Of a DNA stretch of 64,000 bases, positions 1 through 64,000 are shown in pieces. The position numbers and the translations under genes are program-made. Position 1 is the stretch's first letter. Every line of letters begins with the position of its first letter. Location of the stretch: positions 1,468-65,467 of the forward strand of contig JANNGS010000036.1 in NCBI GenBank assembly GCA_031403995.1. Direction: 5' to 3'. Origin of the DNA: Thermoanaerobaculia bacterium. Its GTDB lineage: Bacteria; Acidobacteriota; Thermoanaerobaculia; Multivoradales; JAGPDF01. Under the pieces are notes generated by a model. That model was given only the letters and a program-made list of their open reading frames with translations, had not been told where the DNA came from and ran no database searches.

Positions 1-608
1 TCGTCCCGACGGTGGGCTTTGTCGGGCAGTGGCAGGCGTTCTCTCCCGAAGGTCTGCCCCTCAGCCCGATCTCTGAAGTCCTCGGCGGGGGAGATTCCAT
101 CGTCACCTCGGTGGCGCCCGGAGGGCGCTGGGTCATCGGCTGGCAGAGCCTGTCTGTCCCCGGCTCGGGACGTTTCGCCATGGTCGAGCTGGGGTCCTTT
201 CAGGACGGCTGCATCTCGTCCGGCGACGCGCTGTGCCTCACGGGCAATCGCTTTCGCGCCACCGCGACCTTCCACGACCACCTCGGCCGCGACGGCGTCG
301 GGCAGGCGGTGGCGCTCACGCCGGAAAGCGGGACGTTCTGGTTCTTCACCGCGGCGAATGTCGAGCTCATCCTCAAGGTCGTTGACGCCTGCGGGCATCC
401 CGACTTCCGCGACTTCTGGGTCTACGCTTCGGGCCTGACCGACGTCGCGGTGACGCTCACCGTCGTCGACACCTGGACCGGCGAGACCTGGGAACGCGAG
501 ACCGTCCTCGGCGAGCCGTTTCCGCCGGTCCTCGACTCGCAGGCCTTTCACACCTGCGATGCGGCGCCGATCGTCGGCCCGACTGTACAGCCGGATATCG
601 GGCATTGA
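1..608 (+). CDS. Secreted repeat protein, paralog 1 (5' end lies outside the window); C-terminal ~115-aa Cys-containing domain shared with the next gene
   Basis: Open frame from the window start to the stop at 606-608. The last ~115 aa are ~90% identical to the C-terminus of the 654..2285 product (CLTG..ATATFHDHLGRDGVGQAVALTPESGTFWFFTAANVELILKVVDACGHPDF..HTC). The upstream part shows the same 'VIGW' blade-like motif. Confidence 0.55.
   Translation, partial: VPTVGFVGQWQAFSPEGLPLSPISEVLGGGDSIVTSVAPGGRWVIGWQSLSVPGSGRFAMVELGSFQDGCISSGDALCLTGNRFRATATFHDHLGRDGVGQAVALTPESGTFWFFTAANVELILKVVDACGHPDFRDFWVYASGLTDVAVTLTVVDTWTGETWERETVLGEPFPPVLDSQAFHTCDAAPIVGPTVQPDIGH
240..590. repeat. Direct repeat copy A (~340 bp, 3' end of paralog 1), ~90-95% identical to copy B
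   Basis: By-eye nucleotide alignment of 263-585 with 1955-2276. Long identical runs, e.g. cgaccttccacgaccacctcggccgcgacggcgtcgggcaggcggtggcgctcacgccgga. Confidence 0.7.
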
Positions 609-653
609 CCGCGAATTGTGACGAGAAGCTGCAAATCCAATAGGAGAGATTCG

Positions 654-2285
654 ATGTCCATCGCCAACCTTCGCGCCGCTGTTCGGAGCCTTCTCGTCCT
701 CGCACCGCTGCTTGCGTTTTTCGCTCCAGGAGCCGGATGGACTTCGGCTGTCTCGCTCCTGTCGACCGAAGAGGTCCTCTGGAGCTGGTCGATCGAGCAG
801 CGACCGGATGGGCGCTTCACGTTGGCGTGGAGCGAGGGTGTGGACGCGAACGGCGCGATCCAGGTCTGGATACGTCGGTTCAACGCCGTCGGGGTGCCTC
901 TGGCGCCGGCCATCCTGGTCGCGCAAACCGTTGGGATCCCGGGGATCCCGGGCGCGAAGGTGAGCGTGGACGCGCTCGGCAACGAGCTGGTCGTCGTCCT
1001 CTGGCCCCAGGGCGAGGGCGAAACCCGGCGCTACGAGCTTCGCGCTGTCGCTCTCTCCGCCAGCGGCGCGGAGCTCTGGCCCAGCCGGTTGCTCGCCGAA
1101 ATCTCGGAGTCGAACGACTTCATCGCCTCCGTGGACGCCGTCGCTGCGCCGGGAGGCGGTTGGATCGTCGTCTGGGAGGAGTACCACCAGAGCGCCACGG
1201 TGCGTCCCGAGTCGCTCTCGACGCATCTGGCGCTGGCAGACGGAGCGGCCACGCCCCCGATCTCCCTGGGTTCGGTCAGGCAGAGCGTCTACTCCCTCGC
1301 CGTCGCCAGCGATGGTGCGCAGCCCGTCGTGGTCTGGCGCGAGGAGCCCGTGGCCGACGAATTCCGGTGGGTCGCCCGGAGCCTAGACGGGGTCGGCGTG
1401 CCGACCGGACCCGTGGTCGCTCTCGCGCACGCGAGCGGCTCCTCGCTCTCGATCAATGGAACCACCATCAGCGCTCTGGATGTGGGGACCTATTTCGTTT
1501 CCTGGTCGCAAGTCGACTACGGGGCTCCGGGCGACACCCGCGGCCTGACGTATTCTCCTGGCGCCCCGGTGTCGCCTCCCGTCGATCTCGTTCACCAGGT
1601 TGGAACCGAGTGGACGCTCAGCGCGTCGGTCGCCGTCGATCGACAGGGGAGGGCGATGATCGCCTGGGTCGAGTCGCCGCCCGGTTCGCCCTACCCGACG
1701 ACCGTCGTTCGGCAGGGGCGTTCCACTACCGGAGCGGCGCTGTCCGAGATCGTCACTGTCGCCGCTTTCGCTGGGATGACCGCTCCCCTCGTGTCGATGA
1801 CCGAGACCGGCTCGTGGATGGTCGCCTGGACGAGGCCGTGGAATCCGGGGATCCCTCAGCTCGCCGGTGTCAACGCCGAATTCGGCGCCTTCCCGACGGA
1901 TTGCGAGCCGAACGCGACGACGCTCTGTCTGACCGGCGGACGATTCAGCGCTACGGCGACCTTCCACGACCACCTCGGCCGCGACGGCGTCGGGCAGGCG
2001 GTGGCGCTCACGCCGGAGAGCGGGACGTTCTGGTTCTTCACCGCGGCGAATGTCGAGCTCATCCTCAAAGTCGTCGACGCCTGCGGGCATCCCGACTTTC
2101 AGGACTTCTGGGTCTATGCGTCGGGGTTGACCGATGTCGAGGTGACGCTCACCGTCGTCGACACCTGGACCGGCGAGGTCTGGGAGCGCGAGACCGACCT
2201 CGGCGAGCCCTTCCCGCCGGTCCTCGACTCGGGGGCGTTTCACACCTGCGAAGCGGTGCCGATCGTCGGCCCAACGGAGCGCTGA
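654..2285 (+). CDS. Secreted protein with seven ~57-aa 'hhhhW' repeats (beta-propeller-like) plus a conserved Cys-containing C-terminal domain, paralog 2
   Basis: ATG at 654 preceded by AGGAGAG (643-649). N-terminal signal peptide MSIANLRAAVRSLLVLAPLLAFFAPGAG. Regularly spaced strand motifs: TLAW, VVVLW, WIVVW, PVVVW, YFVSW, AMIAW, WMVAW. C-terminal domain nearly identical to that of the upstream gene. Confidence 0.6.
   Translation: MSIANLRAAVRSLLVLAPLLAFFAPGAGWTSAVSLLSTEEVLWSWSIEQRPDGRFTLAWSEGVDANGAIQVWIRRFNAVGVPLAPAILVAQTVGIPGIPGAKVSVDALGNELVVVLWPQGEGETRRYELRAVALSASGAELWPSRLLAEISESNDFIASVDAVAAPGGGWIVVWEEYHQSATVRPESLSTHLALADGAATPPISLGSVRQSVYSLAVASDGAQPVVVWREEPVADEFRWVARSLDGVGVPTGPVVALAHASGSSLSINGTTISALDVGTYFVSWSQVDYGAPGDTRGLTYSPGAPVSPPVDLVHQVGTEWTLSASVAVDRQGRAMIAWVESPPGSPYPTTVVRQGRSTTGAALSEIVTVAAFAGMTAPLVSMTETGSWMVAWTRPWNPGIPQLAGVNAEFGAFPTDCEPNATTLCLTGGRFSATATFHDHLGRDGVGQAVALTPESGTFWFFTAANVELILKVVDACGHPDFQDFWVYASGLTDVEVTLTVVDTWTGEVWERETDLGEPFPPVLDSGAFHTCEAVPIVGPTER
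1925..2280. repeat. Direct repeat copy B (3' end of paralog 2)
   Basis: Same as copy A. The repeat covers only the C-terminal domain-coding portion of both genes, which suggests gene conversion or a recent duplication. Confidence 0.7.
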
Positions 2286-2305
2286 GAGCGCCGAAGTCGT
2301 TCGGC

Positions 2306-2590
2306 TCAGTAGTGGTACCTGGCCTGCAGGAAGTGGATGCGCACCGGGGTGACGAGGTAGACGAGACGGTGTTCCTGGGTCAAGCGGCGGGACCAGGCGC
2401 CGGCGAGTTGGTACTTCAGCGGTTCAGGCTGGCCGATGCCGGCGAACGGGTCGCGCAGCACCGCTTCGACCAGGCGCAGCAGCCGCAGGGCCGTGGCCCG
2501 GTCGGTCTCGACCCACCAGGCGAGGTCGGCCAGGAAGTCCCGGTCGAAGAGCGCTTCGCGCTCCGCGCCGGTGCTACTTTGCCGACTCAA
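2306..2590 (-). CDS. yoeB: Type II toxin YoeB/Txe family (mRNA interferase)
   Basis: 94 aa. GQPEPLKYQLAGAWSRRLTQEHRLVYLV...ARYHY matches the YoeB hallmark (GKPEPLK..LSGFWSRRIT.EHRLVY...RYHY). Overlaps the upstream antitoxin gene by 17 nt. Confidence 0.85.
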   Translation of the reverse strand: MSRQSSTGAEREALFDRDFLADLAWWVETDRATALRLLRLVEAVLRDPFAGIGQPEPLKYQLAGAWSRRLTQEHRLVYLVTPVRIHFLQARYHY

Positions 2591-2861
2591 TTCCGGCGCG
2601 CTTCCTGAGCTGCGGCGGGGTCAACCGGTTGCCTGCGCCCTTGCGGGCGCGAGCGACCGCCGCGAGAAGCCGCTTGGCGTTGGCGGGGGAGCGCAAGAGG
2701 TGCGCAGTCTCTTCGAGCCCCCGCAGCTCGGAGGCGGCGATGAGAGCGACGGTCGGCGCTCCGCGCCGGGTGATGTAGATCGGCTCCGCGCCCTCTGCCA
2801 CCTCATCGCAAAGCGACGCCAGCCGGGCGCGGGCGGCGGAATAGCTGGTCTCTCTGGCCAT
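2574..2861 (-). CDS. yefM: Type II antitoxin YefM/Phd family
   Basis: ATG at 2861 (MARETSYSAARARLASLCDEVAEGAEPIYITRRGAPTVALIAASELRGLEETAHLLRSP...). Phd/YefM fold signature. Sits immediately upstream of yoeB in the same orientation. Confidence 0.8.
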   Translation of the reverse strand: MARETSYSAARARLASLCDEVAEGAEPIYITRRGAPTVALIAASELRGLEETAHLLRSPANAKRLLAAVARARKGAGNRLTPPQLRKRAGIESAK

Positions 2862-2865
2862 GCTC

Positions 2866-2890
2866 CAATTGTACAACAACCCTGTACGTG
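2866..2890 (-). promoter_or_regulatory. Putative YefM-YoeB operator: TGTACA-core palindromes (TTGTACAA at 2869-2876, TGTACG at 2883-2888, centre spacing ~13 bp)
   Basis: Seen directly in the sequence just upstream of the yefM start. E. coli yefM-yoeB autoregulation uses paired repeats with a TGTACA core (recalled, not checked). Confidence 0.4.
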
Positions 2891-2929
2891 CCGTTCGACG
2901 TAGGAGGAAAAGAATGTTGCGCGCTCGCG

Positions 2930-3316
2930 TCAGGCTTCGCCCTCGGGTACGTCGAGGCGGAACCGGCGGCCGCGGGAGCCGGCGTTCCAGCCGCACGAGA
3001 TGGCGTAGGCGATCGATTTCTGGAGGGCCTCCTCGAGCCTCTCGGGCTCCGGCGTCTTCTGTCCGAAGAGGGCGTAAGGCAGATCGAGGATGAGCTCGCG
3101 GGTCTGATGGCGCAGCAGCCAGACGGAGTAGGAGGGCCCGCGATTCTCGCCTTCCGCGGTCACCCCCCAGACGTGGCGGAGCTCCCACTGAAAGATCTCT
3201 TCGCCGACCGCGACCGAGTTGCGGGCCGGATCCGGAGGCAGGCGCCGCAGATGCGTTCCGCGCGAGCGCTTTCCGCGCGGGGGCCGGCCCCCGGGGTCGG
3301 TCGTGTCAGTCGCCAT
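2930..3316 (-). CDS. Hypothetical protein (128 aa), no recognisable domain
   Basis: Only an ORF lying between the toxin-antitoxin module and the SBP-LysM gene in the same orientation. Could be a high-GC artefact. Confidence 0.25.
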   Translation of the reverse strand: MATDTTDPGGRPPRGKRSRGTHLRRLPPDPARNSVAVGEEIFQWELRHVWGVTAEGENRGPSYSVWLLRHQTRELILDLPYALFGQKTPEPERLEEALQKSIAYAISCGWNAGSRGRRFRLDVPEGEA

Positions 3317-3358
3317 TCCCCGAAGTCTACGGGAATCCCGGATTGCCGGGTGCGCGGA

Positions 3359-4327
3359 CTACCTCGCCGGGAGCACGAGCTCCCAGCCGATGTCGATCAG
3401 GTTGGGGTCGGCGATGCGGTTGCGGTTGGCCTCCCAGATCTCGGGCCAGCGCCGCATGTTCCCCAGCTGGTCGCGGGCGATACCGGAGAGCGTGTCGCCG
3501 GGACGCACCTTGTAGACGCTCTGGCCGGCGGCGACCTTGGTCACCGGCGCCGGGCCGGTGCCGCCGAGGTACTTGCGCACGATCTGGCGATACTCGTCCG
3601 AAGCCTTGAGGCTGCGGACGGCCGAGTTGACCATCTTCAGCAGCGTCGCCGCACCGCGGCGCACCCCGACGTTGTAAGTCGACTTCGAGAGGTTGAACTC
3701 GACGATCTCCAGCCGGCCGTCGAAGTCCTTGATCTCCTCCTGGGCGTAGGGGAAGTCGTAGATGAAGCCGTCGATCTTGCCCTGGTCGAGGAGGTCGAAG
3801 TAGCCGTCTTCGTACTTCTCGATTCGCGACTGCCCGAGACTCATTCCCTTGACCTCGTCCTCGGCCGCCGGATCATTGAAGATGCCGATCACCTTGCCGC
3901 GCAGATCGCCGGTCGACCGGATGCCGCGGCCTTTCTTGACCACCAGGCAGAGGCCGTAGTCGAGATAGGCATCGGACCAGTCGACGCCGGTGATCGAGTC
4001 GTCGGCGGTGTAGCCCGAGATGATGACGTCGGCCTTGCCGGCGATGAGGCGGGCCGGCAGCTCCGAATACTTGCCGGCGACGATGACTACGTCGTCCACG
4101 CCGATCCGCTTGGCGACCGCTTTGGCGATCGCGTAGTCGAAGCCGTCGTAGCGGTTGCCCTCCTTGAAGAGCATCGGCGGCGTGCCGGGCTCCGCGGCGA
4201 CGCGGAGCACGCCGGCGTCGATCACCTTCTGCAACGAATCGTCATCGGCGGCGATGGCGGCACCGGAAAGAAAAAGAAAAGCACAAGCTCCAGTAAAGGA
4301 AAAAACCACTGCGGCTCTCTTGGTCAT
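3359..4327 (-). CDS. ABC-type amino-acid substrate-binding protein (SBP_bac_3-like) fused to a C-terminal LysM domain
   Basis: Signal peptide MTKRAAVVFSFTGACAFLFLSGAAIA. Periplasmic-binding-protein family 3-like body (DGFDYAIAKAVAKRIG..GKADVIISGYT). C-terminal YKVRPGDTLSGIARDQLGNMRRWPEIWEANRNRIADPNLIDIGWELVLP is a classic LysM. Confidence 0.8.
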   Translation of the reverse strand: MTKRAAVVFSFTGACAFLFLSGAAIAADDDSLQKVIDAGVLRVAAEPGTPPMLFKEGNRYDGFDYAIAKAVAKRIGVDDVVIVAGKYSELPARLIAGKADVIISGYTADDSITGVDWSDAYLDYGLCLVVKKGRGIRSTGDLRGKVIGIFNDPAAEDEVKGMSLGQSRIEKYEDGYFDLLDQGKIDGFIYDFPYAQEEIKDFDGRLEIVEFNLSKSTYNVGVRRGAATLLKMVNSAVRSLKASDEYRQIVRKYLGGTGPAPVTKVAAGQSVYKVRPGDTLSGIARDQLGNMRRWPEIWEANRNRIADPNLIDIGWELVLPAR

Positions 4328-4357
4328 GACGTTCGATCTCCTCTACTTTCAGTAGGC

Positions 4358-5230
4358 CTATTGCTGCGACTTCGCGCAGCGGAAGCCGAGGCTCGAGCTG
4401 CGGTCGGTGGGGGATTTCGGAATCCGGTTGTAGGTCCGGCCGTCGGAGAGCTCCCAGGAGTCCCAGGAGCCGCCGGCCACCAGACGCAGGTCGGGCTCTT
4501 CCTCGCTCGCCGAGGCGGTCCATTCGCTGACGTTGCCGGCCATGGCGAGGACGCCGTAGGGACTGCGGTCGCGGCTGTACCGGCTGTCGGTGACCGGCCA
4601 GGTCGGAATCTGCTTCGCGGCAGAGGTTTTCTCGTCGTGGCGGTCGGCGCCGAGGATGTTGGCGGTCGCCGGATCGAGGACGTTGCCCGTCGGGAAGGAG
4701 CGGCCGTCGGTGCCGCGGGCCGTCTTCTCCCACTCGATCGCGGTCGGCAGCCGGCCTCCCGACCAGCGGCAGAAGCTCGCCGCCTCGCTCCAGGCGACGA
4801 AGACCACCGGATTGTCGCGATGGCTGGCGAGGTAGGCGCGATCTTCCCAGTAGGAGGGGAGCTCTCGCGGTCCGCAGGCGCTGCCGCGGGGGCAGGCGGC
4901 GAGGAACTCCTCGTAGCGTCCGTTGGTGACCTCGGTGCGCTCGATCGAAAACGCCGGCACGTCGATCTCGGCCTGGTCGGCGCCGGAAGCGAAGAGCCCG
5001 GCCCGAACGGCGATCCAGGGAAGGTTCGACGCCGGCGGCTCGGGCGCCGGGCGAGCCTTCTCGGCCGGCTTCGACTCTGACTGGTTCTGCGGCCGGATCT
5101 CCGTCCCGGGGACCGCTTTTGGACGGTTCCAGGGCAACTGCTCGGGCGGGACGAAGCGGTAGACCGCGGTTCCCACCAGCCCGAGACCGATCAGGAAGAG
5201 GAGGAGCTTACCGAGCGGCGTCAACTTCAT
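4358..5230 (-). CDS. FGE-sulfatase (SUMF1/EgtB/PvdO-like) domain protein with N-terminal membrane anchor
   Basis: N-terminal TM segment (LLLFLIGLGLVGTAVY) and a Pro-rich linker. ERTEVTNGRYEEF, RLPTAIEWEKTARG, GNVSEWT, GGSW and LGFRC are formylglycine-generating-enzyme fold motifs. Confidence 0.8.
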   Translation of the reverse strand: MKLTPLGKLLLFLIGLGLVGTAVYRFVPPEQLPWNRPKAVPGTEIRPQNQSESKPAEKARPAPEPPASNLPWIAVRAGLFASGADQAEIDVPAFSIERTEVTNGRYEEFLAACPRGSACGPRELPSYWEDRAYLASHRDNPVVFVAWSEAASFCRWSGGRLPTAIEWEKTARGTDGRSFPTGNVLDPATANILGADRHDEKTSAAKQIPTWPVTDSRYSRDRSPYGVLAMAGNVSEWTASASEEEPDLRLVAGGSWDSWELSDGRTYNRIPKSPTDRSSSLGFRCAKSQQ

Positions 5231-5305
5231 CGTGGGTCTCCTGATTCTCCGGCAGTTGCGACGACAGCGACAACGAGGACGGCTTCCCTGGGGTCATGCG
5301 CGATG

Positions 5306-6729
<1,424 letters not shown>

Positions 6730-6733
<4 letters not shown>

Positions 6734-8115
6734 GGGTGAAGCCGCGAGAGCAGGAGCGTCGCCGTGCCGAGGAAGGCGAGGAAGCCGGAGACGTCGGTGG
6801 CGGTGGTGACGAAGATCGAGCTGCCGAGGGCCGGGTCGAGGTTGAGTCGTCGCAGAACGAGCGGCACGCCGGCGCCGAAGAAGCCGGCGATGGTCAGGTT
6901 GACCGTTTCGGAGAAGAACAGGATACCGGCGAGGACCGCGTTGCGTTCCCACGCCAGCGCGACGAGCCCCAGCACGACACCGGTCGCGGCGCCGTTCATC
7001 AGCCCGACCAATGTCTGGCGGAGCAGGACTCCGCCAGCGCGCCGCATGTCCATCTCGCCGAGCGCCAGGGCGCGCACCATGACGGTGAGTGTCTGCGTCC
7101 CGGCGTTGCCACCCATGCCGGCGACAATCGGCATGAAGACCGCCAGCACGACGTATTTCGAGATCGTCGCTTCGAACTGGCTGACGACAGCGGCAGCCAG
7201 GAAGGCGGTGGCGAGGTTGACCAGCAGCCACGGAAGCCGCAGTCGCACCGAGCGCACGGCCGGCGTCGCGACTCCTTCCTGCACGCTCAGGTTGGCCAGC
7301 CGGTAGAGGTCCTCCGTGGCCTGCGCCTCGACCACATCGAGCACGTCGTCGACGGTGATCGCGCCGGTGAAGCGCCCTTCGCTGTCGACGACCGGAATCA
7401 TCAGCAGGTCGTAGCGCGAGAAGACCTGCGCGACCTCCTCCTCCGGGGTGTCGACCCGCACGGTGACGACCTCGGTCGACATGATCTCGCGCAGCGGCCG
7501 ATCGGCGGAAGCGGTGACCAGTTGCCAGAGTGAAACGATGCCCAGGAGGTGAAACCGCTCGTCGGTGATGTAGAGATAGAAGAGCCGGCGGCCCTCGGCG
7601 AGATGCCGCACCTGTTTGAGGGTAAGGTCGACCGTCTGTTCGGCTGAGAAGTGCGGGGCTTCCGGATCCATCAGACCGCCGGCGGTCGCGGCGCCGTAGT
7701 GCATGAGGTTGGCGAGCTGGCCGGCCGCCGGCCGGTCCATGAGCGCCAAAACCGCCTGCGCCCGTTCGGGTTCGAGGCGCTCGAGCACGTCCACCGCGTC
7801 GTTGGGGGAGATCTGGCGGAGGAGACCGGAGAGCGCGTCGTCGTCGAGCTTCGCCAGGACGGTTGCCTGGGTCTCCGGTCCGAGCTCCGCCAGAGTGCGG
7901 CCGGCGAGCTTGAGCTCGACCAACGTCTCCATGAGCCTGTCCTGCTCGACGGGTGTCAGCAGCGGAACGAGACGTGCGAGATCGGCCGGGTGGAGCCGGG
8001 CGAGAAGGCGCCGCGCCGGCCGCTGCTCCGGATGCCGCAAGAGGCGCAGGATCAGGCGCTGCCGATGACTCCCGGCGGCGCTGCGGCGAGCGCTCGCGAT
8101 GGCCTCGTTCTGCAC
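6730..8115 (-). CDS. mgtE: Magnesium transporter MgtE (copy 1)
   Basis: MgtE_N region, tandem CBS domains, and the C-terminal TM domain with GMGGNAGTQTLTVMVRALALGE. GTG start at 8115. Confidence 0.85.
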
Positions 8116-8140
8116 GAGGTGGATGTTAGAGTAAATCGCG

Positions 8141-8974
8141 ATGATCCAAGAGCTTTTTCATATCGGCCCGATCGTGATCAGTCCATTCGGCGTGCTTCTG
8201 GTACTGGCGTTTTTCTCCGGCTACCTGCAGTTGAAGCGCGGCATGAAGCTCCTGGGCCTCGGCAATGAAGAGGACGCCAGCACCATCCTCTTCGCCGCCG
8301 GAGTGGGGGGAATCGCCGGCGCCAAGGCCTACTACGCGATCCTCTACGGCGACTGGCACCTTCTGTTCGACCGCTCCGGGCTCGTCTGGTACGGCGGTTT
8401 CATCGTCGCGACGGCGGCTGTCCTGTGGGTGATCCGGCGGCGGCAGCTGCCGTTCTGGCCGCTTCTGGACGCCGCGACTCCGGCGCTCGCGCTCGGCTAC
8501 GGCGTGGGGCGAATCGGCTGCTTCCTGGTCGGCGACGACTATGGGCGTCCGAGCGAGCTGCCCTGGGCGATCGCCTTTCCGAACGGCCTCCCCCCGACGA
8601 CCGCCGGCTACCTGCGCTCGGAGTTCGCGCTGGCGATACCGCCCGGCGTTGCGGACGACCAGCTGCTGCGCGTTCATCCGACGCAGCTCTACGAGACGGC
8701 ACTCGCCTTCGTCATCGCGTGGATCGGCTGGCGGATGCTGCGCGGTCCACAGGGGAAGCAGGCCGGCCGGACGGCGCTCGCCGTTTTCGCCGCGCTTGCC
8801 GTCGAGCGCTTTCTGGTCGAGTTCGTGCGCGTCAAGGACGACCGTCTCCTCGCCGGATTGACCGTCGCGCAGGCGATCAGCCTCGGGATGCTCGTGCTGC
8901 TCCTGGCGCTCTGGGCGGGGCGCCGCAAGGTCTGGATACGCGATGCGTCACCAGCGCGCGCGGAACGGGTTTGA
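8141..8974 (+). CDS. lgt: Prolipoprotein diacylglyceryl transferase
   Basis: GYGVGRIGCFLVGDDYG and HPTQLYE signature motifs. Multi-pass membrane protein. Confidence 0.85.
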   Translation: MIQELFHIGPIVISPFGVLLVLAFFSGYLQLKRGMKLLGLGNEEDASTILFAAGVGGIAGAKAYYAILYGDWHLLFDRSGLVWYGGFIVATAAVLWVIRRRQLPFWPLLDAATPALALGYGVGRIGCFLVGDDYGRPSELPWAIAFPNGLPPTTAGYLRSEFALAIPPGVADDQLLRVHPTQLYETALAFVIAWIGWRMLRGPQGKQAGRTALAVFAALAVERFLVEFVRVKDDRLLAGLTVAQAISLGMLVLLLALWAGRRKVWIRDASPARAERV

Positions 8975-8979
8975 CCGCC

Positions 8980-9894
8980 TTGAGCCCTCGCGCTTCCGGC
9001 CCGGCCGACCTGCCGCGCCTGCTCTCGATCGCCGGCTCGGACTCGAGCGGCGGAGCGGGAATCCAGGCCGACCTCAAGACCTTCTGTGCCCACGGCGGCT
9101 ACGCCATGACGGCGATCACCGCCATCACCGCCCAGAACACGCTGGGGGTGACGGCGGTGCAGGCCCTTCAGCCGGCGCTTGTCGCGGCCCAGATCGATGC
9201 CGTCTTCGCCGATCCGGGAGTCGATGCCGTGAAGATCGGCATGCTCGCCGAAGTCGGCATCATCGCCGCGGTCGCCGGCAGTCTCCGCAGGTTCGCCACC
9301 GGTCAGAGTCTGCCGATCGTGCTCGATCCGGTCATGATCGCCAAGAGCGGCGATCCGCTGCTCGATGCCGATGCGGTCGACCATCTGCAGCGCCTTTTCC
9401 CGCTGGTGACCCTGGTGACCCCCAACCTGCCCGAAGCCGAACGGATCGAGCGCCCTGCGGGCCGGTCGACGGCGGCCGCGAGCGCTTCGACGGTCGAGGC
9501 CCGCGAGCGCCTGGTGAGACGGCTCGGCGACCGCTGCGCGGCGGTCCTCCTCAAAGGAGGGCACGCGGCAGGGGCGGCTGGGGAGGACTTGGTGGACCTG
9601 CTCTGGGACGGTTCGAAAGTTCACGCTTTCGTCCATCCCCGGATCGCGAGCCGCTCGACCCACGGCACCGGCTGCAGCCTCTCCTCGGCGATCGCGGCCC
9701 GGCTCGGACGGGGAGAGAACCTCGTCCAGGCGGTCTCGGGAGCGATTGACTGGCTGCACGAAGCGATCGCCCGCGCGATTCCGATCGGCGCCGGCGTGGG
9801 GCCGGTCGACCACTTCTGGCGCCAGCGCCCGGAGGCGGCTGGCGTCGCGGCGGGCGTCGAGGCCGGTAGCCAGCAGGGCGGATGTCTGGCGTGA
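8980..9894 (+). CDS. thiD: Hydroxymethylpyrimidine/phosphomethylpyrimidine kinase ThiD (non-ATG start, start uncertain)
   Basis: LSIAGSDSSGGAGIQADLKT, VKIGML and GTGCSLSSAIAARL motifs. The ORF's 5' extension overlaps lgt. In-frame TTG codons at 8971/8980 are the likely starts. Confidence 0.75.
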   Translation: MSPRASGPADLPRLLSIAGSDSSGGAGIQADLKTFCAHGGYAMTAITAITAQNTLGVTAVQALQPALVAAQIDAVFADPGVDAVKIGMLAEVGIIAAVAGSLRRFATGQSLPIVLDPVMIAKSGDPLLDADAVDHLQRLFPLVTLVTPNLPEAERIERPAGRSTAAASASTVEARERLVRRLGDRCAAVLLKGGHAAGAAGEDLVDLLWDGSKVHAFVHPRIASRSTHGTGCSLSSAIAARLGRGENLVQAVSGAIDWLHEAIARAIPIGAGVGPVDHFWRQRPEAAGVAAGVEAGSQQGGCLA

Positions 9895-10946
9895 AGCTCG
9901 ACGCGTCGGTCGACCTGCTGGTCGTCGGAGCCGGGCCGACGGGAATCGGCCTGGGGGCCGAGGCGAGGCGGGCCGGCCTCTCGACCCTACTGGTCGATCG
10001 CGGGCCGTTGGTCGCTTCGCTGGTCGACTATCCGGCCGAGATGCTCTTTTTCACCACCCGCGAGCGCCTGGAGATCGCTGGAGTGCCCTTCGCCATTCCG
10101 GAGGACAAGCCGAATCGGCGCCAGGCGGTGGCCTACTATCAGGCCGTGGCGGCGAAGTACGAACTGCCGCTGGCGCTGCACGAGGATGTCGAGGCGATCC
10201 GGCCCGAAGCGGGGGAGTTTGTCGTCTCCTCCCGAGGACGGTCCGGCCCGGTCGAGCGGCGAGCCCGAGCGGTGGCGGTCGCCTCCGGTTACTTCTGCAA
10301 TCCGACCCGCCTGGGAGTTCCCGGCGAGAGCTCGCCCTGGGTGCACACCCGCTACCGCGAGGCGCTGGCCCATTTCGGCGACTCGGTGGTCGTCGTCGGG
10401 GGCGGGAATTCGGGCGTCGAAGCGGCGCTCGATCTCTTCCGGCACGGGGCGCGGGTGACGCTGGTCCACCACGGAGCGGCGATCAAGGAGACGGTCAAGT
10501 ACTGGGTCAAACCCGACATCGAGAACCGCATCGCCGAAGGTGCCATCCAGGCGCTGATGGGGGCCGAGGTGGTCGGTTTCGTCGCTGGTGCGGTGCTGGT
10601 TCGGCCGCACCCCGGGTCGGAAGCCATCGCGGTTCCGGCGGGCGCGGCTTATGTCCTGATCGGATACGCTCCGGAGACCGGGTTGCTGGAAGAGGCCGGC
10701 GTACGCGTCGACCCGGCTACCGGGGCGCCCGAGTTTGACGCGGAAAGCTGCGAGACTCGAGTCCCCGGTCTCTATGCGGCAGGGACGGTCCAGGCGGGTC
10801 GCGAGACCCACCGGGTCTTCATCGAGAATTCCCGCGACCACGGGGTCCGGATCGCCTCCCATCTGGCCTCCCGGCTCCGTGGTACACCGATTGCAGCTTC
10901 TCCGAGATCTGCTCGCTCGCCGATGGCCGATGAGACCGTTTCCTGA
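9882..10946 (+). CDS. FAD/NAD(P)-binding oxidoreductase, thioredoxin-reductase-like (YpdA family)
   Basis: N-terminal VDLLVVGAGPTGIG and a second GGGNSGVEAA Rossmann motif. ATG at 9882 overlaps the thiD end. Confidence 0.7.
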   Translation: MSGVKLDASVDLLVVGAGPTGIGLGAEARRAGLSTLLVDRGPLVASLVDYPAEMLFFTTRERLEIAGVPFAIPEDKPNRRQAVAYYQAVAAKYELPLALHEDVEAIRPEAGEFVVSSRGRSGPVERRARAVAVASGYFCNPTRLGVPGESSPWVHTRYREALAHFGDSVVVVGGGNSGVEAALDLFRHGARVTLVHHGAAIKETVKYWVKPDIENRIAEGAIQALMGAEVVGFVAGAVLVRPHPGSEAIAVPAGAAYVLIGYAPETGLLEEAGVRVDPATGAPEFDAESCETRVPGLYAAGTVQAGRETHRVFIENSRDHGVRIASHLASRLRGTPIAASPRSARSPMADETVS

Positions 10947-10959
10947 AGGAGACAGCACC

Positions 10960-12648
10960 ATGGACAGCGCACCCACCCGACGGCTTCCCGCACCTCTCGC
11001 CGCTATCGCTCTCCCCGCCCTCCTTCTCGTGGCCTCCGGTCTCGGGGCGCAGACGGCGGAAACGCCGGGGACCGTGCCGGGCACGCTCTTCGGGGAAACC
11101 GTCGAAGTCCGGGTGATCAACGTCGAGGTCGTGGTCACCGACAAGCAGGGGTTGCCGGTCACCGGTCTCCAGCCTGGCGACTTTTCGCTCAAGATCGACG
11201 GCTCCGAGATGCCGATCCACTACTTCACCGAGGTGCGGGGAGGCGATGCGATCGAGGGGCCGTCGGACGAGCCGGCCATCCCCGGCGTACCGCAACTCGC
11301 GCCGGGCACGCCGGTTGGAACCAGCTACCTGGTCTTCATCGACGACTTCTATCCCCTGGCGCGCGATCGGGATCATGTCATCGAGAAGGTCTCCGCTGAC
11401 CTCGGGCGCCTCCGTCCCGAGGACCGTATGGCGGTCGTCGCCTACGACGGGCGGCGGCTGGAGATGCTCTCCTCCTGGTCGCAGTCGAGCGCCGAGCTCG
11501 AGCGCGTCTTGCGCAAGGCGATGACCCGGCCGGCGGGAGGTGTCCAGCGCGAGGCCGACGACCGCAGGTTCTCGAACAGCAACCGCGGCGACCGGTTCTA
11601 CGGCCGCCGTTCGCGCCTGCTCGACTCGACCCAGATGCGCCTCGACGTGGACGAGCGTGCCTACGCCGAGACGCTGCAGGCGCAGGTCCAGGGGATCGTC
11701 GCCGCGGCCTCCTCGGCGCTGCGTGGGTTCGCCAACCCGCCGGGACGGAAGGTCCTGGTTCTGCTCGCCGGCGGCTGGCCGTACGATCCGGTGGAATACG
11801 CCCTCAACGACTTCAACCGGACGGTGCTCGAGTCGCAGTTGAAGCGCGGCGACGAGCTCCTGGCGCCGCTCACCGACACCGCGAACCAGCTCGGCTACAC
11901 GATTTACGCGGTCGACATCCCCGGCCTGACCGAGGACTCGACCACCAGCGCCGAGTATTCCGCGGGCTCGAACTTTAACGATCGCCAGACGCAATTCCAG
12001 CGCGAGAGCAACGTGCAGTATTCGCTGCAGTACGTCGCCCAGGAGACCGGCGGCGAAGCGCTGCTGAACTCCGCCCGTGATGAGGTTCTCGCCAGAGTCA
12101 CCGAGGACACTCACAGCTACTATTGGATCGGCTTCACCCCCACCTGGCAGGGGGACGACGGCAAGCACAAGGTGGCGCTGTCCACCCGGGTCGAGGACCT
12201 GAAGATCCGCAACCGGGCCGGCTACGTCGACTTCTCGCAGAAGCGGGAGACCACCATGGCGGTCGAGAGCATCCTCCTGTTCGGAGAGGGCCCCAACTCC
12301 GCGGCGCTGCCGGTCGAAGTCGGAACGGCGAGGAAGGTCTCGGGAACCAAGATGAACGTGCCGGTCACGATCCGCATACCGCTCGAACGTCTCACCGCCC
12401 TGGTCACCGACAAGGGGATGAGCGCGGAGGTCGAATTGCGGATCGCGGCGCTCGACGAGCGCGGTGGCCGCTCGGATATTCCCGTCATTCCGATCCGACT
12501 CGACATGCCGGGGAAGGCCCCCGCGGGCGCTTATGCGACGTACACGACGATCATCCAGCTCCGTCGGGCCCGCAACGAATTGGTGCTGGCAATTTCGGAT
12601 GTGGCGGGCGGCGCGATCTACTCCGCCCGGGCCGAAGTCAACCCCTGA
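10960..12648 (+). CDS. Secreted VWA-domain protein of the 'VWFA-related acidobacterial domain' type (TIGR03436-like), copy 1
   Basis: ATG at 10960 with GGAG upstream. Signal peptide, then the hallmark N-terminal 'VEVRVINVEVVVTDKQGLPVTGLQPGDFSLKIDG' beta-sandwich, then a VWA-like region. Family assignment is from memory. Confidence 0.7.
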   Translation: MDSAPTRRLPAPLAAIALPALLLVASGLGAQTAETPGTVPGTLFGETVEVRVINVEVVVTDKQGLPVTGLQPGDFSLKIDGSEMPIHYFTEVRGGDAIEGPSDEPAIPGVPQLAPGTPVGTSYLVFIDDFYPLARDRDHVIEKVSADLGRLRPEDRMAVVAYDGRRLEMLSSWSQSSAELERVLRKAMTRPAGGVQREADDRRFSNSNRGDRFYGRRSRLLDSTQMRLDVDERAYAETLQAQVQGIVAAASSALRGFANPPGRKVLVLLAGGWPYDPVEYALNDFNRTVLESQLKRGDELLAPLTDTANQLGYTIYAVDIPGLTEDSTTSAEYSAGSNFNDRQTQFQRESNVQYSLQYVAQETGGEALLNSARDEVLARVTEDTHSYYWIGFTPTWQGDDGKHKVALSTRVEDLKIRNRAGYVDFSQKRETTMAVESILLFGEGPNSAALPVEVGTARKVSGTKMNVPVTIRIPLERLTALVTDKGMSAEVELRIAALDERGGRSDIPVIPIRLDMPGKAPAGAYATYTTIIQLRRARNELVLAISDVAGGAIYSARAEVNP

Positions 12649-12720
12649 TGGCCCAGACCCGGCCGCTGATCTCGACGACCTCGATGGGCTCTCATCGGTA
12701 TCTCTGAGGAACTGGAATTC

Positions 12721-14496
12721 ATGAAGAGAATGTCGCTCTACCGTTGGATGCTGCTCTGTGTGGCGGGTCTCGCCGCACCCGGTCTGACTGCGCACCTCGT
12801 CGCCCAGAGCGCGGAATCCGCCCAGCCGGCCCCGGCGGCCGCTGCGCCCGCGGCAACCGTCCCGGCGCCAACCGTCGGGAGTCTTCCGGCCCAGGGGAGT
12901 GGAGAGTTCTTCGAGTCGATCGACGTCAGCGTCGTCAACGTCGACGTCTACGTGACCGACAAGAAGGGGAATCGCGTCAACGGGCTGACCCGCGACGATT
13001 TCGAGATTCTCGAAGACAAGCGACCGATGGCGATCACCAATTTCTACGCCGTCCAGGAGGGCCGTCCGGTGCTGACCGCCGAAGAGCTCGCGGCGCCCGT
13101 GGCAGCGCCTCTGCCAGGAGCGGTGCCGGGAATGCCTGCGGAGGCCCCGGAGGATCAGCGTCTCCACCTGGTGGTCTACATCGACAATTTCAACCTGCAC
13201 CCGTTCAGCCGCAACAGAGTCTTCGGCGCCTTGCGCGAGTTCCTGCGCTCGGACCTGACGCCGGGAGACCGCGTCATGCTCATGACCTACGATCGCGAGC
13301 CCCATGTGCGGCGGCCGTTCACTTCCGATCCGCAGACCATCGCGTCGGCGCTGTTCGAGATCGAAAAGATGAATGCCTTCGCGACCCAGGCCGACTCGGA
13401 TCGCCGCGAGCTCCTGTCCGAGATCGATGACATGAAGGATCCGAATCAGGCGATCACCCGCGCGCGTAGCTATGCCGAGTCGCTGTTCAACGACCTGCAA
13501 TTCTCGATCGACTCACTGAAGAACACGGTGAGCTCGCTCGCCGGCCTGCCCGGACGCAAGGCGGTGCTCTATGTGAGTGACGGGTTGCCGATGGTCGCCG
13601 GCCAGGATGTCTTCCACTACATCCAGGAGAAGTTCTCGTCGGGGGCCTCGACAGCGATCATGGAGAGCCTCACCTACGACGCCTCGCGACGTATCCAGGA
13701 GCTGGTGGCGCAAGCCAACGCCAACCGCATCTCGTTCTACACCATCGATGCTGCGGGGCTGCGGACCTCATCAACGGTTTCGGCGGAGAATCGCACGGCG
13801 AATACGAGCGGAATGGTCGAGTCGATCCACACCAGCAACCTCCAGTCGTCGCTGCAGATGATGGCGGAGGACACCGGCGGCAAGGCGATCTACAACACCA
13901 ACGACCCGACCAAGGGCCTGCTCACCGTGGCCGGCGACTTCAAGACCTACTACTCGCTCGGTTACAGCCCGGTGCACAGCGGCGACGGCCGGTACCACAA
14001 GATCGACGTGCGTACGAAGCGGAAGGACCTCGTGGTCCGGCACCGCGAGGGCTACCGCGACAAGACGACGGAAGCCAAGATGTCCGACGGCGTGATCTCC
14101 GCGCTCTTCTACGACGCGGAAAGCAACAGTCTGGACATCGGCGTGAAGCGCCTCCCTGAGAGCCGGCGCGACGACGGGCTCTTCACCGTGCCGATCGAGA
14201 TCCGCATCCCGATCGGGAATCTTGTTCTCGTCCCGGCGGAGGGCGTGCGCCAGGCGCGGGTGCGCATCTTCTTCGCTGCGATGGACGATGGCGGAGGGAT
14301 GTCCGAGGTGCAGAGCTCGATCGTCCCGATCACCATCCCCGAGGCGGAGGTGGCGACAGCGGTGAAGCAGGTGTATGTCTACGGCATCTCGCTTATGATG
14401 CGCAAAGGGCCGCAGAAGCTCGCCGTCGGAGTGCGTGACGAGGTCGGAGCTGCGCAGGCCTTCACGGTGCGCACGATGAATATCGGCAACAGCTGA
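12721..14496 (+). CDS. Secreted VWA-domain protein of the VWFA-related acidobacterial type, copy 2
   Basis: Signal peptide, 'IDVSVVNVDVYVTDKKGNRVNGLTRDDFEILEDKRPMAITNF', and a VWA-like core (RVMLMTYD...AVLYVSDG). Paralogous to the upstream gene. Confidence 0.7.
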   Translation: MKRMSLYRWMLLCVAGLAAPGLTAHLVAQSAESAQPAPAAAAPAATVPAPTVGSLPAQGSGEFFESIDVSVVNVDVYVTDKKGNRVNGLTRDDFEILEDKRPMAITNFYAVQEGRPVLTAEELAAPVAAPLPGAVPGMPAEAPEDQRLHLVVYIDNFNLHPFSRNRVFGALREFLRSDLTPGDRVMLMTYDREPHVRRPFTSDPQTIASALFEIEKMNAFATQADSDRRELLSEIDDMKDPNQAITRARSYAESLFNDLQFSIDSLKNTVSSLAGLPGRKAVLYVSDGLPMVAGQDVFHYIQEKFSSGASTAIMESLTYDASRRIQELVAQANANRISFYTIDAAGLRTSSTVSAENRTANTSGMVESIHTSNLQSSLQMMAEDTGGKAIYNTNDPTKGLLTVAGDFKTYYSLGYSPVHSGDGRYHKIDVRTKRKDLVVRHREGYRDKTTEAKMSDGVISALFYDAESNSLDIGVKRLPESRRDDGLFTVPIEIRIPIGNLVLVPAEGVRQARVRIFFAAMDDGGGMSEVQSSIVPITIPEAEVATAVKQVYVYGISLMMRKGPQKLAVGVRDEVGAAQAFTVRTMNIGNS

Positions 14497-14936
14497 TGGT
14501 GAATCCGTCGGCCTGGATCTCGCGGGCGCAGAATCTGGGATCGGCCTACTTCGCGGTGCTGCGGGCCGAGATCTCGGCTGCCCTGCAGGACCTCGCCGAG
14601 TCGGGCCGGGGTCTGCTGCGCGCCGCCGTGTTCTTCACGGTGACCGTCGCGCTCGGCTTCTGGACGGTCGGACTCCTGGTCTATTTTCTGATCGAGATGC
14701 TGGCGCTCTGGCTGCCCCGATGGGGGGCCGTCGGCATCGTCTTCGGGATCTTCGTTGTCGCCACGGTGATCTTCGCCGTCACCAGCGTCGCGCGCGCCCG
14801 CCGGATCGAAACGCCGACCGCCATGCTCGATCGGCGCTTCCGTGACCACGCCGCCTGGTGGCAGGAGCGGATCGGACGCGAGAGTGGTGGTCCCGGGGCT
14901 GCGGGAGATTCCGCGAAGCACGGGGTGGAGCCATGA
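14496..14936 (+). CDS. Small membrane protein, holin-X-like (two TM helices)
   Basis: ATG overlaps the stop of the VWA gene (ATGA). Amphipathic N-terminus (AVLRAEISAALQDLAESGRGLL) followed by two hydrophobic helices, resembling Phage_holin_3_6-like proteins (from memory). Confidence 0.5.
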   Translation: MVNPSAWISRAQNLGSAYFAVLRAEISAALQDLAESGRGLLRAAVFFTVTVALGFWTVGLLVYFLIEMLALWLPRWGAVGIVFGIFVVATVIFAVTSVARARRIETPTAMLDRRFRDHAAWWQERIGRESGGPGAAGDSAKHGVEP

Positions 14937-15160
14937 CCATTGATTCCGACGAGCTAGAGCGGACGCGGGAGCGCTTCGCGACCGATCTGGACGACCTGCG
15001 CGGTGCGCTTCACGAGGAGGTGGGCTGGGCGCCGCGCGGCTTGCGATGGATCGTTCCGATCGTCGCTCTGGCGGCGGGGCTCGTCGCCGGCGTCGCCGTG
15101 CGCCGGAACCTGCCGCGCCTGGGTGGGGAAGCGTCGGTCCCGAAGCGCCAACGGCGCTGA
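14933..15160 (+). CDS. Small single-TM protein (75 aa), hypothetical
   Basis: ATG at 14933 overlaps the previous stop (ATGA). Hydrophobic stretch WIVPIVALAAGLVAGVAV. Confidence 0.4.
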   Translation: MTIDSDELERTRERFATDLDDLRGALHEEVGWAPRGLRWIVPIVALAAGLVAGVAVRRNLPRLGGEASVPKRQRR

Positions 15161-15221
15161 GCCGGCTCCCGGCTCCCGGCGCCGATGCGGGCCGGCAAGG
15201 GTGCGGCGGTAGAATCGCGCA

Positions 15222-15968
15222 GTGAGGAACCTCGAAGGCAAGAAGGCCGTCGACACCGTCCTGCTGTTCACCAAGCCGTCGGTCGCCGGGCGCGTCAAGA
15301 CCCGCCTGGTCGGGGCTCTGACGGCCCGGCAGGCGGCTGATCTGCATGCCGCCTTCCTCGCCGACCTGGTCGAGAGGATCTCCGGACAGAGCTTCGCCCT
15401 CGTTCCCGTCTGGGCGCTTTCGTCCGGCGAGGCGCCGCCGCAGGAGCCACAAGGTGGCAGGCGCCAGGTCGAAGGCGACCTCGGCACCCGCTTGCGACAC
15501 TCCTTTACCGAGCTTTTTCTCGCCTCCGGCAATGAGGAAGACGCAGGATTCGCGCTGGCCATCGGCAGCGACTTGCCGCAGCTCGAACCGCAGCGAATCG
15601 AGGAGGCCTTTCAAGCGCTCGCCAGTGGCGCCGACGTGGTCCTCGGCCCGGCGCGGGATGGCGGCTACTACCTGATCGGACTGCGCGCCGGTGCGCTGCG
15701 TGTGCCACTCTTCGAAGCGGTCGCCTGGAGCACCGACGCGGTGCTCACTCAGACGCTGGCAAGCTGCCGTAGGGCCGGCATCTCGGCAGCGCTCCTGCCG
15801 GAGGAAGAAGACATCGACACCGCCGACGCTCTCGAACGTTTCGCCGGCCGCCTCGCCGCTGGGGAGTGCGCGGCCTGCCCACGCACGTCGGCGCTCCTGG
15901 CGCTGTGGGGCCGCTCGACCGGCGAAGAGCGCCGCGAAGCACAACAGGAGGATGCATGCGTGTCCTGA
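15222..15968 (+). CDS. DUF2064-family nucleotidyltransferase-like protein (CofC-like fold)
   Basis: LLFTKPSVAGRVKTRL and DGGYYLIGL are DUF2064 hallmarks. Confidence 0.65.
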   Translation: MRNLEGKKAVDTVLLFTKPSVAGRVKTRLVGALTARQAADLHAAFLADLVERISGQSFALVPVWALSSGEAPPQEPQGGRRQVEGDLGTRLRHSFTELFLASGNEEDAGFALAIGSDLPQLEPQRIEEAFQALASGADVVLGPARDGGYYLIGLRAGALRVPLFEAVAWSTDAVLTQTLASCRRAGISAALLPEEEDIDTADALERFAGRLAAGECAACPRTSALLALWGRSTGEERREAQQEDACVS

Positions 15969-17545
15969 CTGCGGCGGAGGCGCGCGCCTTCGACCGCTGG
16001 GCGATCGACCAGCTCGGCGTCCCGGCGCTCGTCCTGATGGAGAACGCCGCCCTGGCGGTGGCCGAGGCGATCGCCGAGGGCTTCGGCGAAGCGCGGCGGG
16101 TAGCGATCTTCTGCGGGCCGGGAAACAACGGTGGCGACGGGCTGGCGCTCGCGCGCCAGCTCCTCACCCGCGGCTACGAGGTCGGCCTGTACCTCGCCAC
16201 TTTTGGCCACGCTTTGAGCAACGACTGCTCGCGGCAACTCGAGATCTGCCAGGCGATGGAGCTCGCAATCGTCGAGCTGGGGAAGGACTGGCAGGAGAGC
16301 GCTGCGTCTGCCGCAGGCGCAGACCTGGTCGTCGACGCGCTCTTCGGTACCGGCCTCGAACGGCCGCTCGCCTCGCCATACGCCGAGCTCGTGGAGTGGA
16401 TGAACGCGCTCCCGGCGCCGCGCCTCGCGATCGACATCCCGAGCGGACTGGACGCCGGCCGGGCGCATCCGATCGGCCCGGCGATTCGCGCCGAGGCGAC
16501 CGTGACCTTCGGTGCGCCGAAGATCGCGCATCTGCTGTTGCCGGCCGCAGAGTGGGTCGGGGAGCTCTCGGTCGCCGACCTGGGAGTTCCGTTCGATCTC
16601 AGCCCGTGCGCCGCGGGAGATCTCGAGGTGCTGGTCGCCGAGGAGCTCGCGCAGCTCTTGACGGAACGGTCGATGGCCGCCCACAAGGGCGATTTCGGGC
16701 ATGTTCTCCTGGTCGCCGGCTCGCGGGGCAAGGCGGGAGCGGCGATTCTCGCGGCGCGCGGCGCCATCCGCGGCGGCGCCGGGCTGGTCACTGTCGCGAC
16801 GGTCGAATCGGCCTGGACGGCGATCGCGAGCGGCGTCCCGGAGGCGATGAGCCTGCCGTCGGCCGAGGATTCCGGCGGCGGGCTGGCGTTCGCAGCCCTG
16901 GCCGCGCTCCTGGCGGCGGCCGGGGATCGGGATGTTCTCGCCATCGGGCCGGGACTCGGTGAATCGGCCGGCACCTGGCGGTTGGTGCGCAGTCTCGCTC
17001 TCGAAGCCGCGGACATGCCTCTGGTCCTCGATGCCGATGGCTTGAACGCGTTCGCCGGGGCTGCCGCGGCCAGGGGTGGCAAGGGAGCCCGCGGGGGGCA
17101 GAGTGGCCTCCGCCTGCTTTCGAAGCGACGCGGAAGCACCGTCCTGACTCCGCACCCCGGCGAGCTCGCCCGGCTCCTGGGTTGCTCCACCTCCGAGATC
17201 GAAGCCGACCGTCTAGCGAGCGTGCGGCGGGCGGCGGAGCTCTCGGGCGCCGTCGTCGTGCTCAAGGGTGGGCGGTCGCTCATCGGCCTGCCTTCGGGGG
17301 AGGTCGCGATCAACACGTCGGGCAACCCAGCCATGGCCTCCGGCGGCAGCGGCGACGTGTTGACCGGCCTGATCGCTGCGCGCCTGGCGCAGGGGGACGA
17401 TCCCGCCCGGGCGGCACAGCTCGCGGTACACTTGCATGGCTTGGCCGGAGATCTGGCCGTGGCCGCCGGCGTAACGCCGGCAGTGCCGGCGGGAACCCTG
17501 GTGGAGTACCTGTCGCAGGCCTACGGGAAGCTCGGCAAGGCATGA
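15956..17545 (+). CDS. nnr: Bifunctional NAD(P)H-hydrate repair enzyme (epimerase + ADP-dependent dehydratase, YjeF)
   Basis: ATG at 15956 after AGGAGG. N-terminal YjeF_N (FCGPGNNGGDGL) and C-terminal carbohydrate-kinase domain (GHVLLVAGSRGKAGAA; GSGDVLTG). Confidence 0.85.
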   Translation: MRVLTAAEARAFDRWAIDQLGVPALVLMENAALAVAEAIAEGFGEARRVAIFCGPGNNGGDGLALARQLLTRGYEVGLYLATFGHALSNDCSRQLEICQAMELAIVELGKDWQESAASAAGADLVVDALFGTGLERPLASPYAELVEWMNALPAPRLAIDIPSGLDAGRAHPIGPAIRAEATVTFGAPKIAHLLLPAAEWVGELSVADLGVPFDLSPCAAGDLEVLVAEELAQLLTERSMAAHKGDFGHVLLVAGSRGKAGAAILAARGAIRGGAGLVTVATVESAWTAIASGVPEAMSLPSAEDSGGGLAFAALAALLAAAGDRDVLAIGPGLGESAGTWRLVRSLALEAADMPLVLDADGLNAFAGAAAARGGKGARGGQSGLRLLSKRRGSTVLTPHPGELARLLGCSTSEIEADRLASVRRAAELSGAVVVLKGGRSLIGLPSGEVAINTSGNPAMASGGSGDVLTGLIAARLAQGDDPARAAQLAVHLHGLAGDLAVAAGVTPAVPAGTLVEYLSQAYGKLGKA

Positions 17546-17988
17546 GGGTCTGGCGCTCGGCGAGCGTCGCCGAAACGCGCTCCGTCGGCGCCGGCTTGGC
17601 GCGTGAGCTCCAGCCGCGAGGCTGCCTGCTGCTCTATGGCGCTCTCGGTGCCGGCAAGACAGTCCTCGCCCAAGGGGTCGCGGAGGGACTGGGCATCGAC
17701 CCGCGCGAGGTGCAGTCGCCGACCTTCGCCCTCCTGCGCGAGCACGAGCTGCCGGGAGGCAAAGGGACCCGGCTGGCCCACCTCGACCTCTACCGGCTTT
17801 CGCCGGGCGAGGCGGCGGCCTGCGGCTTCGAGGAGGTTCTCCTCGGGCCGGGAGTGAAGATCGTGGAATGGGCCGAGCGCCTGCCCTTCGCCGTCCCCGG
17901 AGCTCTCGCCCTGACGCTCCGCGAAGGGGAGGGCGGGCGGCGCGAGATCGCGGAGCTCGAAAATCCGCCGGAGCCCGCGCCGGAGTGA
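17542..17988 (+). CDS. tsaE: tRNA threonylcarbamoyladenosine biosynthesis protein TsaE
   Basis: P-loop LLLYGALGAGKT plus the conserved SPTFAL motif. ATGA overlap with the nnr stop. Confidence 0.8.
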   Translation: MRVWRSASVAETRSVGAGLARELQPRGCLLLYGALGAGKTVLAQGVAEGLGIDPREVQSPTFALLREHELPGGKGTRLAHLDLYRLSPGEAAACGFEEVLLGPGVKIVEWAERLPFAVPGALALTLREGEGGRREIAELENPPEPAPE

Positions 17989-18061
17989 GACCCGCGCCGG
18001 AATGAGATTGAAGACCCGAAATCTGCTGCCTGAGATCATCTACCTGAGAGGAAGTGACGAG

Positions 18062-18925
18062 ATGGCCATTCGCAAAGTCGGAGTTCTGGGCTGCGGCCTG
18101 ATGGGATCGGGAATCGCCGAGATCGCGGCGAAGGCGGGATTCGACACGGTCGTCCGGGAGGTCTCGGACGCCCTGCTCGAGAAGGGCATGGGCCGTATCC
18201 GCGGCTCGCTCGCCAAGGCGGTCGAAAAGGGCAAGATGACCGCCGACGAGCGCGACGTCGTGCTCGGCCGGATCCACGGCACGAGCGGAGCCAGCGGCTT
18301 CGAAGCGATGGCGGACTGCGACCTCGTGGTCGAGGCGATCGTCGAAAACCTGGAAGAGAAGAAGGCGACCTACGCGGCGCTCGACAAGGTGGTTCAGCCG
18401 GGGGCGATCTTCGCCTCCAACACCTCTTCCTTGACCGTGACCCAGCTCGCCATGGCGACCTCGCGCCCGTCGCGCTTCGTCGGTCTCCACTTCTTCAATC
18501 CGGTACCGGTCATGAAGCTGGTCGAAGTCGTGCGCACGCTGCTCACCGACGACACCGTTCTCGCCGAAGTCGATGTCTTCTGCCGCGCTCTGGGCAAGAC
18601 GCCGGTGGCCTGCAAAGACAACTCTGGCTTCATCGTCAACCGCCTGCTGGTGCCGTATCTCCTCGACGCCATTCGCGCGCTCGAAGAGGGTGTCGGCTCG
18701 GTGGCCGACATCGACGAGGGGATGAAGCTCGGCTGCGGGTACCCGATGGGACCGTTCCAGCTGCTCGACTTCGTCGGACTCGACACGACCTATTTCATCG
18801 CCAACATCATGTTCGAGGAGTACCGCGAGAAGCGCTTCGCGCCGCCGCCGCTGCTCAAGCAGATGGTCCAGGCCGGTCGGCTCGGCAGGAAGAGCGGCCG
18901 CGGTTTCTACGACTACGCCAAGTGA
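18062..18925 (+). CDS. 3-hydroxybutyryl-CoA / 3-hydroxyacyl-CoA dehydrogenase
   Basis: VGVLGCGLMGSGIA Rossmann motif, NTSSL, FFNPVPVMKLVEV and C-terminal 3HCDH_C motifs. Confidence 0.85.
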   Translation: MAIRKVGVLGCGLMGSGIAEIAAKAGFDTVVREVSDALLEKGMGRIRGSLAKAVEKGKMTADERDVVLGRIHGTSGASGFEAMADCDLVVEAIVENLEEKKATYAALDKVVQPGAIFASNTSSLTVTQLAMATSRPSRFVGLHFFNPVPVMKLVEVVRTLLTDDTVLAEVDVFCRALGKTPVACKDNSGFIVNRLLVPYLLDAIRALEEGVGSVADIDEGMKLGCGYPMGPFQLLDFVGLDTTYFIANIMFEEYREKRFAPPPLLKQMVQAGRLGRKSGRGFYDYAK

Positions 18926-18992
18926 CCGTTCCGGGACCCCCGGGAGAGGCTGATAAGATTGAGCTCCAAGCGATGATCCGCCCGCCTGCCGC

Positions 18993-19967
18993 ATGCCAGA
19001 ATTGAACCTCGCCGAGGAGGGGCTTGAGCTCCTGTTCGGCACCCGCGACGAGCATCTGCGGCGAATCGAGACGGCCTTCGGGGTGGAGCTCTCCGCTCGC
19101 GGAAGTCATGTCTCGGTCGAGGGGGCGCCGGCGGCGGTGCAAGCCGTCTCGCGCCTCCTGGAGCAACTCTCCCGGCTGATCGAAAAGGGCTTCCAGCTGC
19201 GTTCCGAGGACGTCTCGACGGCGATCCGGGTCATCCGTGAGGCTCCGGAATCGTCCCTGGTCGAGTTCTTCTCCGGCGAGGCCGCGGTGCCGGGGGGGGG
19301 GAGCGCGGAGGCGCGCCGGATGATCTCGCCCCGCAGCCTCAATCAGAAGGCCTATGTCAAGGCGATGGCCGATCACGACATGGTGATTTCGGTCGGGCCG
19401 GCGGGGACGGGCAAGACCTACCTCGCGGTGGCGATGGCGGCCACGGCGCTCCTCGAAAAGCGGGTCAAACGGCTCGTGCTGGCGCGGCCGGCGGTCGAGG
19501 CGGGGGAGAAGCTCGGCTTCCTGCCGGGCGATCTCGCGGAGAAGGTGAATCCCTACCTCCGGCCGCTGTATGACGCGCTCTACGACATGCTGGGCTACGA
19601 AAAAGTCGGACGGATGCTGGAACGGGGCATGATCGAGGTCGCTCCGCTCGCCTTCATGCGCGGCCGGACGTTGAACGACGCCTTCGTCATCCTCGACGAG
19701 GCGCAGAACACAACGCCCGAGCAGATGAAGATGTTCCTCACTCGCATCGGTTCCAACTCGCAGGCGGTCATCACCGGCGACATCACGCAGACCGACCTGC
19801 CGAAATCGATGGTCTCCGGTCTGCGGGAGGCGATCGACGTCCTCTCGGGCGTCGAGGGGATCTGCTTCATCCACTTCGACGAGCGCGACGTGGTGCGTCA
19901 CCCTCTGGTGCAGAAGATCGTCGCCGCCTACGACCGCTACGCACGCCAGGCAGGAGCTCCCAAGTGA
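18993..19967 (+). CDS. phoH: PhoH-family ATPase
   Basis: VISVGPAGTGKTYLAVA Walker A and ILDEAQNTT Walker B. Canonical phoH-ybeY-corC neighbourhood. Contains a G10 homopolymer at 19292-19301. Confidence 0.85.
   Translation: MPELNLAEEGLELLFGTRDEHLRRIETAFGVELSARGSHVSVEGAPAAVQAVSRLLEQLSRLIEKGFQLRSEDVSTAIRVIREAPESSLVEFFSGEAAVPGGGSAEARRMISPRSLNQKAYVKAMADHDMVISVGPAGTGKTYLAVAMAATALLEKRVKRLVLARPAVEAGEKLGFLPGDLAEKVNPYLRPLYDALYDMLGYEKVGRMLERGMIEVAPLAFMRGRTLNDAFVILDEAQNTTPEQMKMFLTRIGSNSQAVITGDITQTDLPKSMVSGLREAIDVLSGVEGICFIHFDERDVVRHPLVQKIVAAYDRYARQAGAPK
19292..19301. repeat. G10 homopolymer tract inside phoH
   Basis: cggggggggggag, encoding PGGGS. Longest mononucleotide G run noticed in this window. 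Confidence 0.6.
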
Positions 19968-20389
19968 GCCTCGAAGTGGCGTTGTCGGGTGCTTCGAGGT
20001 GGAAGGCGCTGCAGGCGTCGGGACTTTCGATCTGGATGGAGGAACTGGTCGCCGAGCTGGCGCCGGAGTTCGACAGCGTCGGCGTCCGTTTCGCCGGGGA
20101 TCAAACCGTCCGTCGCCTGAATCGCGACTTTCGCGGCAAGGACAAGACGACCGACGTGCTCTCCTTTCCTGGCGAGGAGTCGCCGGAGGGCCGGCATCTG
20201 GGCGACATCGTGATCTCAGTCCCGACCGCCGGGCGCCAGGCCGCGAGCCGCGGTGCGGCTCTCGAGCAGGAGATCAAGCTCCTGCTGCTCCACGGTGTCC
20301 TGCACTGCCTCGGACACGATCACGAGACCGACAAGGGTGAGATGGAGAGGCTCGAGGGGCGACTGCGTCGCCGCTGGTTGAAACGCTGA
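19964..20389 (+). CDS. ybeY: rRNA maturation endoribonuclease YbeY
   Basis: HGVLHCLGHDHE zinc-binding motif. GTG start within a GTGA overlap with the phoH stop. Confidence 0.85.
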   Translation: MSLEVALSGASRWKALQASGLSIWMEELVAELAPEFDSVGVRFAGDQTVRRLNRDFRGKDKTTDVLSFPGEESPEGRHLGDIVISVPTAGRQAASRGAALEQEIKLLLLHGVLHCLGHDHETDKGEMERLEGRLRRRWLKR

Positions 20390-21651
20390 TGGCCGATTCT
20401 CCCGCGCCCTATCTCTGGCTGGCCGCGATCCTCCTCGGACTGCTGCCGTTGCTGTCGCTCGCCACCGCGCTTCTCGAGCGCTCCGGACCGATACGCATGC
20501 GCCATTGGGTGGAGGAGACCGGCGGGAACTTGCGCCAGCTCTGGGAGGACCCGGCCCGATTCGGCCTCTACCGGGTCCTGCTCAATCTCTCCGCCAAGCT
20601 CGTTCCACTCGGGCTCTGCCTAGCCCTCGGCAGGGCCGGAGAGCGCTTCGGATTGGCTCGCCCTTTCATCTACGGCGTCACGGCGGTCGCCGTGGTCGTT
20701 ACGCTTTCCGAGATTGCCGGGCGGCGGATGTTGCGCCGCGGCCCGGAGAGCGCGCTCGCTGGACTGACCTGGATCTACCGCTCGGCCTACTTCGTCTTCC
20801 TGCCGGTGATCGCGCTCCTCGGTCCTCTCCTTGGCGCGCCGCGCGACCTGCTCGATGACCGGGCCGAGGACGACGAGGCGTCGGAAGAGGAGGTCGAGGC
20901 GTTCATCGCGGTCGGGACGCAGGAAGGGATCCTCGAACCGGAGGATCGCGACCTGGTCTGGGGGATCGTCGATTTCGGCGACACCCAGGCGCGCAGCGTG
21001 ATGACACCGCGGGTCGACATGGTCTGCGGGAGGATGTCGGACTCGCTCGACCGGCTGGCCGAGATTTTCACCGAGTCGGAGTACTCGCGCCTGCCGCTCT
21101 ACCGCGACTCGGTCGACCAGATCGTCGCCATCCTGCACCTGCGCGACCTGTTCCATGCCCTGCGCTCGGAGCCGCATCCGGACCTCGAGAGCATCGTGCA
21201 GACGCCCTACTTCATTCCCGGAACGAAACACCTGGGCGAGCTCCTGAAGGAGTTGCAGGCGCGGCGCCAGCAGATCGCGATCGTGCTCAACGAGTTCGGC
21301 GGCACCGAGGGCCTGGTGACGATCGAGGACGTCGTCGAAGAGATCGTCGGGGAGATCGCCGACGAGCACGACGACGAGCCGCCGGAGAACCGCCTGCTCG
21401 AAGACGGCAGCCTCATTCTCGACGGCCGCGCGGCGCTCGATACGCTGGACGATTTCTTCGGCGTGACGCCTCTCGAGGACGGCTACGAAACGGTCGGCGG
21501 CCTGCTCTCCGGCATCTCGGGGCAGGTTCCGGCGGCAGGGACGACGCTCTTCCACTCCGGCCTGCAGTTCGACGTCGAAAAGGCCGACGATCGCCGCGTG
21601 CTCGCGGTGCGCGTGCGGCGTCCCGGCATCCAGGAGATACCCATTGGCTAA
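20389..21651 (+). CDS. CNNM/CorC-type hemolysin-family protein (DUF21, tandem CBS, CorC_HlyC)
   Basis: N-terminal 4-TM DUF21, then CBS pair, then the C-terminal transporter-associated domain. Start overlaps the ybeY stop. Confidence 0.8.
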   Translation: MADSPAPYLWLAAILLGLLPLLSLATALLERSGPIRMRHWVEETGGNLRQLWEDPARFGLYRVLLNLSAKLVPLGLCLALGRAGERFGLARPFIYGVTAVAVVVTLSEIAGRRMLRRGPESALAGLTWIYRSAYFVFLPVIALLGPLLGAPRDLLDDRAEDDEASEEEVEAFIAVGTQEGILEPEDRDLVWGIVDFGDTQARSVMTPRVDMVCGRMSDSLDRLAEIFTESEYSRLPLYRDSVDQIVAILHLRDLFHALRSEPHPDLESIVQTPYFIPGTKHLGELLKELQARRQQIAIVLNEFGGTEGLVTIEDVVEEIVGEIADEHDDEPPENRLLEDGSLILDGRAALDTLDDFFGVTPLEDGYETVGGLLSGISGQVPAAGTTLFHSGLQFDVEKADDRRVLAVRVRRPGIQEIPIG

Positions 21652-22636
21652 GGCAGGCACCGTCGCGCTGGTCGGGCGGCCGAACGCAGGCAAGTCGACG
21701 CTCTCGAACCGCCTGTTGGGCGAGCGCCTTTCGATCGTTTCGGACAAGCCGCAGACGACCCGCCACCGGATCGTCGGAATCCTCACCCGGGAAGAGGGGC
21801 AGATCGTCTTCTACGACACCCCCGGCATCCATCGTCCGATGCACCGGATGAACCGCGAGATGGTGCGCGAGGCGGCGGACGCGCTCGGCGAGGCCGACAT
21901 CGTCTGCCTGCTGACCGACATCTCGCAGCCGTTCGGCAAGGGCGAGGCGTTCCTGCTCGACCTGGTCGCGAAAGCGAAGCAGCCGAAGATAGCTCTCCTC
22001 AACAAGATCGACCTGGTGAAGAAGAACAAGCTCCTGCCGATCCTCGAACGCTACGGCAAGGAGGGGATTTTCGACGCCGTCATCCCGATCTCGGCGGAGA
22101 CCGGCGACGGCTGCGAGAGCCTGCTCAAAGAGCTCTGGAAGATGCTCCCGGAGGGCGAGCCGCTCTACGACAAGGAGCTGCTGACGATCCACCCCGAGCG
22201 CTTCCTGGTCGCCGAGCGCATCCGCGAGAAGATCCTCCGCGAGACGCGGAACGAGCTACCGTTCTCGACCGCCGTGCTGCTCGAGCGCTGGGAGGACCCG
22301 GGTCCGGGTAAGGCCTTGCGCATCCACGCCGCCCTCCTCGTCGAGCGCGAGTCGCAGAAGAAGATCCTCATCGGCCACCGCGGCGACATGGTGAAGACCA
22401 TCGGCACGGCGGCCCGCCACGACCTCGAGGAGTTCCTCGGCCGCAAAGTCTTCCTCGACCTGCGCGTTCGCACCGAGGAAGACTGGCGCGAAAATCCCCG
22501 CATCATCGCCGACATCAAGCGCGACCTCCACGCCGGCACCACCCTCGACGTCGACGACCTGAACGACGCGGCAGACGACGCCGACGAGGCCGACAGTCTC
22601 GAACAGATGCTCGGCGACCTCGACAAGAACGACTGA
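21644..22636 (+). CDS. era: GTPase Era
   Basis: G1 GRPNAGKST, G3 DTPG, G4 NKID, and a C-terminal KH domain. TTG start overlapping the corC end. Confidence 0.85.
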   Translation: MAKAGTVALVGRPNAGKSTLSNRLLGERLSIVSDKPQTTRHRIVGILTREEGQIVFYDTPGIHRPMHRMNREMVREAADALGEADIVCLLTDISQPFGKGEAFLLDLVAKAKQPKIALLNKIDLVKKNKLLPILERYGKEGIFDAVIPISAETGDGCESLLKELWKMLPEGEPLYDKELLTIHPERFLVAERIREKILRETRNELPFSTAVLLERWEDPGPGKALRIHAALLVERESQKKILIGHRGDMVKTIGTAARHDLEEFLGRKVFLDLRVRTEEDWRENPRIIADIKRDLHAGTTLDVDDLNDAADDADEADSLEQMLGDLDKND

Positions 22637-22637
22637 G

Positions 22638-23264
22638 CTAGCCGGAGTCGAGCGCTGCGGCGAGGATCGGCTTCGCCCAAGTCGGCACGTTGCCGAGGGG
22701 CGCATGCCGCGATACTTTTCCGTGTTGGCTGTGCAGCAGGAGGAGCGGTGCGGGCCGCGCGCCTTGCGCTGGGTCGGCTTCGAGGCTGTTGTCGTAGACG
22801 TAGAGCGCCGCGAGGTGGGGAAGCAGGCGGACAAGGTTCGCGCGGCTGGTGGTGAAGCGCTGGCGGATCTTCGCTTCGGGGATGTCGTGACCGCCGGCCG
22901 CGACGCGACGTCGAACGCGCTCCATGTGGAGCTCTGGCGAAGCGAGCCCGACGAAGGAGAGATGAATCCCGGCGCCCTGCGCGGCGCCGGCCAAGAGCAG
23001 CTCGCAGATCGTCCTTCCTCCCAGGGTTGTTTCGAAGGCGAAGAACTCCCCTCGCAGGAGAGCGCGCTCGAGGCGGCTACGGCCGATTTCCCAGGCCAGA
23101 GCGTTGGCTTCGACGGCGGCGAGGCCAGGGTTGGCGGCGAGGAGCTGGCGTGCGGCGGCGTCGGGATCGAAGAACTCGCCGCCCTCTGCGCGAATCGCGG
23201 CGCCCGCGACGCTGCTCTTGCCGGCCCCGTTGACCCCGGCGAGGACGACGATGCTTGCTGGCAT
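22638..23264 (-). CDS. Zeta-toxin-like / AAA_33-like P-loop kinase, putative toxin
   Basis: Walker A LAGVNGAGKSS near the N-terminus. Size (~208 aa) and fold are consistent with zeta/PezT-like small-molecule kinases. Start overlaps the stop of the upstream Phd-like gene by 1 nt (TAATG). Confidence 0.6.
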   Translation of the reverse strand: MPASIVVLAGVNGAGKSSVAGAAIRAEGGEFFDPDAAARQLLAANPGLAAVEANALAWEIGRSRLERALLRGEFFAFETTLGGRTICELLLAGAAQGAGIHLSFVGLASPELHMERVRRRVAAGGHDIPEAKIRQRFTTSRANLVRLLPHLAALYVYDNSLEADPAQGARPAPLLLLHSQHGKVSRHAPLGNVPTWAKPILAAALDSG

Positions 23265-23632
23265 TACCCGCGGCGGCGCGAATGTGCTTTGGCCGGCCGA
23301 GGGCTTGGAGTGGCGGACCGCTGAAGGTCCAGCGCGGCGATGGTCCTGTCCGCGACTCCGGGCGCCTGTATGCGGGCGTAGAGATCGTCGAAGCGAGCGG
23401 TCAGGAGGTCGAGGTTGGGAGTGCCCGCCCGCTCCAGCTCCAGGTAGCGCTCGATCGACATCAGCACCATCACCGGCTCGTCGTGTTTGGTGATCACCAC
23501 CGCGCCGCGCTGCATCACCTCGCGCGTGACGGCACCGACAGAGGTCGCGAGCTCGGTCGAGGAGAACGGCGGCAATCCGCTGACCGCTGTCCGGGCCGTT
23601 TCGGACTGTCGAACTTCAGTCTCTGGGCGCAT
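23264..23632 (-). CDS. Phd/YefM-like antitoxin with C-terminal extension
   Basis: VVITKHDEPVMVLMSIERYLELE matches the prevent-host-death antitoxin core. Strong SD (AGGAGGA) upstream of the ATG at 23632. Confidence 0.55.
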   Translation of the reverse strand: MRPETEVRQSETARTAVSGLPPFSSTELATSVGAVTREVMQRGAVVITKHDEPVMVLMSIERYLELERAGTPNLDLLTARFDDLYARIQAPGVADRTIAALDLQRSATPSPRPAKAHSRRRG

Positions 23633-23650
23633 GGGTATCCTCCTGATCCG

Positions 23651-23700
23651 GAAGGAGAATAGACTAAATACATAAAGTCTGCAAAATACAGAACGTCAGC
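23651..23700 (-). promoter_or_regulatory. Putative sigma70-like promoter (TTGCAG-N17-TATTCT on minus strand) with an inverted-repeat operator AGACT-N10-AGTCT (23661-23680) for the Phd/zeta operon
   Basis: Locally AT-rich 81-bp intergenic region. The palindrome sits between the -35-like and -10-like hexamers. The SD and ATG follow within ~25 nt. Confidence 0.35.
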
Positions 23701-23713
23701 GACCGCTGCCTGC

Positions 23714-25030
23714 TCAGGGCACCCGGTTCTCCGCCACGAGCTTGCGGACCATGGCAATGTTGTCGCGGTGGCCGGTGAGGTGGGCGCGGACGCGGCCGCG
23801 GAGGGGGTAGCCCAGGAGATAGAGGTCGCCGATGATGTCGAGGATCTTGTGGCGGACGAACTCGTCGGGGAAGCGCAGTTCGGTGTTCACCACGTGGTCT
23901 TCGCCGACCAGGATGAAGTTGTCGAGCCTACCGCCTGAGCCCAGTCCCAGCTCGTTCATCATCTTGAGGTCGCGCAGGAAGCCGAAGGTCCGCGCCGGAG
24001 CGATCGCCTGCTTGTACGCCGCGAAGCTGGTGAGCTCGAAGTCGAAGAACTGCTCGCCGATCGGCGGCGGGTAGCGCAGGAGATAGGAGACCGCGAAGCC
24101 GTCGAACGGCTCGATGGTCAGCATCTTCTCGCCTGAGCCGACCTCGTATTTCCTGTCGACGACGAACTCGAGGCGCGTCTCGCCCTGCTCCTCGACGCCG
24201 ATCTCTTCGATGGTGCGGCAGAACTCGGCGGCCGAGCCGTCGAGCACCGGCACCTCGCCATGCACCTTGACCAGCAGATTCGTGATTCCAGAGGCGTGGA
24301 GGGCCGAGAGCAGATGTTCCACCGTCTTGATCGTCGAGCCGTTCAGCCCCAGCGTCGTGGCGTAGTCGGTATCGCCGACCGCCGAGACGTGCGCCGGGAT
24401 CGACTCCCCGGAAGGCATCGAGTGGAAATGGATGCCCGAACCTGCCGGCAGCGGCTGCAGCACCATGCCGGTGCGCCCGCCGGAGTGGAGCCCCAGGCCA
24501 TAGAGCACCGTGTTCTGGCGCAGCGTCCGCTGCGGCGTCCGGCTGCGCTCGAGGTGGAGCAGGGGAGGAATCGTCGTGCGCCGGGGCTCCGGATGGACGG
24601 AGAATCCGCCAGACTCCTCGGGCATGGCTCCGGCGACGCCCGCGGTGCCTGCAGAGCGGGCCGTGTGATGGGCGAGCCCGGCGCGGGCCGCGGCCATCAC
24701 CTGCTCGTACGAGAGCGGCTTCTCGAGGTAGTCGAACGCCCCCATCTTGATCGCCCGCACCGCGGTCACCGCCGTGCCATGTCCGGAGATCATGATGATC
24801 GTCGCTCGCGGATCGAACTCGCGCAGGGTCTGCAGGGTCTCGAGACCGTCGCGGTCCGGGAGCCAGACGTCGAGGAAGACGATCTCGGGCTTGCGAGTGG
24901 CGTAGAGATCGAGCGCTTCGGTGCCGCTCGGGGTGGTGGCGACCTCGAATCCGTTGTCGGCGAGGATGCCGCCCAGGGTCGCGAGGATGCCGGCTTCGTC
25001 GTCGACGATGAGGACCAATGGACGAGTCAT
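23714..25030 (-). CDS. lpxC: Response-regulator receiver domain fused to UDP-3-O-acyl-N-acetylglucosamine deacetylase (REC-LpxC)
   Basis: N-terminal REC (LVLIVDDEAG...IVFLDVWLPDRDGLETL...IMISGHG...KMGAFDYLEKP). C-terminal LpxC motifs (GLGLHSGG...HLLSALHASGI...FVRHKILDIIGDLYLLGYPLRG...TGHRDN), including HKxxD and the His ligands. ATG at 25030. The ORF's TTG at 25063 is less likely. Confidence 0.8.
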   Translation of the reverse strand: MTRPLVLIVDDEAGILATLGGILADNGFEVATTPSGTEALDLYATRKPEIVFLDVWLPDRDGLETLQTLREFDPRATIIMISGHGTAVTAVRAIKMGAFDYLEKPLSYEQVMAAARAGLAHHTARSAGTAGVAGAMPEESGGFSVHPEPRRTTIPPLLHLERSRTPQRTLRQNTVLYGLGLHSGGRTGMVLQPLPAGSGIHFHSMPSGESIPAHVSAVGDTDYATTLGLNGSTIKTVEHLLSALHASGITNLLVKVHGEVPVLDGSAAEFCRTIEEIGVEEQGETRLEFVVDRKYEVGSGEKMLTIEPFDGFAVSYLLRYPPPIGEQFFDFELTSFAAYKQAIAPARTFGFLRDLKMMNELGLGSGGRLDNFILVGEDHVVNTELRFPDEFVRHKILDIIGDLYLLGYPLRGRVRAHLTGHRDNIAMVRKLVAENRVP

Positions 25031-25086
25031 CGGAGGGCAGTTTACCGCGCCTGGCGGCCGCAAGTCGCTGTGCTACATTCGCGGCC

Positions 25087-26478
25087 GTGGACGTCGCCGC
25101 TTCCCATGAACCGCCCCGGCGCCAGCTTCTCGCGGATACGCTGAGGAAGTTCCAGGAGCGCGGCGCCGAGGTCAACATCTCGCGGCTCCTCGGCCGGGTG
25201 CGGCCGGAGGATGTCGCGCTGCTTCTCGTCGACCTGGAGAGCGCCAAGCGCCGCCAGGTCTTCGACATCCTGAGCGCCGACTTTCCCGAGGCGGCCGGCG
25301 ACGTCCTCACCGAAATGGCGCCGGCGCAGCGCCTCGAGTTGCTGGAGAACCTGCCGCCTGAGCGCACCGCCCGTTTGCTCGAGAGGCTGCCGGTCGATGA
25401 CGCCGTCTTCGTCCTCGAGGCGCTGCCCACTGACCTTCATGACCGCCTGCTCGAGCTGGTCGATCTCTCCGGCCGGTCGGAGATGCAGACCCATCTCGCC
25501 TACCGCGAGGGCAGCGCGGGCCGGATCATGGATCCCGAGTTTTTCGCCCAGGCCGAGGGCGAGACCGTCCAGGCGGCCATCGCCGCGATCCAGCAGAAGC
25601 GCGACCTCGAGATGATCTTCTACCTCTATGTCGTCGATCGCGACGCCCATCTCGTCGGAGTGACGTCGCTGCGCCAGCTGCTGCTCTCGCGACCGGCGCA
25701 GACGCTGGGCGAGATCATGCAGAAGTCGCTGATCAAGGTCCACGTCGACACCGACCAGGAAGAGGTCGCGGCCCAGGCCGCGCGCTACGACCTGCTGGCG
25801 GTGCCGGTGGTCGACGATCAGAACCGGCTGGTCGGCATCATCACGGTTGACGACATCATCGATGTCGTCAAAGAGGAGGCCAACGAAGACCTCTTCAAGC
25901 TGGCGGGCTCCTCCGACGACGAGTTGCTTTACGAGCAGCGTTCATTGCGAATCGCCGGCCTTCGCCTGCCCTCCCTGATGCTGAGCCTCGTCGGCCTGCT
26001 CGCGGTGGGGCTGGTGTTGCAGTATTTCCAGCTCCAGTTTCCCGACGCCCTGATCCTGCTCGCTTTCGCGCCGGTTATCATGGGATTGAGCGGATCGATC
26101 GGGAGTCAGACCTCTACCGTCGCCGTACGCGGGCTCTCGACCGGCCGGCTCGAGGCCGGAGATGGAAGGCTCGTGGCGTTCTTCATCCGCCAGCTCCGCG
26201 TGGCGGTCCTCCTCGGGCTCGCCTGCGGAATCCTCGTCGGCGGGGCCGGGCTGCTGCTGCGCCAGAGCGCGCTTTTCGGCCTGATTGTCGGCCTCTCGCT
26301 CTTCCTGGCGATCCTGGTCGCGGCCGCCATGGGCGTGCTCCTCCCGCTGGCTCTCGAGCGTCTGGGGTTCGACCCGGCGGTCGCCTCCGGTCCGGTGCTC
26401 TCGACCGCCAACGACATGACCGGCATCCTGATCTATTTCGGCGTTGCCGCCGCGCTCCTGCGCCACCTCACGCCCTGA
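25087..26478 (+). CDS. mgtE: Magnesium transporter MgtE (copy 2); start uncertain (GTG 25087 or ATG 25018)
   Basis: MgtE_N, two CBS domains, C-terminal TM domain with GLSGSIGSQTSTVAVRGLSTG. ATG 25018 would overlap the divergent REC-lpxC start by 13 nt. Confidence 0.8.
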   Translation: MDVAASHEPPRRQLLADTLRKFQERGAEVNISRLLGRVRPEDVALLLVDLESAKRRQVFDILSADFPEAAGDVLTEMAPAQRLELLENLPPERTARLLERLPVDDAVFVLEALPTDLHDRLLELVDLSGRSEMQTHLAYREGSAGRIMDPEFFAQAEGETVQAAIAAIQQKRDLEMIFYLYVVDRDAHLVGVTSLRQLLLSRPAQTLGEIMQKSLIKVHVDTDQEEVAAQAARYDLLAVPVVDDQNRLVGIITVDDIIDVVKEEANEDLFKLAGSSDDELLYEQRSLRIAGLRLPSLMLSLVGLLAVGLVLQYFQLQFPDALILLAFAPVIMGLSGSIGSQTSTVAVRGLSTGRLEAGDGRLVAFFIRQLRVAVLLGLACGILVGGAGLLLRQSALFGLIVGLSLFLAILVAAAMGVLLPLALERLGFDPAVASGPVLSTANDMTGILIYFGVAAALLRHLTP

Positions 26479-26506
26479 CCGGGGCACCCCGCGATAAGCT
26501 GGGCCG

Positions 26507-27268
26507 GTGAAGATCCACCAGGCCGAGGCGCTGATTCTCGAGGTTTCGGACCTTGCCGAAGCCGACCGGATCGTGGCCTTCCTCACTCGCGAGGAGGGAA
26601 AGCTCCGCGGCGTGGCGCGCGGCGCGAAACGCCGTTTCAGCCGCTTCGCTGGTGAGTTGCAGCCCCTCGCCAAGGCGCGCATCGGCTGGGTCGAGAAGGA
26701 GGGTCGCGATCTCGTGCGCATCAGCGCGGTCGAGCTCGTTCGCCCGGTGAAAGTTCTGCACCTGGATCTCGAAGGGATCCTCCTCGGAGCGACCATCGCC
26801 GAGCAGGTGGCGCTCTTCGCGCAGGAAGGGGAGCCGGCGGAGGTTCTGTACCGGCTGCTCGACGCTACGGTCGAGGCGCTCGAGGCGGGCCGCGACCGCG
26901 ATCTCGTCGCGCGCTATTTCGAGAGCTGGTTGCTGCGCACGGCAGGAATCTTTCCGTCGCCGGTGGAGTGTCCGTCGTGCGGCCGCGAGCTCGAAGGCGG
27001 GGCGGCGATCCTCGCCAGCGGGGAGGGGCTGATCTGCCGCGACTGCGCGCGTGCCGCGCAGGGCGGCGCCCCGGTCTCCGCTGCTGCGGTCGCCTTCTGG
27101 CGCCGGATCGGCCGCGAGAACATCGAGGCGATGGCAGCCAACCCTCCGTCGCCGGCCGTACTGGCGGAGGTTGCCTCGACGATCGGGCGCATCCGCCGTC
27201 ATTTTCTGCAGCATGAAGTCCGCAGTCTCACGGTCATGGAACGTACGCTCGCCGGGCTCGAGCGCTAG
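26507..27268 (+). CDS. recO: DNA repair protein RecO
   Basis: N-terminal OB-fold region and a C-terminal Cys4 zinc motif (CPSCGREL...CRDC). GTG start. Confidence 0.8.
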
Positions 27269-27300
27269 GCAAGAGTGAGTCAGAGAGAGGAATCGTCTGG

Positions 27301-28230
27301 ATGAAGAGCTTTCAGGAGTTGATACTTGCGCTGTCGGACTACTGGGCCGGGCAAGGATGCGTCCTGCAACAGCCCTACGATCTCGAGGTCGGTGCCGGAA
27401 CGATGCATCCGGACACTTTTCTGCGCGTGCTGGGGCCGGAGCCCTGGCGGGTAGCCTACGTGCAACCGTCGCGCCGCCCGGCCGACGGCCGCTACGGCGA
27501 CAATCCGTTCCGGCTCTACAAGCACAATCAGTTCCAGGTCATTCTCAAGCCGTCGCCGCTCGACGTGCAGCAGCTCTACGTCAAGAGCCTCGAGGCGATG
27601 GGCGTCGATCTCGCGGTCCACGACCTGCGCTTCGAGGAGGACAACTGGGAGGCGCCGACGCTCGGCGCCTGGGGGGTCGGCTGGCAGGTAATGCTCGACG
27701 GCATGGAGATCTCGCAGTTCACCTACTTCCAGCAGGCGGGGGGAATCGAGCTCGCGCCGATCTCCTGCGAGCTCACCTACGGCCTGGAGCGCATCACGAT
27801 GTTCCTCGGCCTCGAGAAGTCGATCTACGACATCCGCTGGGTTCCGGACGGGGTCACCTACGGCCAGGTGCGCTGGCAGGACGAGCACGAGTTCTCGAAG
27901 TACAACTTCGAGATCGCCGACGTCGACTTCCTGCGCCGCCAGTTCGACGGCTACGAGAACGAGTCGCGGCGCTGCCTCGCGGCGGGAATCGTGCTTCCGG
28001 CCTACGAGTGCGCGCTCAAATGCTCGCACCTGTTCAATCTTCTGGATGCGCGGGGCGCAGTTTCGGTGACTGAGCGCGTCGGCGTCATGAAGCGGGTGCG
28101 CGACCTCGCAATCGCCTGCGCCAAGGAGTACCTGGCGAGCCGCGAGCGCTTGGGCTTCCCGCTGTTACCCAAGGGACCGGGCGGCGCGGCATCGGCGGGT
28201 GCCGCGGCGGCAGAGGTGGCCCGTGGATAG
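27301..28230 (+). CDS. glyQ: Glycine--tRNA ligase alpha subunit
   Basis: Highly conserved GlyQ sequence ([49 protein letters not shown]...). Confidence 0.9.
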
Positions 28231-28234
28231 CGCG

Positions 28235-30436
28235 ATGAAAGGAGAACTCCTTCTAGAGGTCCGGGCCGAAGAGATCCCGGCGCGCATGCTGCCGGGGGCG
28301 ATGCAGGAACTCGGAACGCGCCTGTTCGAGGAGCTCATGGCGCGCGGCCTTTCGCCCACATCTCTGGACACGGCTTTCACTCCCAGGCGCCTCGTTCTCA
28401 TCCTCCGCGGCCTGCCGAACAAGGAAAAAGACCGGCTAGAGGAAGTCCTCGGACCGCCGGTGAAGAACGCGTTCGACGCCGAGGGCAAGCCGACGGCCGC
28501 GGTCGGCGCCTTCGCCAAGAAGTGCGAAGTCGCCGAATCCGACCTGCGCATCGTCGAAGCGGCCAAAGGCAAGATCGGCCGCACCGTCCGCACCTTCGCC
28601 GAGCAGCTCACACAGCTCTCCGCAGCCAACGCGTCCGGCGGCGGCGAGTATCTCGCGGCGACGAAGTCGATCATCGGGCGCGAGACTGTCGCCCTCTTGT
28701 CCGAGCTTTTGCCCAAGATCCTGATCGCGCTCACGTGGCAGAAGACCATGCGCTGGGGCGCGGGGACGGGGCCTTGGGTCAGGCCGGTGCATGGAGTCGT
28801 CGCCTTGTTCCAAGGGCGAGTCGTGCCTTTCGAACTCTTCGGGATTCAGTCTGGTGGCGAGTCTGCGGGGCACTCGACACTTTCGCCGAAAAGCTTTCCG
28901 GTAGAGGGGGTCGAGGACTATCTGGCGGCCTTGGGTCGGCTGGGCATCGTCGTCTTCCCGGCGGAGCGCAAGCGGCTGCTGTTGGAGCGGATGACCGCGC
29001 GCGCCGCGGCGCTCGGCGGTGTCCTGGTCGAGGACTCTGCGCTGCTCGAAAAGCTGGCGGCGATCTGCGAGATCCCGGGGGTGATGGAGGGGGCCTTCTC
29101 TCACGAGCTTTGCGCCTTGCCGCGGGAGGTGCTGGCGGCGTCGCTGCGCGATCACCAGAGCGCGTTGACGGTGGAGAAGGACGGCGCGTTGCTGCCGGTC
29201 TTCCTGACCGTCATGGACCGGCCGGACGACCCGGCGGGCCGGGTGCGCGCCGGCAACGAATGGGTCGTGGCGGCACGGCTCGCGGATGCCAAGTTCTTCT
29301 TCGAAAAGGACCGCGCCGTGGCGCTCGCCGACCGCCGGGAGGGGCTGGCGAAGCTCACTTTCCAGGAGAAGCTGGGCAGCTACGCCGAGAAGAGCACTCG
29401 GCTGGTGGCGCTTTCGGAGGCGATCGCGTCGGCGGCGGGTGTCGCTGATGTCGCTGCAGTGCGTTCTGCCGCCGAGCTGCTGAAGGTCGATCTTGCGACC
29501 GACATGGTGAAGGAGTTCACCGACCTCCAGGGCGTCGTTGGCGGGCTCTACGCCCAAGCCGAAGGTTCTGCGGAATCGGTCTGGCAGGCGATCTACGATC
29601 AGTACCGCCCGGCGGGCGCGAAGGACGCGCTGCCGCGGGGCGCGGTGGGTCAGGTGACGGCTCTCGCCGATCGACTCGACACGCTGGCCGGTTTCTTCGC
29701 CCTGGGTCTGATCCCGACGGGCTCGAAGGACCCGTTCGGCCTGCGTCGCGCGGCGCTCGGGGTCGTCCGCATCTCGCTCGAGGGTGCGCTCGACCTCGAT
29801 TTGCTCGCTGCGCTCGGCGCCGCCTTCGACCTGCTCGACGAGAAGATTCGAACAAGGGTGGACGTGGCTGCGGGGGCGCCGGCGGTTCCGTCGAAGCAGC
29901 CTTCGCGCGCGAAGGCTCTCGAGATGCTCATCGAGTTCCTGCGCGACCGGTTGACGCACGTGCTCGGCGAGCGCGGTTTCGCCTACGACGAGATCTCCGC
30001 AGCCATGGGCGCCGAAGGGGGTGCACTCGATTTCCGCGGCATCGCGGCGCGGGCAGCGGCGTTGCAGAGTCTCCGCAAGGACGTCTCTTTTGCCTCCGTC
30101 GCCCAGGCGGCGAAGCGGATCGCCAACATCACCAAGGGCAGCGCCGCTTTCTCGTTCGCACCAGCGCTGGCGACGATAGAGGCCGAAGTCCTTCTCGCGA
30201 CGGCGGCGACAGAGCTACGCGCCAGGATTCAGTCGGCGCGGGGCGACCGCGACTTCACCGCCGGACTCGCCAGCGTTCGGGAGCTCGCTGTCCCTTTGGA
30301 GCGCTTCTTTTCTGATGTGATGGTCATGGACCCCGACGAGCGCCTGAGGCAGAATCGCATCGCCCTCCTGCAGTCGATCCAGGCAGAGATCCTTTGGCTC
30401 GCCGATCTGTCCCAGGTGGTCGTCGAGAAGAGCTGA
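28235..30436 (+). CDS. glyS: Glycine--tRNA ligase beta subunit
   Basis: ATG at 28235, 5 nt after the glyQ stop. GlyS N-terminal LLLEVRAEEIPARML and an HD/anticodon-binding C-terminal region. Confidence 0.85.
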   Translation: MKGELLLEVRAEEIPARMLPGAMQELGTRLFEELMARGLSPTSLDTAFTPRRLVLILRGLPNKEKDRLEEVLGPPVKNAFDAEGKPTAAVGAFAKKCEVAESDLRIVEAAKGKIGRTVRTFAEQLTQLSAANASGGGEYLAATKSIIGRETVALLSELLPKILIALTWQKTMRWGAGTGPWVRPVHGVVALFQGRVVPFELFGIQSGGESAGHSTLSPKSFPVEGVEDYLAALGRLGIVVFPAERKRLLLERMTARAAALGGVLVEDSALLEKLAAICEIPGVMEGAFSHELCALPREVLAASLRDHQSALTVEKDGALLPVFLTVMDRPDDPAGRVRAGNEWVVAARLADAKFFFEKDRAVALADRREGLAKLTFQEKLGSYAEKSTRLVALSEAIASAAGVADVAAVRSAAELLKVDLATDMVKEFTDLQGVVGGLYAQAEGSAESVWQAIYDQYRPAGAKDALPRGAVGQVTALADRLDTLAGFFALGLIPTGSKDPFGLRRAALGVVRISLEGALDLDLLAALGAAFDLLDEKIRTRVDVAAGAPAVPSKQPSRAKALEMLIEFLRDRLTHVLGERGFAYDEISAAMGAEGGALDFRGIAARAAALQSLRKDVSFASVAQAAKRIANITKGSAAFSFAPALATIEAEVLLATAATELRARIQSARGDRDFTAGLASVRELAVPLERFFSDVMVMDPDERLRQNRIALLQSIQAEILWLADLSQVVVEKS

Positions 30437-30591
30437 GTTCGATCCGGATGCAAGTTTCCCTTCGGAGCCACCTCTTCGGATGGCCCCGAATGTCGCTCCG
30501 CATTGTCAGAGATTCGGGCCAGGTCGGCGATAGGATTCGCGGCAGCGCTTCGGAGATGCCGGTTGAGACGGTTCGTGGAGGGAATCGCGTG

Positions 30592-33303
30592 ATGGGCAAC
30601 AAGTGGGTCTACGGCTTCGACCAGCTGGCGAGCGCCGAAAGCGCGGCGGGGAGTTGGGACGCGGTCCGCGGCCTGCTCGGAGGCAAGGGCGCGAACCTGG
30701 CCGACATGACGCGACTCGGCCTGCCGGTGCCGCCCGGATTCACCGTCACCACCGCCGCCTGCAACGCCTATCTCGCCGCCGGCGAACAGATGCCGGAAGG
30801 CCTCTGGGAGGAGGCGCGCGCGGCGCTCAGTCGGCTCGAGGCGATGACCGGCAAGCGTTTCGGCGACGCTGCGAACCCGCTGCTCGTCTCCTGCCGCTCC
30901 GGAGCGCGCTTCTCGATGCCGGGCATGATGGACACGGTGCTCAACATCGGCCTCAACGACGAGGTCGCGGGAGGTCTCGAGCGCCTCAGCGGCGACGCGC
31001 GATTCGCCTTCGACAGCTATCGCCGGCTGGTGCAGATGTTCGGTTCGGTGGTGATGGAGGTCGCCGACGAGCCGTTCGAAGAGGTGCTGACGGAGGCCCG
31101 CAATCGGGCCGGGGTCGCGCGCGACTCCGACCTCGGCGCCGACGATTGGCGGCGGGTGACCGGGGAGTTCAAGGCGATCATCGAGCGCCAGACGGGCCGG
31201 CCGTTCCCGCAGGACCCGCGGGAGCAAATCCGGCTCGCCACGGAAGCAGTTTTCCGCAGCTGGAACGGTCGCCGCGCCGTCGACTACAGGAACGCCGCCA
31301 AGATTGCCCACGACCTGGGCACGGCGGTCAACATCTGTGCCATGGTCTTCGGCAATCTCGGCGACGACTCGGCAACCGGCGTCGCGATGACCCGCAGCGG
31401 GGCGACCGGCGCGCCGGGGATCGAAGGCGACTACCTCACCAACGCCCAGGGCGAGGATGTGGTCGCCGGCGTCCGGATGACGAAACCGATCGAGCAACTG
31501 CGGAGCGAGATGCCGGCAGCCTATGCCGAGTTCGAGGCAATCGCCGGAAAGCTCGAGCGCCACTATCGCGACATGCAGGATGTCGAGTTCACCATCGAGC
31601 GCCGCAAGCTCTGGATGCTGCAGACCCGCGACGCCAAGCGCACCGCCCAGGCCGCCGTGCGCATCGCCGTCGACATGGTGAACGAGGGGTTGATCACCCG
31701 CGAACAGGCGGTGCTCCGCGTATCGCCCGACCAGGTCGACTTTTTTCTTCACCCACAGTTTGAAAGAAGCTCGGTAAAGAGGGCGATCGAGGCCCACGCT
31801 CGATTGGCGGTCGGATTGAACGTCTCCCCAGGCGCAGCGGTGGGCGTCATCGCGTTCGACGCCGATGTCGCTGAGCGCTGGGCGAAAGACTCCCATCGAC
31901 CGGTCATCATGGTTCGACCGGAGACCAAGCCGGACGACGTGCACGGCATGCTCGCTGCGAAGGGCCTTCTGACGAGCCGCGGAGGTCGCACCAGCCACGC
32001 GGCACTCGTCGCCCGCCAGTTCGGCAAGCCCGCGGTGGTCGGAGTGGCGGAGCTCGAGATCGACCTCGAGTCACGCACGATGCGGGTCGCGTCGCGGACC
32101 TTTGCCGAAGGCGACTGGATCTCGATCGACGGCACCTCGGGAGAGGTTTTTGCCGGCGAGCTCACCACCATCGTCCCCGATCTCAAGGATCCTTATTTGC
32201 TGAAGCTTCTGTCTTGGGCCGACACCGAACGTCGCCTTCAGGTCTGGGCGAATGCCGACTATCCCGCCGACGCCGAGCGGGCGCGCGAATACGGCGCGCA
32301 GGGCATCGGCCTCTGCCGCACGGAGCACATGTTCTTCGAGACGGAGAGGATGCCGGTGGTGCAGCGGATGATCCTCGCCAAAGACGAACCGAAAGTCGTG
32401 GCCGAGTGCCTCGAAGTCCTGCTGTCGCATCAACGGAAGGACTTCTACGGTCTTTTCAAGGCGATGGACGGGCTGCCGGTGATCGTGCGACTGATCGACC
32501 CGCCGCTGCACGAGTTTCTTCCCGGCCATCTCGAGGTCGCGATGGAGGTCGAGAGGCTCGAGGAGTCCGGTGCGGATCCGGCGGCGCTCGCCGAGCGTCG
32601 GCACGTTCTGACGGCTGTGCAGCGACTGAGCGAGTCGAACCCGATGCTCGGCCTGCGCGGGGTGCGCCTCGGAATTCACATGGCGGCTCTCACCCGCATG
32701 CAGGTGCGGGCGATCTTCGAGGCCGCTTGCCAGGCGGCGAGCGAAGGGATCGACGTTCATCCCGAGGTGATGATTCCGCTGGTCGGGCACTGGCGCGAGC
32801 TCGAGGTCCAGCAGCAAGCGCTCGAACAGGAGGCGGTGAAGGTGATGGCCGAGCAGGGCCGGCGGGTGAGCTACAAATTCGGCACGATGATCGAGATCCC
32901 GCGCGCCGCCCTGACCGCCGATGAGCTCGCGCGGTTCGCCCAGTTCTTCTCCTTCGGCACCAACGACCTGACGCAGATGACCTTCGGGATCTCGCGCGAC
33001 GACGCCGAGAAGGGATTTCTGCTCGAGTACCTGGCGAAATCGATCCTGCCCGAGAACCCGTTCGCCTCGATCGACGAGGCGGGCGTCGGCAAGCTCATGA
33101 GGATGGCGGTCGAGTTGGGGAGACAGACCCGCCCCGGCATGGAGATCGGCATTTGCGGCGAGCACGGCGGCGATCCGAAGTCGGTCGCCTTCTGCCACAC
33201 GATCGGCCTCGACTATGTCTCCTGCTCCCCCTTCCGCATTCCCATCGCCCGCCTTGCGGCGGCCCACGCCGCGCTCAGAGAGCGTGGCATGACGGCGAAA
33301 TAG
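30592..33303 (+). CDS. ppdK: Pyruvate, phosphate dikinase
   Basis: ATG at 30592 after GGAGGG. PPDK motifs: GGKGANLAEM-like (GGKGANLADM), the phospho-His region GGRTSHAALVARQFGKPAVVG, and a C-terminal PEP-utilising TIM barrel (NDLTQMTFGISRDD; CGEHGGDP). Confidence 0.9.
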   Translation: MGNKWVYGFDQLASAESAAGSWDAVRGLLGGKGANLADMTRLGLPVPPGFTVTTAACNAYLAAGEQMPEGLWEEARAALSRLEAMTGKRFGDAANPLLVSCRSGARFSMPGMMDTVLNIGLNDEVAGGLERLSGDARFAFDSYRRLVQMFGSVVMEVADEPFEEVLTEARNRAGVARDSDLGADDWRRVTGEFKAIIERQTGRPFPQDPREQIRLATEAVFRSWNGRRAVDYRNAAKIAHDLGTAVNICAMVFGNLGDDSATGVAMTRSGATGAPGIEGDYLTNAQGEDVVAGVRMTKPIEQLRSEMPAAYAEFEAIAGKLERHYRDMQDVEFTIERRKLWMLQTRDAKRTAQAAVRIAVDMVNEGLITREQAVLRVSPDQVDFFLHPQFERSSVKRAIEAHARLAVGLNVSPGAAVGVIAFDADVAERWAKDSHRPVIMVRPETKPDDVHGMLAAKGLLTSRGGRTSHAALVARQFGKPAVVGVAELEIDLESRTMRVASRTFAEGDWISIDGTSGEVFAGELTTIVPDLKDPYLLKLLSWADTERRLQVWANADYPADAERAREYGAQGIGLCRTEHMFFETERMPVVQRMILAKDEPKVVAECLEVLLSHQRKDFYGLFKAMDGLPVIVRLIDPPLHEFLPGHLEVAMEVERLEESGADPAALAERRHVLTAVQRLSESNPMLGLRGVRLGIHMAALTRMQVRAIFEAACQAASEGIDVHPEVMIPLVGHWRELEVQQQALEQEAVKVMAEQGRRVSYKFGTMIEIPRAALTADELARFAQFFSFGTNDLTQMTFGISRDDAEKGFLLEYLAKSILPENPFASIDEAGVGKLMRMAVELGRQTRPGMEIGICGEHGGDPKSVAFCHTIGLDYVSCSPFRIPIARLAAAHAALRERGMTAK

Positions 33304-33317
33304 GGGAGCGCGGCGGC

Positions 33318-34610
33318 TTGCCACCGGAGGGGAAACTCCCGAGTCCCACGCGCTCCGGGACAGGCCTGCCTGCGCCACCCACGGGCCTCCTCACCGGCTG
33401 CTGGCGGGACTTCCGCCGCCTCGACTGGAAGTGGCATTTCCTGGCACTGGCGACGCTCATCGGCGTCCTCGCGGTCCATGCGGCGGCGGTCCTGCGGTCG
33501 GACTCGCCGACCATCGACGAGGCGACCTACGAGCGCGCGTTCGCTGCCGTCGCCGAAGGGCGTTCTCCCTACCAGAGTCCCGGCTACTACTACCCGGCCG
33601 CCTTCGCTTACTTCGGAGCGTTCCTCGTCGAAGGGCTCGGCGTCAACGGGGCACGGACTCTCTTCCGCTGGCTCAACCTGGGCGGCTCAGCCCTGACCTG
33701 CTGGCTTGCTGCCGCCTGGTGGTGGAGCACCGGCCGCAGCGTGCGCACGCGCTTCACCGAGCGCCTTCTGGTCGCGTTGGTGCTCATGCTGGTCGCGCCC
33801 GGGGTCGGCGCCGGCCTCGCCACCGGGAACTTCTCGCTGACGGCTTCCTCCTGGATCAACTTGGCGCTCCACACGGCGGGCTCCTGGCCAATCCTCGCCG
33901 GCGCCATTCTGGGAGCCAGTCTGATCACCAAGCCGCTCGCGGCGATCGTCCTGCCGGTCTTCGCCGGCGCCGCGCTCTCGCCCCGCGCCGGGCGCATGAT
34001 CTCTCCGGTCACCGTCGTCGTCGCCTCCGTCCTCGCGAGTGGCGGCTTTCTGCTGCTGCCCTATTTCAGCGAGATGCTGGCCCTCGAGGTCATGGAGGGG
34101 ACGCTCGGAGGGACGATATCGCTGCTCAGGGTCGCGCACCTCTTCGACTTCGAACTCCACCAGGTGCTCCTGCTCGTCCTGCTGTCGCCGCTCGCCTTCC
34201 TGGCGGGCCGGCGGTACGCGACCGACCGCGTCGCGCTGATCTGTAGCTCTCTGGCGTTGGTGATGGTCACCTCGCCGGCGATCTGGCCCTACACCGCGAC
34301 GGTCTTCTTCCCCGTTCCGGTGATGGCGCTCTCGGTGGCGCGCTCGCGCTACGAGGCGCGCTACCTCGGTCCGGTCCCGGCGCGCCAGGCAGGGCTCGAG
34401 GTCATCCTGGTCGCGGCGCTCGCGATCGCGGTCCTCTTCCTCAACGGCGGTGCTTTCGATCGCCTGCCGCGGGGACCGCAGATCGTGCTCCTCCTGGCGC
34501 AGCTCGCAGCTCCGGTGCTGCTCGCCGGATACGTCCTGCGGTCGGCCGCGTCCCGGCAGTCGGGGGAGTTCTCGGCGGCCGCCGAAACGCCCGATAGACT
34601 GTCGGCATGA
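33318..34610 (+). CDS. Polytopic membrane protein, GT87/DUF2029-like glycosyltransferase candidate (non-ATG start)
   Basis: ~10 predicted TM helices, Trp/aromatic-rich loops and no N-terminal Met codon. In-frame TTG at 33318 immediately after the ppdK stop. Stop overlaps the mutL ATG (ATGA). Family call is tentative. Confidence 0.5.
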   Translation: MPPEGKLPSPTRSGTGLPAPPTGLLTGCWRDFRRLDWKWHFLALATLIGVLAVHAAAVLRSDSPTIDEATYERAFAAVAEGRSPYQSPGYYYPAAFAYFGAFLVEGLGVNGARTLFRWLNLGGSALTCWLAAAWWWSTGRSVRTRFTERLLVALVLMLVAPGVGAGLATGNFSLTASSWINLALHTAGSWPILAGAILGASLITKPLAAIVLPVFAGAALSPRAGRMISPVTVVVASVLASGGFLLLPYFSEMLALEVMEGTLGGTISLLRVAHLFDFELHQVLLLVLLSPLAFLAGRRYATDRVALICSSLALVMVTSPAIWPYTATVFFPVPVMALSVARSRYEARYLGPVPARQAGLEVILVAALAIAVLFLNGGAFDRLPRGPQIVLLLAQLAAPVLLAGYVLRSAASRQSGEFSAAAETPDRLSA

Positions 34611-36424
34611 CCCGCATCCGCATCCTCGACGACCGCCTCGTCTCGCAGATCGCTGCCGGGGAGGTCGTAGAACGGCCGTCTTCGGTCGTCAAGGAGCTGG
34701 TCGAGAACGCCCTCGACGCCGGGGCGACGCGGATCGAGATCGATCTCGAGGGGGGAGGACGGCAGCGCATGCGGATCGCCGACGACGGCACCGGGATGGA
34801 CCGCGACGACGCGCTCCTCGCCTTCGACCGCCACGCGACGAGCAAGATCGCCTCGATGGCCGACCTCGAGCAGGTGGCGACGCTCGGCTTCCGCGGCGAG
34901 GCGCTGGCGACGATCGCCGCCGTCGCCAAGGTCGAGCTCACCACCGCGACCGCGCCGGGAGAGGGGACCCGCGTGCTCCTCGAGGGCGGCCGGATCCTCG
35001 CGGTCGAGCCCACCGCCCGCACCCGCGGCACGACGATCGACGTCGCCTCGCTGTTCTTCAACGTCCCGGCGCGGCGCAAGTTCTTGAAGTCCCGCGAGAC
35101 CGAGCTGCGCCGCTGCGTCGAGGTAGTCGAGGGGTACGTCCTTGCCAGGCCTGACGTTTCTTTTCGTTTGAGAAGCGAAGGCCGCGTCTTGCTGGAGACT
35201 TCGGCGCAGGTTTCCGGCGACGACGCCCAATCGGAGGGATTGCGCCGGCGCATCGGCGAAGTGTTCGGCGAGGCGTTTGAAAAGCTGCTGGTAAAGGTGG
35301 GTGAGTCCGACTCTTCGCTGGCGGGTGCGGGGCGCGTCTTTCACGGTTTCGTCGGTTCTCCGGCGACCGCTCGAGGGGCGCGCCGTAGCTTCGTGTTCGT
35401 GAATCGCCGGCTGGTGCGCGACCGGGCGGTGCTCGCGACCTTCTACCGCGCGGTGCGGGATGAGTGGCGCAGCGACGACTTTCCCCCTCTTTTTCTATTT
35501 ATCGAGCTTTTGCCTTTCGACGTCGACGTCAACGTCCACCCGCAGAAGGCGGAAGTGCGATTCCGGGATCCGCGGCTGATGGACCGGCTCGGAGAGCAGC
35601 TGCGGCTGGCGCTCGCTCGCGCCCGGGGGGAAGAGGTGGCGCCGCTGCGCACGGCCTCTGGTTTGCCTGACGCTCCGTTCGCCTGGGAGGGATTTGGCGG
35701 GCGGAGCTTTCCGGGTGAGTCCGACTTTCCGAGCGAAGTTCGTGAGGCTCCTTCGTCGGCCGAAGTCGGACGGGCCGTGCACCTCGCCGAGCTCTCGCTG
35801 GCGCCGCTCGACCGGGCACCTGTGCCGCTGTCGGGGCGCGGCGGTGAGACCCGGCGCTTCCGGCTGCTGGGACAGTACAAAGGCGCGCTCATCCTCCTCG
35901 AGGGCCCGGACGGGCTCTACCTCATCGATCAGCACGTCGCCCACGAGCGCGTTCTGTACGAGCGCTTCCGTCGTTCGCTCGGCGAGTCGCGGGCCGAGTC
36001 GCAGCGTCTCGTCGCGCCGTTGGTGTTGGAGCTCTCGCGCGGCGAACGGATGCGGCTCGTCGAGCTCGCCCCGGCGCTCGAACCGGCCGGTTTCGAGATC
36101 TCGGAGCTTTCGGGCGGGTCGCTGGCGGTCGTCGCGACGCCGGCGGTGCTCTCGCCGGCCGAAGGAGAGGCGCTGCTCCTGCTCCTCGCGGCGGACGGCG
36201 AGGCTTCGCCCGAGAACCTCGGGCAGCGGATCCTCGACGACTTCGCCGCCAGTCTCGCCTGCAAGGCGGCGGTCAAGATGCACCATGCCCTGTCGGCGGA
36301 GAAGCTCGAGGCGCTGGTCTCCGAGCTCTTCGCCGCCGAGAACCCCTACGCCTGCCCGCACGGCCGGCCCGTCGTGCTGCACCTGACCGATGCCGATCTC
36401 GAGCGGCGGTTCGGGCGGCGATGA
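34607..36424 (+). CDS. mutL: DNA mismatch repair protein MutL
   Basis: GHKL ATPase motifs (IAAGEVVERPSSVVKELVENALDAGAT; DDGTGM) and a C-terminal dimerisation domain. Confidence 0.85.
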   Translation: MTRIRILDDRLVSQIAAGEVVERPSSVVKELVENALDAGATRIEIDLEGGGRQRMRIADDGTGMDRDDALLAFDRHATSKIASMADLEQVATLGFRGEALATIAAVAKVELTTATAPGEGTRVLLEGGRILAVEPTARTRGTTIDVASLFFNVPARRKFLKSRETELRRCVEVVEGYVLARPDVSFRLRSEGRVLLETSAQVSGDDAQSEGLRRRIGEVFGEAFEKLLVKVGESDSSLAGAGRVFHGFVGSPATARGARRSFVFVNRRLVRDRAVLATFYRAVRDEWRSDDFPPLFLFIELLPFDVDVNVHPQKAEVRFRDPRLMDRLGEQLRLALARARGEEVAPLRTASGLPDAPFAWEGFGGRSFPGESDFPSEVREAPSSAEVGRAVHLAELSLAPLDRAPVPLSGRGGETRRFRLLGQYKGALILLEGPDGLYLIDQHVAHERVLYERFRRSLGESRAESQRLVAPLVLELSRGERMRLVELAPALEPAGFEISELSGGSLAVVATPAVLSPAEGEALLLLLAADGEASPENLGQRILDDFAASLACKAAVKMHHALSAEKLEALVSELFAAENPYACPHGRPVVLHLTDADLERRFGRR

Positions 36425-36460
36425 GCGCGACCCCTTCCGATAACGCCTAGAATCTCTGCC

Positions 36461-37195
36461 GTGGCCGATCGCAGCGAACTCCTGGCAGGGCTCGAGTCCC
36501 GTCTCGGGTACACGTTCCGCAATCGCGAGCTGGTCGACGACGCCCTGACCCACCGTTCCTGGGCGAACGAGGCGGGCGGCGTCTCCCACTACGAGCGGAT
36601 CGAGTTCCTGGGCGATGCCGTGCTCGGTCTGGTCACCGCGGATTGGCTTTTCGAGCTCCATGCGAACCGCGCCGAGGGCGAGCTCTCGCTGCGCAAGTCG
36701 ATGCTGGTGAGCGAGGGCTCATTGGCGAGTTACGCCGAAAAGATCGCGCTGGGTGAGGGCCTGCGGTTGGGGGCCGGAGAAGAGCGTTCGGGGGGACGCC
36801 TCAAGGTGTCGCTTCTCGCCGACGTGCTCGAAGCGCTCTTCGGTGCGGTCTATCTCGACGCTGGATTCGATGCGGCGCGCCGGGTCGTGCGCCTGTATCT
36901 CGAGAGCGCGAGCGAGCGGCCGCTCGAACAGCGTGCGGTCGACCCCAAGACGACTCTCCAGGAACAGGTCCAGGCGCGCGGCTGGCCGTTGCCGGCCTAC
37001 AGCGTGGTGGAGGAGGGCGGCCCCGACCACGACAAGATCTTCACCGTCGAGGTGCGGATTCGCGGTGACCTCGCCGGCCGGGGCATCGGGCGAACCAAGA
37101 AGGGCGCCGAGCAGGCGGCGGCTGGCGGCGCCCTGGCGGTGCTCGACGAACTGGAGAAGGGCGCCGGACCGGTTGCCGACAGTCCTCCGGGTTGA
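36461..37195 (+). CDS. rnc: Ribonuclease III
   Basis: ERLEFLGDAVL catalytic signature (here ERIEFLGDAVLGL) plus a C-terminal dsRBD. GTG start. Confidence 0.85.
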   Translation: MADRSELLAGLESRLGYTFRNRELVDDALTHRSWANEAGGVSHYERIEFLGDAVLGLVTADWLFELHANRAEGELSLRKSMLVSEGSLASYAEKIALGEGLRLGAGEERSGGRLKVSLLADVLEALFGAVYLDAGFDAARRVVRLYLESASERPLEQRAVDPKTTLQEQVQARGWPLPAYSVVEEGGPDHDKIFTVEVRIRGDLAGRGIGRTKKGAEQAAAGGALAVLDELEKGAGPVADSPPG

Positions 37196-37219
37196 CCGTT
37201 TCGCCTCCCGGTTTCTACA

Positions 37220-38520
<1,301 letters not shown>

Positions 38521-38530
<10 letters not shown>

Positions 38531-40203
38531 GGGGAAGAAGCCAACTCCTTCGAGTAAAGCCGCTTGGCCGTCTCGGAGAGCAAGGTTAGCTGGAATTCTG
38601 GCCCCTCTCGAAGGAGGTCGATGAGGTCCCTGGGAGACTTGGCACTTCGGGGTGGCCTTGAAGATCGAGTTTCCTTGAGAACAAGCTCATCACCCACCAA
38701 GTCGAGGACACGTAGCCGCTGCTTTAGGCGGCTCCCAGAATACTGAGATAGATCCAGCAGATAAACCTCGGAACGCTTCCCAGCTGCGTGCTTCGCCGAG
38801 AGACTCGAACTCACAATATGAAGCATTCGGAGGTCCGTTAGACCTTGAACGAGACTGTACTCGTAGCGGTTGATTTCTTTGTCGTGGAAATCGACCCCCA
38901 GGAAAGTGATGTGTTGAGACTCAAGTAGGAATGTACGCACGATTCCAAGTGCCGCGACCAACGCCTCTGATCTACCCTTCTGCGCCGCCGCGTCCTCTTC
39001 GAGCTCCTGCAGCTTCGTCTTCGCAGCCTGGCCGGCGGCATTGTTAACGTCTTGCACGCCCGCGGAACGGGCCTTGGGCCTTCTTCGCGCTACTTGGATT
39101 GCATCAGCACATAGCGTTAGGAAGTCCCTAGGTACTCCGCCAGAGGCGAGCACTAGGCGATCGATTGCCGGTGAGGAAAGAAAATCGCTTACTCGGTGCA
39201 TTCCGGCTTCAGTCGCGTATCCCTGAAGCACATCTCGCAGGAAGGACTTAGCCTTCTTCGGCTCTTCAAGCGTGACATCCAAGTCCACAAGTACCGCATC
39301 GTGACCGGTTTGAAGTCCGAGTGGCGGGTTCGGAGAGAACCATCGCATTTGATGTTTGATGCCAGCTGCCTTGATCCAGATTTGGTTGTCCCTACATATT
39401 CCGTGAAGAAGGTCCAGAAAACCGGGTACTTCGTCCACCGACAGGTAATGGAGGTCGTCTAGAAAGATGAAGATGGAGCGACCTGAATGGCTCGTAAAAT
39501 GCGCGAGCAGCTGCTGCAGGTCTCCGCCGAGAATGCGTACCTTCGTTGAGTCGGATGTGACGTAGAGGAGTTCGTCCACTCGCCTCAGACACTGCTGTAT
39601 TTCGCTATCCAAGAGCGATCTTTGGGAATTTTGCTTGAAATTTGCCAGAGCGATACGACAGATTCGCTGGGCCACAGATAGGAATGCCTTTGTCCTGCTG
39701 AGGCCCCGAATGGACTGCATGTTGAGCCAAACGGCAAGGTCGCCGCGTTCCTCAACTCGTCGCCTCGCTTCGAGCATGAGCGCCGTCTTTCCAACTCCGC
39801 GACGTCCGAAGATCAGCGTATTGCGCGGGGCGAGGGCAAGCTTGATGCGCTCTGCGACATCTGGGACGTATTGAATACTGGGTTGAGCTTCAGAAGCTCT
39901 GGAGCGTGCGAAAATGATCTCAATCAACCGAGTAACCTCTCCGGAGTTCACAGTGAGAGGCGACGATCGCACGTTGGACAAGCTGCCTGATTCAGCGAGC
40001 CGAACTACAACGAAGCCATTCTCAATGTGCGGGTCAATTTCCGAGGCAACTCGCTGCGCATGGTCTTCGCCCGAGCCCACCTCCACGATAACGATAGTCT
40101 CGCTAGGGAAGGCACGAACGTGAACGCCGCGGGGCTCGATTCCTCTTCTGCGGAATTCATCGAGAACGAAGTCGTGGAGCGAACTCTCTGACTGTTGTTT
40201 CAT
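38521..40203 (-). CDS. P-loop NTPase (~560 aa) with arginine-containing Walker A (GRRGVGKT) and DD-box Walker B (IFIFLDDLHYL); Arch_ATPase/Orc-Cdc6-like AAA+ candidate with an extra N-terminal ~110-aa domain
   Basis: ATG at 40203 with GAGGG 5 nt upstream, in an ATGA overlap with the stop of the upstream small gene. Its 3' end overlaps the convergent asnS 3' end by 10 bp. The family guess (PF01637-like) is from memory of the GxRRxGKT P-loop. Confidence 0.6.
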
Positions 40204-40718
40204 AAGCATCCCTCGGATCTGAGGAAACCCTTGCAAATTGGGATCAGCTCAGCTGACCAGGCGACGATTTCCCCTGCAGTCTCTCGAAAACTCGCCTCGG
40301 ACTTTGGGTACGGATCATAGTCGGCACGATTCCTTTCCAGCCGAGCATCTTTGAGCCTTCGAGCCCAAAGGTCGCGCGAGGGGAACGCGTCGGGAACAGC
40401 TCCTGGAAGGGACTCGTGTCGCTGGTTGTCGTCGCCCGCGAATGTGAAGAATGCTGCGGCCCTGAGGCAATGGTAGAGAGAGTAGTAGCCCCGACTAGTA
40501 GCTGAACGAAACTGTGGAGGTTGAGACTTCAGCAATGCCTTCGCTTGCCTCGAGAGGCGCGATGCAAATTCGAGGCGAGCAAGAGCAGCTTTGGTGCGCA
40601 GCACATCGGTGGAGACCCCGGATCTCGCGTGAAGGTCGCAACCTTCCTTCCAAAGTGCCAGTTCACTTTTCGTGACTTTCGAGACCCTCACCAGTCGGTC
40701 GATGGGCAATCGTGCCAT
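40200..40718 (-). CDS. Small alpha-helical protein (172 aa) upstream of and translationally coupled to the islet NTPase; possible HEPN-like or regulatory partner
   Basis: Sits in the islet with the same low-GC codon usage. Contains RGYYSLYHCLRAAAF and a C-terminal ERNRADYDPY segment, reminiscent of but not matching the HEPN Rx4-6H motif. Confidence 0.45.
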   Translation of the reverse strand: MARLPIDRLVRVSKVTKSELALWKEGCDLHARSGVSTDVLRTKAALARLEFASRLSRQAKALLKSQPPQFRSATSRGYYSLYHCLRAAAFFTFAGDDNQRHESLPGAVPDAFPSRDLWARRLKDARLERNRADYDPYPKSEASFRETAGEIVAWSAELIPICKGFLRSEGCL

Positions 40719-40731
40719 TTGAAGGAAAACT

Positions 40732-41064
40732 CTACACTGAACTGTTCTTCAGCCCCCGGCGCAGCAGGACGAGATTGCGCGCGTAGAGGAAGGGCAGGAA
40801 CGAGAACGAGAGCAGGATCGGTAGCTTGTCGATGTGCAGCGCGTAGACCAGCGATAGCGTGCTTCCCCAGAAAGAAAGGTGCCAGAAAATCGGCGGCACC
40901 AGGAGTTCCTTGCGCTTCTCCGAGTGCAGCCACTGGATGATGAAACGGCTGCTGAAGAGAGCGTTACCCAGCAGGCCGAAAGCCGTCCACCACCGTGAGT
41001 CGGTGTAGAGCCAGGGCAGGGCGTGGCCGAGAAGAGGTTGCAGGAATCCGGAGCTGTCATTCAT
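40732..41064 (-). CDS. Lipid-A-disaccharide synthase N-terminal domain (LAB_N) small membrane protein
   Basis: ATG at 41064. WWTAFGLLGNALFSSRFIIQWLHSEKRKELLVPPIFWHLSFWGS is typical of PF07578-like 3-TM proteins (from memory). Confidence 0.6.
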   Translation of the reverse strand: MNDSSGFLQPLLGHALPWLYTDSRWWTAFGLLGNALFSSRFIIQWLHSEKRKELLVPPIFWHLSFWGSTLSLVYALHIDKLPILLSFSFLPFLYARNLVLLRRGLKNSSV

Positions 41065-41113
41065 CCGCCTATTCTGTCGCCGTTTCGCTCCCGGGGGGCG
41101 GGGGAGAGGTAGC

Positions 41114-42085
41114 ATGCCCGCCATGCGCGTGACCGGGCGGGAAATCGGCGTCTTCGCCCTACTCACCGTCATCTGGGGTACGACTTGGGCGGCGATCCGG
41201 ATCAGCCTCGAAGCAATTCCTCCGGTGACCGGGGTGGCGATCCGTTTCGCCCTCGCCGGATTCGTCCTGGTGGTCATCGGGCACCTGCGCGGGGTGCGCT
41301 TCGGGCGGCGTCCCGGCGAGGCGCGGCTTTGGGTGGTGAACGCCCTGACCACTTTCGCCGGCTCCTACGGCATCGTCTACTGGGGAGAGCAGTGGGTGCC
41401 TTCCGGACTCGCCGCGGTCCTCTTCGCGACGTTGCCGCTCTGGATTGTGAGCCTCGGCCACTTTCTGCTGCCCGGCGAACGCGGTGGCGGGCGGCGGTTC
41501 GCCGGTGTCCTCTTCGGTTTCGCCGGGGTGGCGATCATCTTCTCCGAGGATTTTGCCAAGCTCGGCGGACCGCAAGTCTTTTTCGCCGCGATGGTCTTTC
41601 TACTGGCGCCGTTCGTCTCGGCCCTGGGCAGCCTCTCGGTCAAGCGATGGGGGAGCGCAATCTCACCTTTCTCGATCGCCGGCGTGCCGATGCTCATGAC
41701 CGGCGGGGCGATGGGTTTGCTGGCTCTCCTGGTCGAGCGCGACCGGCCGATCGCTCCGCTGATCGGAGCGGGCGCTGCGGTCGGCCCCTGGCTGGCGACG
41801 CTCTATCTCGCCCTCTTCGGCTCCGCCTTGACCTTCACGCTCTACTTCTGGCTGCTGGCCCGGCGCTCGGCGGTGGCGGCTTCGCTGATCTCCTACACGG
41901 TGCCGATCTGCGCCGTCCTGGTCGGTTGGCTGCTGTTCGACGAGCCGGTCACCTGGCGGTTGATCGCCGGCGGCGGCGTGGTTCTGCTCGGCGTGGCCGC
42001 GACGCTCTGGCCGGGCTCGCGGCAGTCGGCGCCGCGGGAGTCCGGAGTTGCGCCGCAGCGCGACAAGAATGCCGCTTTGCGGTAA
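41114..42085 (+). CDS. DMT-superfamily (EamA-like) transporter
   Basis: Ten TM helices in two EamA repeats (GTTWAAIRISLEAIPP...; LISYTVPICAVLVGWLLFDE). Confidence 0.8.
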   Translation: MPAMRVTGREIGVFALLTVIWGTTWAAIRISLEAIPPVTGVAIRFALAGFVLVVIGHLRGVRFGRRPGEARLWVVNALTTFAGSYGIVYWGEQWVPSGLAAVLFATLPLWIVSLGHFLLPGERGGGRRFAGVLFGFAGVAIIFSEDFAKLGGPQVFFAAMVFLLAPFVSALGSLSVKRWGSAISPFSIAGVPMLMTGGAMGLLALLVERDRPIAPLIGAGAAVGPWLATLYLALFGSALTFTLYFWLLARRSAVAASLISYTVPICAVLVGWLLFDEPVTWRLIAGGGVVLLGVAATLWPGSRQSAPRESGVAPQRDKNAALR

Positions 42086-42135
42086 AATCTAGCCGCGCTG
42101 CGGCATGGGCCGCCACCTTCCGAGGGAGACCCGCG

Positions 42136-44106
42136 ATGGCTAAGAACCCCACCTCCGCCCCCCAACCCCCTGCGAATGTCAGCGAGCAGGACGCGCGCAA
42201 GGTTGCCGAGGCCGCGCGCGAGAGCGAGTGGAAGAGCCCGAGCTTCATGAAGGAGCTCTTCCTCGGCAACTTCCGCCCGGATCTGATTCATCCCTATCCG
42301 TTGATCGACCGCGAGCGCCCGGAGTTCGACGCCTTCTACGACGCCTTTCGCGAGTTCCTGCTCACCGAGGTCGATCCAGAGGCGATCGACGCCACTGGCG
42401 ACTACCCGCCGCACGTCCTCGACGGCCTGCGCAAGCTCGGCGCTTTCGGGCTCAAGATCCCGCAGGAGTACGGCGGGCTCGGCTTCAGCATGCTCGAATA
42501 CTCGAAGCTGATGGAGCTCCTGGGGAGCGTCGACGGCAACGTCGAAGCGCTGCTTTCGGCGCACCAATCGATCGGCGTGCCGACGCCGCTGCTCTACTTC
42601 GGCACCGAGGAGCAGAAGCGCCGCTTCCTGCCGCGCTGCGCCGCCGGGGAGATCTCGGGCTTCGCGCTCACCGAGGCCGACGTCGGCTCCGATCCGGCCC
42701 GTCTCGCGACCACCGCCGAGCTCTCGGCAGACGGTTCGCACTATGTCCTCAACGGCAGCAAACTCTGGTGCACCAACGGCACCATTGCCCAGCTCCTCGT
42801 GGTGATGGCCCGCGATGCCCACGGCAAGAAGATCACCGCCTTCGTGGTCGAGATGAATTCGCCCGGAGTGAAGGTCGAGCATCGCTGCCACTTCATGGGA
42901 CTGCGCGCGCTCGCCAATGCGGAGTTGTCGTTCACCAACGTCAAGGTCCCGGTGGAGAACCGGATCGGCGGCGAAGGCAAGGGCCTCAAGATCGCCCTCA
43001 CGACGCTCAACACAGGGCGCCTGGCGATCCCCGCCGGGTCGCTCGGCTGCGCCAAGCTGTGCCTCGAGATCTGCCGCACCTGGGCCGCCGGACGGGTGCA
43101 GTGGGGCCGGCCGGTCGGCAAGCACGAGGCGATCACCCACAAACTGGCCGACATGGCCGCGGTCACCTTCGCGATCGAGGCGATGACCGAGCTCGCCTGT
43201 CAGATGGCCGACCGCGGGGGCTATGACATCCGCCTCGAAGCGGCGGCGGCGAAGCTGTGGAGCACCGAACGCACCTGGGAGATCGTCGACGACACCATGC
43301 AGATCCGCGGTGGCCGCGGCTACGAAACCGCGCAGTCGCTCCTGGCGCGCGGCGAGAAGCCGATCGCCGTCGAGCAGATCTTCCGCGACTTCCGGATCAA
43401 CCGGATCTTCGAGGGCTCGTCCGAGATCATGCATCTCTTCATGGCGCGCGAGGCGGTCGACAAGCATCTCCAGGTCGCCGGCGACCTGATCGACCCGGAA
43501 AAGCCGCTGGGCGCCAAGGTCAAGGCGTTCCTCCGGGCTGCCGGCTTCTACGCCTGGTGGTATCCGAGCCGCTGGCTCGGCTGGGGGCGGTTCCCGCGTT
43601 ACGCCGAATTCGGCGCGCTCGCCACGCACATGCGGTACATCGACCGGAATTCGCGCAAGCTTGCGCGCCAGGTCTTCCACGGCATGAACGTCCACCAGGC
43701 GAAGCTGCAGCACAAGCAGGGCTTCCTCTTCCGGCTGGTGGATGTCGCCGACGAGCTCTTCGCCATGGCGGCCGCCGTGTCGCGAGCCGAGGCGCTGCGC
43801 CGCAAGGGGGCCGCCTCCGCCGCGGAAGCGGCGAACCTCGCCGACCTCTTCTGCCGCGGCAGCCGGCGAAAGGTGAAGCAGCTCTTCCACAACCTCTGGC
43901 ACAACGACGACGACCGCAAGTACAAGGCGGGTATCGCCGTGCTCGACGGCCGGCACGAATGGCTGCACGACGGCACGTTGTCGATCGACGAGCACCATCG
44001 TGAAGGCTCGGTCCCGGGATCCGGCGCCGCGCCCCCCACCGTACCGGCTGCTGCGGCGGCGGTGGCCGCCATGGACACCGAGCGACCGCCGGTCAGCGTA
44101 GGCTGA
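42136..44106 (+). CDS. Acyl-CoA dehydrogenase family protein with long C-terminal extension (656 aa)
   Basis: ATG at 42136 after GAGGGAG. ACAD N/M/C domains (GFALTEADVGSDPA; KLWCTNG; IFEGSSEIM) plus a ~230-aa C-terminal extension. The 973-aa ORF is an artefactual 5' extension across the EamA gene. Confidence 0.85.
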   Translation: MAKNPTSAPQPPANVSEQDARKVAEAARESEWKSPSFMKELFLGNFRPDLIHPYPLIDRERPEFDAFYDAFREFLLTEVDPEAIDATGDYPPHVLDGLRKLGAFGLKIPQEYGGLGFSMLEYSKLMELLGSVDGNVEALLSAHQSIGVPTPLLYFGTEEQKRRFLPRCAAGEISGFALTEADVGSDPARLATTAELSADGSHYVLNGSKLWCTNGTIAQLLVVMARDAHGKKITAFVVEMNSPGVKVEHRCHFMGLRALANAELSFTNVKVPVENRIGGEGKGLKIALTTLNTGRLAIPAGSLGCAKLCLEICRTWAAGRVQWGRPVGKHEAITHKLADMAAVTFAIEAMTELACQMADRGGYDIRLEAAAAKLWSTERTWEIVDDTMQIRGGRGYETAQSLLARGEKPIAVEQIFRDFRINRIFEGSSEIMHLFMAREAVDKHLQVAGDLIDPEKPLGAKVKAFLRAAGFYAWWYPSRWLGWGRFPRYAEFGALATHMRYIDRNSRKLARQVFHGMNVHQAKLQHKQGFLFRLVDVADELFAMAAAVSRAEALRRKGAASAAEAANLADLFCRGSRRKVKQLFHNLWHNDDDRKYKAGIAVLDGRHEWLHDGTLSIDEHHREGSVPGSGAAPPTVPAAAAAVAAMDTERPPVSVG

Positions 44107-44113
44107 CGCGGAC

Positions 44114-45112
44114 ATGCTGGCGGTTCTTCCCTGGCGTCTCGAGATCTCCGGCGCGATCGCCGTCGGAGAGGTGCCTGCGCCGGCGCCCGGTGCCGGTCAA
44201 GTGCTGATTCGGGTAGCGGCGGCCGGTCTCAACCGCGCTGATCTCCTGCAGGTGCGCGGGCAGTATCCGCCGCCGCCCGGGGCGAGCTCGATTCCGGGGC
44301 TCGAATGTTCCGGCGTCGTCGATCGCCTCGGCGAAGGCGTGCAAGGGGTTCGCGTGGGCGACCGCGTGATGGCGCTCCTCGCCGGCGGTGGACAGGCCGA
44401 GTGGGTCTCGGTGCCGGCGGGGCAGCTCATGCCGGTGCCGGCGAATCTCACCCTCGAAGAGGCCGCGGCGATTCCCGAGGCCGCCTTGACCGCCTGGACG
44501 AATCTCGTCGTCGAGGGGGGATTGCGCGCCGGCGAGACGGTTCTGGTCACTGGCGCGACCTCGGGCATCGGCACCTTCGCGGTGCAGTTGATCCGTGAGC
44601 TCGGCGGCCAGGTGATCGCCGCCGCCCGCTCACGCGAACGTCTCGAGCGCTTGCGCGAGCTCGGCGTCGAGCAGCTGGTGGTTTTCGACACCGACTACCC
44701 GAAGCGCGTGCGCGACTTCACCGGCGGCAAAGGCGTCGATCTGGTGCTCGACCTGGTGGCGGGGGAGTGGTTCCCGCCGACGCTCGAGTGCATGGCCGAG
44801 CGCGGCCGCCTGGTTCTCGTCGGACTCACCGCCGGGCGCAAAGTCGAGCTCGACCTCACCGTCATTCTGAAGCGGCGGCTGCGCCTCGTCGGCTCCGTGC
44901 TGCGCGCGCGGCCGATGGCGGAGAAGTCCGAGCTGGTGCGCGGCTTCGCCGAGTTCGGTCTGCCCCGCCTCACCGACGGCCGCCTGCGCCCGGTAGTCGA
45001 TCGGCTCTTTCCCCTCGCCGAAGCGGCGCAAGCCTATGCCTACCTCGAGGACCAGCGTCCGCTGGGCAAGGTTGTGCTGCGCTGCAGCGAGCCCCCTCTG
45101 CCTCTGACCTGA
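44114..45112 (+). CDS. Zinc-type alcohol dehydrogenase-like NAD(P)H:quinone oxidoreductase (MDR family)
   Basis: GAGQVLIRVAAAGLNRADL and the VTGATSGIGTFAVQL Rossmann motif. Confidence 0.8.
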   Translation: MLAVLPWRLEISGAIAVGEVPAPAPGAGQVLIRVAAAGLNRADLLQVRGQYPPPPGASSIPGLECSGVVDRLGEGVQGVRVGDRVMALLAGGGQAEWVSVPAGQLMPVPANLTLEEAAAIPEAALTAWTNLVVEGGLRAGETVLVTGATSGIGTFAVQLIRELGGQVIAAARSRERLERLRELGVEQLVVFDTDYPKRVRDFTGGKGVDLVLDLVAGEWFPPTLECMAERGRLVLVGLTAGRKVELDLTVILKRRLRLVGSVLRARPMAEKSELVRGFAEFGLPRLTDGRLRPVVDRLFPLAEAAQAYAYLEDQRPLGKVVLRCSEPPLPLT

Positions 45113-45126
45113 AGGCTGGGCTGGCC

Positions 45127-48100
45127 TCAGGGCTGGAGGGGAGTCGCCCAGGCCGAGCTGTCTCCCATTTCGAAGCTGTCGACGAAGATCGCCAGGTCGT
45201 CCTCGAGGATGCAGGGGCCGAACTCGGAGCTGCTGCCGCCGGCGGTGATGGCGACTCCGGTGACCGTCGCGCCGTTCGCCACCCCGACCGGCAGCGAGAT
45301 GAGGAACGCGGCCGCCCCCGAGGCGTCGGCCAGGATCGTGGTCGAGCCGAGGTAGGTCGAGCCCTCTCCGTGCCCGGAAGCGTCGCAGCCGGCAGAGGCG
45401 TAGAGCTCGACGGTGAACGTCGCGTTGGCGGTGCTCGAAACCGACCCGGCGATCGAGGTCGTGGTGGCCCCGTCGCTCGAAACCGCGGCGAGATAGGGGT
45501 AGTTCTGCAGCAGATTCGCGCCGCTGTCGCCGTCGCCGACGTCCGCCGGCTGGACGCCGTCCGGGCCGAGGTCGATCGCCAGGCCGCCGTTGGCGAAATA
45601 GGAGTTGCCCGAGAGCCGGTCGTTGACCCCGGACTCGACCGTGATGCCGTCGTCGGTGTTGCCGGCGATGACGTTACCCTGACCCGGCGAAGGGCCGCCG
45701 ATCCGGTTGCTGCTGGCGTTGAAGGCGATGGTCACGCCCGACAGGCCGTTGGGCAGCGGCGTCGTGGCGTCGCCCTGGGTGCCGATCAGATTGCCGTAGA
45801 CGAAGTTGCCGGCGGCGCCGCTGAAGTTGAGCGAGACGCCGGAGAGCGTGTTGCCTGAGATCACGTTGCCGGCGCCGATCGCGCTGCCGCCGATGGTATT
45901 GCCGGGCGCGGCGAAGATCTGCACGCCGTCCGCGGCGTTGGCGATCGCGCCGGTGCCGGTCAGGTTGGTGCCGATCCAGTTACCCTGCACCTGGTTGGCG
46001 GTGGCGCCGGAGAACGAGATCGAGACGCCGATGCCGCCGTTGCCGGAGATGAGGTTGCCGGCTCCGGGCGCGGTGCCGCCGACGAGATTCGCCGGTGCCG
46101 AGGAGATGTCGACGCCGGAGGAGCCGTTGCCGAGCGCCGCGATCCCGAGGCCATCGGTGCCGATGAAATTCCCGCTGATGACGTTGCCGGTGGCGTTGCT
46201 GCCGTTGACGTAGATCCCGATCGAGCCGTTGCCCGAGATCAGGTTGCGCTGGCCGGCGCCGGTGCCGCCGATGAAGTTGCCCGGCGCGGCGTTGATCTCG
46301 ATGCCGGCGCCGGAGTTCGGCACCGCCACCGTGCCGCTGAGATCGGTGCCGATGAGATTCCCCGTCACCAGCGTGCCGGTCGTGCCGCTGCCGGAGAGCA
46401 CGACGCCACGCAGGTTGTTGCCGGAGATCAGATTCGACTCGCCGGCGCCGGCGCCGCCGATCTGCACGCCGCTGGTGTCCACGACCTCGATGCCGTCGGA
46501 GGCATTGCCGACGTCGAAGCTACCGCTCGCGTCGGTGCCGATGAAGTTGCCGCGCACGAGCGCGCCCGCCGAACCGCCGCCGGAGATCCGCACGCCGCGG
46601 CCGCCGTTGCCGGAGATCAGATTGCCCTGCCCGCCGGCTCCGACCTGGACGAGGGGGGCGTCGAGGATCTCGACACCGATGCCGGTGTTGCCCAGCGGCG
46701 CGTTGCCAGCCGCGTTGGTGCCGATGCGATTCCCGGTGAGGACGATCGCGTTGGAGGCGCTTTCGATCCGGACCCCGTTGGCGTTGCCGGAGATGATGTT
46801 GTCCATCAACTGGTGCAGGGAGGCGGCGCTTTCGAACCGAACGCCGGACTGGGCGTTGCCGAAGTCGAGGGTGCCCGAGGCGTCCAGGCCGATCCAGTTT
46901 CCCTGGATCGTCAGACCGCTGCCGCCGCTCACGAGAATGCCGTTGCCGCCGTTCCCGGAGACGAGGTTGCCGGCGCCGGGGAGCGGCCCGCCGAGGGTGC
47001 CTCCCGAGGCGAAAGTGCTAATTCCGCCGCCGACGTTGCCGAGCATCCCCGAACCGGTGGGGTTCGTGCCGATGAAATTTCCCTGCACCAGCGATGCCGA
47101 CCCGTAGACCGTGACTCCGACGCCGCTGTTGCCGGAGACGACGTTGGCTTCGCCCGCGCCGGTGCCCCCGAGAGTGGCGTCCTGCACGCCGACGCCGCTG
47201 CCGTTGGGCAGTGGCGCAGCGCCGGTAGCGTTGAGGCCGATCCAGTTACCCCGGGCGAAGGAGCCAGAGTTGAGGACGAGGCCGGTGCCGTTGCCCGAGA
47301 TCAGGTTGCGGTCGGCGGCGGTCGAGCCGCCGACGACGGTTCCGGCGCCGGTCGTGAGGAGTCCGGCGTTGTTGAACTGGGCGAGCATCCCCGTCACGTC
47401 GGTGCCGAGGAAGTTGCCCGCGATGGTGGCGTTGCCGGCGAAATCGTAGATTCCGATGCCCGGCCAGTTGCGCACCACGAAGCCCCGCACCGTGCTGCCG
47501 GTGGCGGCGAGACGCAGACCTTCGCAGCAGGTCGAGGCGCCGCTCAACTGGACGATCGGGCTGCCAGCGAACCCCGGCTGGGTGGTCGCGTTGAGGATCG
47601 TCGCGTCGCCGACGTCCGGCAGCGGACTCTGCGGCTGGATCACATGCGGCGGCACACCGGGAATGTTGAAGTGAATGCTGTCGATCGCCGGCAGGTTGGT
47701 GGTCGCGGCGTCGATCGCCTCGCGCAGGCTGCAGTGCGTCACGTCGCAGGCGCCGTCGTCGAGGTCGTTCGTCGTGTTGACGACGTAGATCTGCGGCGGT
47801 CCGGTCACGCCCCAGGTCGGCGAGAACTCGGAACTGTTGCCGGCCGCGTCGGTCGCCATGGCGACCAGGCGCGAGCCGACCGCGACGCCGAGGGCGACGG
47901 CGCTGCCGAGGTTGACGGTCTTCGCGCCGAGGGTGAAGTCGGCGGCGGAGTAGCTGTCGGCGGCGACGAAGGTCTTGCCCTCGAAGCTCGCCACCGAGTC
48001 CGGCTTGAAGAACTCGACCGCCAGCGGATAGGTGGCGTTCACCGGGTGGCTGTCGACGAGGTAGGTCACGATGAGGTTGCCACCGGTGATCGCCACGCTC

Positions 48101-51100
48101 TGGAACTGCGGGAAGTTCTGCAACTGGTTGGGGCCGAGGTCCGCGTCCAGCGGGTCGTTGGCGGTGAAGCCGTTCAAGTCGAGATCGATGCCCAGCCCGC
48201 CGTTTTGGAAGATGGAGTTGCGCCGGATGGCATGCTGCAGGCCGCCGTTGTAGACCCCGACGCCACTGGCGCCATTGCGGGCGATGATGTTGCGTTCGCC
48301 CGGGAGGGAGCCGCCGACCAGGACTCCCGACCCGCCGTTGAAGGCGACGCCCTGGTTGTTCGACAGAGGCGAGACGCCGTCCGCGGCGACGCCGATGAAG
48401 TTGCCTTGAATCGTCCCACCGGTGGCAAACGACCAGACCACGCCAGCGCCGCCGCCGCCGGCGATGACGTTGCCCTCACCCGGCAGAGCGCCGCCGAGCG
48501 TCATCCCCGCAGAGGCGTTGCTGTCGACGCCAACATAGCTGTTGCCGAGGAGACCCGTGCCGGCGGCATCGGTTCCGATGAGGTTGCCCCGAATCGTCGC
48601 GCCGGTGGTACTGATGAGATAGAGCCCGCGAATGTTGCCGGAAATCAGGTTGCCTTGACCCGTCCCGGCTCCGCCCACGACCAGCCCGCTCGTGCCCGAG
48701 GCCTCGATGCCGTTCGCAGCGCCCGAAAGTCCGAGCGTGCCGGCGGCGTTGGTGCCGATCCGGTTGCCCCGGATGACGACGTTGGCCGCCGACTGGACCA
48801 CGATTGCGCCGTTGGCGTTGCCCGAGATCAGGTTGCGGTCGGCGACGGTCGCGCCGCCGACCAGCGTGTTGTCGCTCCCCGCCTCGATCGAGACGCCGTA
48901 GGTGCCGTTTCCCTGCGCGCCGGCTCCGGCGACGTCGGTGCCGATGTAGTTGCCGACGAGGATGGCCGAAGGGCTGTTGGCGATCTGGATGCCGCCGCTG
49001 TTGAACCGGTTGATGACCAGGCCGCGGATCGTCGTGTTCGCCGCCGAGAGCAGGCGCAGGCCGGGAGCGCCGCTCGCGCTCGTGCCGTTGAGCTCGACGA
49101 TCGGCGTGCCGGCGAAGCCCGGTTGGGTGGCCGCGTTGACCGTCACCGGGTCGGTGATCGCCGGCAGGGGTGAGCCCGGAGCGATGCTGAACGGTGGCGA
49201 GCCGGGAATGTTGAAGGGGATCGTGTCGGCGAAACCGCTGTTCAGGTTTGCATACTGGAGGGCTTCGCGCAGGCTGCAGTGGACGATGTCGCAGAGCCCG
49301 TCGTCGCCGTCGTTGATGGTGTTGACGATGAAGGACGTCGCGCCACCGATGCCGACCAGGCGGGCGTCGGAGAACTCGGAGCTGTTGGCTCCGCTGTCGG
49401 TGGCGACGGCGACTAGCGGCTCGGGCTGGACGACGCCGAGCACTCCGGCGTTGCCGAGATTGACGATCTTGGCGCCGACGGTGAAATCGGCCGCGGTGTA
49501 GGTATTCGTACCGAGGTAGACCCGGCCCTGTCCGAGGAGGTCGGATTCGTAGAAGTCGACCGTCAGCGGATAGGCGGCGTTGCCGGGGTCGCTGTTGACG
49601 GAATAGGTCACGAAGAGGTTGCCGCCGCTGATCGTGGCGGCGATGAGGACGGGGAAGTTCTGCATCAGGTTGGGGCCGGCGTCGGAGTCGTTGAGGTCGT
49701 TCGGCGAGCGGCCGTTGTCGCTGAGGTCGATGCCGAGTCCGCCATTGCCGAAGATCGAGTTGCCCCGGACCGCACTGCCGACGCCACCGGCGACCGCGAC
49801 GCCGTCGTTCGCATTGCGCGCCAGGATGTTGCCGGCTCCGGCGGCGACGCCGCCGACGGTGGCGGCCGTCTGCAGGTAGACCCCAAAGGCGTTGGGCAGG
49901 GCGGCCAGGCCGTCCGGCCGGGTGCCGATCCGGTTGCCCTGGATCGTCGTCGAGGGCGCGGAGGTTACCTGGACGCCGGAACCCTGGTTTCCGGAGATGA
50001 GATTTCCGGCCCCCGCGGCGGTGCCGCCGACGAGGGCACCGGTCGTGCCGACCACGTAGACGCCGGTGCTGTTCGGGACCGGACTGGTCCCCGTCCAGTC
50101 GGTGCCGATCCGGTTCCCCTGGACGAGCTCGGCCGCTCCGTTCAGGAGCAGGCCGGCGCCAGAGTTGGCTCCGGAGATGAGATTCCCTTCTCCGGCGCCG
50201 ACGCCGCCGATCACTGGCGAGAGCGCTCCACTCGAATAGGCCGCGTAGCTGCCGTTGAAGCGATCGTTGGTTCCCGCTGCATCCGTGCCAATGTAGTTTC
50301 CACGGACGATGGCGCCGGATACGCCGTTGAGAAACAGTGCGTAGTTGTTGGTGCCCGAGATGATGTTCCGGGCGGCCGGCAAGGCGCCACCGACCGTGAT
50401 GGAGTTGGACTGCACCAGGACTCCGGTGTTGTTGATCGTCGAGATCGCTGCACCCGCATAGTCGAGCCCGAAATAGCTGCCTTCGACGACGGATCCGCCG
50501 GAAGCGCCCTGGAGGTCGAGGCCGGTATTGCTCGCCCGGTTGATCACCACGCCGCGCACCAGGGAGCTGGGGGCGTTCGAGAGCGTGAGTCCAGTGGACA
50601 CGGACGTGCCGTCGATCTCGATCCGGCCGTCGGGGTGGCTGGTGCCGTCGAGGAGGGTCGTCGCGGTGATCGTCGGCAGGTTGGTCGACGGGCTGATGGT
50701 GTGGAACCCGGCGCCCATGCCGGAGAACAGGATCGTATCGGGCCCGACTGCCGAGTTGGCGGCGTTGATCGCCTCGCGCAGACTGCAGTGCGCGCCGTTG
50801 CAGGTGCCGTCATTGGCATCGTTGGTCGAGTTGACGATGAAGGTGGCAGTGGGTGCCGAGGGGACGAGGAGCACGGTCTCGGCGCCACCGCGGGTCATGA
50901 CGACGAGGTCGGAGAGGGCGTCCGAGTTCAGGCGCAGGGCGAGCGCCGCCACGGGCTCGCCGAGCCCGGCCTCGTCGGCCGCCGCGAGGAGCGACGGCGT
51001 AGGGTTGGAGTCGTCGCCGGAGTCGTCGCCGGAGTCCCCGGAGGCCAGCGGATCGAACCGTCGCAGGCGGCCGGCGGCGCGGTCGAGCAGGACGAGGACG

Positions 51101-52215
51101 TCCGCACTGCCGGTGCCGATCCGCGCCGGCAGCCAGGCGGCGCCGACGCCGGCGAGCTCCGCGGTCTCGCGCTCGAACGCTACTTCGTCGCCCTCAGGGG
51201 TGAGCTGCGCGAGAGCTGCGTGGGCGAGGAATCGCGCTCTGCCGTCGCTCCCGAGGATCGCGAGGTCGTGGAAGCCGCGGCTCCAGTCGCCGGCGACGAG
51301 CGCTGTGATGTCGGCCGGAGCTCCCAGCCGATCGACGCGGGCCGCCGGCACTGCCGCGCGCTCGGCGTCGTCCTGGGAGAGCCGGCGGTCGCGGCCGCGG
51401 ACGATCCAGAGCTCCGCGCCGCTGCCGACCGCGATGTCGACCCAGGGGTCGTCGTCGAAATAGCCCGCCGCGATCGCCCGGGTCGGCGACGAGAGCAGGA
51501 AGCGTTCGCTCATCGGGCGGATCGCCCCCGCGGGTCCCTCGGCCACGAGCAGCGCCGGGCCGTCCTTGGTCTCGAGCCCGAGCAGGACGTCGGCCATGCC
51601 GTCGCGGCGGTTGACGTCGGCGGTAATCGCCGCGGTGACCCGTCCGGGCAGGCCGAGGACGGCCGCGGGCGCAAAGTCGCCGCGGCCGTCGCCGGCGAGG
51701 AACGCCGCCTGGTCGCCGCCGCGCGCGAACGCCAGGAGGTCCTGGTCGCCGTCGGCGTCGAAGTCGCCGCTGAGCAGGAAGTCGGGCGCCAGGGGAATCC
51801 ACAGGGTGACGTGCGCGGGGTAGAAGGGGGCGGCGATCGCGCTGCCATCCTCGCGACGCGCCTTCGCCTCCGGGGTGTTGGGGTAGATCGCGTCGGGGTT
51901 GCCGGCCGCGACGACGATCGCGCCGCCGCCAGATGCGCCGGAGCCGCCGAACCCGGCGGCGAGGTCGGGGAGGCCGTCCGAGTCGAAATCCGCCGCCGTG
52001 AGCGCGCGCGGATCGTCGGCGCGGAGCAGGGCGCCTTCGCCGACGGCCTCGGCCAGCAGCGGGAGCGGCACCGCGCTCCGGCCACTGGCCTGCGCCGCGA
52101 GGTTCCCGGGCGAGGCGCCGGCGTGAGCCGGAGCGGGAGCGCCGAGCGCGGCGAAAGCAAGTGCGACGAACCCAATGCGACGCGCAGCCGATCCCACTCG
52201 TGCCCGGATGAACAT
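45127..52215 (-). CDS. Giant secreted protein (~2360 aa): signal peptide, FG-GAP/VCBS-like region, then 3 x [CSLREA motif + parallel beta-helix repeats + beta-sandwich ending ...SSEF]
   Basis: Probable start M at 52215 (MFIRARVGSAARRIGFVALAFAALGAPAPAHA). FG-GAP-like DFDSDGLPDLAAG / GDFDADGDQDLLAF. Three HCSLREAI modules, each followed by NxxGxxxxG-type beta-helix rungs (GNxIGTDxxG repeats) and a conserved domain ending GNSSEFS / GANSSEFS / GGSSSEFG. Confidence 0.75.
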   Translation of the reverse strand: MFIRARVGSAARRIGFVALAFAALGAPAPAHAGASPGNLAAQASGRSAVPLPLLAEAVGEGALLRADDPRALTAADFDSDGLPDLAAGFGGSGASGGGAIVVAAGNPDAIYPNTPEAKARREDGSAIAAPFYPAHVTLWIPLAPDFLLSGDFDADGDQDLLAFARGGDQAAFLAGDGRGDFAPAAVLGLPGRVTAAITADVNRRDGMADVLLGLETKDGPALLVAEGPAGAIRPMSERFLLSSPTRAIAAGYFDDDPWVDIAVGSGAELWIVRGRDRRLSQDDAERAAVPAARVDRLGAPADITALVAGDWSRGFHDLAILGSDGRARFLAHAALAQLTPEGDEVAFERETAELAGVGAAWLPARIGTGSADVLVLLDRAAGRLRRFDPLASGDSGDDSGDDSNPTPSLLAAADEAGLGEPVAALALRLNSDALSDLVVMTRGGAETVLLVPSAPTATFIVNSTNDANDGTCNGAHCSLREAINAANSAVGPDTILFSGMGAGFHTISPSTNLPTITATTLLDGTSHPDGRIEIDGTSVSTGLTLSNAPSSLVRGVVINRASNTGLDLQGASGGSVVEGSYFGLDYAGAAISTINNTGVLVQSNSITVGGALPAARNIISGTNNYALFLNGVSGAIVRGNYIGTDAAGTNDRFNGSYAAYSSGALSPVIGGVGAGEGNLISGANSGAGLLLNGAAELVQGNRIGTDWTGTSPVPNSTGVYVVGTTGALVGGTAAGAGNLISGNQGSGVQVTSAPSTTIQGNRIGTRPDGLAALPNAFGVYLQTAATVGGVAAGAGNILARNANDGVAVAGGVGSAVRGNSIFGNGGLGIDLSDNGRSPNDLNDSDAGPNLMQNFPVLIAATISGGNLFVTYSVNSDPGNAAYPLTVDFYESDLLGQGRVYLGTNTYTAADFTVGAKIVNLGNAGVLGVVQPEPLVAVATDSGANSSEFSDARLVGIGGATSFIVNTINDGDDGLCDIVHCSLREALQYANLNSGFADTIPFNIPGSPPFSIAPGSPLPAITDPVTVNAATQPGFAGTPIVELNGTSASGAPGLRLLSAANTTIRGLVINRFNSGGIQIANSPSAILVGNYIGTDVAGAGAQGNGTYGVSIEAGSDNTLVGGATVADRNLISGNANGAIVVQSAANVVIRGNRIGTNAAGTLGLSGAANGIEASGTSGLVVGGAGTGQGNLISGNIRGLYLISTTGATIRGNLIGTDAAGTGLLGNSYVGVDSNASAGMTLGGALPGEGNVIAGGGGAGVVWSFATGGTIQGNFIGVAADGVSPLSNNQGVAFNGGSGVLVGGSLPGERNIIARNGASGVGVYNGGLQHAIRRNSIFQNGGLGIDLDLNGFTANDPLDADLGPNQLQNFPQFQSVAITGGNLIVTYLVDSHPVNATYPLAVEFFKPDSVASFEGKTFVAADSYSAADFTLGAKTVNLGSAVALGVAVGSRLVAMATDAAGNSSEFSPTWGVTGPPQIYVVNTTNDLDDGACDVTHCSLREAIDAATTNLPAIDSIHFNIPGVPPHVIQPQSPLPDVGDATILNATTQPGFAGSPIVQLSGASTCCEGLRLAATGSTVRGFVVRNWPGIGIYDFAGNATIAGNFLGTDVTGMLAQFNNAGLLTTGAGTVVGGSTAADRNLISGNGTGLVLNSGSFARGNWIGLNATGAAPLPNGSGVGVQDATLGGTGAGEANVVSGNSGVGVTVYGSASLVQGNFIGTNPTGSGMLGNVGGGISTFASGGTLGGPLPGAGNLVSGNGGNGILVSGGSGLTIQGNWIGLDASGTLDFGNAQSGVRFESAASLHQLMDNIISGNANGVRIESASNAIVLTGNRIGTNAAGNAPLGNTGIGVEILDAPLVQVGAGGQGNLISGNGGRGVRISGGGSAGALVRGNFIGTDASGSFDVGNASDGIEVVDTSGVQIGGAGAGESNLISGNNLRGVVLSGSGTTGTLVTGNLIGTDLSGTVAVPNSGAGIEINAAPGNFIGGTGAGQRNLISGNGSIGIYVNGSNATGNVISGNFIGTDGLGIAALGNGSSGVDISSAPANLVGGTAPGAGNLISGNGGIGVSISFSGATANQVQGNWIGTNLTGTGAIANAADGVQIFAAPGNTIGGSAIGAGNVISGNTLSGVSLNFSGAAGNFVYGNLIGTQGDATTPLPNGLSGVTIAFNASSNRIGGPSPGQGNVIAGNTDDGITVESGVNDRLSGNSYFANGGLAIDLGPDGVQPADVGDGDSGANLLQNYPYLAAVSSDGATTTSIAGSVSSTANATFTVELYASAGCDASGHGEGSTYLGSTTILADASGAAAFLISLPVGVANGATVTGVAITAGGSSSEFGPCILEDDLAIFVDSFEMGDSSAWATPLQP

Positions 52216-52308
52216 ACCGCCCCCTGTTCGAGAAACTTGCGGGAGCATACTCATTCCGGGAGGGAAAGAATCCCCCGAAAAGGTGAATGACCAAAAAAAA
52301 CGGTGGAG

Positions 52309-54210
52309 CTATCCCTCTGCCTTCGCCGCCTCTTTCGGTTTCAGGAGCCCGTCGAGCGAGACCTGGGCGACCGGGTGGTAGCCGGGCCGCGCCTGGGCGT
52401 AGATGCGTTGCGCCAGGGCCAGACCCTCGGGAGTCCGGGCGAGCGCGCCGTAGAGCGGCATGAGGAATTTCCGCCGGCCGACGGAGACCAGAAAACGCTC
52501 CAGGGCGGGGTAGGCGGGCCGGTAGCTCGCCACGATCGCCCGCAGGAACCAGTCGGCGAGGATCTCCGCGTTGCCGGAAGCGGTGAAGTGGAACGCCGCG
52601 TCGACCTCCGCGAGGCGCGCCGGATCCGTCGTCGGCGGCAGGTTGCGCAGGAAGTGCTGCCACTGCTGCGTCACCCAGCGTGCCGTCACGAGGCTGGCGG
52701 CGGGCGTCCCGGCGGCGAGACGCGCCAGCTCGACGTCGACCCTGGCGAAGGCCGGCGATTGCGGGTTCGCGGCTCCTGCCGGGAGGCCCGGCCCGTAGAC
52801 CCAGGCTAGGACGTCGACTTTCTGGGCCGCAGCCGGAGCGCCAGCGAGCAGGTTCTGCTGCAGGTAGGCAATGAAGCCGGCGGTCGTCATCGACCGGAAG
52901 GCGTGCTGCTCGAAGTAGCCGCGGAGGAAGCGGTCCCAGCTCTCGCGGCCGACCGCTTCCTCGAGCGCGCGCAGGAAGAAGTAGCCCTTGTCGTAGACGA
53001 TCGCGCCCGGGGCGTCGTCCGGGTCGCGGCCGTCGAGGTTGGCGAACAGCCAGGTTTCGCGGCTGCCGGCTCCAGCCTCGCGCAGCGCCTCCTCGAGCTC
53101 GCGCTTTGACAGCTGCGCCTGCATCTCCGAGTAGTCGCGGCCGAAAAGCGCCTCCATGATCCGGCTCTCGAAATAGACCGTGAAGCCCTCGTTGAGCCAG
53201 AAGTCGTTCCAGGTTGCGCTGGTCACGAGATTTCCCGACCAGGAGTGGGCGAGCTCGTGCGCCACCAGCGCGACCAGCGAGCGGTCGCCGGCGAGAATCG
53301 TCGGGGTGGCGAAGGTCAGGCGGGGATTCTCCATCCCGCCGTAAGGAAAGCTGGGTGGCAGCACGAGCAGGTCGTAGCGCTCCCAACGGTAGGGGCCGTA
53401 GAGCTTCTCGGCGGCGCCGATCATCTTCTCTGTGTCGGCGAACTCCCAGGCGGCCTTCGCGAGCGTCGCGGGCTCCGCATAGACGCCCGCCCGCCCGCTG
53501 AACGGACGGAACTCGAGGTCACCGACGGCCAGGGCCAGCAGGTAGGACGGGATCGGCCTGTTCATCTCGAAGTGGTAGGCGCCGTCGGCGTTCTTCCGGG
53601 TCGGGTTCGCGGCCGACATCAGTGCCAGGAGCCCTGTGGGCACCCGGATCGTGGCGCCGTAGGTCATCCGCACGCCCGGGCTGTCCTGGCAGGGGACCCA
53701 GGTGCGCGCAAGAATCGCCTGCGACTGGGTGAAGAGGAAGGGAGTCTTGCCGCCGGCGGTCTGCTCGGGGGTAAGCCACTGCAGGGCGCCGGCCTCCGGA
53801 CGGGTACGGTAGTCGATCCGCACCGTGCGTGTCTCCGGCGCGAGCGCGATGGCGAGCTCCTGCCCCAGGATGGGCACCGCCGGCGCCAGCGTGAAGGGCG
53901 CCGGGGTGGTGCTGCTGTCGAGATACACCGCGGCGATCTCGAGGTCGCGGCTATCGAGGCGCAAGGTCCCGGCGGCAGGCGCGCCGGTCCCGCTGGGCGC
54001 ATTGAGATGACCGCGCTCGATCGTCAAAGTAGCGCTGCCGGAAAGGCGCCGGTTCGGGAAGTCGACGGTGAGATCGAGCTCGAGGTGGCGGACGGCGACC
54101 TCGTCCGGGCGGCTGAAGGAGTGCGGGTCCGGCGAGGCGGTGTCCGCCAGGGCGGCGAAAGGAGCGGCGGCCAGCATCAGGAAGGCAGCTGAAGGGAGGC
54201 GCTTCGGCAT
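52309..54210 (-). CDS. Secreted M1-family zinc aminopeptidase (aminopeptidase N / LTA4H-like)
   Basis: ATG at 54210. Signal peptide MPKRLPSAAFLMLAAAPFAALA. GAMEN (GGMENP), HELAHSWSGN...WLNEGFTVYFE zinc motif, and a C-terminal Leuk-A4-hydrolase-like helical domain. Confidence 0.85.
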   Translation of the reverse strand: MPKRLPSAAFLMLAAAPFAALADTASPDPHSFSRPDEVAVRHLELDLTVDFPNRRLSGSATLTIERGHLNAPSGTGAPAAGTLRLDSRDLEIAAVYLDSSTTPAPFTLAPAVPILGQELAIALAPETRTVRIDYRTRPEAGALQWLTPEQTAGGKTPFLFTQSQAILARTWVPCQDSPGVRMTYGATIRVPTGLLALMSAANPTRKNADGAYHFEMNRPIPSYLLALAVGDLEFRPFSGRAGVYAEPATLAKAAWEFADTEKMIGAAEKLYGPYRWERYDLLVLPPSFPYGGMENPRLTFATPTILAGDRSLVALVAHELAHSWSGNLVTSATWNDFWLNEGFTVYFESRIMEALFGRDYSEMQAQLSKRELEEALREAGAGSRETWLFANLDGRDPDDAPGAIVYDKGYFFLRALEEAVGRESWDRFLRGYFEQHAFRSMTTAGFIAYLQQNLLAGAPAAAQKVDVLAWVYGPGLPAGAANPQSPAFARVDVELARLAAGTPAASLVTARWVTQQWQHFLRNLPPTTDPARLAEVDAAFHFTASGNAEILADWFLRAIVASYRPAYPALERFLVSVGRRKFLMPLYGALARTPEGLALAQRIYAQARPGYHPVAQVSLDGLLKPKEAAKAEG

Positions 54211-54287
54211 CGGTCTGGCTTCCTCTCGACGTTGCAGAACAAGGCCGGTCTGGCCGGTTTCGACGGCCGGAGATAAGCTCATCTACC

Positions 54288-55589
54288 GTGCCCAAGCGAA
54301 TCATACCTGTCGCATCCGGCAAAGGCGGGGTAGGCAAGACGACGTTCGCGGTCAACTTCGCCCTGGCACTGTCGCGATTCGCGCCGACGATCCTGGTCGA
54401 TCTCGATACCGGCACCTCCTCCGTGCGGAGCTCGCTGGCGGCTCCGGTGACCAAAGACCTGTACCACTTCCATCGCAAAGGCGCGCAGCTCCCGGAGTGC
54501 ATCACCCGCCTCGACCCCTCATTCGATCGCACCGGGCAGTTCCGCAAATTCGGTTTCGTGGCCGGGCCGAAGCACTTCATCGAAGAGTTGGGAAACCCGA
54601 GCGTCGCGTTCCGGCGGCGCCTCTCGGAGGCGATCAACGCGTTGCCGGTCGACTATGTCGTGCTCGACCTGCGCGCCGGGCTCGATGCGAACGTGCTCGA
54701 TTTCCTGCCCTACACCAACTCGGGAATGCTGGTGGTCACGCCCAATCTGCCACAGGCGACGCTCGCCGCCTCCGATATCGTCAAGGCGATCCTCTTCCGC
54801 ACCCTGCGGATGATCTTCGCCCCCGGCTCCGAGGTCTACACCCTGCCAGGCCTGGCGGATGGGCGGGATCTCATCCACGATCTGCTCGATCAGGCCGAGG
54901 ACGTCTACGACGACCGGGTGCAGAACCTCGACGGCGTGCTGCGCGAGCTCAAGGAGCTCTTCGGCGACCAGCCTCTGCTGCGCGTGGTCGAGTGGGTGAT
55001 CCGCGACTTCCGCATTCACTACGTGCTCAACATGTTCAACGGCATCGAGGAGAGCGGGCGCTCGGCGATCGATCCGTTCGTGCGCAACATCGCCGAGAAC
55101 GTCTCGACCGGGCTCGAAATGACCCAGCTCGGCTGGATCGTGCAGGATCCGCGGGTGCACCGCGCGAACTGTTCCGGCATGCCGCTGCTGCTCGACGGCG
55201 AGCCCGAACGATTGAAGCCCGCGACCGTCGATCCGGTGCTGGCGGAGCTCGAGTCGCTGCGCTCCTCGATGCTCGGTGTCGACCGGCGGGCGCCGGCGCG
55301 GTCTGCCGCTCCGCGGCGCGCGGCGAAGCCGGAGCTCGATGTCGCCGGCATCGAGTCGTTGCTGGGCGAGCAGCTCGAGTCCTTGCGGGCGATGTTCGCC
55401 GACCGCCGCCAGGACAGCGTGCATCAGAATTTCACCTATGCGGTATTTCGCGCCCTCAACCTCATGGAGCCGCCGCGCCTGCCGACCGAGTTCGGCATGA
55501 GCCGCCTGGCCCCGCCCGAGCGCCTGGTGACCTGGATCCTGAAACGCATGGCACTGACCTCCTCACCGTCGCCGCAGTACGTGCGCTGA
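54288..55589 (+). CDS. ParA/MinD-family P-loop ATPase with ~170-aa C-terminal extension
   Basis: Deviant Walker A IPVASGKGGVGKTTFAVN and Walker B VVLDL. Longer than MinD/ParA. Confidence 0.7.
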   Translation: MPKRIIPVASGKGGVGKTTFAVNFALALSRFAPTILVDLDTGTSSVRSSLAAPVTKDLYHFHRKGAQLPECITRLDPSFDRTGQFRKFGFVAGPKHFIEELGNPSVAFRRRLSEAINALPVDYVVLDLRAGLDANVLDFLPYTNSGMLVVTPNLPQATLAASDIVKAILFRTLRMIFAPGSEVYTLPGLADGRDLIHDLLDQAEDVYDDRVQNLDGVLRELKELFGDQPLLRVVEWVIRDFRIHYVLNMFNGIEESGRSAIDPFVRNIAENVSTGLEMTQLGWIVQDPRVHRANCSGMPLLLDGEPERLKPATVDPVLAELESLRSSMLGVDRRAPARSAAPRRAAKPELDVAGIESLLGEQLESLRAMFADRRQDSVHQNFTYAVFRALNLMEPPRLPTEFGMSRLAPPERLVTWILKRMALTSSPSPQYVR

Positions 55590-55685
55590 CGCCCGCTGGC
55601 GACGGCAAACGCCGGGGCTCTGCCCTCGCAGGCCCCCCCGCTGTCGCTGCCGGGACCGCTCCGCGTTTGCTAGACTCATTCGATT

Positions 55686-57062
55686 GTGGCGGCCTCCAAA
55701 ACCCCCGGCAGCGTCGGTCTGATCAGTCTCGGCTGCGCCAAGAACCGCGTCGACAGCGAAATTCTGCTCGGCGAGCTGGCTCGACGCGGCCATGCGATCA
55801 CCCCGGACATGGAAGGCGCCGAGACGGTGATCGTCAACACCTGCGCCTTCATCGACGAGGCCAAGCGCGAGTCGATCGACGCCATCCTCGAGGTGGCGGC
55901 GCGCAAGGGCAAGGGGGTCGCCAAGCTCCTGGTCGCCGGCTGCATGGTGAACCGCTTCGGCCAGGAGCTGGCGCACGACATCCCGGAGATCGATGGCTTC
56001 ATCTCCCTCGACTCGCTGCTCGAGGTCGAGTCGATCGTCCATCTCGGCGGCGCGGCGCCACCGCCGTCGCCCTCGCACATGGTCTTCGACCACACCGCGC
56101 CGCGGATGCTGACGACACGCGGCTACGCCTACCTCAAGGTCGCCGAGGGCTGCAACAACCCGTGCACCTTCTGTGCGATCCCGCTCTGGCGTGGCCGCTT
56201 CCGCAGCCGCACCATCGCCAGCCTGGTGGACGAAGCTCGCCAGATCGAGGCGCAGGGGGTCGGCGAGCTCTGCCTCATCGCCCAGGACACGACGCGCTAC
56301 GGCGAAGATCTCGACTACGGCAAACACGGCCTGACCCGCCTGGCGGAGGCGCTCCTGGCTTCGACCGGCTTCAAGTGGATCCGCTTCCTCTACGCCTATC
56401 CGACGACACTCGACGAGCAGTTGTTGAGGCTGATGGGCCAAGAGGAGCGTCTGGTCTCCTATGTCGACATCCCGCTGCAGCACAGCCATCCCGACATGCT
56501 CAAGGCGATGCGCCGTGGCGGCAGCGCCGAGCGCTACACGCAGCTGCTGGCGCGCGCCCGTGAGCTCGCCCCCGACATCTTCCTGCGCACCACCTTCATC
56601 GTCGGCTTTCCCGGCGAGACCGACGAGCATTTCGACCACCTGCTCGACTTCGTCCGCCGCAGCCAGTTCGACCATTTAGGCGCCTTCGTCTACAGCCCTG
56701 AGCCGGGGACGCCGGCGGCCGAGCTGTCCGATCCCGTCGCAACTGCGATCGCCCGCCGCCGGCATCGGCGCCTGCTCGCGGCGCAGAAGCCGATCGCCCT
56801 GGCACGGCGCAGGGCGCTCGTCGGCCGGACCTTCGATTGTCTCGTCGAAGGGGTGTCGCCGGAGACCGAGCATCTGCTCGAGGGACGCCACTACGGCATG
56901 GCGCCCGAGATCGACGGCCGCCTGTTGATCAACGACGGCGCGGCGCCGGCCGGGAGCTTCGCCCGGGTCGAAATCACCGATGCCTTCGCCAGCGACCTGG
57001 TCGGCCGGATCGTCGGTCCGGTGGACACCCCCGGAGTCGAGATCGCGGCCTCGGTAGCCTGA
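55686..57062 (+). CDS. rimO: Ribosomal protein S12 methylthiotransferase RimO
   Basis: MTTase N-domain Cys, radical-SAM CxxxCxxC (EGCNNPCTFCAIP), and a C-terminal TRAM domain. GTG start. Confidence 0.85.
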   Translation: MAASKTPGSVGLISLGCAKNRVDSEILLGELARRGHAITPDMEGAETVIVNTCAFIDEAKRESIDAILEVAARKGKGVAKLLVAGCMVNRFGQELAHDIPEIDGFISLDSLLEVESIVHLGGAAPPPSPSHMVFDHTAPRMLTTRGYAYLKVAEGCNNPCTFCAIPLWRGRFRSRTIASLVDEARQIEAQGVGELCLIAQDTTRYGEDLDYGKHGLTRLAEALLASTGFKWIRFLYAYPTTLDEQLLRLMGQEERLVSYVDIPLQHSHPDMLKAMRRGGSAERYTQLLARARELAPDIFLRTTFIVGFPGETDEHFDHLLDFVRRSQFDHLGAFVYSPEPGTPAAELSDPVATAIARRRHRRLLAAQKPIALARRRALVGRTFDCLVEGVSPETEHLLEGRHYGMAPEIDGRLLINDGAAPAGSFARVEITDAFASDLVGRIVGPVDTPGVEIAASVA

Positions 57063-57067
57063 GCCCG

Positions 57068-58051
57068 ATGCAGGTCGTCGTCGACGCGTTTCGTCCTTGC
57101 GATCTGCCCTGTCCGGCGGTGGTCACCGTCGGCAACTACGACGGCATTCACCGCGGGCAGCGCGCGGTACTCGATCGTGTCGTGGCCCGCGCCCGCGCCC
57201 TCGGCCTGCCGGCAGTGCTGGTGACCTTCGAGCCTCATCCCCTGGCGATTCTTGCGCCGCGGCTGGCTCCCGCGACCCTTCTCACCCGGGAGCAGAAGGT
57301 TCGGCTCCTGGCAGCGGCTGGAATCGACTTCATGGCGGTCATCCCGTTCACGACCGAATTCGCGGCGACGCGGGCAGAAGAGTTCGTGCGCGACTTCCTC
57401 GTCGCCCGGCTGGGTGTCCGCGAGCTCTACGTCGGCCGCCAGTTTGCTTTCGGCAAGAACCGCGAAGGAGACCTTGCCGTCCTCTCGCAGCTCGGCGCGG
57501 AGCTCGGTTTCGCCGTCGTCGGTCTGGAGGAGGAGCTGGCCGACGGCGACCCGGTCTCGTCCACCCGGATCCGGCGGGCACTCGACCTGGGGGATGTCGA
57601 GCTGGCGGCCGATCTTCTGGGGCGTCCCTACAGTGTCACCGGCCGGATCGTCGAAGGGGACCGGCTGGGCCGGCGCCTCGGCTGGCCCACGGTGAACCTT
57701 CGTCCCGACGGCGAACTCCTTCCATTGGAAGGGGTTTATGCGACGCGGGTGGGGTTCCTGGAGGGCGGAGGCCCGGCCGGGACCTTCGACTCGGTGACCA
57801 ACGTGGGTCGCCGACCGACCGTCGACGGCAGCCGCCGACGGGTCGTCGAGAGCCATCTTCTGGACTTCGACCGCGACGTCTACGGCGCCGGGATCGAGCT
57901 CTTCTTCCACCAGCGGCTCCGGGATGAGATGCTCTTTCCATCGGTGGTCGAGCTTTCGGCCCAGATCGGGCGGGATGCCCGCAGCAGCCGAGAATACTTT
58001 GCCCTCCTTCGACGTTCTCATGGGAACACCGGACCGGGTGGCGCGACCTGA
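57068..58051 (+). CDS. ribF: Bifunctional riboflavin kinase / FMN adenylyltransferase
   Basis: N-terminal FAD-synthetase motifs (VVTVGNYDGIHRGQ) and C-terminal riboflavin kinase (GRRLGWPTVNL; GVYA). Confidence 0.85.
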   Translation: MQVVVDAFRPCDLPCPAVVTVGNYDGIHRGQRAVLDRVVARARALGLPAVLVTFEPHPLAILAPRLAPATLLTREQKVRLLAAAGIDFMAVIPFTTEFAATRAEEFVRDFLVARLGVRELYVGRQFAFGKNREGDLAVLSQLGAELGFAVVGLEEELADGDPVSSTRIRRALDLGDVELAADLLGRPYSVTGRIVEGDRLGRRLGWPTVNLRPDGELLPLEGVYATRVGFLEGGGPAGTFDSVTNVGRRPTVDGSRRRVVESHLLDFDRDVYGAGIELFFHQRLRDEMLFPSVVELSAQIGRDARSSREYFALLRRSHGNTGPGGAT

Positions 58052-58105
58052 GGTCGTGGAAGTCGGCGCAGTTTCAGCGATTTTCTACAGAAAGGGACCT
58101 AAGCA

Positions 58106-58435
58106 ATGGCCAGCAGCAAGATCGTGACGGTCGACCAACAGAACTTCCAGTCCGCCGTCATCCAGTCCGACAAGCCCGTTCTGATCGATTTCTGGGCCAG
58201 CTGGTGTGGTCCGTGCCGCATGGTCGCGCCGCTTCTCGACGAGCTCGCCGACGAGCTCGATGGCAAGCTCCGGATCGCCAAGGTCAACGTCGACGAGAAC
58301 CAGGAGCTGGCGATGCAATTCCGGATCTCGAGCATTCCCGCCTTCCTGCTGTTCAAGAACGGGGAGGTCGTCGAGCGCGCCGCCGGCGCGATGCCCAAGG
58401 CGATGTTCAAGAACCTCGTCGCCGAGCACATCTGA
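58106..58435 (+). CDS. trxA: Thioredoxin
   Basis: WCGPC active site in the canonical thioredoxin fold (VLIDFWASWCGPCRMVAP). Confidence 0.9.
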   Translation: MASSKIVTVDQQNFQSAVIQSDKPVLIDFWASWCGPCRMVAPLLDELADELDGKLRIAKVNVDENQELAMQFRISSIPAFLLFKNGEVVERAAGAMPKAMFKNLVAEHI

Positions 58436-58444
58436 CCGCTTGAC

Positions 58445-59680
58445 TTGACCGACGACCGGGATCGGCGCAACGCCGGCTTCGCGGAGCTCCTCGGAGCGCT
58501 CGAAGCCCGGGCGCTCGTGCTGCTCTCCGCGGCGGGCGACGACCCCGAGCGCTCCTTCTTCGTCCATCCGGCGAAGCTCGGGGAGGCCTTGGTCGTGGTC
58601 CGGCCGGGAGCGCCGCCGCGCCTCGGCTACTTCACGCCGATGGAGCGTGACGAAGCCGCCGCCACCGGCCTCGAGCTGCTCTCGCCTGAGGATCTCGACG
58701 TCGCGCGCTGGTCCCGTGACACGCCGCAGCCGAGCGCCTTTCACGCCAACGTTCTTGCCCAGGCGCTGTTGCGGTCGGCCGTCGCTCCGGGCCGGATCGC
58801 TCTCGCCGGGCGGCTGCCGTTCGGGCTGGCCCACGAGGTCCTCGAACGGCTCCGCGGCGAGGGCTGGAGCTTCGTCTCGGCGAGCGACGGTCTCCTCGTC
58901 CTGCGCAAGCACAAGACTGGCCCTGAGCTGGCGGAGATTCGGCGGGTTGCCGGTGTCACCTGCGAGGCCCTGCGGTGGGTCGCAGGTTGCCTCGCCACCG
59001 TGACGGTCCGCGAACGGGAGCTGTGGCGCGAGGGCGAGCCGCTGCGGGTCGCCAGGCTCAAGGCTGGAATCGCCCACATCTTCGCCGGTGCCGGACTCGA
59101 GCAGCCGCGCGGGAGCATCGTGGCGCCGGGCGGCGAGGGCGGCGTGCCGCACAGCTCGGGGACTCCGGAGCGGGTCCTCCGTGCCAGCGAGACGCTGGTC
59201 GTCGACCTCTTTCCGCGCGGCGGCCTGTTCGCCGACTGCACCCGCACCTTCTGCGTCGGCGAACCGCCGGAGCGCGTCTTGGCGGCCCACGCGGCGGTGC
59301 GCGAGGCCCTGCAGCTGGCCCATGCCGCCGCCCGTCCCGGCGCGCGCGGATGGGACCTCCAGGTGGCTGTCTGCGAGGCCTTCACCGCCAGGGGCTATCC
59401 CACCCCGCTCTCCGAGCCCGGGACCCTCCAGGGCTACGTGCACGGCCTGGGGCACGGCGTCGGCTTCGAGCTCCACGAGTTTCCGAGCTTCAAGCGCCAC
59501 ACCGAGAGCGAAGGTCTCCTCGCGGTCGGCGACGTTCTGACCCTCGAGCCTGGCCTGTACGATCCCGATCCGCTCACCGGCTTCGGGATGCGACTCGAGG
59601 ATCTCGTCTACCTGGGCGAGGTGGGGCCGGAGAACCTCACTCGGCTGCCGTACACCATGGATCCGCGGACCTGGAGCTGA
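58445..59680 (+). CDS. M24-family metallopeptidase (Xaa-Pro aminopeptidase / creatinase-like)
   Basis: C-terminal pita-bread fold with metal ligands (HGLGHGVGFELHE; EPGLY). TTG start. Confidence 0.7.
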   Translation: MTDDRDRRNAGFAELLGALEARALVLLSAAGDDPERSFFVHPAKLGEALVVVRPGAPPRLGYFTPMERDEAAATGLELLSPEDLDVARWSRDTPQPSAFHANVLAQALLRSAVAPGRIALAGRLPFGLAHEVLERLRGEGWSFVSASDGLLVLRKHKTGPELAEIRRVAGVTCEALRWVAGCLATVTVRERELWREGEPLRVARLKAGIAHIFAGAGLEQPRGSIVAPGGEGGVPHSSGTPERVLRASETLVVDLFPRGGLFADCTRTFCVGEPPERVLAAHAAVREALQLAHAAARPGARGWDLQVAVCEAFTARGYPTPLSEPGTLQGYVHGLGHGVGFELHEFPSFKRHTESEGLLAVGDVLTLEPGLYDPDPLTGFGMRLEDLVYLGEVGPENLTRLPYTMDPRTWS

Positions 59681-59774
59681 TGCCGCCGGGTCTCCGTAAA
59701 GTAGTGCAGCGCTCGTGAAGCGGTAAGTTGAGTTCGGGGCAGTGCCTCGATCCCCGAGGCGAAAGGAGCTGTAA

Positions 59775-60740
59775 ATGAAGGTGAGATTCATCCTTGGTGC
59801 CGCTGCCCTGGGGCTCCTGCCGGCAGCCGGCCTTGCTGAAGGAATCTACGTGGTGGACGAAGTCGGAAACCTGATCCGATTCGACAGTGCGACTCCGGGC
59901 GTCATCGAGAGCATGGTCCCGTTGACCGGACTCGGCCTCGATGATCCGTTCAGGACTGTCGGCGCGCTCGACTTTCGGCCGGCGACGGGGCGGCTCTACG
60001 CGTTGGTTGACCAGGATTACTTCACGGTCCCTCCGCCGGGAGCACTGCATGGCGACCTCTATCTGGTCGATCCCGGGACGGGAGCAGGCTCCCTGATCGG
60101 GATCGCTTACGAAGTGATCGGGATGCCCTGGGGCGGCTTCGATTTCAGCCCGGTCGACGACGACATTCGCATTTTCGGCGGCGATGCCTTGAATCTCCGG
60201 ATGAATCCGAGCACCGCGGAGATCAGCGTTGAAACGCCGCTCGCCCCGGAGTACTACTTGGTAGGGCTCGCTTTCGATCACAACCAAGCCGGGGCGACGG
60301 CAAGCACGCTCTTCGGCCTCGACGTCCCTTCCCAGGATCTCGTTCGCATCGGCGGTGTCGACGGTGTTCCGCCGCCATCCGGCGGAGAGGTGACCGTCAT
60401 CGGCCCGCTCGGCATCCCCTTCTCGGGTATCGCCAGTTTCGACATCTCCCCAAGTGGCACCGCCTACGCCGCCTTAAGCCCTCCGTTTCTCACGGAGGGA
60501 ATACCCGAGCCGAGTCAGCTCTACACGGTGAATCTCGAGACGGGCGCGGCGACATTGGTGGGAGCGATCGGACCGCCACCCGGTCTACTTGTCTTCGCCA
60601 TGGCGGTCGCACCGGAAGGCGGTGGACAAGGGGTGATCGAGATCCCGGCGCTCGGGCCTTGGGGCCTTTTCTTCCTTACCGCCGGTCTCGGTGTGGCGGG
60701 GATGTTGCGCTTGCGCCGCCGCCGTCCGGCCAGGCGTTAG
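59775..60740 (+). CDS. Secreted DUF4394-like protein with C-terminal IPTL-CTERM-type sorting signal
   Basis: Signal peptide. C-terminal IPALGPWGLFFLTAGLGVAGMLRLRRRRPARR = IPxL motif + TM helix + Arg cluster (exosortase-type tail). AAAGGAG SD upstream. Confidence 0.6.
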   Translation: MKVRFILGAAALGLLPAAGLAEGIYVVDEVGNLIRFDSATPGVIESMVPLTGLGLDDPFRTVGALDFRPATGRLYALVDQDYFTVPPPGALHGDLYLVDPGTGAGSLIGIAYEVIGMPWGGFDFSPVDDDIRIFGGDALNLRMNPSTAEISVETPLAPEYYLVGLAFDHNQAGATASTLFGLDVPSQDLVRIGGVDGVPPPSGGEVTVIGPLGIPFSGIASFDISPSGTAYAALSPPFLTEGIPEPSQLYTVNLETGAATLVGAIGPPPGLLVFAMAVAPEGGGQGVIEIPALGPWGLFFLTAGLGVAGMLRLRRRRPARR

Positions 60741-60831
60741 TCCAGTCGAATTTCCTCAGGAGCACCCGTCCTTACCAGCATGATTGCAGGTCAAGCCGTC
60801 GAGTAGGATTCGTCCGTCTGGAGGAATCTGA

Positions 60832-63225
60832 ATGCAGGACTTCGAAAAGCTCGGGCTGCTTTATCTCGGGCGGCCGGTGGATGCGAAGAGCGGGCAGACG
60901 GTCGACGAGCCGCTGCTCTACGATTCGCGCGATCTCGTGACCCATGCGGTCTGTCTGGGGATGACCGGGAGCGGCAAGACCGGGCTCTGCATCGCGCTCA
61001 TCGAAGAGGCGGCGATCGACGGCGTGCCGGCGCTGGTGATCGATCCCAAAGGCGATCTCACCAATCTGCTGCTCACCTTTCCCGACCTGCGGCCGGCGGA
61101 CTTCGAGCCCTGGGTGCAGGAAGAGGACGCGCGGAGGAAAGGCCTCGACGTTCCCGCCTACGCCGCGGCGGAGGCGGAGAAGTGGAAGAAGGGGCTCGCG
61201 AGCTGGGGCCAGGACGGCGAGCGCATCCGGCGACTCAAGGCGGCGGCGAATTTCCGCATCTTCACTCCCGGCAGCAACGCCGGCGAGCCGATCTCGATCC
61301 TCGCGACTTTTGCCGCACCGCCGCCCGGACTGGTCGACGACGCCGAGCTCTTCGGCGACCGGGTGCAGTCGACCGCCACCAGCCTCCTCGGCCTGGTCGG
61401 CATCGACGGCGACCCGCTGCGCAGCCGCGAGCACATCCTGGTCTCGTCGCTGCTCGACCGCGCCTGGCGCGCCGGTGCGGGCTACGATCTTCCGCAGCTG
61501 ATCGCCGACGTGCAGAAGCCGCCGCTCGACAAGATCGGCGTGCTGCCACTCGAGAGCTTCTTCCCGGCGAAGGAGCGCTTCGAGCTGGCCATGACGATCA
61601 ACGCGCTCCTCGCCGCGCCCGGCTTCGAAGTTTGGCTCAAAGGCACCGCGCTCGACGTTCAGCAACTGTTGTATACCGCCGACGGCCGGCCGCAGGTCGC
61701 GGTGCTGTCGATCGCCCACCTCTCGGATGCCGAGCGCATGTTCTTCGTCTCGCTGCTGCTCAACCAGACGCTCGCCTGGATGCGCACCCGGCAGGGAACG
61801 AGCAGCCTGCGCGCCCTGCTCTACATGGACGAGATCTTCGGCTACCTGCCGCCGACGGCGAATCCGCCGTCGAAGAAGCCGATGCTGACGCTCCTCAAAC
61901 AGGCGCGCGCCTTCGGACTCGGAGTCGTTCTGGCGACCCAGAATCCGGTCGATCTCGACTACAAGGCGCTGTCGAACATCGGCACCTGGCTGCTCGGGCG
62001 CCTGCAGACCGAGCGCGACTTGGCGCGCGTCCTCGACGGGCTCGAGGGGGTCGCCGGGGGCATAGACCGTCAGGACCTCTCCCGGCTGCTCACAGGCCTC
62101 GCCTCGCGCCGCTTTCTGCTGCACAACGTCCACGAAGAGAAGCCGGTGCTCTTCGAGAGCCGCTGGGCGATGTCGTACCTCGCCGGACCGCTCACCCGCG
62201 ATCAGATCCGCCGGCTCAAGGGGACGGGCGCCCAGGGCGCAGGCTCCGCAGCCGGTGCCGCACCTTCCGGTCTCTCGGCGGTCGCGCCGCCAGCTGGCTC
62301 GTCTCCTGCCGCCGCTGGGGCACTGCCGATTCTGCCGGCGGAGATTCCGGTGCTCTTCCGGCGGCCGGCCGGCAAGGTCTCGGGCTACGCTCCGGCGATC
62401 CTCGGCCAGGGAAGAGTCCACTTCCAGAGTGCCGACGCCGGTTGGAGCTTCACGCGCGAGGTGGCGCGAGCCCTGCCGATCGTGACCGGCGAAGCTCTCC
62501 TGGTCGACTGGGCCGGGTCCGCAGAGCTCGCGGCGGAGGAGCTTTCCGAAACGCCGGCTGCCGGCGCCAGCGGGTTCGCCGGCCTGCCGTCCGAGGCGAC
62601 GCGAGCGAAGAGTTTCGACAACTGGGCGAAGTCGTTCAAGGACTTCCTGGCGCGCGCCGAAGAGCTGACGATCTACTCGAGCAAGGAGCTCGGTGAGCAC
62701 TCGAAGCCGGGGGAGAGCGAGGGAGCGTTCCGCGCCCGGCTCGCCGATCTCGCCCGCGAGCGCCGCGATGGCGAGGTCGACAAGGTCAAGGCGCGCTTCG
62801 CCGCCAGGTTCACCGCCCTCGACGAGCGCATGCGGCGGGCGCAGGCCAAGGTCGCCGACCAGAAGTCGCAGGCGACGGCGCAGAAGATGTCCACTGCCGC
62901 CTCGGTCTTCGGGGCGGTCGCCGGGGCGCTCTTCGGCCGGCGGAAGCTGTCGTCGGCGACGCTCTCTCGCGCCGCCACCTCGGTGCGTTCGGCTTCGCGC
63001 TCGATGAAGGAATCGCGCGACGTCGGCCTCGCCGAGGAGGGCGTCGAGACCGTGCAGGCGCGCATCGCCGAGCTCGACGCCGAGCTCGCGGCGGTGGTAG
63101 CGGAGGTCGAGCAGCGCACCGATCCGCAGGCCCTGCCGCTGACTTCCAAGGCGCTCAAGCCGAGGAAGGCCGACGTCGAAGTGTTGCGGGTCGGCCTGGT
63201 CTGGTTGCCGCAGCCCGGCAGCTGA
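60832..63225 (+). CDS. DUF853/YjgR-like HerA-FtsK-type ATPase with long C-terminal coiled-coil/disordered extension
   Basis: Walker A CLGMTGSGKTGL. ATQNPVDLD (Walker B/helicase-like). E. coli YjgR-like N-terminal 500 aa. C-terminal ~300 aa is Ala/Arg/Glu-rich, predicted coiled coil. Confidence 0.7.
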   Translation: MQDFEKLGLLYLGRPVDAKSGQTVDEPLLYDSRDLVTHAVCLGMTGSGKTGLCIALIEEAAIDGVPALVIDPKGDLTNLLLTFPDLRPADFEPWVQEEDARRKGLDVPAYAAAEAEKWKKGLASWGQDGERIRRLKAAANFRIFTPGSNAGEPISILATFAAPPPGLVDDAELFGDRVQSTATSLLGLVGIDGDPLRSREHILVSSLLDRAWRAGAGYDLPQLIADVQKPPLDKIGVLPLESFFPAKERFELAMTINALLAAPGFEVWLKGTALDVQQLLYTADGRPQVAVLSIAHLSDAERMFFVSLLLNQTLAWMRTRQGTSSLRALLYMDEIFGYLPPTANPPSKKPMLTLLKQARAFGLGVVLATQNPVDLDYKALSNIGTWLLGRLQTERDLARVLDGLEGVAGGIDRQDLSRLLTGLASRRFLLHNVHEEKPVLFESRWAMSYLAGPLTRDQIRRLKGTGAQGAGSAAGAAPSGLSAVAPPAGSSPAAAGALPILPAEIPVLFRRPAGKVSGYAPAILGQGRVHFQSADAGWSFTREVARALPIVTGEALLVDWAGSAELAAEELSETPAAGASGFAGLPSEATRAKSFDNWAKSFKDFLARAEELTIYSSKELGEHSKPGESEGAFRARLADLARERRDGEVDKVKARFAARFTALDERMRRAQAKVADQKSQATAQKMSTAASVFGAVAGALFGRRKLSSATLSRAATSVRSASRSMKESRDVGLAEEGVETVQARIAELDAELAAVVAEVEQRTDPQALPLTSKALKPRKADVEVLRVGLVWLPQPGS

Positions 63226-63280
63226 CCGCCTGCGCGCACACGTTGCCGCCGGGGTCGGGAACCTAATCCGCCGTCGCGCG

Positions 63281-63904
63281 TTGGAACAGGTGATGAGCGT
63301 TCTCGAATCTGCGGCGATCGACGCCGATTCCGCGGCGATGGCGAGCAGCCGCGAAGGGGACTGGGAGGCCTTCGCCCAGCTCGTCGAACGCCACCGCGAC
63401 CGGCTGGTGCGCTACCTGGCGCGACTCGTCGGCGATCCTTCCCGCGGCGAGGAGCTCGCGCAGGAGGCTTTCGTGCGGCTCTGGCTGGCCTCCCCGCGGT
63501 ATCGCGAGGAGGGGCGCTTCGAGGCCTACCTTTACACCATCGGCACCCGCCTGGCGAGAAGCGACGAGCGCCGCCGCCGGGTGCGGCTCCGCGCGCTCTT
63601 CTCAGGCCGCCTCGGACGGTTCGGCTGGCTCGGGAACGCTCTCGGAGCGGAACCCTACGAGGAGGCCGAGGCCGGAGACCGCCTGCTGCGAGAGGAGGCT
63701 CAGGCGCAGCTCGCGCGAGCCGTTGCGGAGCTGCCGCTCGCCTTGCGCGCACCGCTCGTTCTCGCGGCGCTCGAGGAGCGTCCGCTGGAGGAGATCGCGC
63801 AGCTGCTCGACCTGCGCCCGGGGACGGTGAAGACCCGCCTCTTCCGCGCCCGCGAGCGCCTGCGTGCCCGCCTTCAGCCGTACTGGAAAGGAGTCCCATC
63901 GTGA
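63281..63904 (+). CDS. ECF-subfamily RNA polymerase sigma-70 factor
   Basis: Sigma-70 region 2 (ELAQEAFVRLW) and region 4 HTH (LEEIAQLLDLRPGTVKTRLFRARERLR). Confidence 0.75.
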   Translation: MEQVMSVLESAAIDADSAAMASSREGDWEAFAQLVERHRDRLVRYLARLVGDPSRGEELAQEAFVRLWLASPRYREEGRFEAYLYTIGTRLARSDERRRRVRLRALFSGRLGRFGWLGNALGAEPYEEAEAGDRLLREEAQAQLARAVAELPLALRAPLVLAALEERPLEEIAQLLDLRPGTVKTRLFRARERLRARLQPYWKGVPS

Positions 63905-64000
63905 GCTCACCGCAGGCTGACCACCGGTTGCCGGACGACCTGGCGCAGGCTCTTCGCGCGCTGCCGGAGGCGACTGCCGGGCCCGGTTTCGCCGCCGCCG
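63901..64000 (+). CDS. Probable anti-sigma factor, 5' fragment (continues past window end)
   Basis: GTG start in a GTGA overlap with the ECF sigma stop. This is the typical sigma/anti-sigma arrangement. Only 33 codons are visible. Confidence 0.3.
   Translation, partial: MSSPQADHRLPDDLAQALRALPEATAGPGFAAA

Follow-up and report, generated by a model that had tools for sequence, protein, structure and literature searches.

A receiver domain and LpxC are encoded by a single gene

The window analysed in this study is a stretch of 64,000 nt from contig JANNGS010000036.1 (GCA_031403995.1, Thermoanaerobaculia bacterium), covering contig positions 1,468-65,467. ORF listing and translation placed a REC-LpxC gene on the minus strand of this window at 23714..25030, with an ATG start and 438 codons followed by a TGA stop; the longest form of this ORF starts at a TTG codon at 25063. 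The encoded protein is composed of an NtrX-like receiver (REC) domain (aa 4-118, 24677..25021), a linker of ~45 aa (aa 119-162, 24545..24676), and an LpxC (UDP-3-O-acyl-GlcNAc deacetylase) domain (aa 163-434, 23729..24544), all on the minus strand. The original prediction, made from the sequence alone, had proposed that a single ORF encodes both a REC domain and LpxC, and this held for the ORF, which encodes 438 aa, and for both domains.

It had also been pointed out that the ATG at 25030 lies 13 nt inside the divergent mgtE ORF if the latter starts at 25018. This is formally correct, but the overlap is most likely an ORF-extension artefact of choosing the longest mgtE ORF. The conservation of MgtE starts at about residue 23-34, and GTG 25087 is the sole alternative in-frame start codon within the first 150 nt of the mgtE ORF. 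Translation from this codon yields a protein of 463 aa, which is near the 461 aa encoded by the second mgtE ORF of the window. A scan of the region 23400-25400 for a sigma-70 promoter or an intrinsic terminator found neither.

A first alternative is that a response regulator gene and lpxC are two genes joined only by a frameshift, a lost stop codon, or mis-assembly, and a frameshift or sequencing error between two genes had been named in advance as an observation that would refute the prediction. An uninterrupted fusion of this kind was seen in each of the 80 best among the 378 species genomes with a match, which are independent genomes that, with few exceptions, bear the label Thermoanaerobaculia or Acidobacteriota, and the same REC-LpxC architecture was present in 118 of the 120 best protein clusters (NCBI, ENA, JGI, and Logan assemblies). 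The GC3 of the REC-LpxC frame is 0.89 throughout and thus coding-like, and the length of the linker, which ranges from 31 to 52 aa among orthologues, differs by whole codons. No point in favour of an artefact was found; in the long-read contig L086, frameshifts had the reverse effect and broke a fusion into pieces. The comparative data refute this alternative, which we consider to be all but excluded. The product of the gene is a genuine response regulator in one polypeptide, with the lipid A enzyme LpxC as output domain.

The receiver domain is complete

Pfam assigned aa 6-115 to Response_reg (PF00072; 1.3e-28, 99.8 bits versus a gathering cut-off of 30.2), and the best NCBIfam match of the receiver was NtrX (NF051870, 2.6e-29). 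The top solved receiver structure by sequence was 4d6x (7e-22), deposited as "bacterial regulatory, Fis family protein," which we take to be Brucella NtrX. In the AlphaFold2 model the receiver forms a (beta-alpha)5 fold, in which strands at residues 5-9, 29-33, 50-54, 78-82, and 100-103 alternate with five helices. The codons of all key residues were verified on the minus strand: the predicted phospho-acceptor Asp54 within FLDVWLPDRDG (24869..24871), the acidic pocket residues Asp10-Asp11 (24998..25003), and, within 24719..24787, Ser82 at the end of beta4 (SGHG motif), the switch aromatic residue Tyr101, and Lys104-Pro105 at the end of beta5.

The acidic pocket, the acceptor Asp, and the conserved T/S and K positions that had been predicted are therefore all present and properly placed. 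Absence of the acceptor Asp on proper alignment, which had been set beforehand as a second refuting observation, was not found: Asp54 aligns and, like D10, D11, S82, Y101, K104, and P105, is invariant across 83 orthologues with identities down to 67%. In the wider family, clustered at 50% identity, the acceptor Asp is retained in 35 of the 37 representatives, and two proteins (P0142 and P0150) retain the fusion although residues of the phospho-site are missing. We conclude that the receiver is complete and apparently phosphorylatable, with phosphotransfer being inferred from the conserved residues.

The LpxC domain is full-length

The Pfam LpxC profile (PF03331) matched aa 167-432 over profile positions 1-267 of 268 (1.2e-84, 284 bits), and the score for the lpxC equivalog TIGR00325 (NCBIfam) was 234.1 bits, above the cut-off of 187.25. 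LpxC of P. aeruginosa was the best solved structure by sequence (E 9e-54). The AlphaFold2 model shows an LpxC fold C-terminal to the receiver, for which Foldseek gave an E value of 1e-30 and target-normalised TM scores of 0.78-0.89 against the LpxC proteins of P. aeruginosa, A. aeolicus, and E. coli.

Alignment with P. aeruginosa LpxC and verification of the codons (minus strand) located the HKxxD motif, aligned to "HKILD," at His394, Lys395, and Asp398 (23837..23851), Glu238-His239, aligned to "TVEHLLSA," at 24314..24319, and His421 of TGHRDN at 23768..23770; H182 (GLHSG), T348-F349, and D402 were verified as well. We take His394, Lys395, and Asp398 to be the counterparts of E. coli H238, K239, and D242, of which H238 and D242 are two of the three zinc ligands, Glu238 to be that of the general base E78, and His239 to be that of the zinc ligand H79. 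Similarly, His421 is taken to correspond to H265, T348 to T191, and D402 to D246. The HKxxD motif and the histidines of GLHSG and TGHRDN, all part of the original prediction, were found in the correct positions.

Together with E238-H239, T348-F349, and D402, these residues are invariant in the 83 orthologues. Among the 37 family representatives, the equivalents of E78, H79, H238, K239, D242, D246, and H265 are kept without exception and that of T191 in 36, with Ser in P0160; the residue equivalent to H19 is variable (H, Q, M, or L) in some members. The LpxC part is full-length and apparently catalytically competent, its deacetylase activity being inferred from sequence and fold. The protein ends 4 residues past the LpxC domain (...LVAENRVP*), with a C-terminus that is not conserved among orthologues, and therefore offers FtsH no C-terminal tail of the E. 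coli type for recognition.

Genomic neighbourhood

The window gene sits among the housekeeping genes era, ybeY, recO, and glyQS in an order that is conserved in the close clade. When 80 loci were compared by synteny and by clustering of their ORFs, the close clade was found to retain mgtE-recO-glyQS and era-corC-ybeY-phoH; in the distant clade the neighbours are variable and include genes for an E1 dehydrogenase, a glycogen synthase, a sulfatase, and a cupin, among others. No protease or adaptor gene is conserved beside the fusion. As anecdotal observations, a Lon substrate-binding-domain protein is encoded upstream in locus L087 and a ClpB-like AAA+ protein upstream in locus L089. Elsewhere in the window, the ORF at 40732-41352 carries a LAB_N lipid-A-biosynthesis N-terminal domain.

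The fused protein might be a regulated paralogue that exists beside a canonical stand-alone LpxC and serves, for example, conditional remodelling or another substrate. In favour of this alternative, a second lpxC elsewhere in the genomes is not excluded, as whole genomes were not scanned, and the H19-equivalent residue varies. It is opposed by the score above the curated equivalog cut-off, by the zinc-ligand and catalytic residues, of which seven out of eight checked are retained in all representatives (the T191 equivalent being the eighth), by the conserved housekeeping neighbours, and by the number of matching species genomes, in the best 80 of which the fusion was seen. In addition, no other match to LpxC (PF03331) was present among the 39 Pfam-scanned ORFs of the 64-kb window. 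We regard a paralogue function as very unlikely.

Linker and selection

The linker consists of an extended alpha5 tail (to about aa 128), a disordered and variable part (aa 131-146), and a semi-conserved PPxL-x-L segment preceding LpxC, in which P155, L157, and L160 are each at least 90% conserved. The AlphaFold2 model shows a helix at residues 108-128 and pLDDT values below 50 for aa 131-146. The mean identity among orthologues is 27% in the linker versus 73% in REC and 81% in LpxC. No HTH remnant was detected by Pfam in the linker of the window protein, the sequence of which is not conserved. The dN/dS ratios of the receiver (0.08-0.16) and of LpxC (0.11-0.19) indicate equal purifying selection on both domains, with relaxed selection on the linker. 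The model of the whole protein (pTM 0.69, disordered linker) contained no confident REC-LpxC interface and hence lends no support to an occlusion of the active site.

The window protein resembles a reduced NtrX::LpxC

The family, whose metagenome-assembled genomes (MAGs) are labelled Desulfobacterota/Thermodesulfobacteriota, Nitrospinota, Entotheonellia, Thermoanaerobaculia, and Spirochaetota, comprises three fused forms: REC-AAA+-HTH-LpxC proteins of ~730 aa in Desulfobacterota-type MAGs, REC-HTH-LpxC proteins of ~500 aa in Nitrospinota and Entotheonellia, and REC-LpxC short forms of ~430 aa. Relatives of the window protein contain Sigma54_activat, AAA_lid_14, and HTH_8 between REC and LpxC, and the long forms are named NtrX by JGI. 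GAFTGA is absent in all 123 long forms, and the Walker B Glu is replaced in 36 of them, that is, in all those where the motif could be matched. Neither an AAA+ nor an HTH_8 domain was found by Pfam in the window protein, and its match to the NtrX equivalog NF051870 was confined to the receiver, with 102 bits versus a cut-off of 600. The protein is therefore NtrX-derived but not an NtrX.

In a neighbour-joining tree, which is rough, lacks support values, and rests on a score-selected sample, the fused LpxC domains formed a single clade separate from stand-alone LpxC, within which short and long forms are interleaved. The window LpxC grouped with the short forms of Thermoanaerobaculia in this clade, which also contains the long and intermediate forms. 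In agreement with this placement, its LpxC domain shares 46-56% identity with LpxC of the long and intermediate forms versus 38-44% with nearly all stand-alone LpxC proteins. Three entries listed as LpxC alone reached 44-52% identity, and two or three of them are fusion fragments; of the closest "stand-alone" LpxCs, P0156 and P0184 are encoded on contigs of ~900 bp and probably represent fragments. A further candidate for an unfused LpxC, P0171, was rejected as a fusion interrupted by frameshifts.

This comparison shows that a family spanning several phyla carries LpxC at the C-terminus of NtrX-type regulators and that the window protein represents the most reduced grade of this family. It has the appearance of an NtrX::LpxC that was cut down and whose kinase gene no longer adjoins it. 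The ancestral AAA+ and HTH parts are likely to have been lost, apparently more than once, with the reservation that the tree carries no support values.

An NtrY-type kinase accompanies the fusion in relatives

The original prediction had described the protein as an orphan without an adjacent cognate kinase. Locally this held, as no histidine kinase was found among the 39 ORFs Pfam-scanned across the window and no kinase gene adjoins the fusion in any of the 80 Thermoanaerobaculia-type loci, where synteny analysis and ORF clustering revealed neither a conserved kinase nor a conserved lpx neighbour. A tblastn search of NtrY, LolA, and DUF4390 against these 80 loci and the window yielded only generic kinase-core matches with 21-28% identity to NtrY. 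A profile built from two NtrY sequences returned only proteins of Nitrospinota, Nitrospirota, or NC10 types among its top 120 hits; as this list was saturated by Nitrospinota and Nitrospirota, the absence of Thermoanaerobaculia proteins from it carries no information.

The relatives reveal NtrY as the kinase family of origin. An envelope-related cassette, DUF4390-ntrY-fusion-lolA, was present in each of the five inspected loci with a long or intermediate form (L081, L083, L093, L094, and L095), and in four of the five cases it runs on into an rseP-like protease gene. The NtrY-type kinase encoded directly upstream of the fusion in these loci has a HAMP-PAS-HisKA-HATPase_c architecture, and NtrY_N was recorded for four of the five kinases. 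Linkage was also seen in short forms: in L097 the stop codon of the NtrY-type kinase gene overlaps the start codon of the fusion as GTGA, and in the frameshifted contig L086 ntrY lies directly upstream in the same order. From the gene content we infer that a two-gene unit of ntrY and REC-lpxC has LpxC as its sole output. The consensus identity between orphan and NtrY-linked receivers was 53% overall, and the alpha1 and beta5-alpha5 regions (53-62%) were no different from the rest.

Locus L096 shares its neighbourhood with L081 but has lost ntrY as well as the AAA+/HTH segment, and its acceptor Asp is replaced by Asn. This is a single case of loss of the adjacent ntrY coupled to loss of the acceptor Asp. 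In Thermoanaerobaculia, unlike in L096, the Asp is invariant, and therefore a phosphodonor is arguably still in use.

These data bear on the possibility that the receiver is a leftover of NtrX, serving only as a structural or dimerisation module independent of phosphorylation or being inert, with LpxC constitutively active. For this explanation speak the loss of the ancestor's AAA+ and HTH parts, the lack of an adjacent kinase gene in Thermoanaerobaculia, and the two proteins with degenerate phospho-sites that keep the fusion (P0142 and P0150). Against it speak the invariance of all six phospho-chemistry residues in the 83 orthologues, the dN/dS of the receiver, which equals that of the catalytic domain, and the fact that the Asp mutation expected of a kinase-less receiver, as shown by L096, is not seen in the clade of the window protein. 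We therefore judge this explanation to be very improbable.

Proposed control of LpxC by phosphorylation

We cautiously favour the explanation that phosphorylation of Asp54 directly modulates LpxC, a mechanism that is inferred and not shown. A histidine kinase, most plausibly NtrY-like and now encoded elsewhere in the Thermoanaerobaculia genome, would phosphorylate Asp54; the receiver would then shift its conformation or dimerise via the alpha4-beta5-alpha5 face and the extended alpha5 helix, and LpxC activity would be altered through the flexible tether of ~45 aa. Possible routes are an occlusion of the active site that is relieved or imposed, as in CheB, or a change of the oligomeric state, as in PleD/WspR. 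NtrYX lowers lpxC expression in alphaproteobacteria, and phosphorylation may therefore be inhibitory, which is speculation. The central reading of the original prediction was supported wherever computation could test it; the phosphorylation-dependent control of catalysis that it envisaged is still an inference. Stand-alone LpxC is active by itself, and we have no evidence here for an effect of the receiver on catalysis. A point against direct control is that the two fusions with degenerate phospho-sites suggest that the receiver may also act independently of phosphorylation.

A rival explanation that we consider unlikely is that the receiver controls the abundance or location of LpxC, with a phospho-degron replacing the FtsH/LapB degron system; upon phosphorylation, a degradation signal or a surface for binding an adaptor or the membrane would become exposed or hidden. 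This is supported by the fact that in the organisms studied so far LpxC is governed mainly by proteolysis or LapB-type localisation (PMC12444477), although the original assumption that LpxC is normally under FtsH/LapB proteolysis held only in part, as this is the enterobacterial mode and not universal (PMC12444477). Furthermore, without an E. coli-type C-terminal tail a different handle would be needed, and the long disordered linker could be a protease entry site. Receivers aid regulated proteolysis in the case of CtrA, and receiver proteins serve as adaptors in the cases of RssB and CpdR. The proteins encoded near the fusions in L087 and L089 also fit, although only anecdotally. On the other hand, the lack of a conserved protease or adaptor gene beside the fusion speaks against this rival, and the variable C-terminus precludes a shared terminal degron. 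It would require the same phosphorylation input and differs from direct modulation of LpxC in the last step only, so that the two cannot be separated by sequence alone.

Going beyond direct modulation in the window protein, a bolder reading is that a large undescribed multi-phylum family hard-wires LpxC to NtrY and that in its minimal form, devoid of a transcriptional arm, LpxC activity is determined directly by whether a single Asp is phosphorylated. We see this reading as just as likely to fail as to hold.

Significance

LpxC commits the cell to lipid A synthesis, determines how much flux enters this pathway, and is a prime target for antibiotics. The known controls of LpxC are proteolysis (FtsH/LapB, Lon), localisation, and transcription, and a phospho-switch on the enzyme itself would be a new mode. 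As far as the literature was searched, phosphorylation control of LpxC has not previously been described; title and abstract screening and term look-ups in four papers found no paper on a receiver-LpxC fusion, and the words "fusion," "receiver," and "response regulator" are absent from a 2025 review on lipid A regulation (PMC12444477). If true, the proposed mechanism would be the first described enzyme-level two-component control of outer-membrane biogenesis and a natural "Rosetta stone" for the altered lpxC and LPS levels and the envelope defects of alphaproteobacterial NtrYX mutants.

The graded series from NtrX::LpxC with NtrY via REC-HTH-LpxC to REC-LpxC, which also includes the form without adjacent ntrY and acceptor Asp (L096), provides a physical and evolutionary link between NtrYX and lipid A, a link that until now was only a transcriptomic correlation in alphaproteobacteria. 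With this series, the physiological role of NtrY signalling, which has long been unclear, becomes easier to address, and the minimal ntrY and REC-lpxC unit of L097 is an attractive system for studying what NtrY senses.

Comparison with known systems

Stand-alone LpxC of E. coli, P. aeruginosa, and Aquifex aeolicus has the same fold as the window domain, 33-40% identity to it, and the full set of zinc-ligand and acid/base residues. The window protein differs by its N-terminal receiver and linker, by the lack of a C-terminal extension or FtsH degron, and by belonging to the separate fused clade; in particular, it lacks the degron-bearing C-terminal extension of the enterobacterial FtsH/LapB-controlled LpxC. 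Bifunctional LpxC/FabZ (NF009667) is another natural LpxC fusion, the LpxC half of which is matched by the window protein with 192 bits, far under the cut-off of 465. Its partner is the C-terminal metabolic enzyme FabZ and not an N-terminal signalling domain.

A receiver on a flexible linker to a catalytic domain is also found in CheB, PleD/WspR, and the HD-GYP protein RpfG. Phosphorylation relieves occlusion in the methylesterase CheB and drives dimerisation in the diguanylate cyclases PleD and WspR. Unlike these signalling or second-messenger enzymes, the output of the window protein is a housekeeping enzyme of lipid A biosynthesis, and the protein descends from transcription factors, from which internal domains were lost.

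At the level of transcription, DVU2934 of D. vulgaris is an NtrC-family regulator of the REC-AAA+-HTH type for which lpxC was mapped as the single target (PMC3333781). Deltaproteobacteria and Acidobacteria are reported to have orthologues of it, and lpxC adjoins the regulator operon in Syntrophobacter (PMC3333781). In contrast to the fusion, regulator and lpxC are separate genes with control at the promoter level, and orthology of DVU2934 to the fused regulators is not established.

The two-component system NtrY/NtrX of Brucella, Caulobacter, and R. sphaeroides is likewise among the closest known systems. Deletion of ntrYX in R. sphaeroides raised lpxC mRNA 8.8-fold and increased LPS (PMC7240162), the latter two-fold according to a review (PMC12444477), and in Caulobacter lpxC is repressed by NtrYX (PMC12444477). 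The studied alphaproteobacterial link between NtrX and lpxC is transcriptional and, in R. sphaeroides, indirect, whereas the window protein has neither AAA+ nor HTH, cannot be a transcription factor, and has no adjacent ntrY; its output is the enzyme itself. Common to both are a receiver that is closest to NtrX (NCBIfam; 4d6x by sequence), the NtrX architecture of the longer relatives with a GAFTGA-less AAA+ domain and an upstream NtrY_N-bearing kinase, and the connection to lpxC, LPS levels, and the cell envelope, which for NtrYX has been established experimentally (PMC7240162, PMC12444477).

A single gene encodes an apparently phosphorylatable receiver and a complete LpxC

The REC-LpxC gene (23714-25030, minus strand) starts with ATG and encodes a protein of 438 amino acids; the longest version of the ORF begins at TTG 25063. 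In Pfam, residues 6-115 matched Response_reg (1.3e-28) and residues 167-432 matched the LpxC domain over its full length (1.2e-84, profile positions 1-267 of 268). The protein scored 234 bits against TIGR00325, the curated lpxC equivalog of NCBIfam with a cut-off of 187, and its top receiver-only NCBIfam match was NtrX (NF051870, 2.6e-29). Among solved structures, P. aeruginosa LpxC was matched by the LpxC half at 9e-54, and the structures closest to the receiver were 4d6x (deposition title "bacterial regulatory, Fis family protein") and 5m7n ("nitrogen assimilation regulatory protein"), both of which we take to be Brucella NtrX.

The receiver contains D10/D11, D54, S82, and K104 as well as Y101, and the LpxC domain contains H182, E238/H239, T348/F349, H394-K395-x-x-D398, D402, and H421. 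In the known E. coli numbering, E238/H239 correspond to E78/H79, T348 to T191, H394-K395-x-x-D398 to H238-K239-x-x-D242, D402 to D246, and H421 to H265. The original prediction of a receiver and LpxC in one ORF is confirmed as an observation, and every residue it named is present. Its interpretation is supported, an effect of phosphorylation on LpxC itself being inferred.

An AlphaFold2 model built with 83 orthologues as input had a mean pLDDT of 86.6. It showed a (beta-alpha)5 receiver whose alpha5 helix extends to about residue 128, a disordered segment at residues 131-146, and an LpxC fold that superposed on solved LpxC structures with target-normalised TM scores of 0.78-0.89. The protein ends four residues beyond the LpxC domain and therefore lacks an E. 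coli-type C-terminal tail for FtsH recognition; a C-terminal FtsH degron of E. coli LpxC is described in reference B22 of PMC3333781 and in PMC12444477.

The fusion is conserved and its two domains are equally constrained

A search of 5.8 billion proteins with the window protein was evaluated for the best 120 clusters (67-93% identity), whose named members are "Thermoanaerobaculia bacterium". All but two had both Pfam domains and a length of 404-450 amino acids. The two outliers, one with LpxC only and the other with both domains at 404 amino acids, lie on short contigs and are likely to be truncated sequences. In a scan with one genome per species, 378 species genomes contained a relative, and the best 80, almost entirely MAGs labelled Thermoanaerobaculia or Acidobacteriota, all had full-length fusions. 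A frameshift or sequencing artefact joining two genes, which the original prediction had named as one possible refutation, is thus rejected.

In an alignment of 83 sequences, the residues of phospho-chemistry and LpxC catalysis were all invariant. Mean identity to the window protein reached 81% in LpxC and 73% in the receiver but 27% in the linker, whose length ranged from 31 to 52 amino acids among the orthologues. Against the eight closest orthologues analysed, the receiver had dN/dS ratios of 0.08-0.16 and LpxC had ratios of 0.11-0.19. These similar ratios and the invariant residues indicate that the receiver is held as strictly as the enzyme.

The fusion gene is surrounded by housekeeping genes

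The housekeeping genes around the fusion gene are phoH-ybeY-corC-era on one flank and, divergently, mgtE-recO-glyQ-glyS on the other. Neither a histidine kinase nor a second LpxC was found among 39 ORFs scanned with Pfam across the 64-kb window, so that the predicted lack of an adjacent kinase held within this stretch. The gene order was conserved in the closest loci, roughly 15 in number (identity ≥69%). The remaining 65 loci retained none of the neighbouring genes, and no conserved kinase or lpx gene was found in their varying contexts.

The proposed overlap of the lpxC start with mgtE is probably not a real feature, because it arises only if the longest mgtE ORF (25018-26478, plus strand) is chosen. 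Its first 23 codons (25018-25087) are poorly conserved, strong MgtE conservation beginning near residues 23-34, and the sole other in-frame start codon within the first 150 nt is GTG 25087. Starting there, MgtE would have 463 amino acids, like the 461-residue product of the second mgtE ORF. GTG 25087 is therefore probably the true start, which would separate the divergent mgtE and lpxC genes by about 56 bp.

Several features of the window were recorded as side observations. The two mgtE paralogues (MgtE_N-CBS-MgtE; 6730-8115, minus strand, and 25018-26478) lie within 19 kb of each other and form, with a CorC/CNNM-type CBS protein (20389-21651), three putative Mg2+/divalent-cation transport proteins near lpxC. 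Between lpxC and era, a gene pair (22638-23632, minus strand) encodes an AAA_33 P-loop kinase-like protein (208 amino acids) and a Phd/YefM-type antitoxin (122 amino acids); upstream of them lies an 81-bp AT-rich spacer that contains a strong ribosome-binding site (AGGAGG). Close relatives lack this pair, save one phd-like match in locus L011, and it might be an inserted toxin-antitoxin-type module, an inference from sequence alone. The sole other lipid-A-related signature among the scanned ORFs was LAB_N (PF07578, "Lipid A Biosynthesis N-terminal domain", 9.5e-21), matching the C-terminal part of a 206-residue ORF at 40732-41352 (minus strand).

A giant ORF of 2375 amino acids (45127-52254, minus strand; GC3 0.90) contains FG-GAP repeats, several right-handed beta-helix stretches, and a NosD-like stretch; its product is likely a secreted or surface adhesin-like protein, again judged from sequence alone. 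Four long plus-strand ORFs with coding-like GC3 (618-2285, 10735-12648, 12721-14496, and 33153-34610) gave no or only marginal Pfam matches (VWA_2 at 1.3e-5; GT87 and DUF1576 at about 5e-3). Two further ORFs encode P-loop NTPases of uncertain role, an AAA_16/ORC-CDC6-like ATPase of 571 amino acids (38521-40236, minus strand) and a HerA/DUF87-like ATPase of 797 amino acids (60832-63225, plus strand).

LpxC is fused to NtrX-type regulators in other phyla

HMMER, run exhaustively against 1.84 billion cluster representatives, yielded proteins with further domains, besides a receiver, ahead of LpxC. Long forms of about 650-736 amino acids have the Pfam architecture REC - Sigma54_activat - AAA_lid_14 - HTH_8 - LpxC, and intermediate forms of 491-505 amino acids have REC - HTH_8 - LpxC. 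At 50% identity the representatives comprised about 15 long forms, 3 intermediate forms, and 19 short forms (REC-LpxC). A second protein search with a long-form seed returned 120 clusters, each of which had the AAA+ domain as well as LpxC. The receiver was also present in clusters of about 720-770 amino acids, and the shorter entries sit mostly on short contigs. Named long forms come from Deltaproteobacteria, Desulfobacterota, or Thermodesulfobacteriota MAGs, and many are annotated by JGI as "response regulator NtrX". Intermediate forms are labelled Nitrospinota and Candidatus Entotheonellia, and one short form comes from a Spirochaetota-labelled 2.68-Mb genome record (AP019861.1).

Among 123 long forms, Walker A was retained in 118, the sigma-54 contact motif GAFTGA was absent from all, and the Walker B Glu was replaced in the 36 with a matchable motif. 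This combination corresponds to NtrX and not to NtrC. In a neighbour-joining tree, built without support values from a score-selected sample, nearly all fused LpxC domains grouped in a single clade separate from stand-alone LpxC, and short and long forms were intermingled within it. Of four "stand-alone" LpxC inside this clade, two come from contigs about 900 bp long and another is a frameshift-broken fusion. Most simply, this would reflect one ancient event that joined lpxC to the 3' end of ntrX, after which the AAA+ and HTH modules were lost internally more than once; this history is inferred by reasoning, and the tree does not demonstrate it.

Fusion genes are linked to NtrY-type kinases

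In all five long- or intermediate-form loci inspected (L081, L083, L093, L094, and L095), an NtrY-type kinase gene lies directly upstream of the fusion. The kinases have about 730-780 amino acids and the architecture HAMP-PAS-HisKA-HATPase_c, with NtrY_N recorded in four. DUF4390 precedes the kinase in four loci, no such gene being called in L081, and lolA follows the fusion in all except L094, sometimes behind a formyltransferase gene. Three of the four lolA-bearing loci then have an RseP-like site-2 protease gene, and the fourth has only a truncated unannotated ORF at the contig end (L082); L083 and L094 have no M50 gene within the available sequence. The resulting cassette, DUF4390 - ntrY - ntrX::lpxC - (formyltransferase) - lolA - rseP-like M50/PDZ protease, covers about 4 kb upstream and 5 kb downstream of the fusion gene. 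It connects the kinase and the fusion protein with the transport of outer-membrane lipoproteins and with an envelope-stress-type protease.

Short forms can also be kinase-linked. In locus L097, the end of a 741-residue NtrY-type kinase gene is joined by a GTGA overlap to the start of a 440-residue REC-LpxC, a two-gene unit with LpxC as sole output. The same gene order is found in L086, a long-read contig with many frameshifts; indels at 5500-8900 split its NtrY-like kinase and receiver over three frames and therefore leave a false "stand-alone" LpxC (P0171) and kinase fragments in the database.

The acceptor Asp was retained in 35 of 37 representatives, and the LpxC catalytic set in all 37, save a Thr-to-Ser exchange at the T191 position in P0160. 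The long form P0150 lacks the acidic pocket, acceptor Asp, and Lys. In the short form P0142 (L096, 6001-7365), Asn replaces the acceptor (LLNIWLPG); its locus shares the neighbourhood of L081 (GlnD-PhoH-YbeY-MutS ... LolA-RseP) without ntrY and the AAA+/HTH segment. This may be a natural case of a phospho-site decayed after loss of the kinase, whereas in Thermoanaerobaculia the site is invariant though no kinase gene is adjacent. The contrast rests on the single inspected locus in which ntrY is gone from an otherwise conserved neighbourhood.

As a side observation, phoH, ybeY, or corC lie within a few kb of the fusion in the window (19964-21651), L087 (13832-15257), L081 (4117-4852), and L096 (1610-3038), spanning Thermoanaerobaculia, the Spirochaetota-labelled genome, and Desulfobacterota-type loci; remnant of an old neighbourhood and coincidence are both possible.

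By this comparison the window protein is the most reduced form within an NtrX::LpxC family that is linked to NtrY. This family context makes the finding more interesting than the window could have revealed to the original prediction.

Proposed mechanism

The data show that a flexible and variable linker covalently connects an intact LpxC to a receiver whose phospho-site is intact, that the two domains are equally constrained, and that homologues are encoded in operons with NtrY. We infer that a kinase, NtrY-like or another, would phosphorylate D54, and that a conformational or oligomeric switch of the receiver would alter LpxC output. Stand-alone LpxC is known to be active on its own, and the likeliest logic would therefore be that one state of the receiver inhibits the enzyme and the other releases it. 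By analogy with the known behaviour of CheB and of NtrC-family receivers, this might involve occlusion of LpxC or altered dimerisation via alpha4-beta5-alpha5 and the extended alpha5 helix, respectively. No confident REC-LpxC interface was found in the AlphaFold2 model (pTM 0.69), which therefore favours neither of these two routes. The main rival, that stability or localisation of LpxC is controlled instead of catalysis, is considered less likely; it shares the same phosphorylation input and differs from control of catalysis only in the last step.

Comparison with known systems

No description of a REC-LpxC or NtrX-LpxC fusion was found in the literature searched (titles and abstracts, term look-ups); subscription journals were mostly outside this scope, and absence is no proof. 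The terms "fusion", "receiver", and "response regulator" do not occur in a 2025 JBC review of lipid A regulation (PMC12444477). Fusion proteins are already present in public databases, automatically annotated as "LpxC" or "NtrX". Response regulators with enzymatic output are known as well; new are LpxC as the output, which is shown, and the origin of the lineage from a transcription factor, which is inferred.

Among the transcriptional inputs to lipid A regulation, the same review names NtrYX, in R. sphaeroides and C. crescentus, and ChvGI. Deletion of ntrYX in R. sphaeroides raised lpxC mRNA 8.8-fold and increased LPS, and lpxC has no NtrX site there (PMC7240162); the LPS increase is given as two-fold in the review. 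In D. vulgaris, lpxC is the single mapped target of the NtrC-family regulator DVU2934, which has reported orthologues in Geobacter and Acidobacterium, and in Syntrophobacter lpxC adjoins the regulator operon (PMC3333781). In these systems a regulator is linked to lpxC, whereas in the fusions regulator and enzyme are one protein, in several phyla. The fusions fit and sharpen the picture of lpxC control by NtrYX and DVU2934.

Follow-up and report, generated by a model that had tools for sequence, protein, structure and literature searches.

A foreign HEPN–ATPase gene pair beside asnS in a Thermoanaerobaculia bacterium: a candidate two-gene conflict module

Introduction

In a 64-kb stretch of Thermoanaerobaculia DNA (hereafter the window), two translationally coupled genes on the minus strand lie between asnS and a gene for a lipid-A-biosynthesis N-terminal domain (LAB_N). 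The original prediction regarded them as a low-GC islet encoding a small helical protein and a P-loop NTPase, and proposed a novel defence or abortive-infection module. Such a locus raises the question of whether the two genes are indeed foreign, whether they form a functional unit, and what that unit might do. The features on which our answer rests are collected in Table 1.

Table 1. Features of the islet and its borders (positions in the window; a dot marks a feature without strand)
Feature	Position	Strand	Basis or remark
Inserted foreign segment, ~2.2 kb	38536..40753	.	blastn breakpoints, low GC/GC3, empty sites
ORC/Cdc6-clade AAA+ ATPase, 560 aa, predicted sensor/switch	38521..40203	-	
Last four ATPase codons (S-P-Q-G) and TAG stop, host-derived (asnS 3′ end and next bases)	38521..38535	-	
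Winged-helix-like domain with the invariant DLR..H462 segment, aa 434-483	38755..38904	-	structure model
GGVPRD in lid domain	39124..39141	-	G355-G-V-P-R-D-F invariant
Walker B motif FIFLDD	39454..39471	-	F247, D249, D250 invariant
Walker A motif GRRGVGKT	39784..39807	-	G133-R-R-G, G138, K139, T140 invariant
ATPase N-terminal region, aa 1-105	39889..40203	-	
HEPN-domain protein of the AF0298/UPF0332 type (PF05168 branch), 172 aa, putative toxin or RNase effector	40200..40718	-	
Conserved HEPN motif RLERNRADYDPYP	40305..40343	-	invariance in family alignment; coordinates verified
GDDxxxH segment with H101, alternative catalytic-His position of AF0298/AbiV-type HEPN	40416..40436	-	family alignment
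Native LAB_N gene, outside islet	40732..41064	-	GC3 0.82; PF07578 match, E 9.5e-21

Results and discussion

Insertion of foreign DNA between asnS and the LAB_N gene

The open reading frame of the ATPase extends from 38521 to 40236 on the minus strand, and the 560 residues are counted from the ATG at 40203-40201. This ATG shares the bases ATGA with the TGA stop of the HEPN gene (40202-40200), and the ATPase stop (38521-38523) is located 10 nt within the convergent asnS (37220-38530), so that both the proposed coupling and the proposed 10-bp overlap agree with the coordinates. The LAB_N stop precedes the HEPN ATG by 13 nt, which makes read-through from LAB_N into the pair probable. No promoter- or terminator-like site was found by a scan, which is uninformative for Acidobacteriota. 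The genes flanking the islet (asnS, LAB_N and EamA) are conserved syntenic housekeeping genes.

Analysis of base composition supported a foreign origin of the pair, as had been predicted. The GC content is 0.551 in the ATPase gene and 0.568 in the HEPN gene, compared with a window mean of 0.678, and their GC3 values of 0.595 and 0.584 stand against 0.82-0.91 in mutL, rnc, asnS, LAB_N and EamA. Nine 500-bp windows (250-bp step) fell below a GC of 0.60; all of them start between 38501 and 40501, making the islet the sole such stretch of the 64 kb. The lowest 2.5-kb GC of the whole sequence was likewise found from 38501 (0.560 against a mean of 0.677, sd 0.026, about -4.6 sd). AGA and AGG account for 14/52 Arg codons in the ATPase gene and 7/20 in the HEPN gene, while each flanking gene has 0-2. 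The TTA Leu codon, also named as a foreign sign, proved a weak one, with a single TTA across both genes. Raw GC is still low through LAB_N, yet the GC3 of that gene is of host level, for which reason we regard it as native; its inclusion in the islet was rejected on this ground and because the same position is occupied in relatives.

To locate the borders, the region was compared by blastn with five relatives (loci L008, L009, L051, L013 and L011), all of which carry LAB_N. Homology ended at 38528-38535 and restarted at 40754-40763, which placed the left junction between 38531 and 38536 and the right one somewhere from about 40733 to 40753. Synteny and blastn together revealed empty sites in L008, L009 and L051. 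In the closest relatives (asnS 94-95% identical), asnS lies directly beside LAB_N at a spacing of about 35 bp, the arrangement that the original prediction had suggested looking for. Neither the HEPN nor the ATPase gene occurred in any of 80 related Thermoanaerobaculia/Acidobacteriota loci, which is the opposite of what conserved core genes would give.

Identity between L051 and the window runs through ...CCCTGAGGGGA up to 38535, and the last four ATPase codons and the stop are, judged from this alignment, products of the insertion junction. The C-terminal tail of LAB_N is unlike that of the relatives, and its last ~7 codons are probably junction products as well.

A search for direct and inverted repeats from 38300 to 41000 gave short, chance-level matches, none of them at the junctions. 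The 64-kb window holds no tRNA gene, no integrase or transposase was found, and synteny confines the insert to 2.2 kb with the two genes alone. The absence of an integrase or transposase had been foreseen, and it extends to tRNA genes and terminal repeats. Without an integrase, a transposase, convincing boundary repeats or a tRNA, the islet does not qualify as an integrative mobile element or genomic island. Since the closest relatives have an empty site and the 80 related loci lack both genes, the islet is a recent, precise insertion of foreign DNA that occurred without these hallmarks.

Obligate pairing of the HEPN and ATPase genes

The pair also occurs in many other bacteria. Homologues were inspected at metagenomic and viral loci, a locus being counted as informative if it had room for a HEPN gene upstream of the ATPase. 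The results showed that HEPN lies directly upstream of the ATPase at 47/47 informative loci; at 45 of these loci, the gap between the two genes is -3 to +31 nt. The same order is kept in Comamonas, Xanthomonas, Burkholderia and two MAGs, which represent five independent genome contexts, and a pair only 28% identical shows the same arrangement on the Paraburkholderia plasmid NZ_CP051517. The pairing is thus obligate, and the view of the two genes as a real module was borne out. Among the contexts examined, the conserved unit is exactly HEPN plus ATPase, with unrelated flanks.

The pair occurs mainly in beta- and gammaproteobacteria and in acidobacteria, its distribution is patchy and strain-specific, and its GC is below that of the flanks at 14/14 other loci. 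From the plasmid and phage collections the family is nearly absent, with one distant match in each, and one viral contig with the pair was found in IMG/VR. The HEPN gene is missing from the public gene calls for the present genome and two other loci and truncated in two more, so that annotation-based co-occurrence screens may under-count the pair.

The small partner carries a HEPN domain with an atypical motif

The faint HEPN-like character proposed for the small protein turned out to reflect a true HEPN domain. PF05168 was matched by 43/43 aligned family members at E <= 0.1 (best 1.3e-7), and the family profile retrieved 9xbd (E 1.5e-6), 9xbc and 2hsb (AF0298, E 1.7e-4) from the PDB. The window protein alone scored 16.6 bits, below the Pfam HEPN cut-off of 22, and had no match in NCBIfam.

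Within the conserved motif, R126, R129, N130, D133, Y134, D135, P136 and P138 are invariant and Y137 is nearly so. The motif reads R129-N-R-A-D-Y134-D135, with Tyr in place of the His of the canonical Rx4-6H; no His was found 5-7 residues past R126 or R129 in 43/43 sequences, and RNase activity is therefore not assured. A second conserved segment contains the invariant residues G95, D96, D97 and H101. H101 is aligned with the His of 2hsb ('GRDSKTH') and thereby corresponds to the alternative His that precedes the motif, between helices 2 and 3, in AF0298/AbiV-type HEPN domains, for which it has been proposed as the active site (PMC3710099).

PF05168-type domains can instead bind nucleotides or substrates, and HEPN-T domains, such as those of kanamycin nucleotidyltransferase and sacsin, were originally read as subunits that bind substrates (PMC3710099). 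The HEPN protein might accordingly be catalytically inactive and serve the ATPase as a subunit that binds a nucleotide or ligand, in which case the two would form a regulatory or nucleic-acid-handling complex, e.g., in stress DNA or RNA metabolism. The missing Rx4-6H His and the subthreshold Pfam score would suit this explanation, which we nevertheless judge distinctly improbable: R126, R129, N130, D133, Y134, D135, H101 and GDD are strictly invariant in a family of only 35-50% overall identity, which indicates that an active or ligand site of AF0298/AbiV type has been conserved. Furthermore, an IS element disrupts HEPN or ATPase at two loci, and the patchy, strain-specific distribution at lower GC than the flanks fits accessory conflict genes better than metabolism.

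The partner is an ATPase of the ORC/Cdc6 clade

The ATPase matched PF24389 (39.3 bits; cut-off 27) and AAA_16 (38.3 bits; cut-off 32.6), and a precomputed PF24389 match was present in all 120 of the homologues listed. At E <= 1e-30, the family, which has its own Pfam entry, comprises about 300 clusters on the 50% identity level. The Walker A and the DD-type Walker B motifs that had been read from the sequence are intact in the window protein, and no variation in Walker A, Walker B (FxFLDD) or GGVPRD was seen among 38 sequences. In GGVPRD, we take R359 to be a candidate sensor-2 Arg and the segment to be a GxP-like motif, by analogy with Orc1/Cdc6 and the STAND GxP.

No solved relative of the ATPase was found by sequence. 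In the structure model, the fold is closest to Orc1/Cdc6, with a AAA+ base, a lid, a C-terminal winged helix and a helical insert after strand 2, and the Foldseek alignments to Orc1/Cdc6 exceed 400 columns. The predicted Orc/Cdc6-like identity thus held, with weaker affinities to Arch_ATPase and STAND proteins. The suspected C-terminal winged helix was also recovered, residues 434-483 being modelled as helix-helix-strand-strand. At the other end, residues 1-105 form a small alpha-beta-beta-alpha-beta domain (aa 6-69), followed by a disordered linker and then a helix. This domain gave no enzyme-like match, and neither it nor the full ATPase matched a Pol-beta NTase; an effector role, one of two that had been considered for it, is hence unlikely, and the domain is taken as non-enzymatic, possibly serving in docking or nucleic-acid binding.

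The likeness to Orc1/Cdc6 invites the question of a role in replication. A chromosomal replication initiator was rejected, and the ATPase is taken as an accessory rather than a core gene, because it is absent from the 80 related loci, lies in a foreign insert and is always paired with HEPN. The ATPase could alternatively be the replication initiator or transposition helper (Orc1/Cdc6, IstB, MuB or TnsC-like) of a cryptic mobile element of which the islet is a remnant. We consider this very improbable, given that no transposase, integrase, terminal repeat, tRNA or origin-like repeat lies in or beside the 2.2-kb insert, that the conserved unit is always the same two genes amid unrelated flanks, and that in structure the ATPase matches transposition ATPases less well than Cdc6, a likeness that stems from the shared AAA+ clade.

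Genomic neighbourhoods and comparison with catalogued systems

The claim that no catalogued defence family fits the pair was upheld. Searches against PADLOC-DB 2.0.0 returned no significant match (best E-values ~0.007 over short stretches), and no anti-phage model of NCBIfam 20.0, those of the DefensePredictor DS families included, was matched above its cut-off. Subthreshold NCBIfam matches of the ATPase were ATPase_Sll1717 (37.6 bits; cut-off 75) and DS41_1 of the DefensePredictor system DS-41 (24 bits; cut-off 370), the latter limited to residues 123-161 around Walker A. PHROGs gave no meaningful match, and no account of the present pair was found in the literature on PF24389, ORC-CDC6-like and HEPN-ATPase combinations.

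Genes for SIR2, PIN and KTSC, or for AbiJ_NTD4, DUF4062 and SymE, stand beside some copies and a Cas1 gene beside one. Another copy is located at the end of a P2-like prophage next to a GajA-like (Gabija-type) ATPase. Many copies stand amid plain housekeeping genes, such as transketolase/PGK, radical SAM and hemA, as do the bulk of those covered by a descriptive survey of neighbours. A defence function is plausible, the pair being a candidate on the strength of gene context.

A conflict module as the preferred reading

Taken together, these results led us to propose, with a probability of roughly 0.6, that the islet is a self-contained, horizontally acquired two-gene conflict module, toxin-antitoxin- or abortive-infection-like, consisting of a HEPN effector and an NTPase switch. 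In such a module, the ATPase would bind the HEPN protein and hold it inactive, possibly via its small variable N-terminal domain. The winged helix and the helical insert of the AAA+ domain would recognise a cue of invader origin, for which foreign DNA or a replication intermediate is the most plausible candidate; ATP-dependent remodelling or oligomerisation of the ATPase would then release or juxtapose HEPN dimers, which would cut RNA and thereby arrest the cell. The foreign origin of the DNA, the obligate pairing, the domain identities and the intact ATPase motifs are established by the analyses above, whereas in this scheme the HEPN-ATPase interaction and DNA sensing by the ATPase are assumptions, and the RNase activity, the physical contact, the trigger and the anti-phage outcome are inferred. 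The prophage, Gabija-, SIR2-, PIN-, AbiJ- and Cas1-type contexts and the IMG/VR contig speak for the proposal; the lack of a PADLOC or NCBIfam anti-phage match, the missing Rx4-6H His, the many housekeeping surroundings and the near absence from plasmid and phage collections speak against it.

A narrower version and a rival deserve separate weighing. Tentatively, and with rather less confidence, the pair may represent a new type of toxin-antitoxin or abortive-infection system, in which an ORC/Cdc6-clade AAA+ switch stands where an AF0298/UPF0332-type HEPN RNase would usually have its adenylyltransferase (MNT) antitoxin. The switch would sense invader DNA through the winged helix and AAA+ insert and, by ATP-driven remodelling or oligomerisation via a small N-terminal docking domain, license the RNase. 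On this reading, the replication-initiator fold would have been turned to immune DNA sensing, with the HEPN effector on a separate protein. Somewhat less likely still is the rival, a purely selfish addiction module devoid of any anti-phage role and with HEPN as its toxin, in which the ATPase takes the place of MNT and neutralises HEPN by binding or ATP-dependent remodelling, and which persists because its loss kills the cell. The tight coupling of the dyad, the membership of its HEPN in the MNT-associated HEPN-T clade, the many insertion sites amid housekeeping genes devoid of defence context and the solitary position of the islet in the 64-kb window would all agree with addiction, and the same logic has been proposed for dyads of MAE_18760-HEPN and ParA/Soj ATPases (PMC3710099). 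However, with its 560 aa and three or more domains the ATPase far exceeds in size and complexity what a simple antitoxin would require, the winged helix and the ORC/Cdc6-type core point to ligand sensing, and several copies of the pair are found in the accessory region of a prophage or beside defence genes. Toxin-antitoxin and abortive-infection roles are not mutually exclusive.

If the conflict-module reading holds for defence or toxin-antitoxin function, the known HEPN-based immune systems would gain a compact two-gene family, and an ORC/Cdc6-type ATPase would be seen to be capable of filling the regulatory place of nucleotidyltransferases in HEPN-MNT modules. The window provides an unusually clean natural experiment, since the sequenced empty sites of near relatives around a 2.2-kb insertion fix the minimal functional unit.

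Likeness to known HEPN and ATPase systems

Among the closest parallels to the pair are HEPN-MNT systems (type VII HepT/MntA, and UPF0332-MNT such as AF0298 and its neighbour), which likewise consist of two genes with a small HEPN; the 2hsb and 9xbd matches of the family profile place the HEPN protein described here in the same MNT-associated HEPN-T clade (PF05168). The conserved motif of the present family holds the invariant Y134; in HepT, a Tyr beside the motif is the AMPylation site (PMC11586414; PMC13000451). In contrast, this motif of the present family is R-x4-Y plus the alternative His rather than RX4HXY, the partner is a large ORC/Cdc6-clade AAA+ ATPase rather than a minimal nucleotidyltransferase, and HEPN lies upstream, whereas the MntA gene precedes HepT in the pair of PMC13000451. 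Membership in type VII was rejected, as the HEPN gene has no adjoining MNT: its partner is the AAA+ ATPase, and the neighbours of the pair are asnS and LAB_N.

AbiV, a lactococcal abortive-infection HEPN RNase with an AF0298-like fold, is grouped with AF0298-type domains by the alternative His N-terminal to the motif (PMC3710099). Its RNase activity and defence role were shown experimentally, and AF0298 is among its closest structural neighbours (bioRxiv 2024.05.05.592566). No sequence match between AbiV and the pair was detected.

DUF499/BrxC-like ORC-Cdc6 ATPases (the Ava_2192 family, related to type-1 BREX) are fused to a HEPN of the Swt1/Abi2 family and belong to multi-gene operons with methylase, helicase and PglZ genes, whereas the present unit is a minimal one of two genes, with a separate HEPN-T-type protein and no BREX or restriction-modification genes. 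No PglZ was present in the contexts examined, and with no PglZ, methyltransferase or BrxB-like gene co-located at the islet, membership in BREX/DUF499 was rejected.

A restraining role of the NTPase would have precedents: in the MAE_18760-HEPN and ParA/Soj dyads and in PrrC/RloC (ABC-ATPase-HEPN fusions), the NTPase is proposed or shown to restrain the HEPN RNase until a signal is received (PMC3710099), although their ATPase classes and HEPN families differ from those described here. STAND/NLR-like defence ATPases (Avs, bNACHT) and RdrA of RADAR also rank among the closest known systems. Finally, in one copy of the pair the HEPN gene is split by an IS1595 element directly ahead of the catalytic motif, as would be expected for a toxic gene.

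Insertion of a foreign two-gene islet between asnS and LAB_N

The DNA of the islet is foreign. As the original prediction had claimed, its base composition departs from that of the flanks, both GC and GC3 being markedly lower: the islet genes have a GC of 0.55–0.57 and a GC3 of 0.58–0.60, and the GC3 of mutL, rnc, asnS, LAB_N and EamA is 0.82–0.91. All 500-bp windows with GC < 0.60 across the 64 kb fall within the pair, and the 2.5-kb window from 38501 is the global GC minimum, about 4.6 sd under the mean. The accompanying claim of unusual codons held for AGA/AGG, which make up 14/52 Arg codons in the ATPase gene and 7/20 in the HEPN gene (0–2 in each flanking gene), but not for TTA Leu, with one codon in both genes. 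Raw GC is low across LAB_N too, yet its GC3 is host-like; LAB_N was therefore rejected as foreign, and its low raw GC reflects amino-acid composition. In other copies, the GC of the pair (48% to 62%) was below that of the flanks in 14/14 loci tested (L003, from Comamonas, L006, L088, L090, L092–L095, L099, L112, L129, L132, L134 and L155; difference 0.01 to 0.16), so that in nearly every setting the module has the look of foreign DNA.

By a search for relatives of its asnS, the source genome is a member of the Thermoanaerobaculia (Acidobacteriota). The gene order mutL-rnc-asnS-(LAB_N)-EamA is kept in many relatives. At L008, L009 and L051, the closest three of the informative loci (asnS 94–95% identical), asnS adjoins LAB_N without the insert, the two stops lying ~35 bp apart, and neither islet protein is encoded in any of 80 related loci, so the two genes are not core genes of the relatives. 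Nucleotide homology with relatives stops at 38528-38535 and restarts at 40754-40763, which delimits an insert of ~2.2 kb carrying the two genes only. The islet is a recent, precise insertion, which also made the chimeric end of the ATPase gene and probably that of LAB_N. At 38521-38535, the final four ATPase codons and the stop are host sequence common to L051, and this host-derived 3′ end explains the 10-nt overlap with asnS; at 40732-40753, the C-terminal tail of LAB_N is remodelled (…RRGLKNSSV vs …RRGPAKVQEG in L051). There were no boundary repeats at the islet, no tRNA genes in the window and, in line with the reported lack of an integrase or transposase, no mobility genes with the islet.

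The asnS-LAB_N convergent junction (equivalent to window 38531-40753) differs among relatives. L013 (asnS 93% identical) carries a PEMT/ICMT-type methyltransferase gene there (L013:8176-8745, −), and L011 (asnS 85%) a GDSL-like hydrolase gene below the Pfam cut-off (L011:3532-4629, −); most more distant relatives are without LAB_N and have EamA directly after asnS. The site seems tolerant of gene gain and loss.

Features of the islet and of related loci (L-numbers, genomic or metagenomic loci)
Feature	Location	Strand	Remark
asnS	37220-38530	+	convergent with ATPase gene
ATPase gene, 560 aa	38521-40203	−	longer ORF; conserved start, ATG at 40203
HEPN gene, 172 aa	40200-40718	−	ORF
LAB_N, small gene	40732-41064	−	flanks islet on HEPN side
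HEPN genes uncalled or shortened	L001:1917-2432; L093:7483-7995; L094:7489-7992; L002/L005:5475-5987		
GajA/OLD-like AAA_15/AAA_21 ATPase and small partner, Burkholderia gladioli	L091:9871-11887	−	directly adjoins pair; candidate defence genes
SIR2, ATP-binding and KTSC cluster with PIN-domain gene, Paraburkholderia plasmid	L088:7590-12128	−	directly adjoins pair; candidate defence genes

Domain identities of the two proteins

Our analysis established the domain identities of both proteins, the conserved ATPase motifs and the active-site-type residues of the HEPN protein; the quoted motifs GRRGVGKT, FIFLDD and RNRADY were each found in the sequence. The small protein, whose RNRADY segment the original prediction called faintly HEPN-like, proved to be an AF0298/UPF0332-type HEPN domain. 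Pfam HEPN PF05168 is matched by 43/43 aligned sequences, and the family profile matches PDB 2hsb (AF0298) and 9xbd/9xbc (“HEPN domain-containing protein”), the latter carrying RNRSDYD, the same motif as the family. Homologues numbered 45 at E ≤ 0.001 (33–46% identity to the query among 42 aligned), several of them labelled “UPF0332 family” at source. The invariant residues are R71, Y78, Y79, R86, G95-D-D97, H101, R126, R129, N130, D133, Y134, D135, P136 and P138, and in the Rx4-6H motif a Tyr takes the place of the canonical His. The invariant H101 corresponds to the “second strongly conserved H” of AF0298 and AbiV, described as an alternative active site by Anantharaman et al. (PMC3710099), and AbiV, which has AF0298 among its closest structural neighbours, is an RNase by experiment (bioRxiv 2024.05.05.592566). 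RNase activity of the family is therefore plausible.

[quoted passage not shown] No solved structure related by sequence was found; the best Foldseek match of its AlphaFold2 model (pLDDT 83.7) was archaeal Orc1/Cdc6. In the model, a helical insert separates strands 2 and 3; there are also a lid and two long helices, and a winged-helix-like unit is predicted at 439-483, as had been suspected for the C-terminal region. The N-terminal ~105 residues, modelled separately, form a small alpha-beta-beta-alpha-beta domain followed by a linker and a helix. Across 38 sequences, mean column identity was 66%, and Walker A, Walker B (DD) and GGVPRD were invariant. Scoring of 8000 candidates yielded at least 751 homologues (E ≤ 0.001), the best 120 mostly ~50% identical to the window ATPase; an exhaustive profile search, with sequences clustered at 50% identity, gave 299 clusters at E ≤ 1e-30, rising to 1048 at E ≤ 1e-3. 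Named homologues, from Burkholderia, Paraburkholderia, Comamonas, Bordetella, Cupriavidus, Variovorax, Xanthomonas, Wenzhouxiangella and others, are annotated “ATP-binding protein” only.

An obligate, translationally coupled module

The two genes constitute an obligate, translationally coupled module that moves between genomes as such. In the islet, the ATPase ATG overlaps the TGA of the upstream HEPN gene, the ATGA coupling originally noted. The HEPN gene starts 13 nt past the LAB_N stop and a scan found no promoter-like site for the pair, so transcription probably occurs by read-through from LAB_N. Elsewhere, five independent genome contexts each have the HEPN gene directly upstream of the ATPase gene, and the arrangement is retained on the Paraburkholderia plasmid NZ_CP051517, where the pair is only 28% identical. 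Among 70 metagenomic or viral loci surveyed, 47 were informative (ATPase 5′ end plus ≥ 520 nt upstream), and all 47 carried the upstream HEPN gene, the distance between the two genes being −3 to +31 nt in 45 and 117 nt in one.

In the remaining locus, L131, the HEPN gene is split (L131:1891-2274 and 5826-5951) directly before the conserved RNxxDY motif by a ~3.5-kb insertion carrying an IS1595-family transposase (4876-5757), and the ATPase gene is intact. Such a split fits the inactivation of a toxic gene.

The HEPN gene is absent from public gene calls in the source genome and two other loci and is cut to 90 aa in two more, so screens for co-occurrence that rely on annotation would miss some copies of the pair. 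The exact 172-aa protein was not present in a collection of 15 billion proteins.

Comparison with known systems and proposed mechanism

That no annotated defence family matches the pair was borne out by profile searches: PADLOC 2.0.0 models gave no significant match for either protein, and NCBIfam gave none for the HEPN protein and only sub-threshold matches in the P-loop region of the ATPase (Sll1717 family; DefensePredictor DS-41). No paper dealing with PF24389 or with the pair came up in full-text literature searches. Control of a HEPN RNase by an NTPase is a well-known theme, exemplified by PrrC/RloC, MAE_18760-HEPN with ParA/Soj, HEPN-DUF499/BrxC-like ORC-Cdc6 fusions and STAND-HEPN (PMC3710099; PMC12839542; PMC8195603). 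What sets the pair apart is the combination: an MNT-clade (HEPN-T, AF0298-like) HEPN is a separate protein, and the usual place of the MNT in HEPN-MNT modules is filled by an ORC/Cdc6-clade ATPase. Two-gene candidates of such type are common; this one is nevertheless a clean, widespread and apparently undescribed module, whose minimal unit is clearly delimited.

We propose that the ATPase would keep the HEPN RNase inactive and sense an invader cue, probably DNA in view of its Orc1/Cdc6-like core and winged helix. ATP-driven remodelling or oligomerisation of the ATPase may then release active HEPN dimers or bring them together, and these would cut RNA and thereby stop growth. Less probable rival readings are a toxin-antitoxin module that is purely selfish, a regulatory complex without catalytic activity, and a leftover of the replication or transposition machinery of a mobile element.

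Genomic neighbourhoods

The B. gladioli copy lies at a P2-like prophage end adjoining a GajA-like ATPase, and the Paraburkholderia plasmid copy has SIR2, PIN and KTSC genes nearby. AbiJ_NTD4, DUF4062 and SymE neighbour the Xanthomonas copy, Cas1 a copy in a MAG and an rve integrase another; the pair was also found on one IMG/VR contig. Apart from GajA (3), GajB (2), DRT-type reverse transcriptases (2), DNA methylases (2) and integrases (6), the 148 neighbouring ORFs surveyed were ordinary metabolic genes. These neighbourhoods are suggestive of a conflict role, the survey being descriptive rather than a statistical test. The islet itself was seen correctly in the original prediction, and its interpretation as a defence module is supported as a candidate. 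The family is nearly absent from the plasmid and phage collections.

A distant ATPase relative occurs in Bradyrhizobium phage ppBdUSDA122-1 (L089, OP596612.1; 882-1838 and 3435-4040), at a prophage end between tRNA-Thr and an integrase. It is without the N-terminal domain and an upstream HEPN gene, and is split by an IS1380-family transposase.
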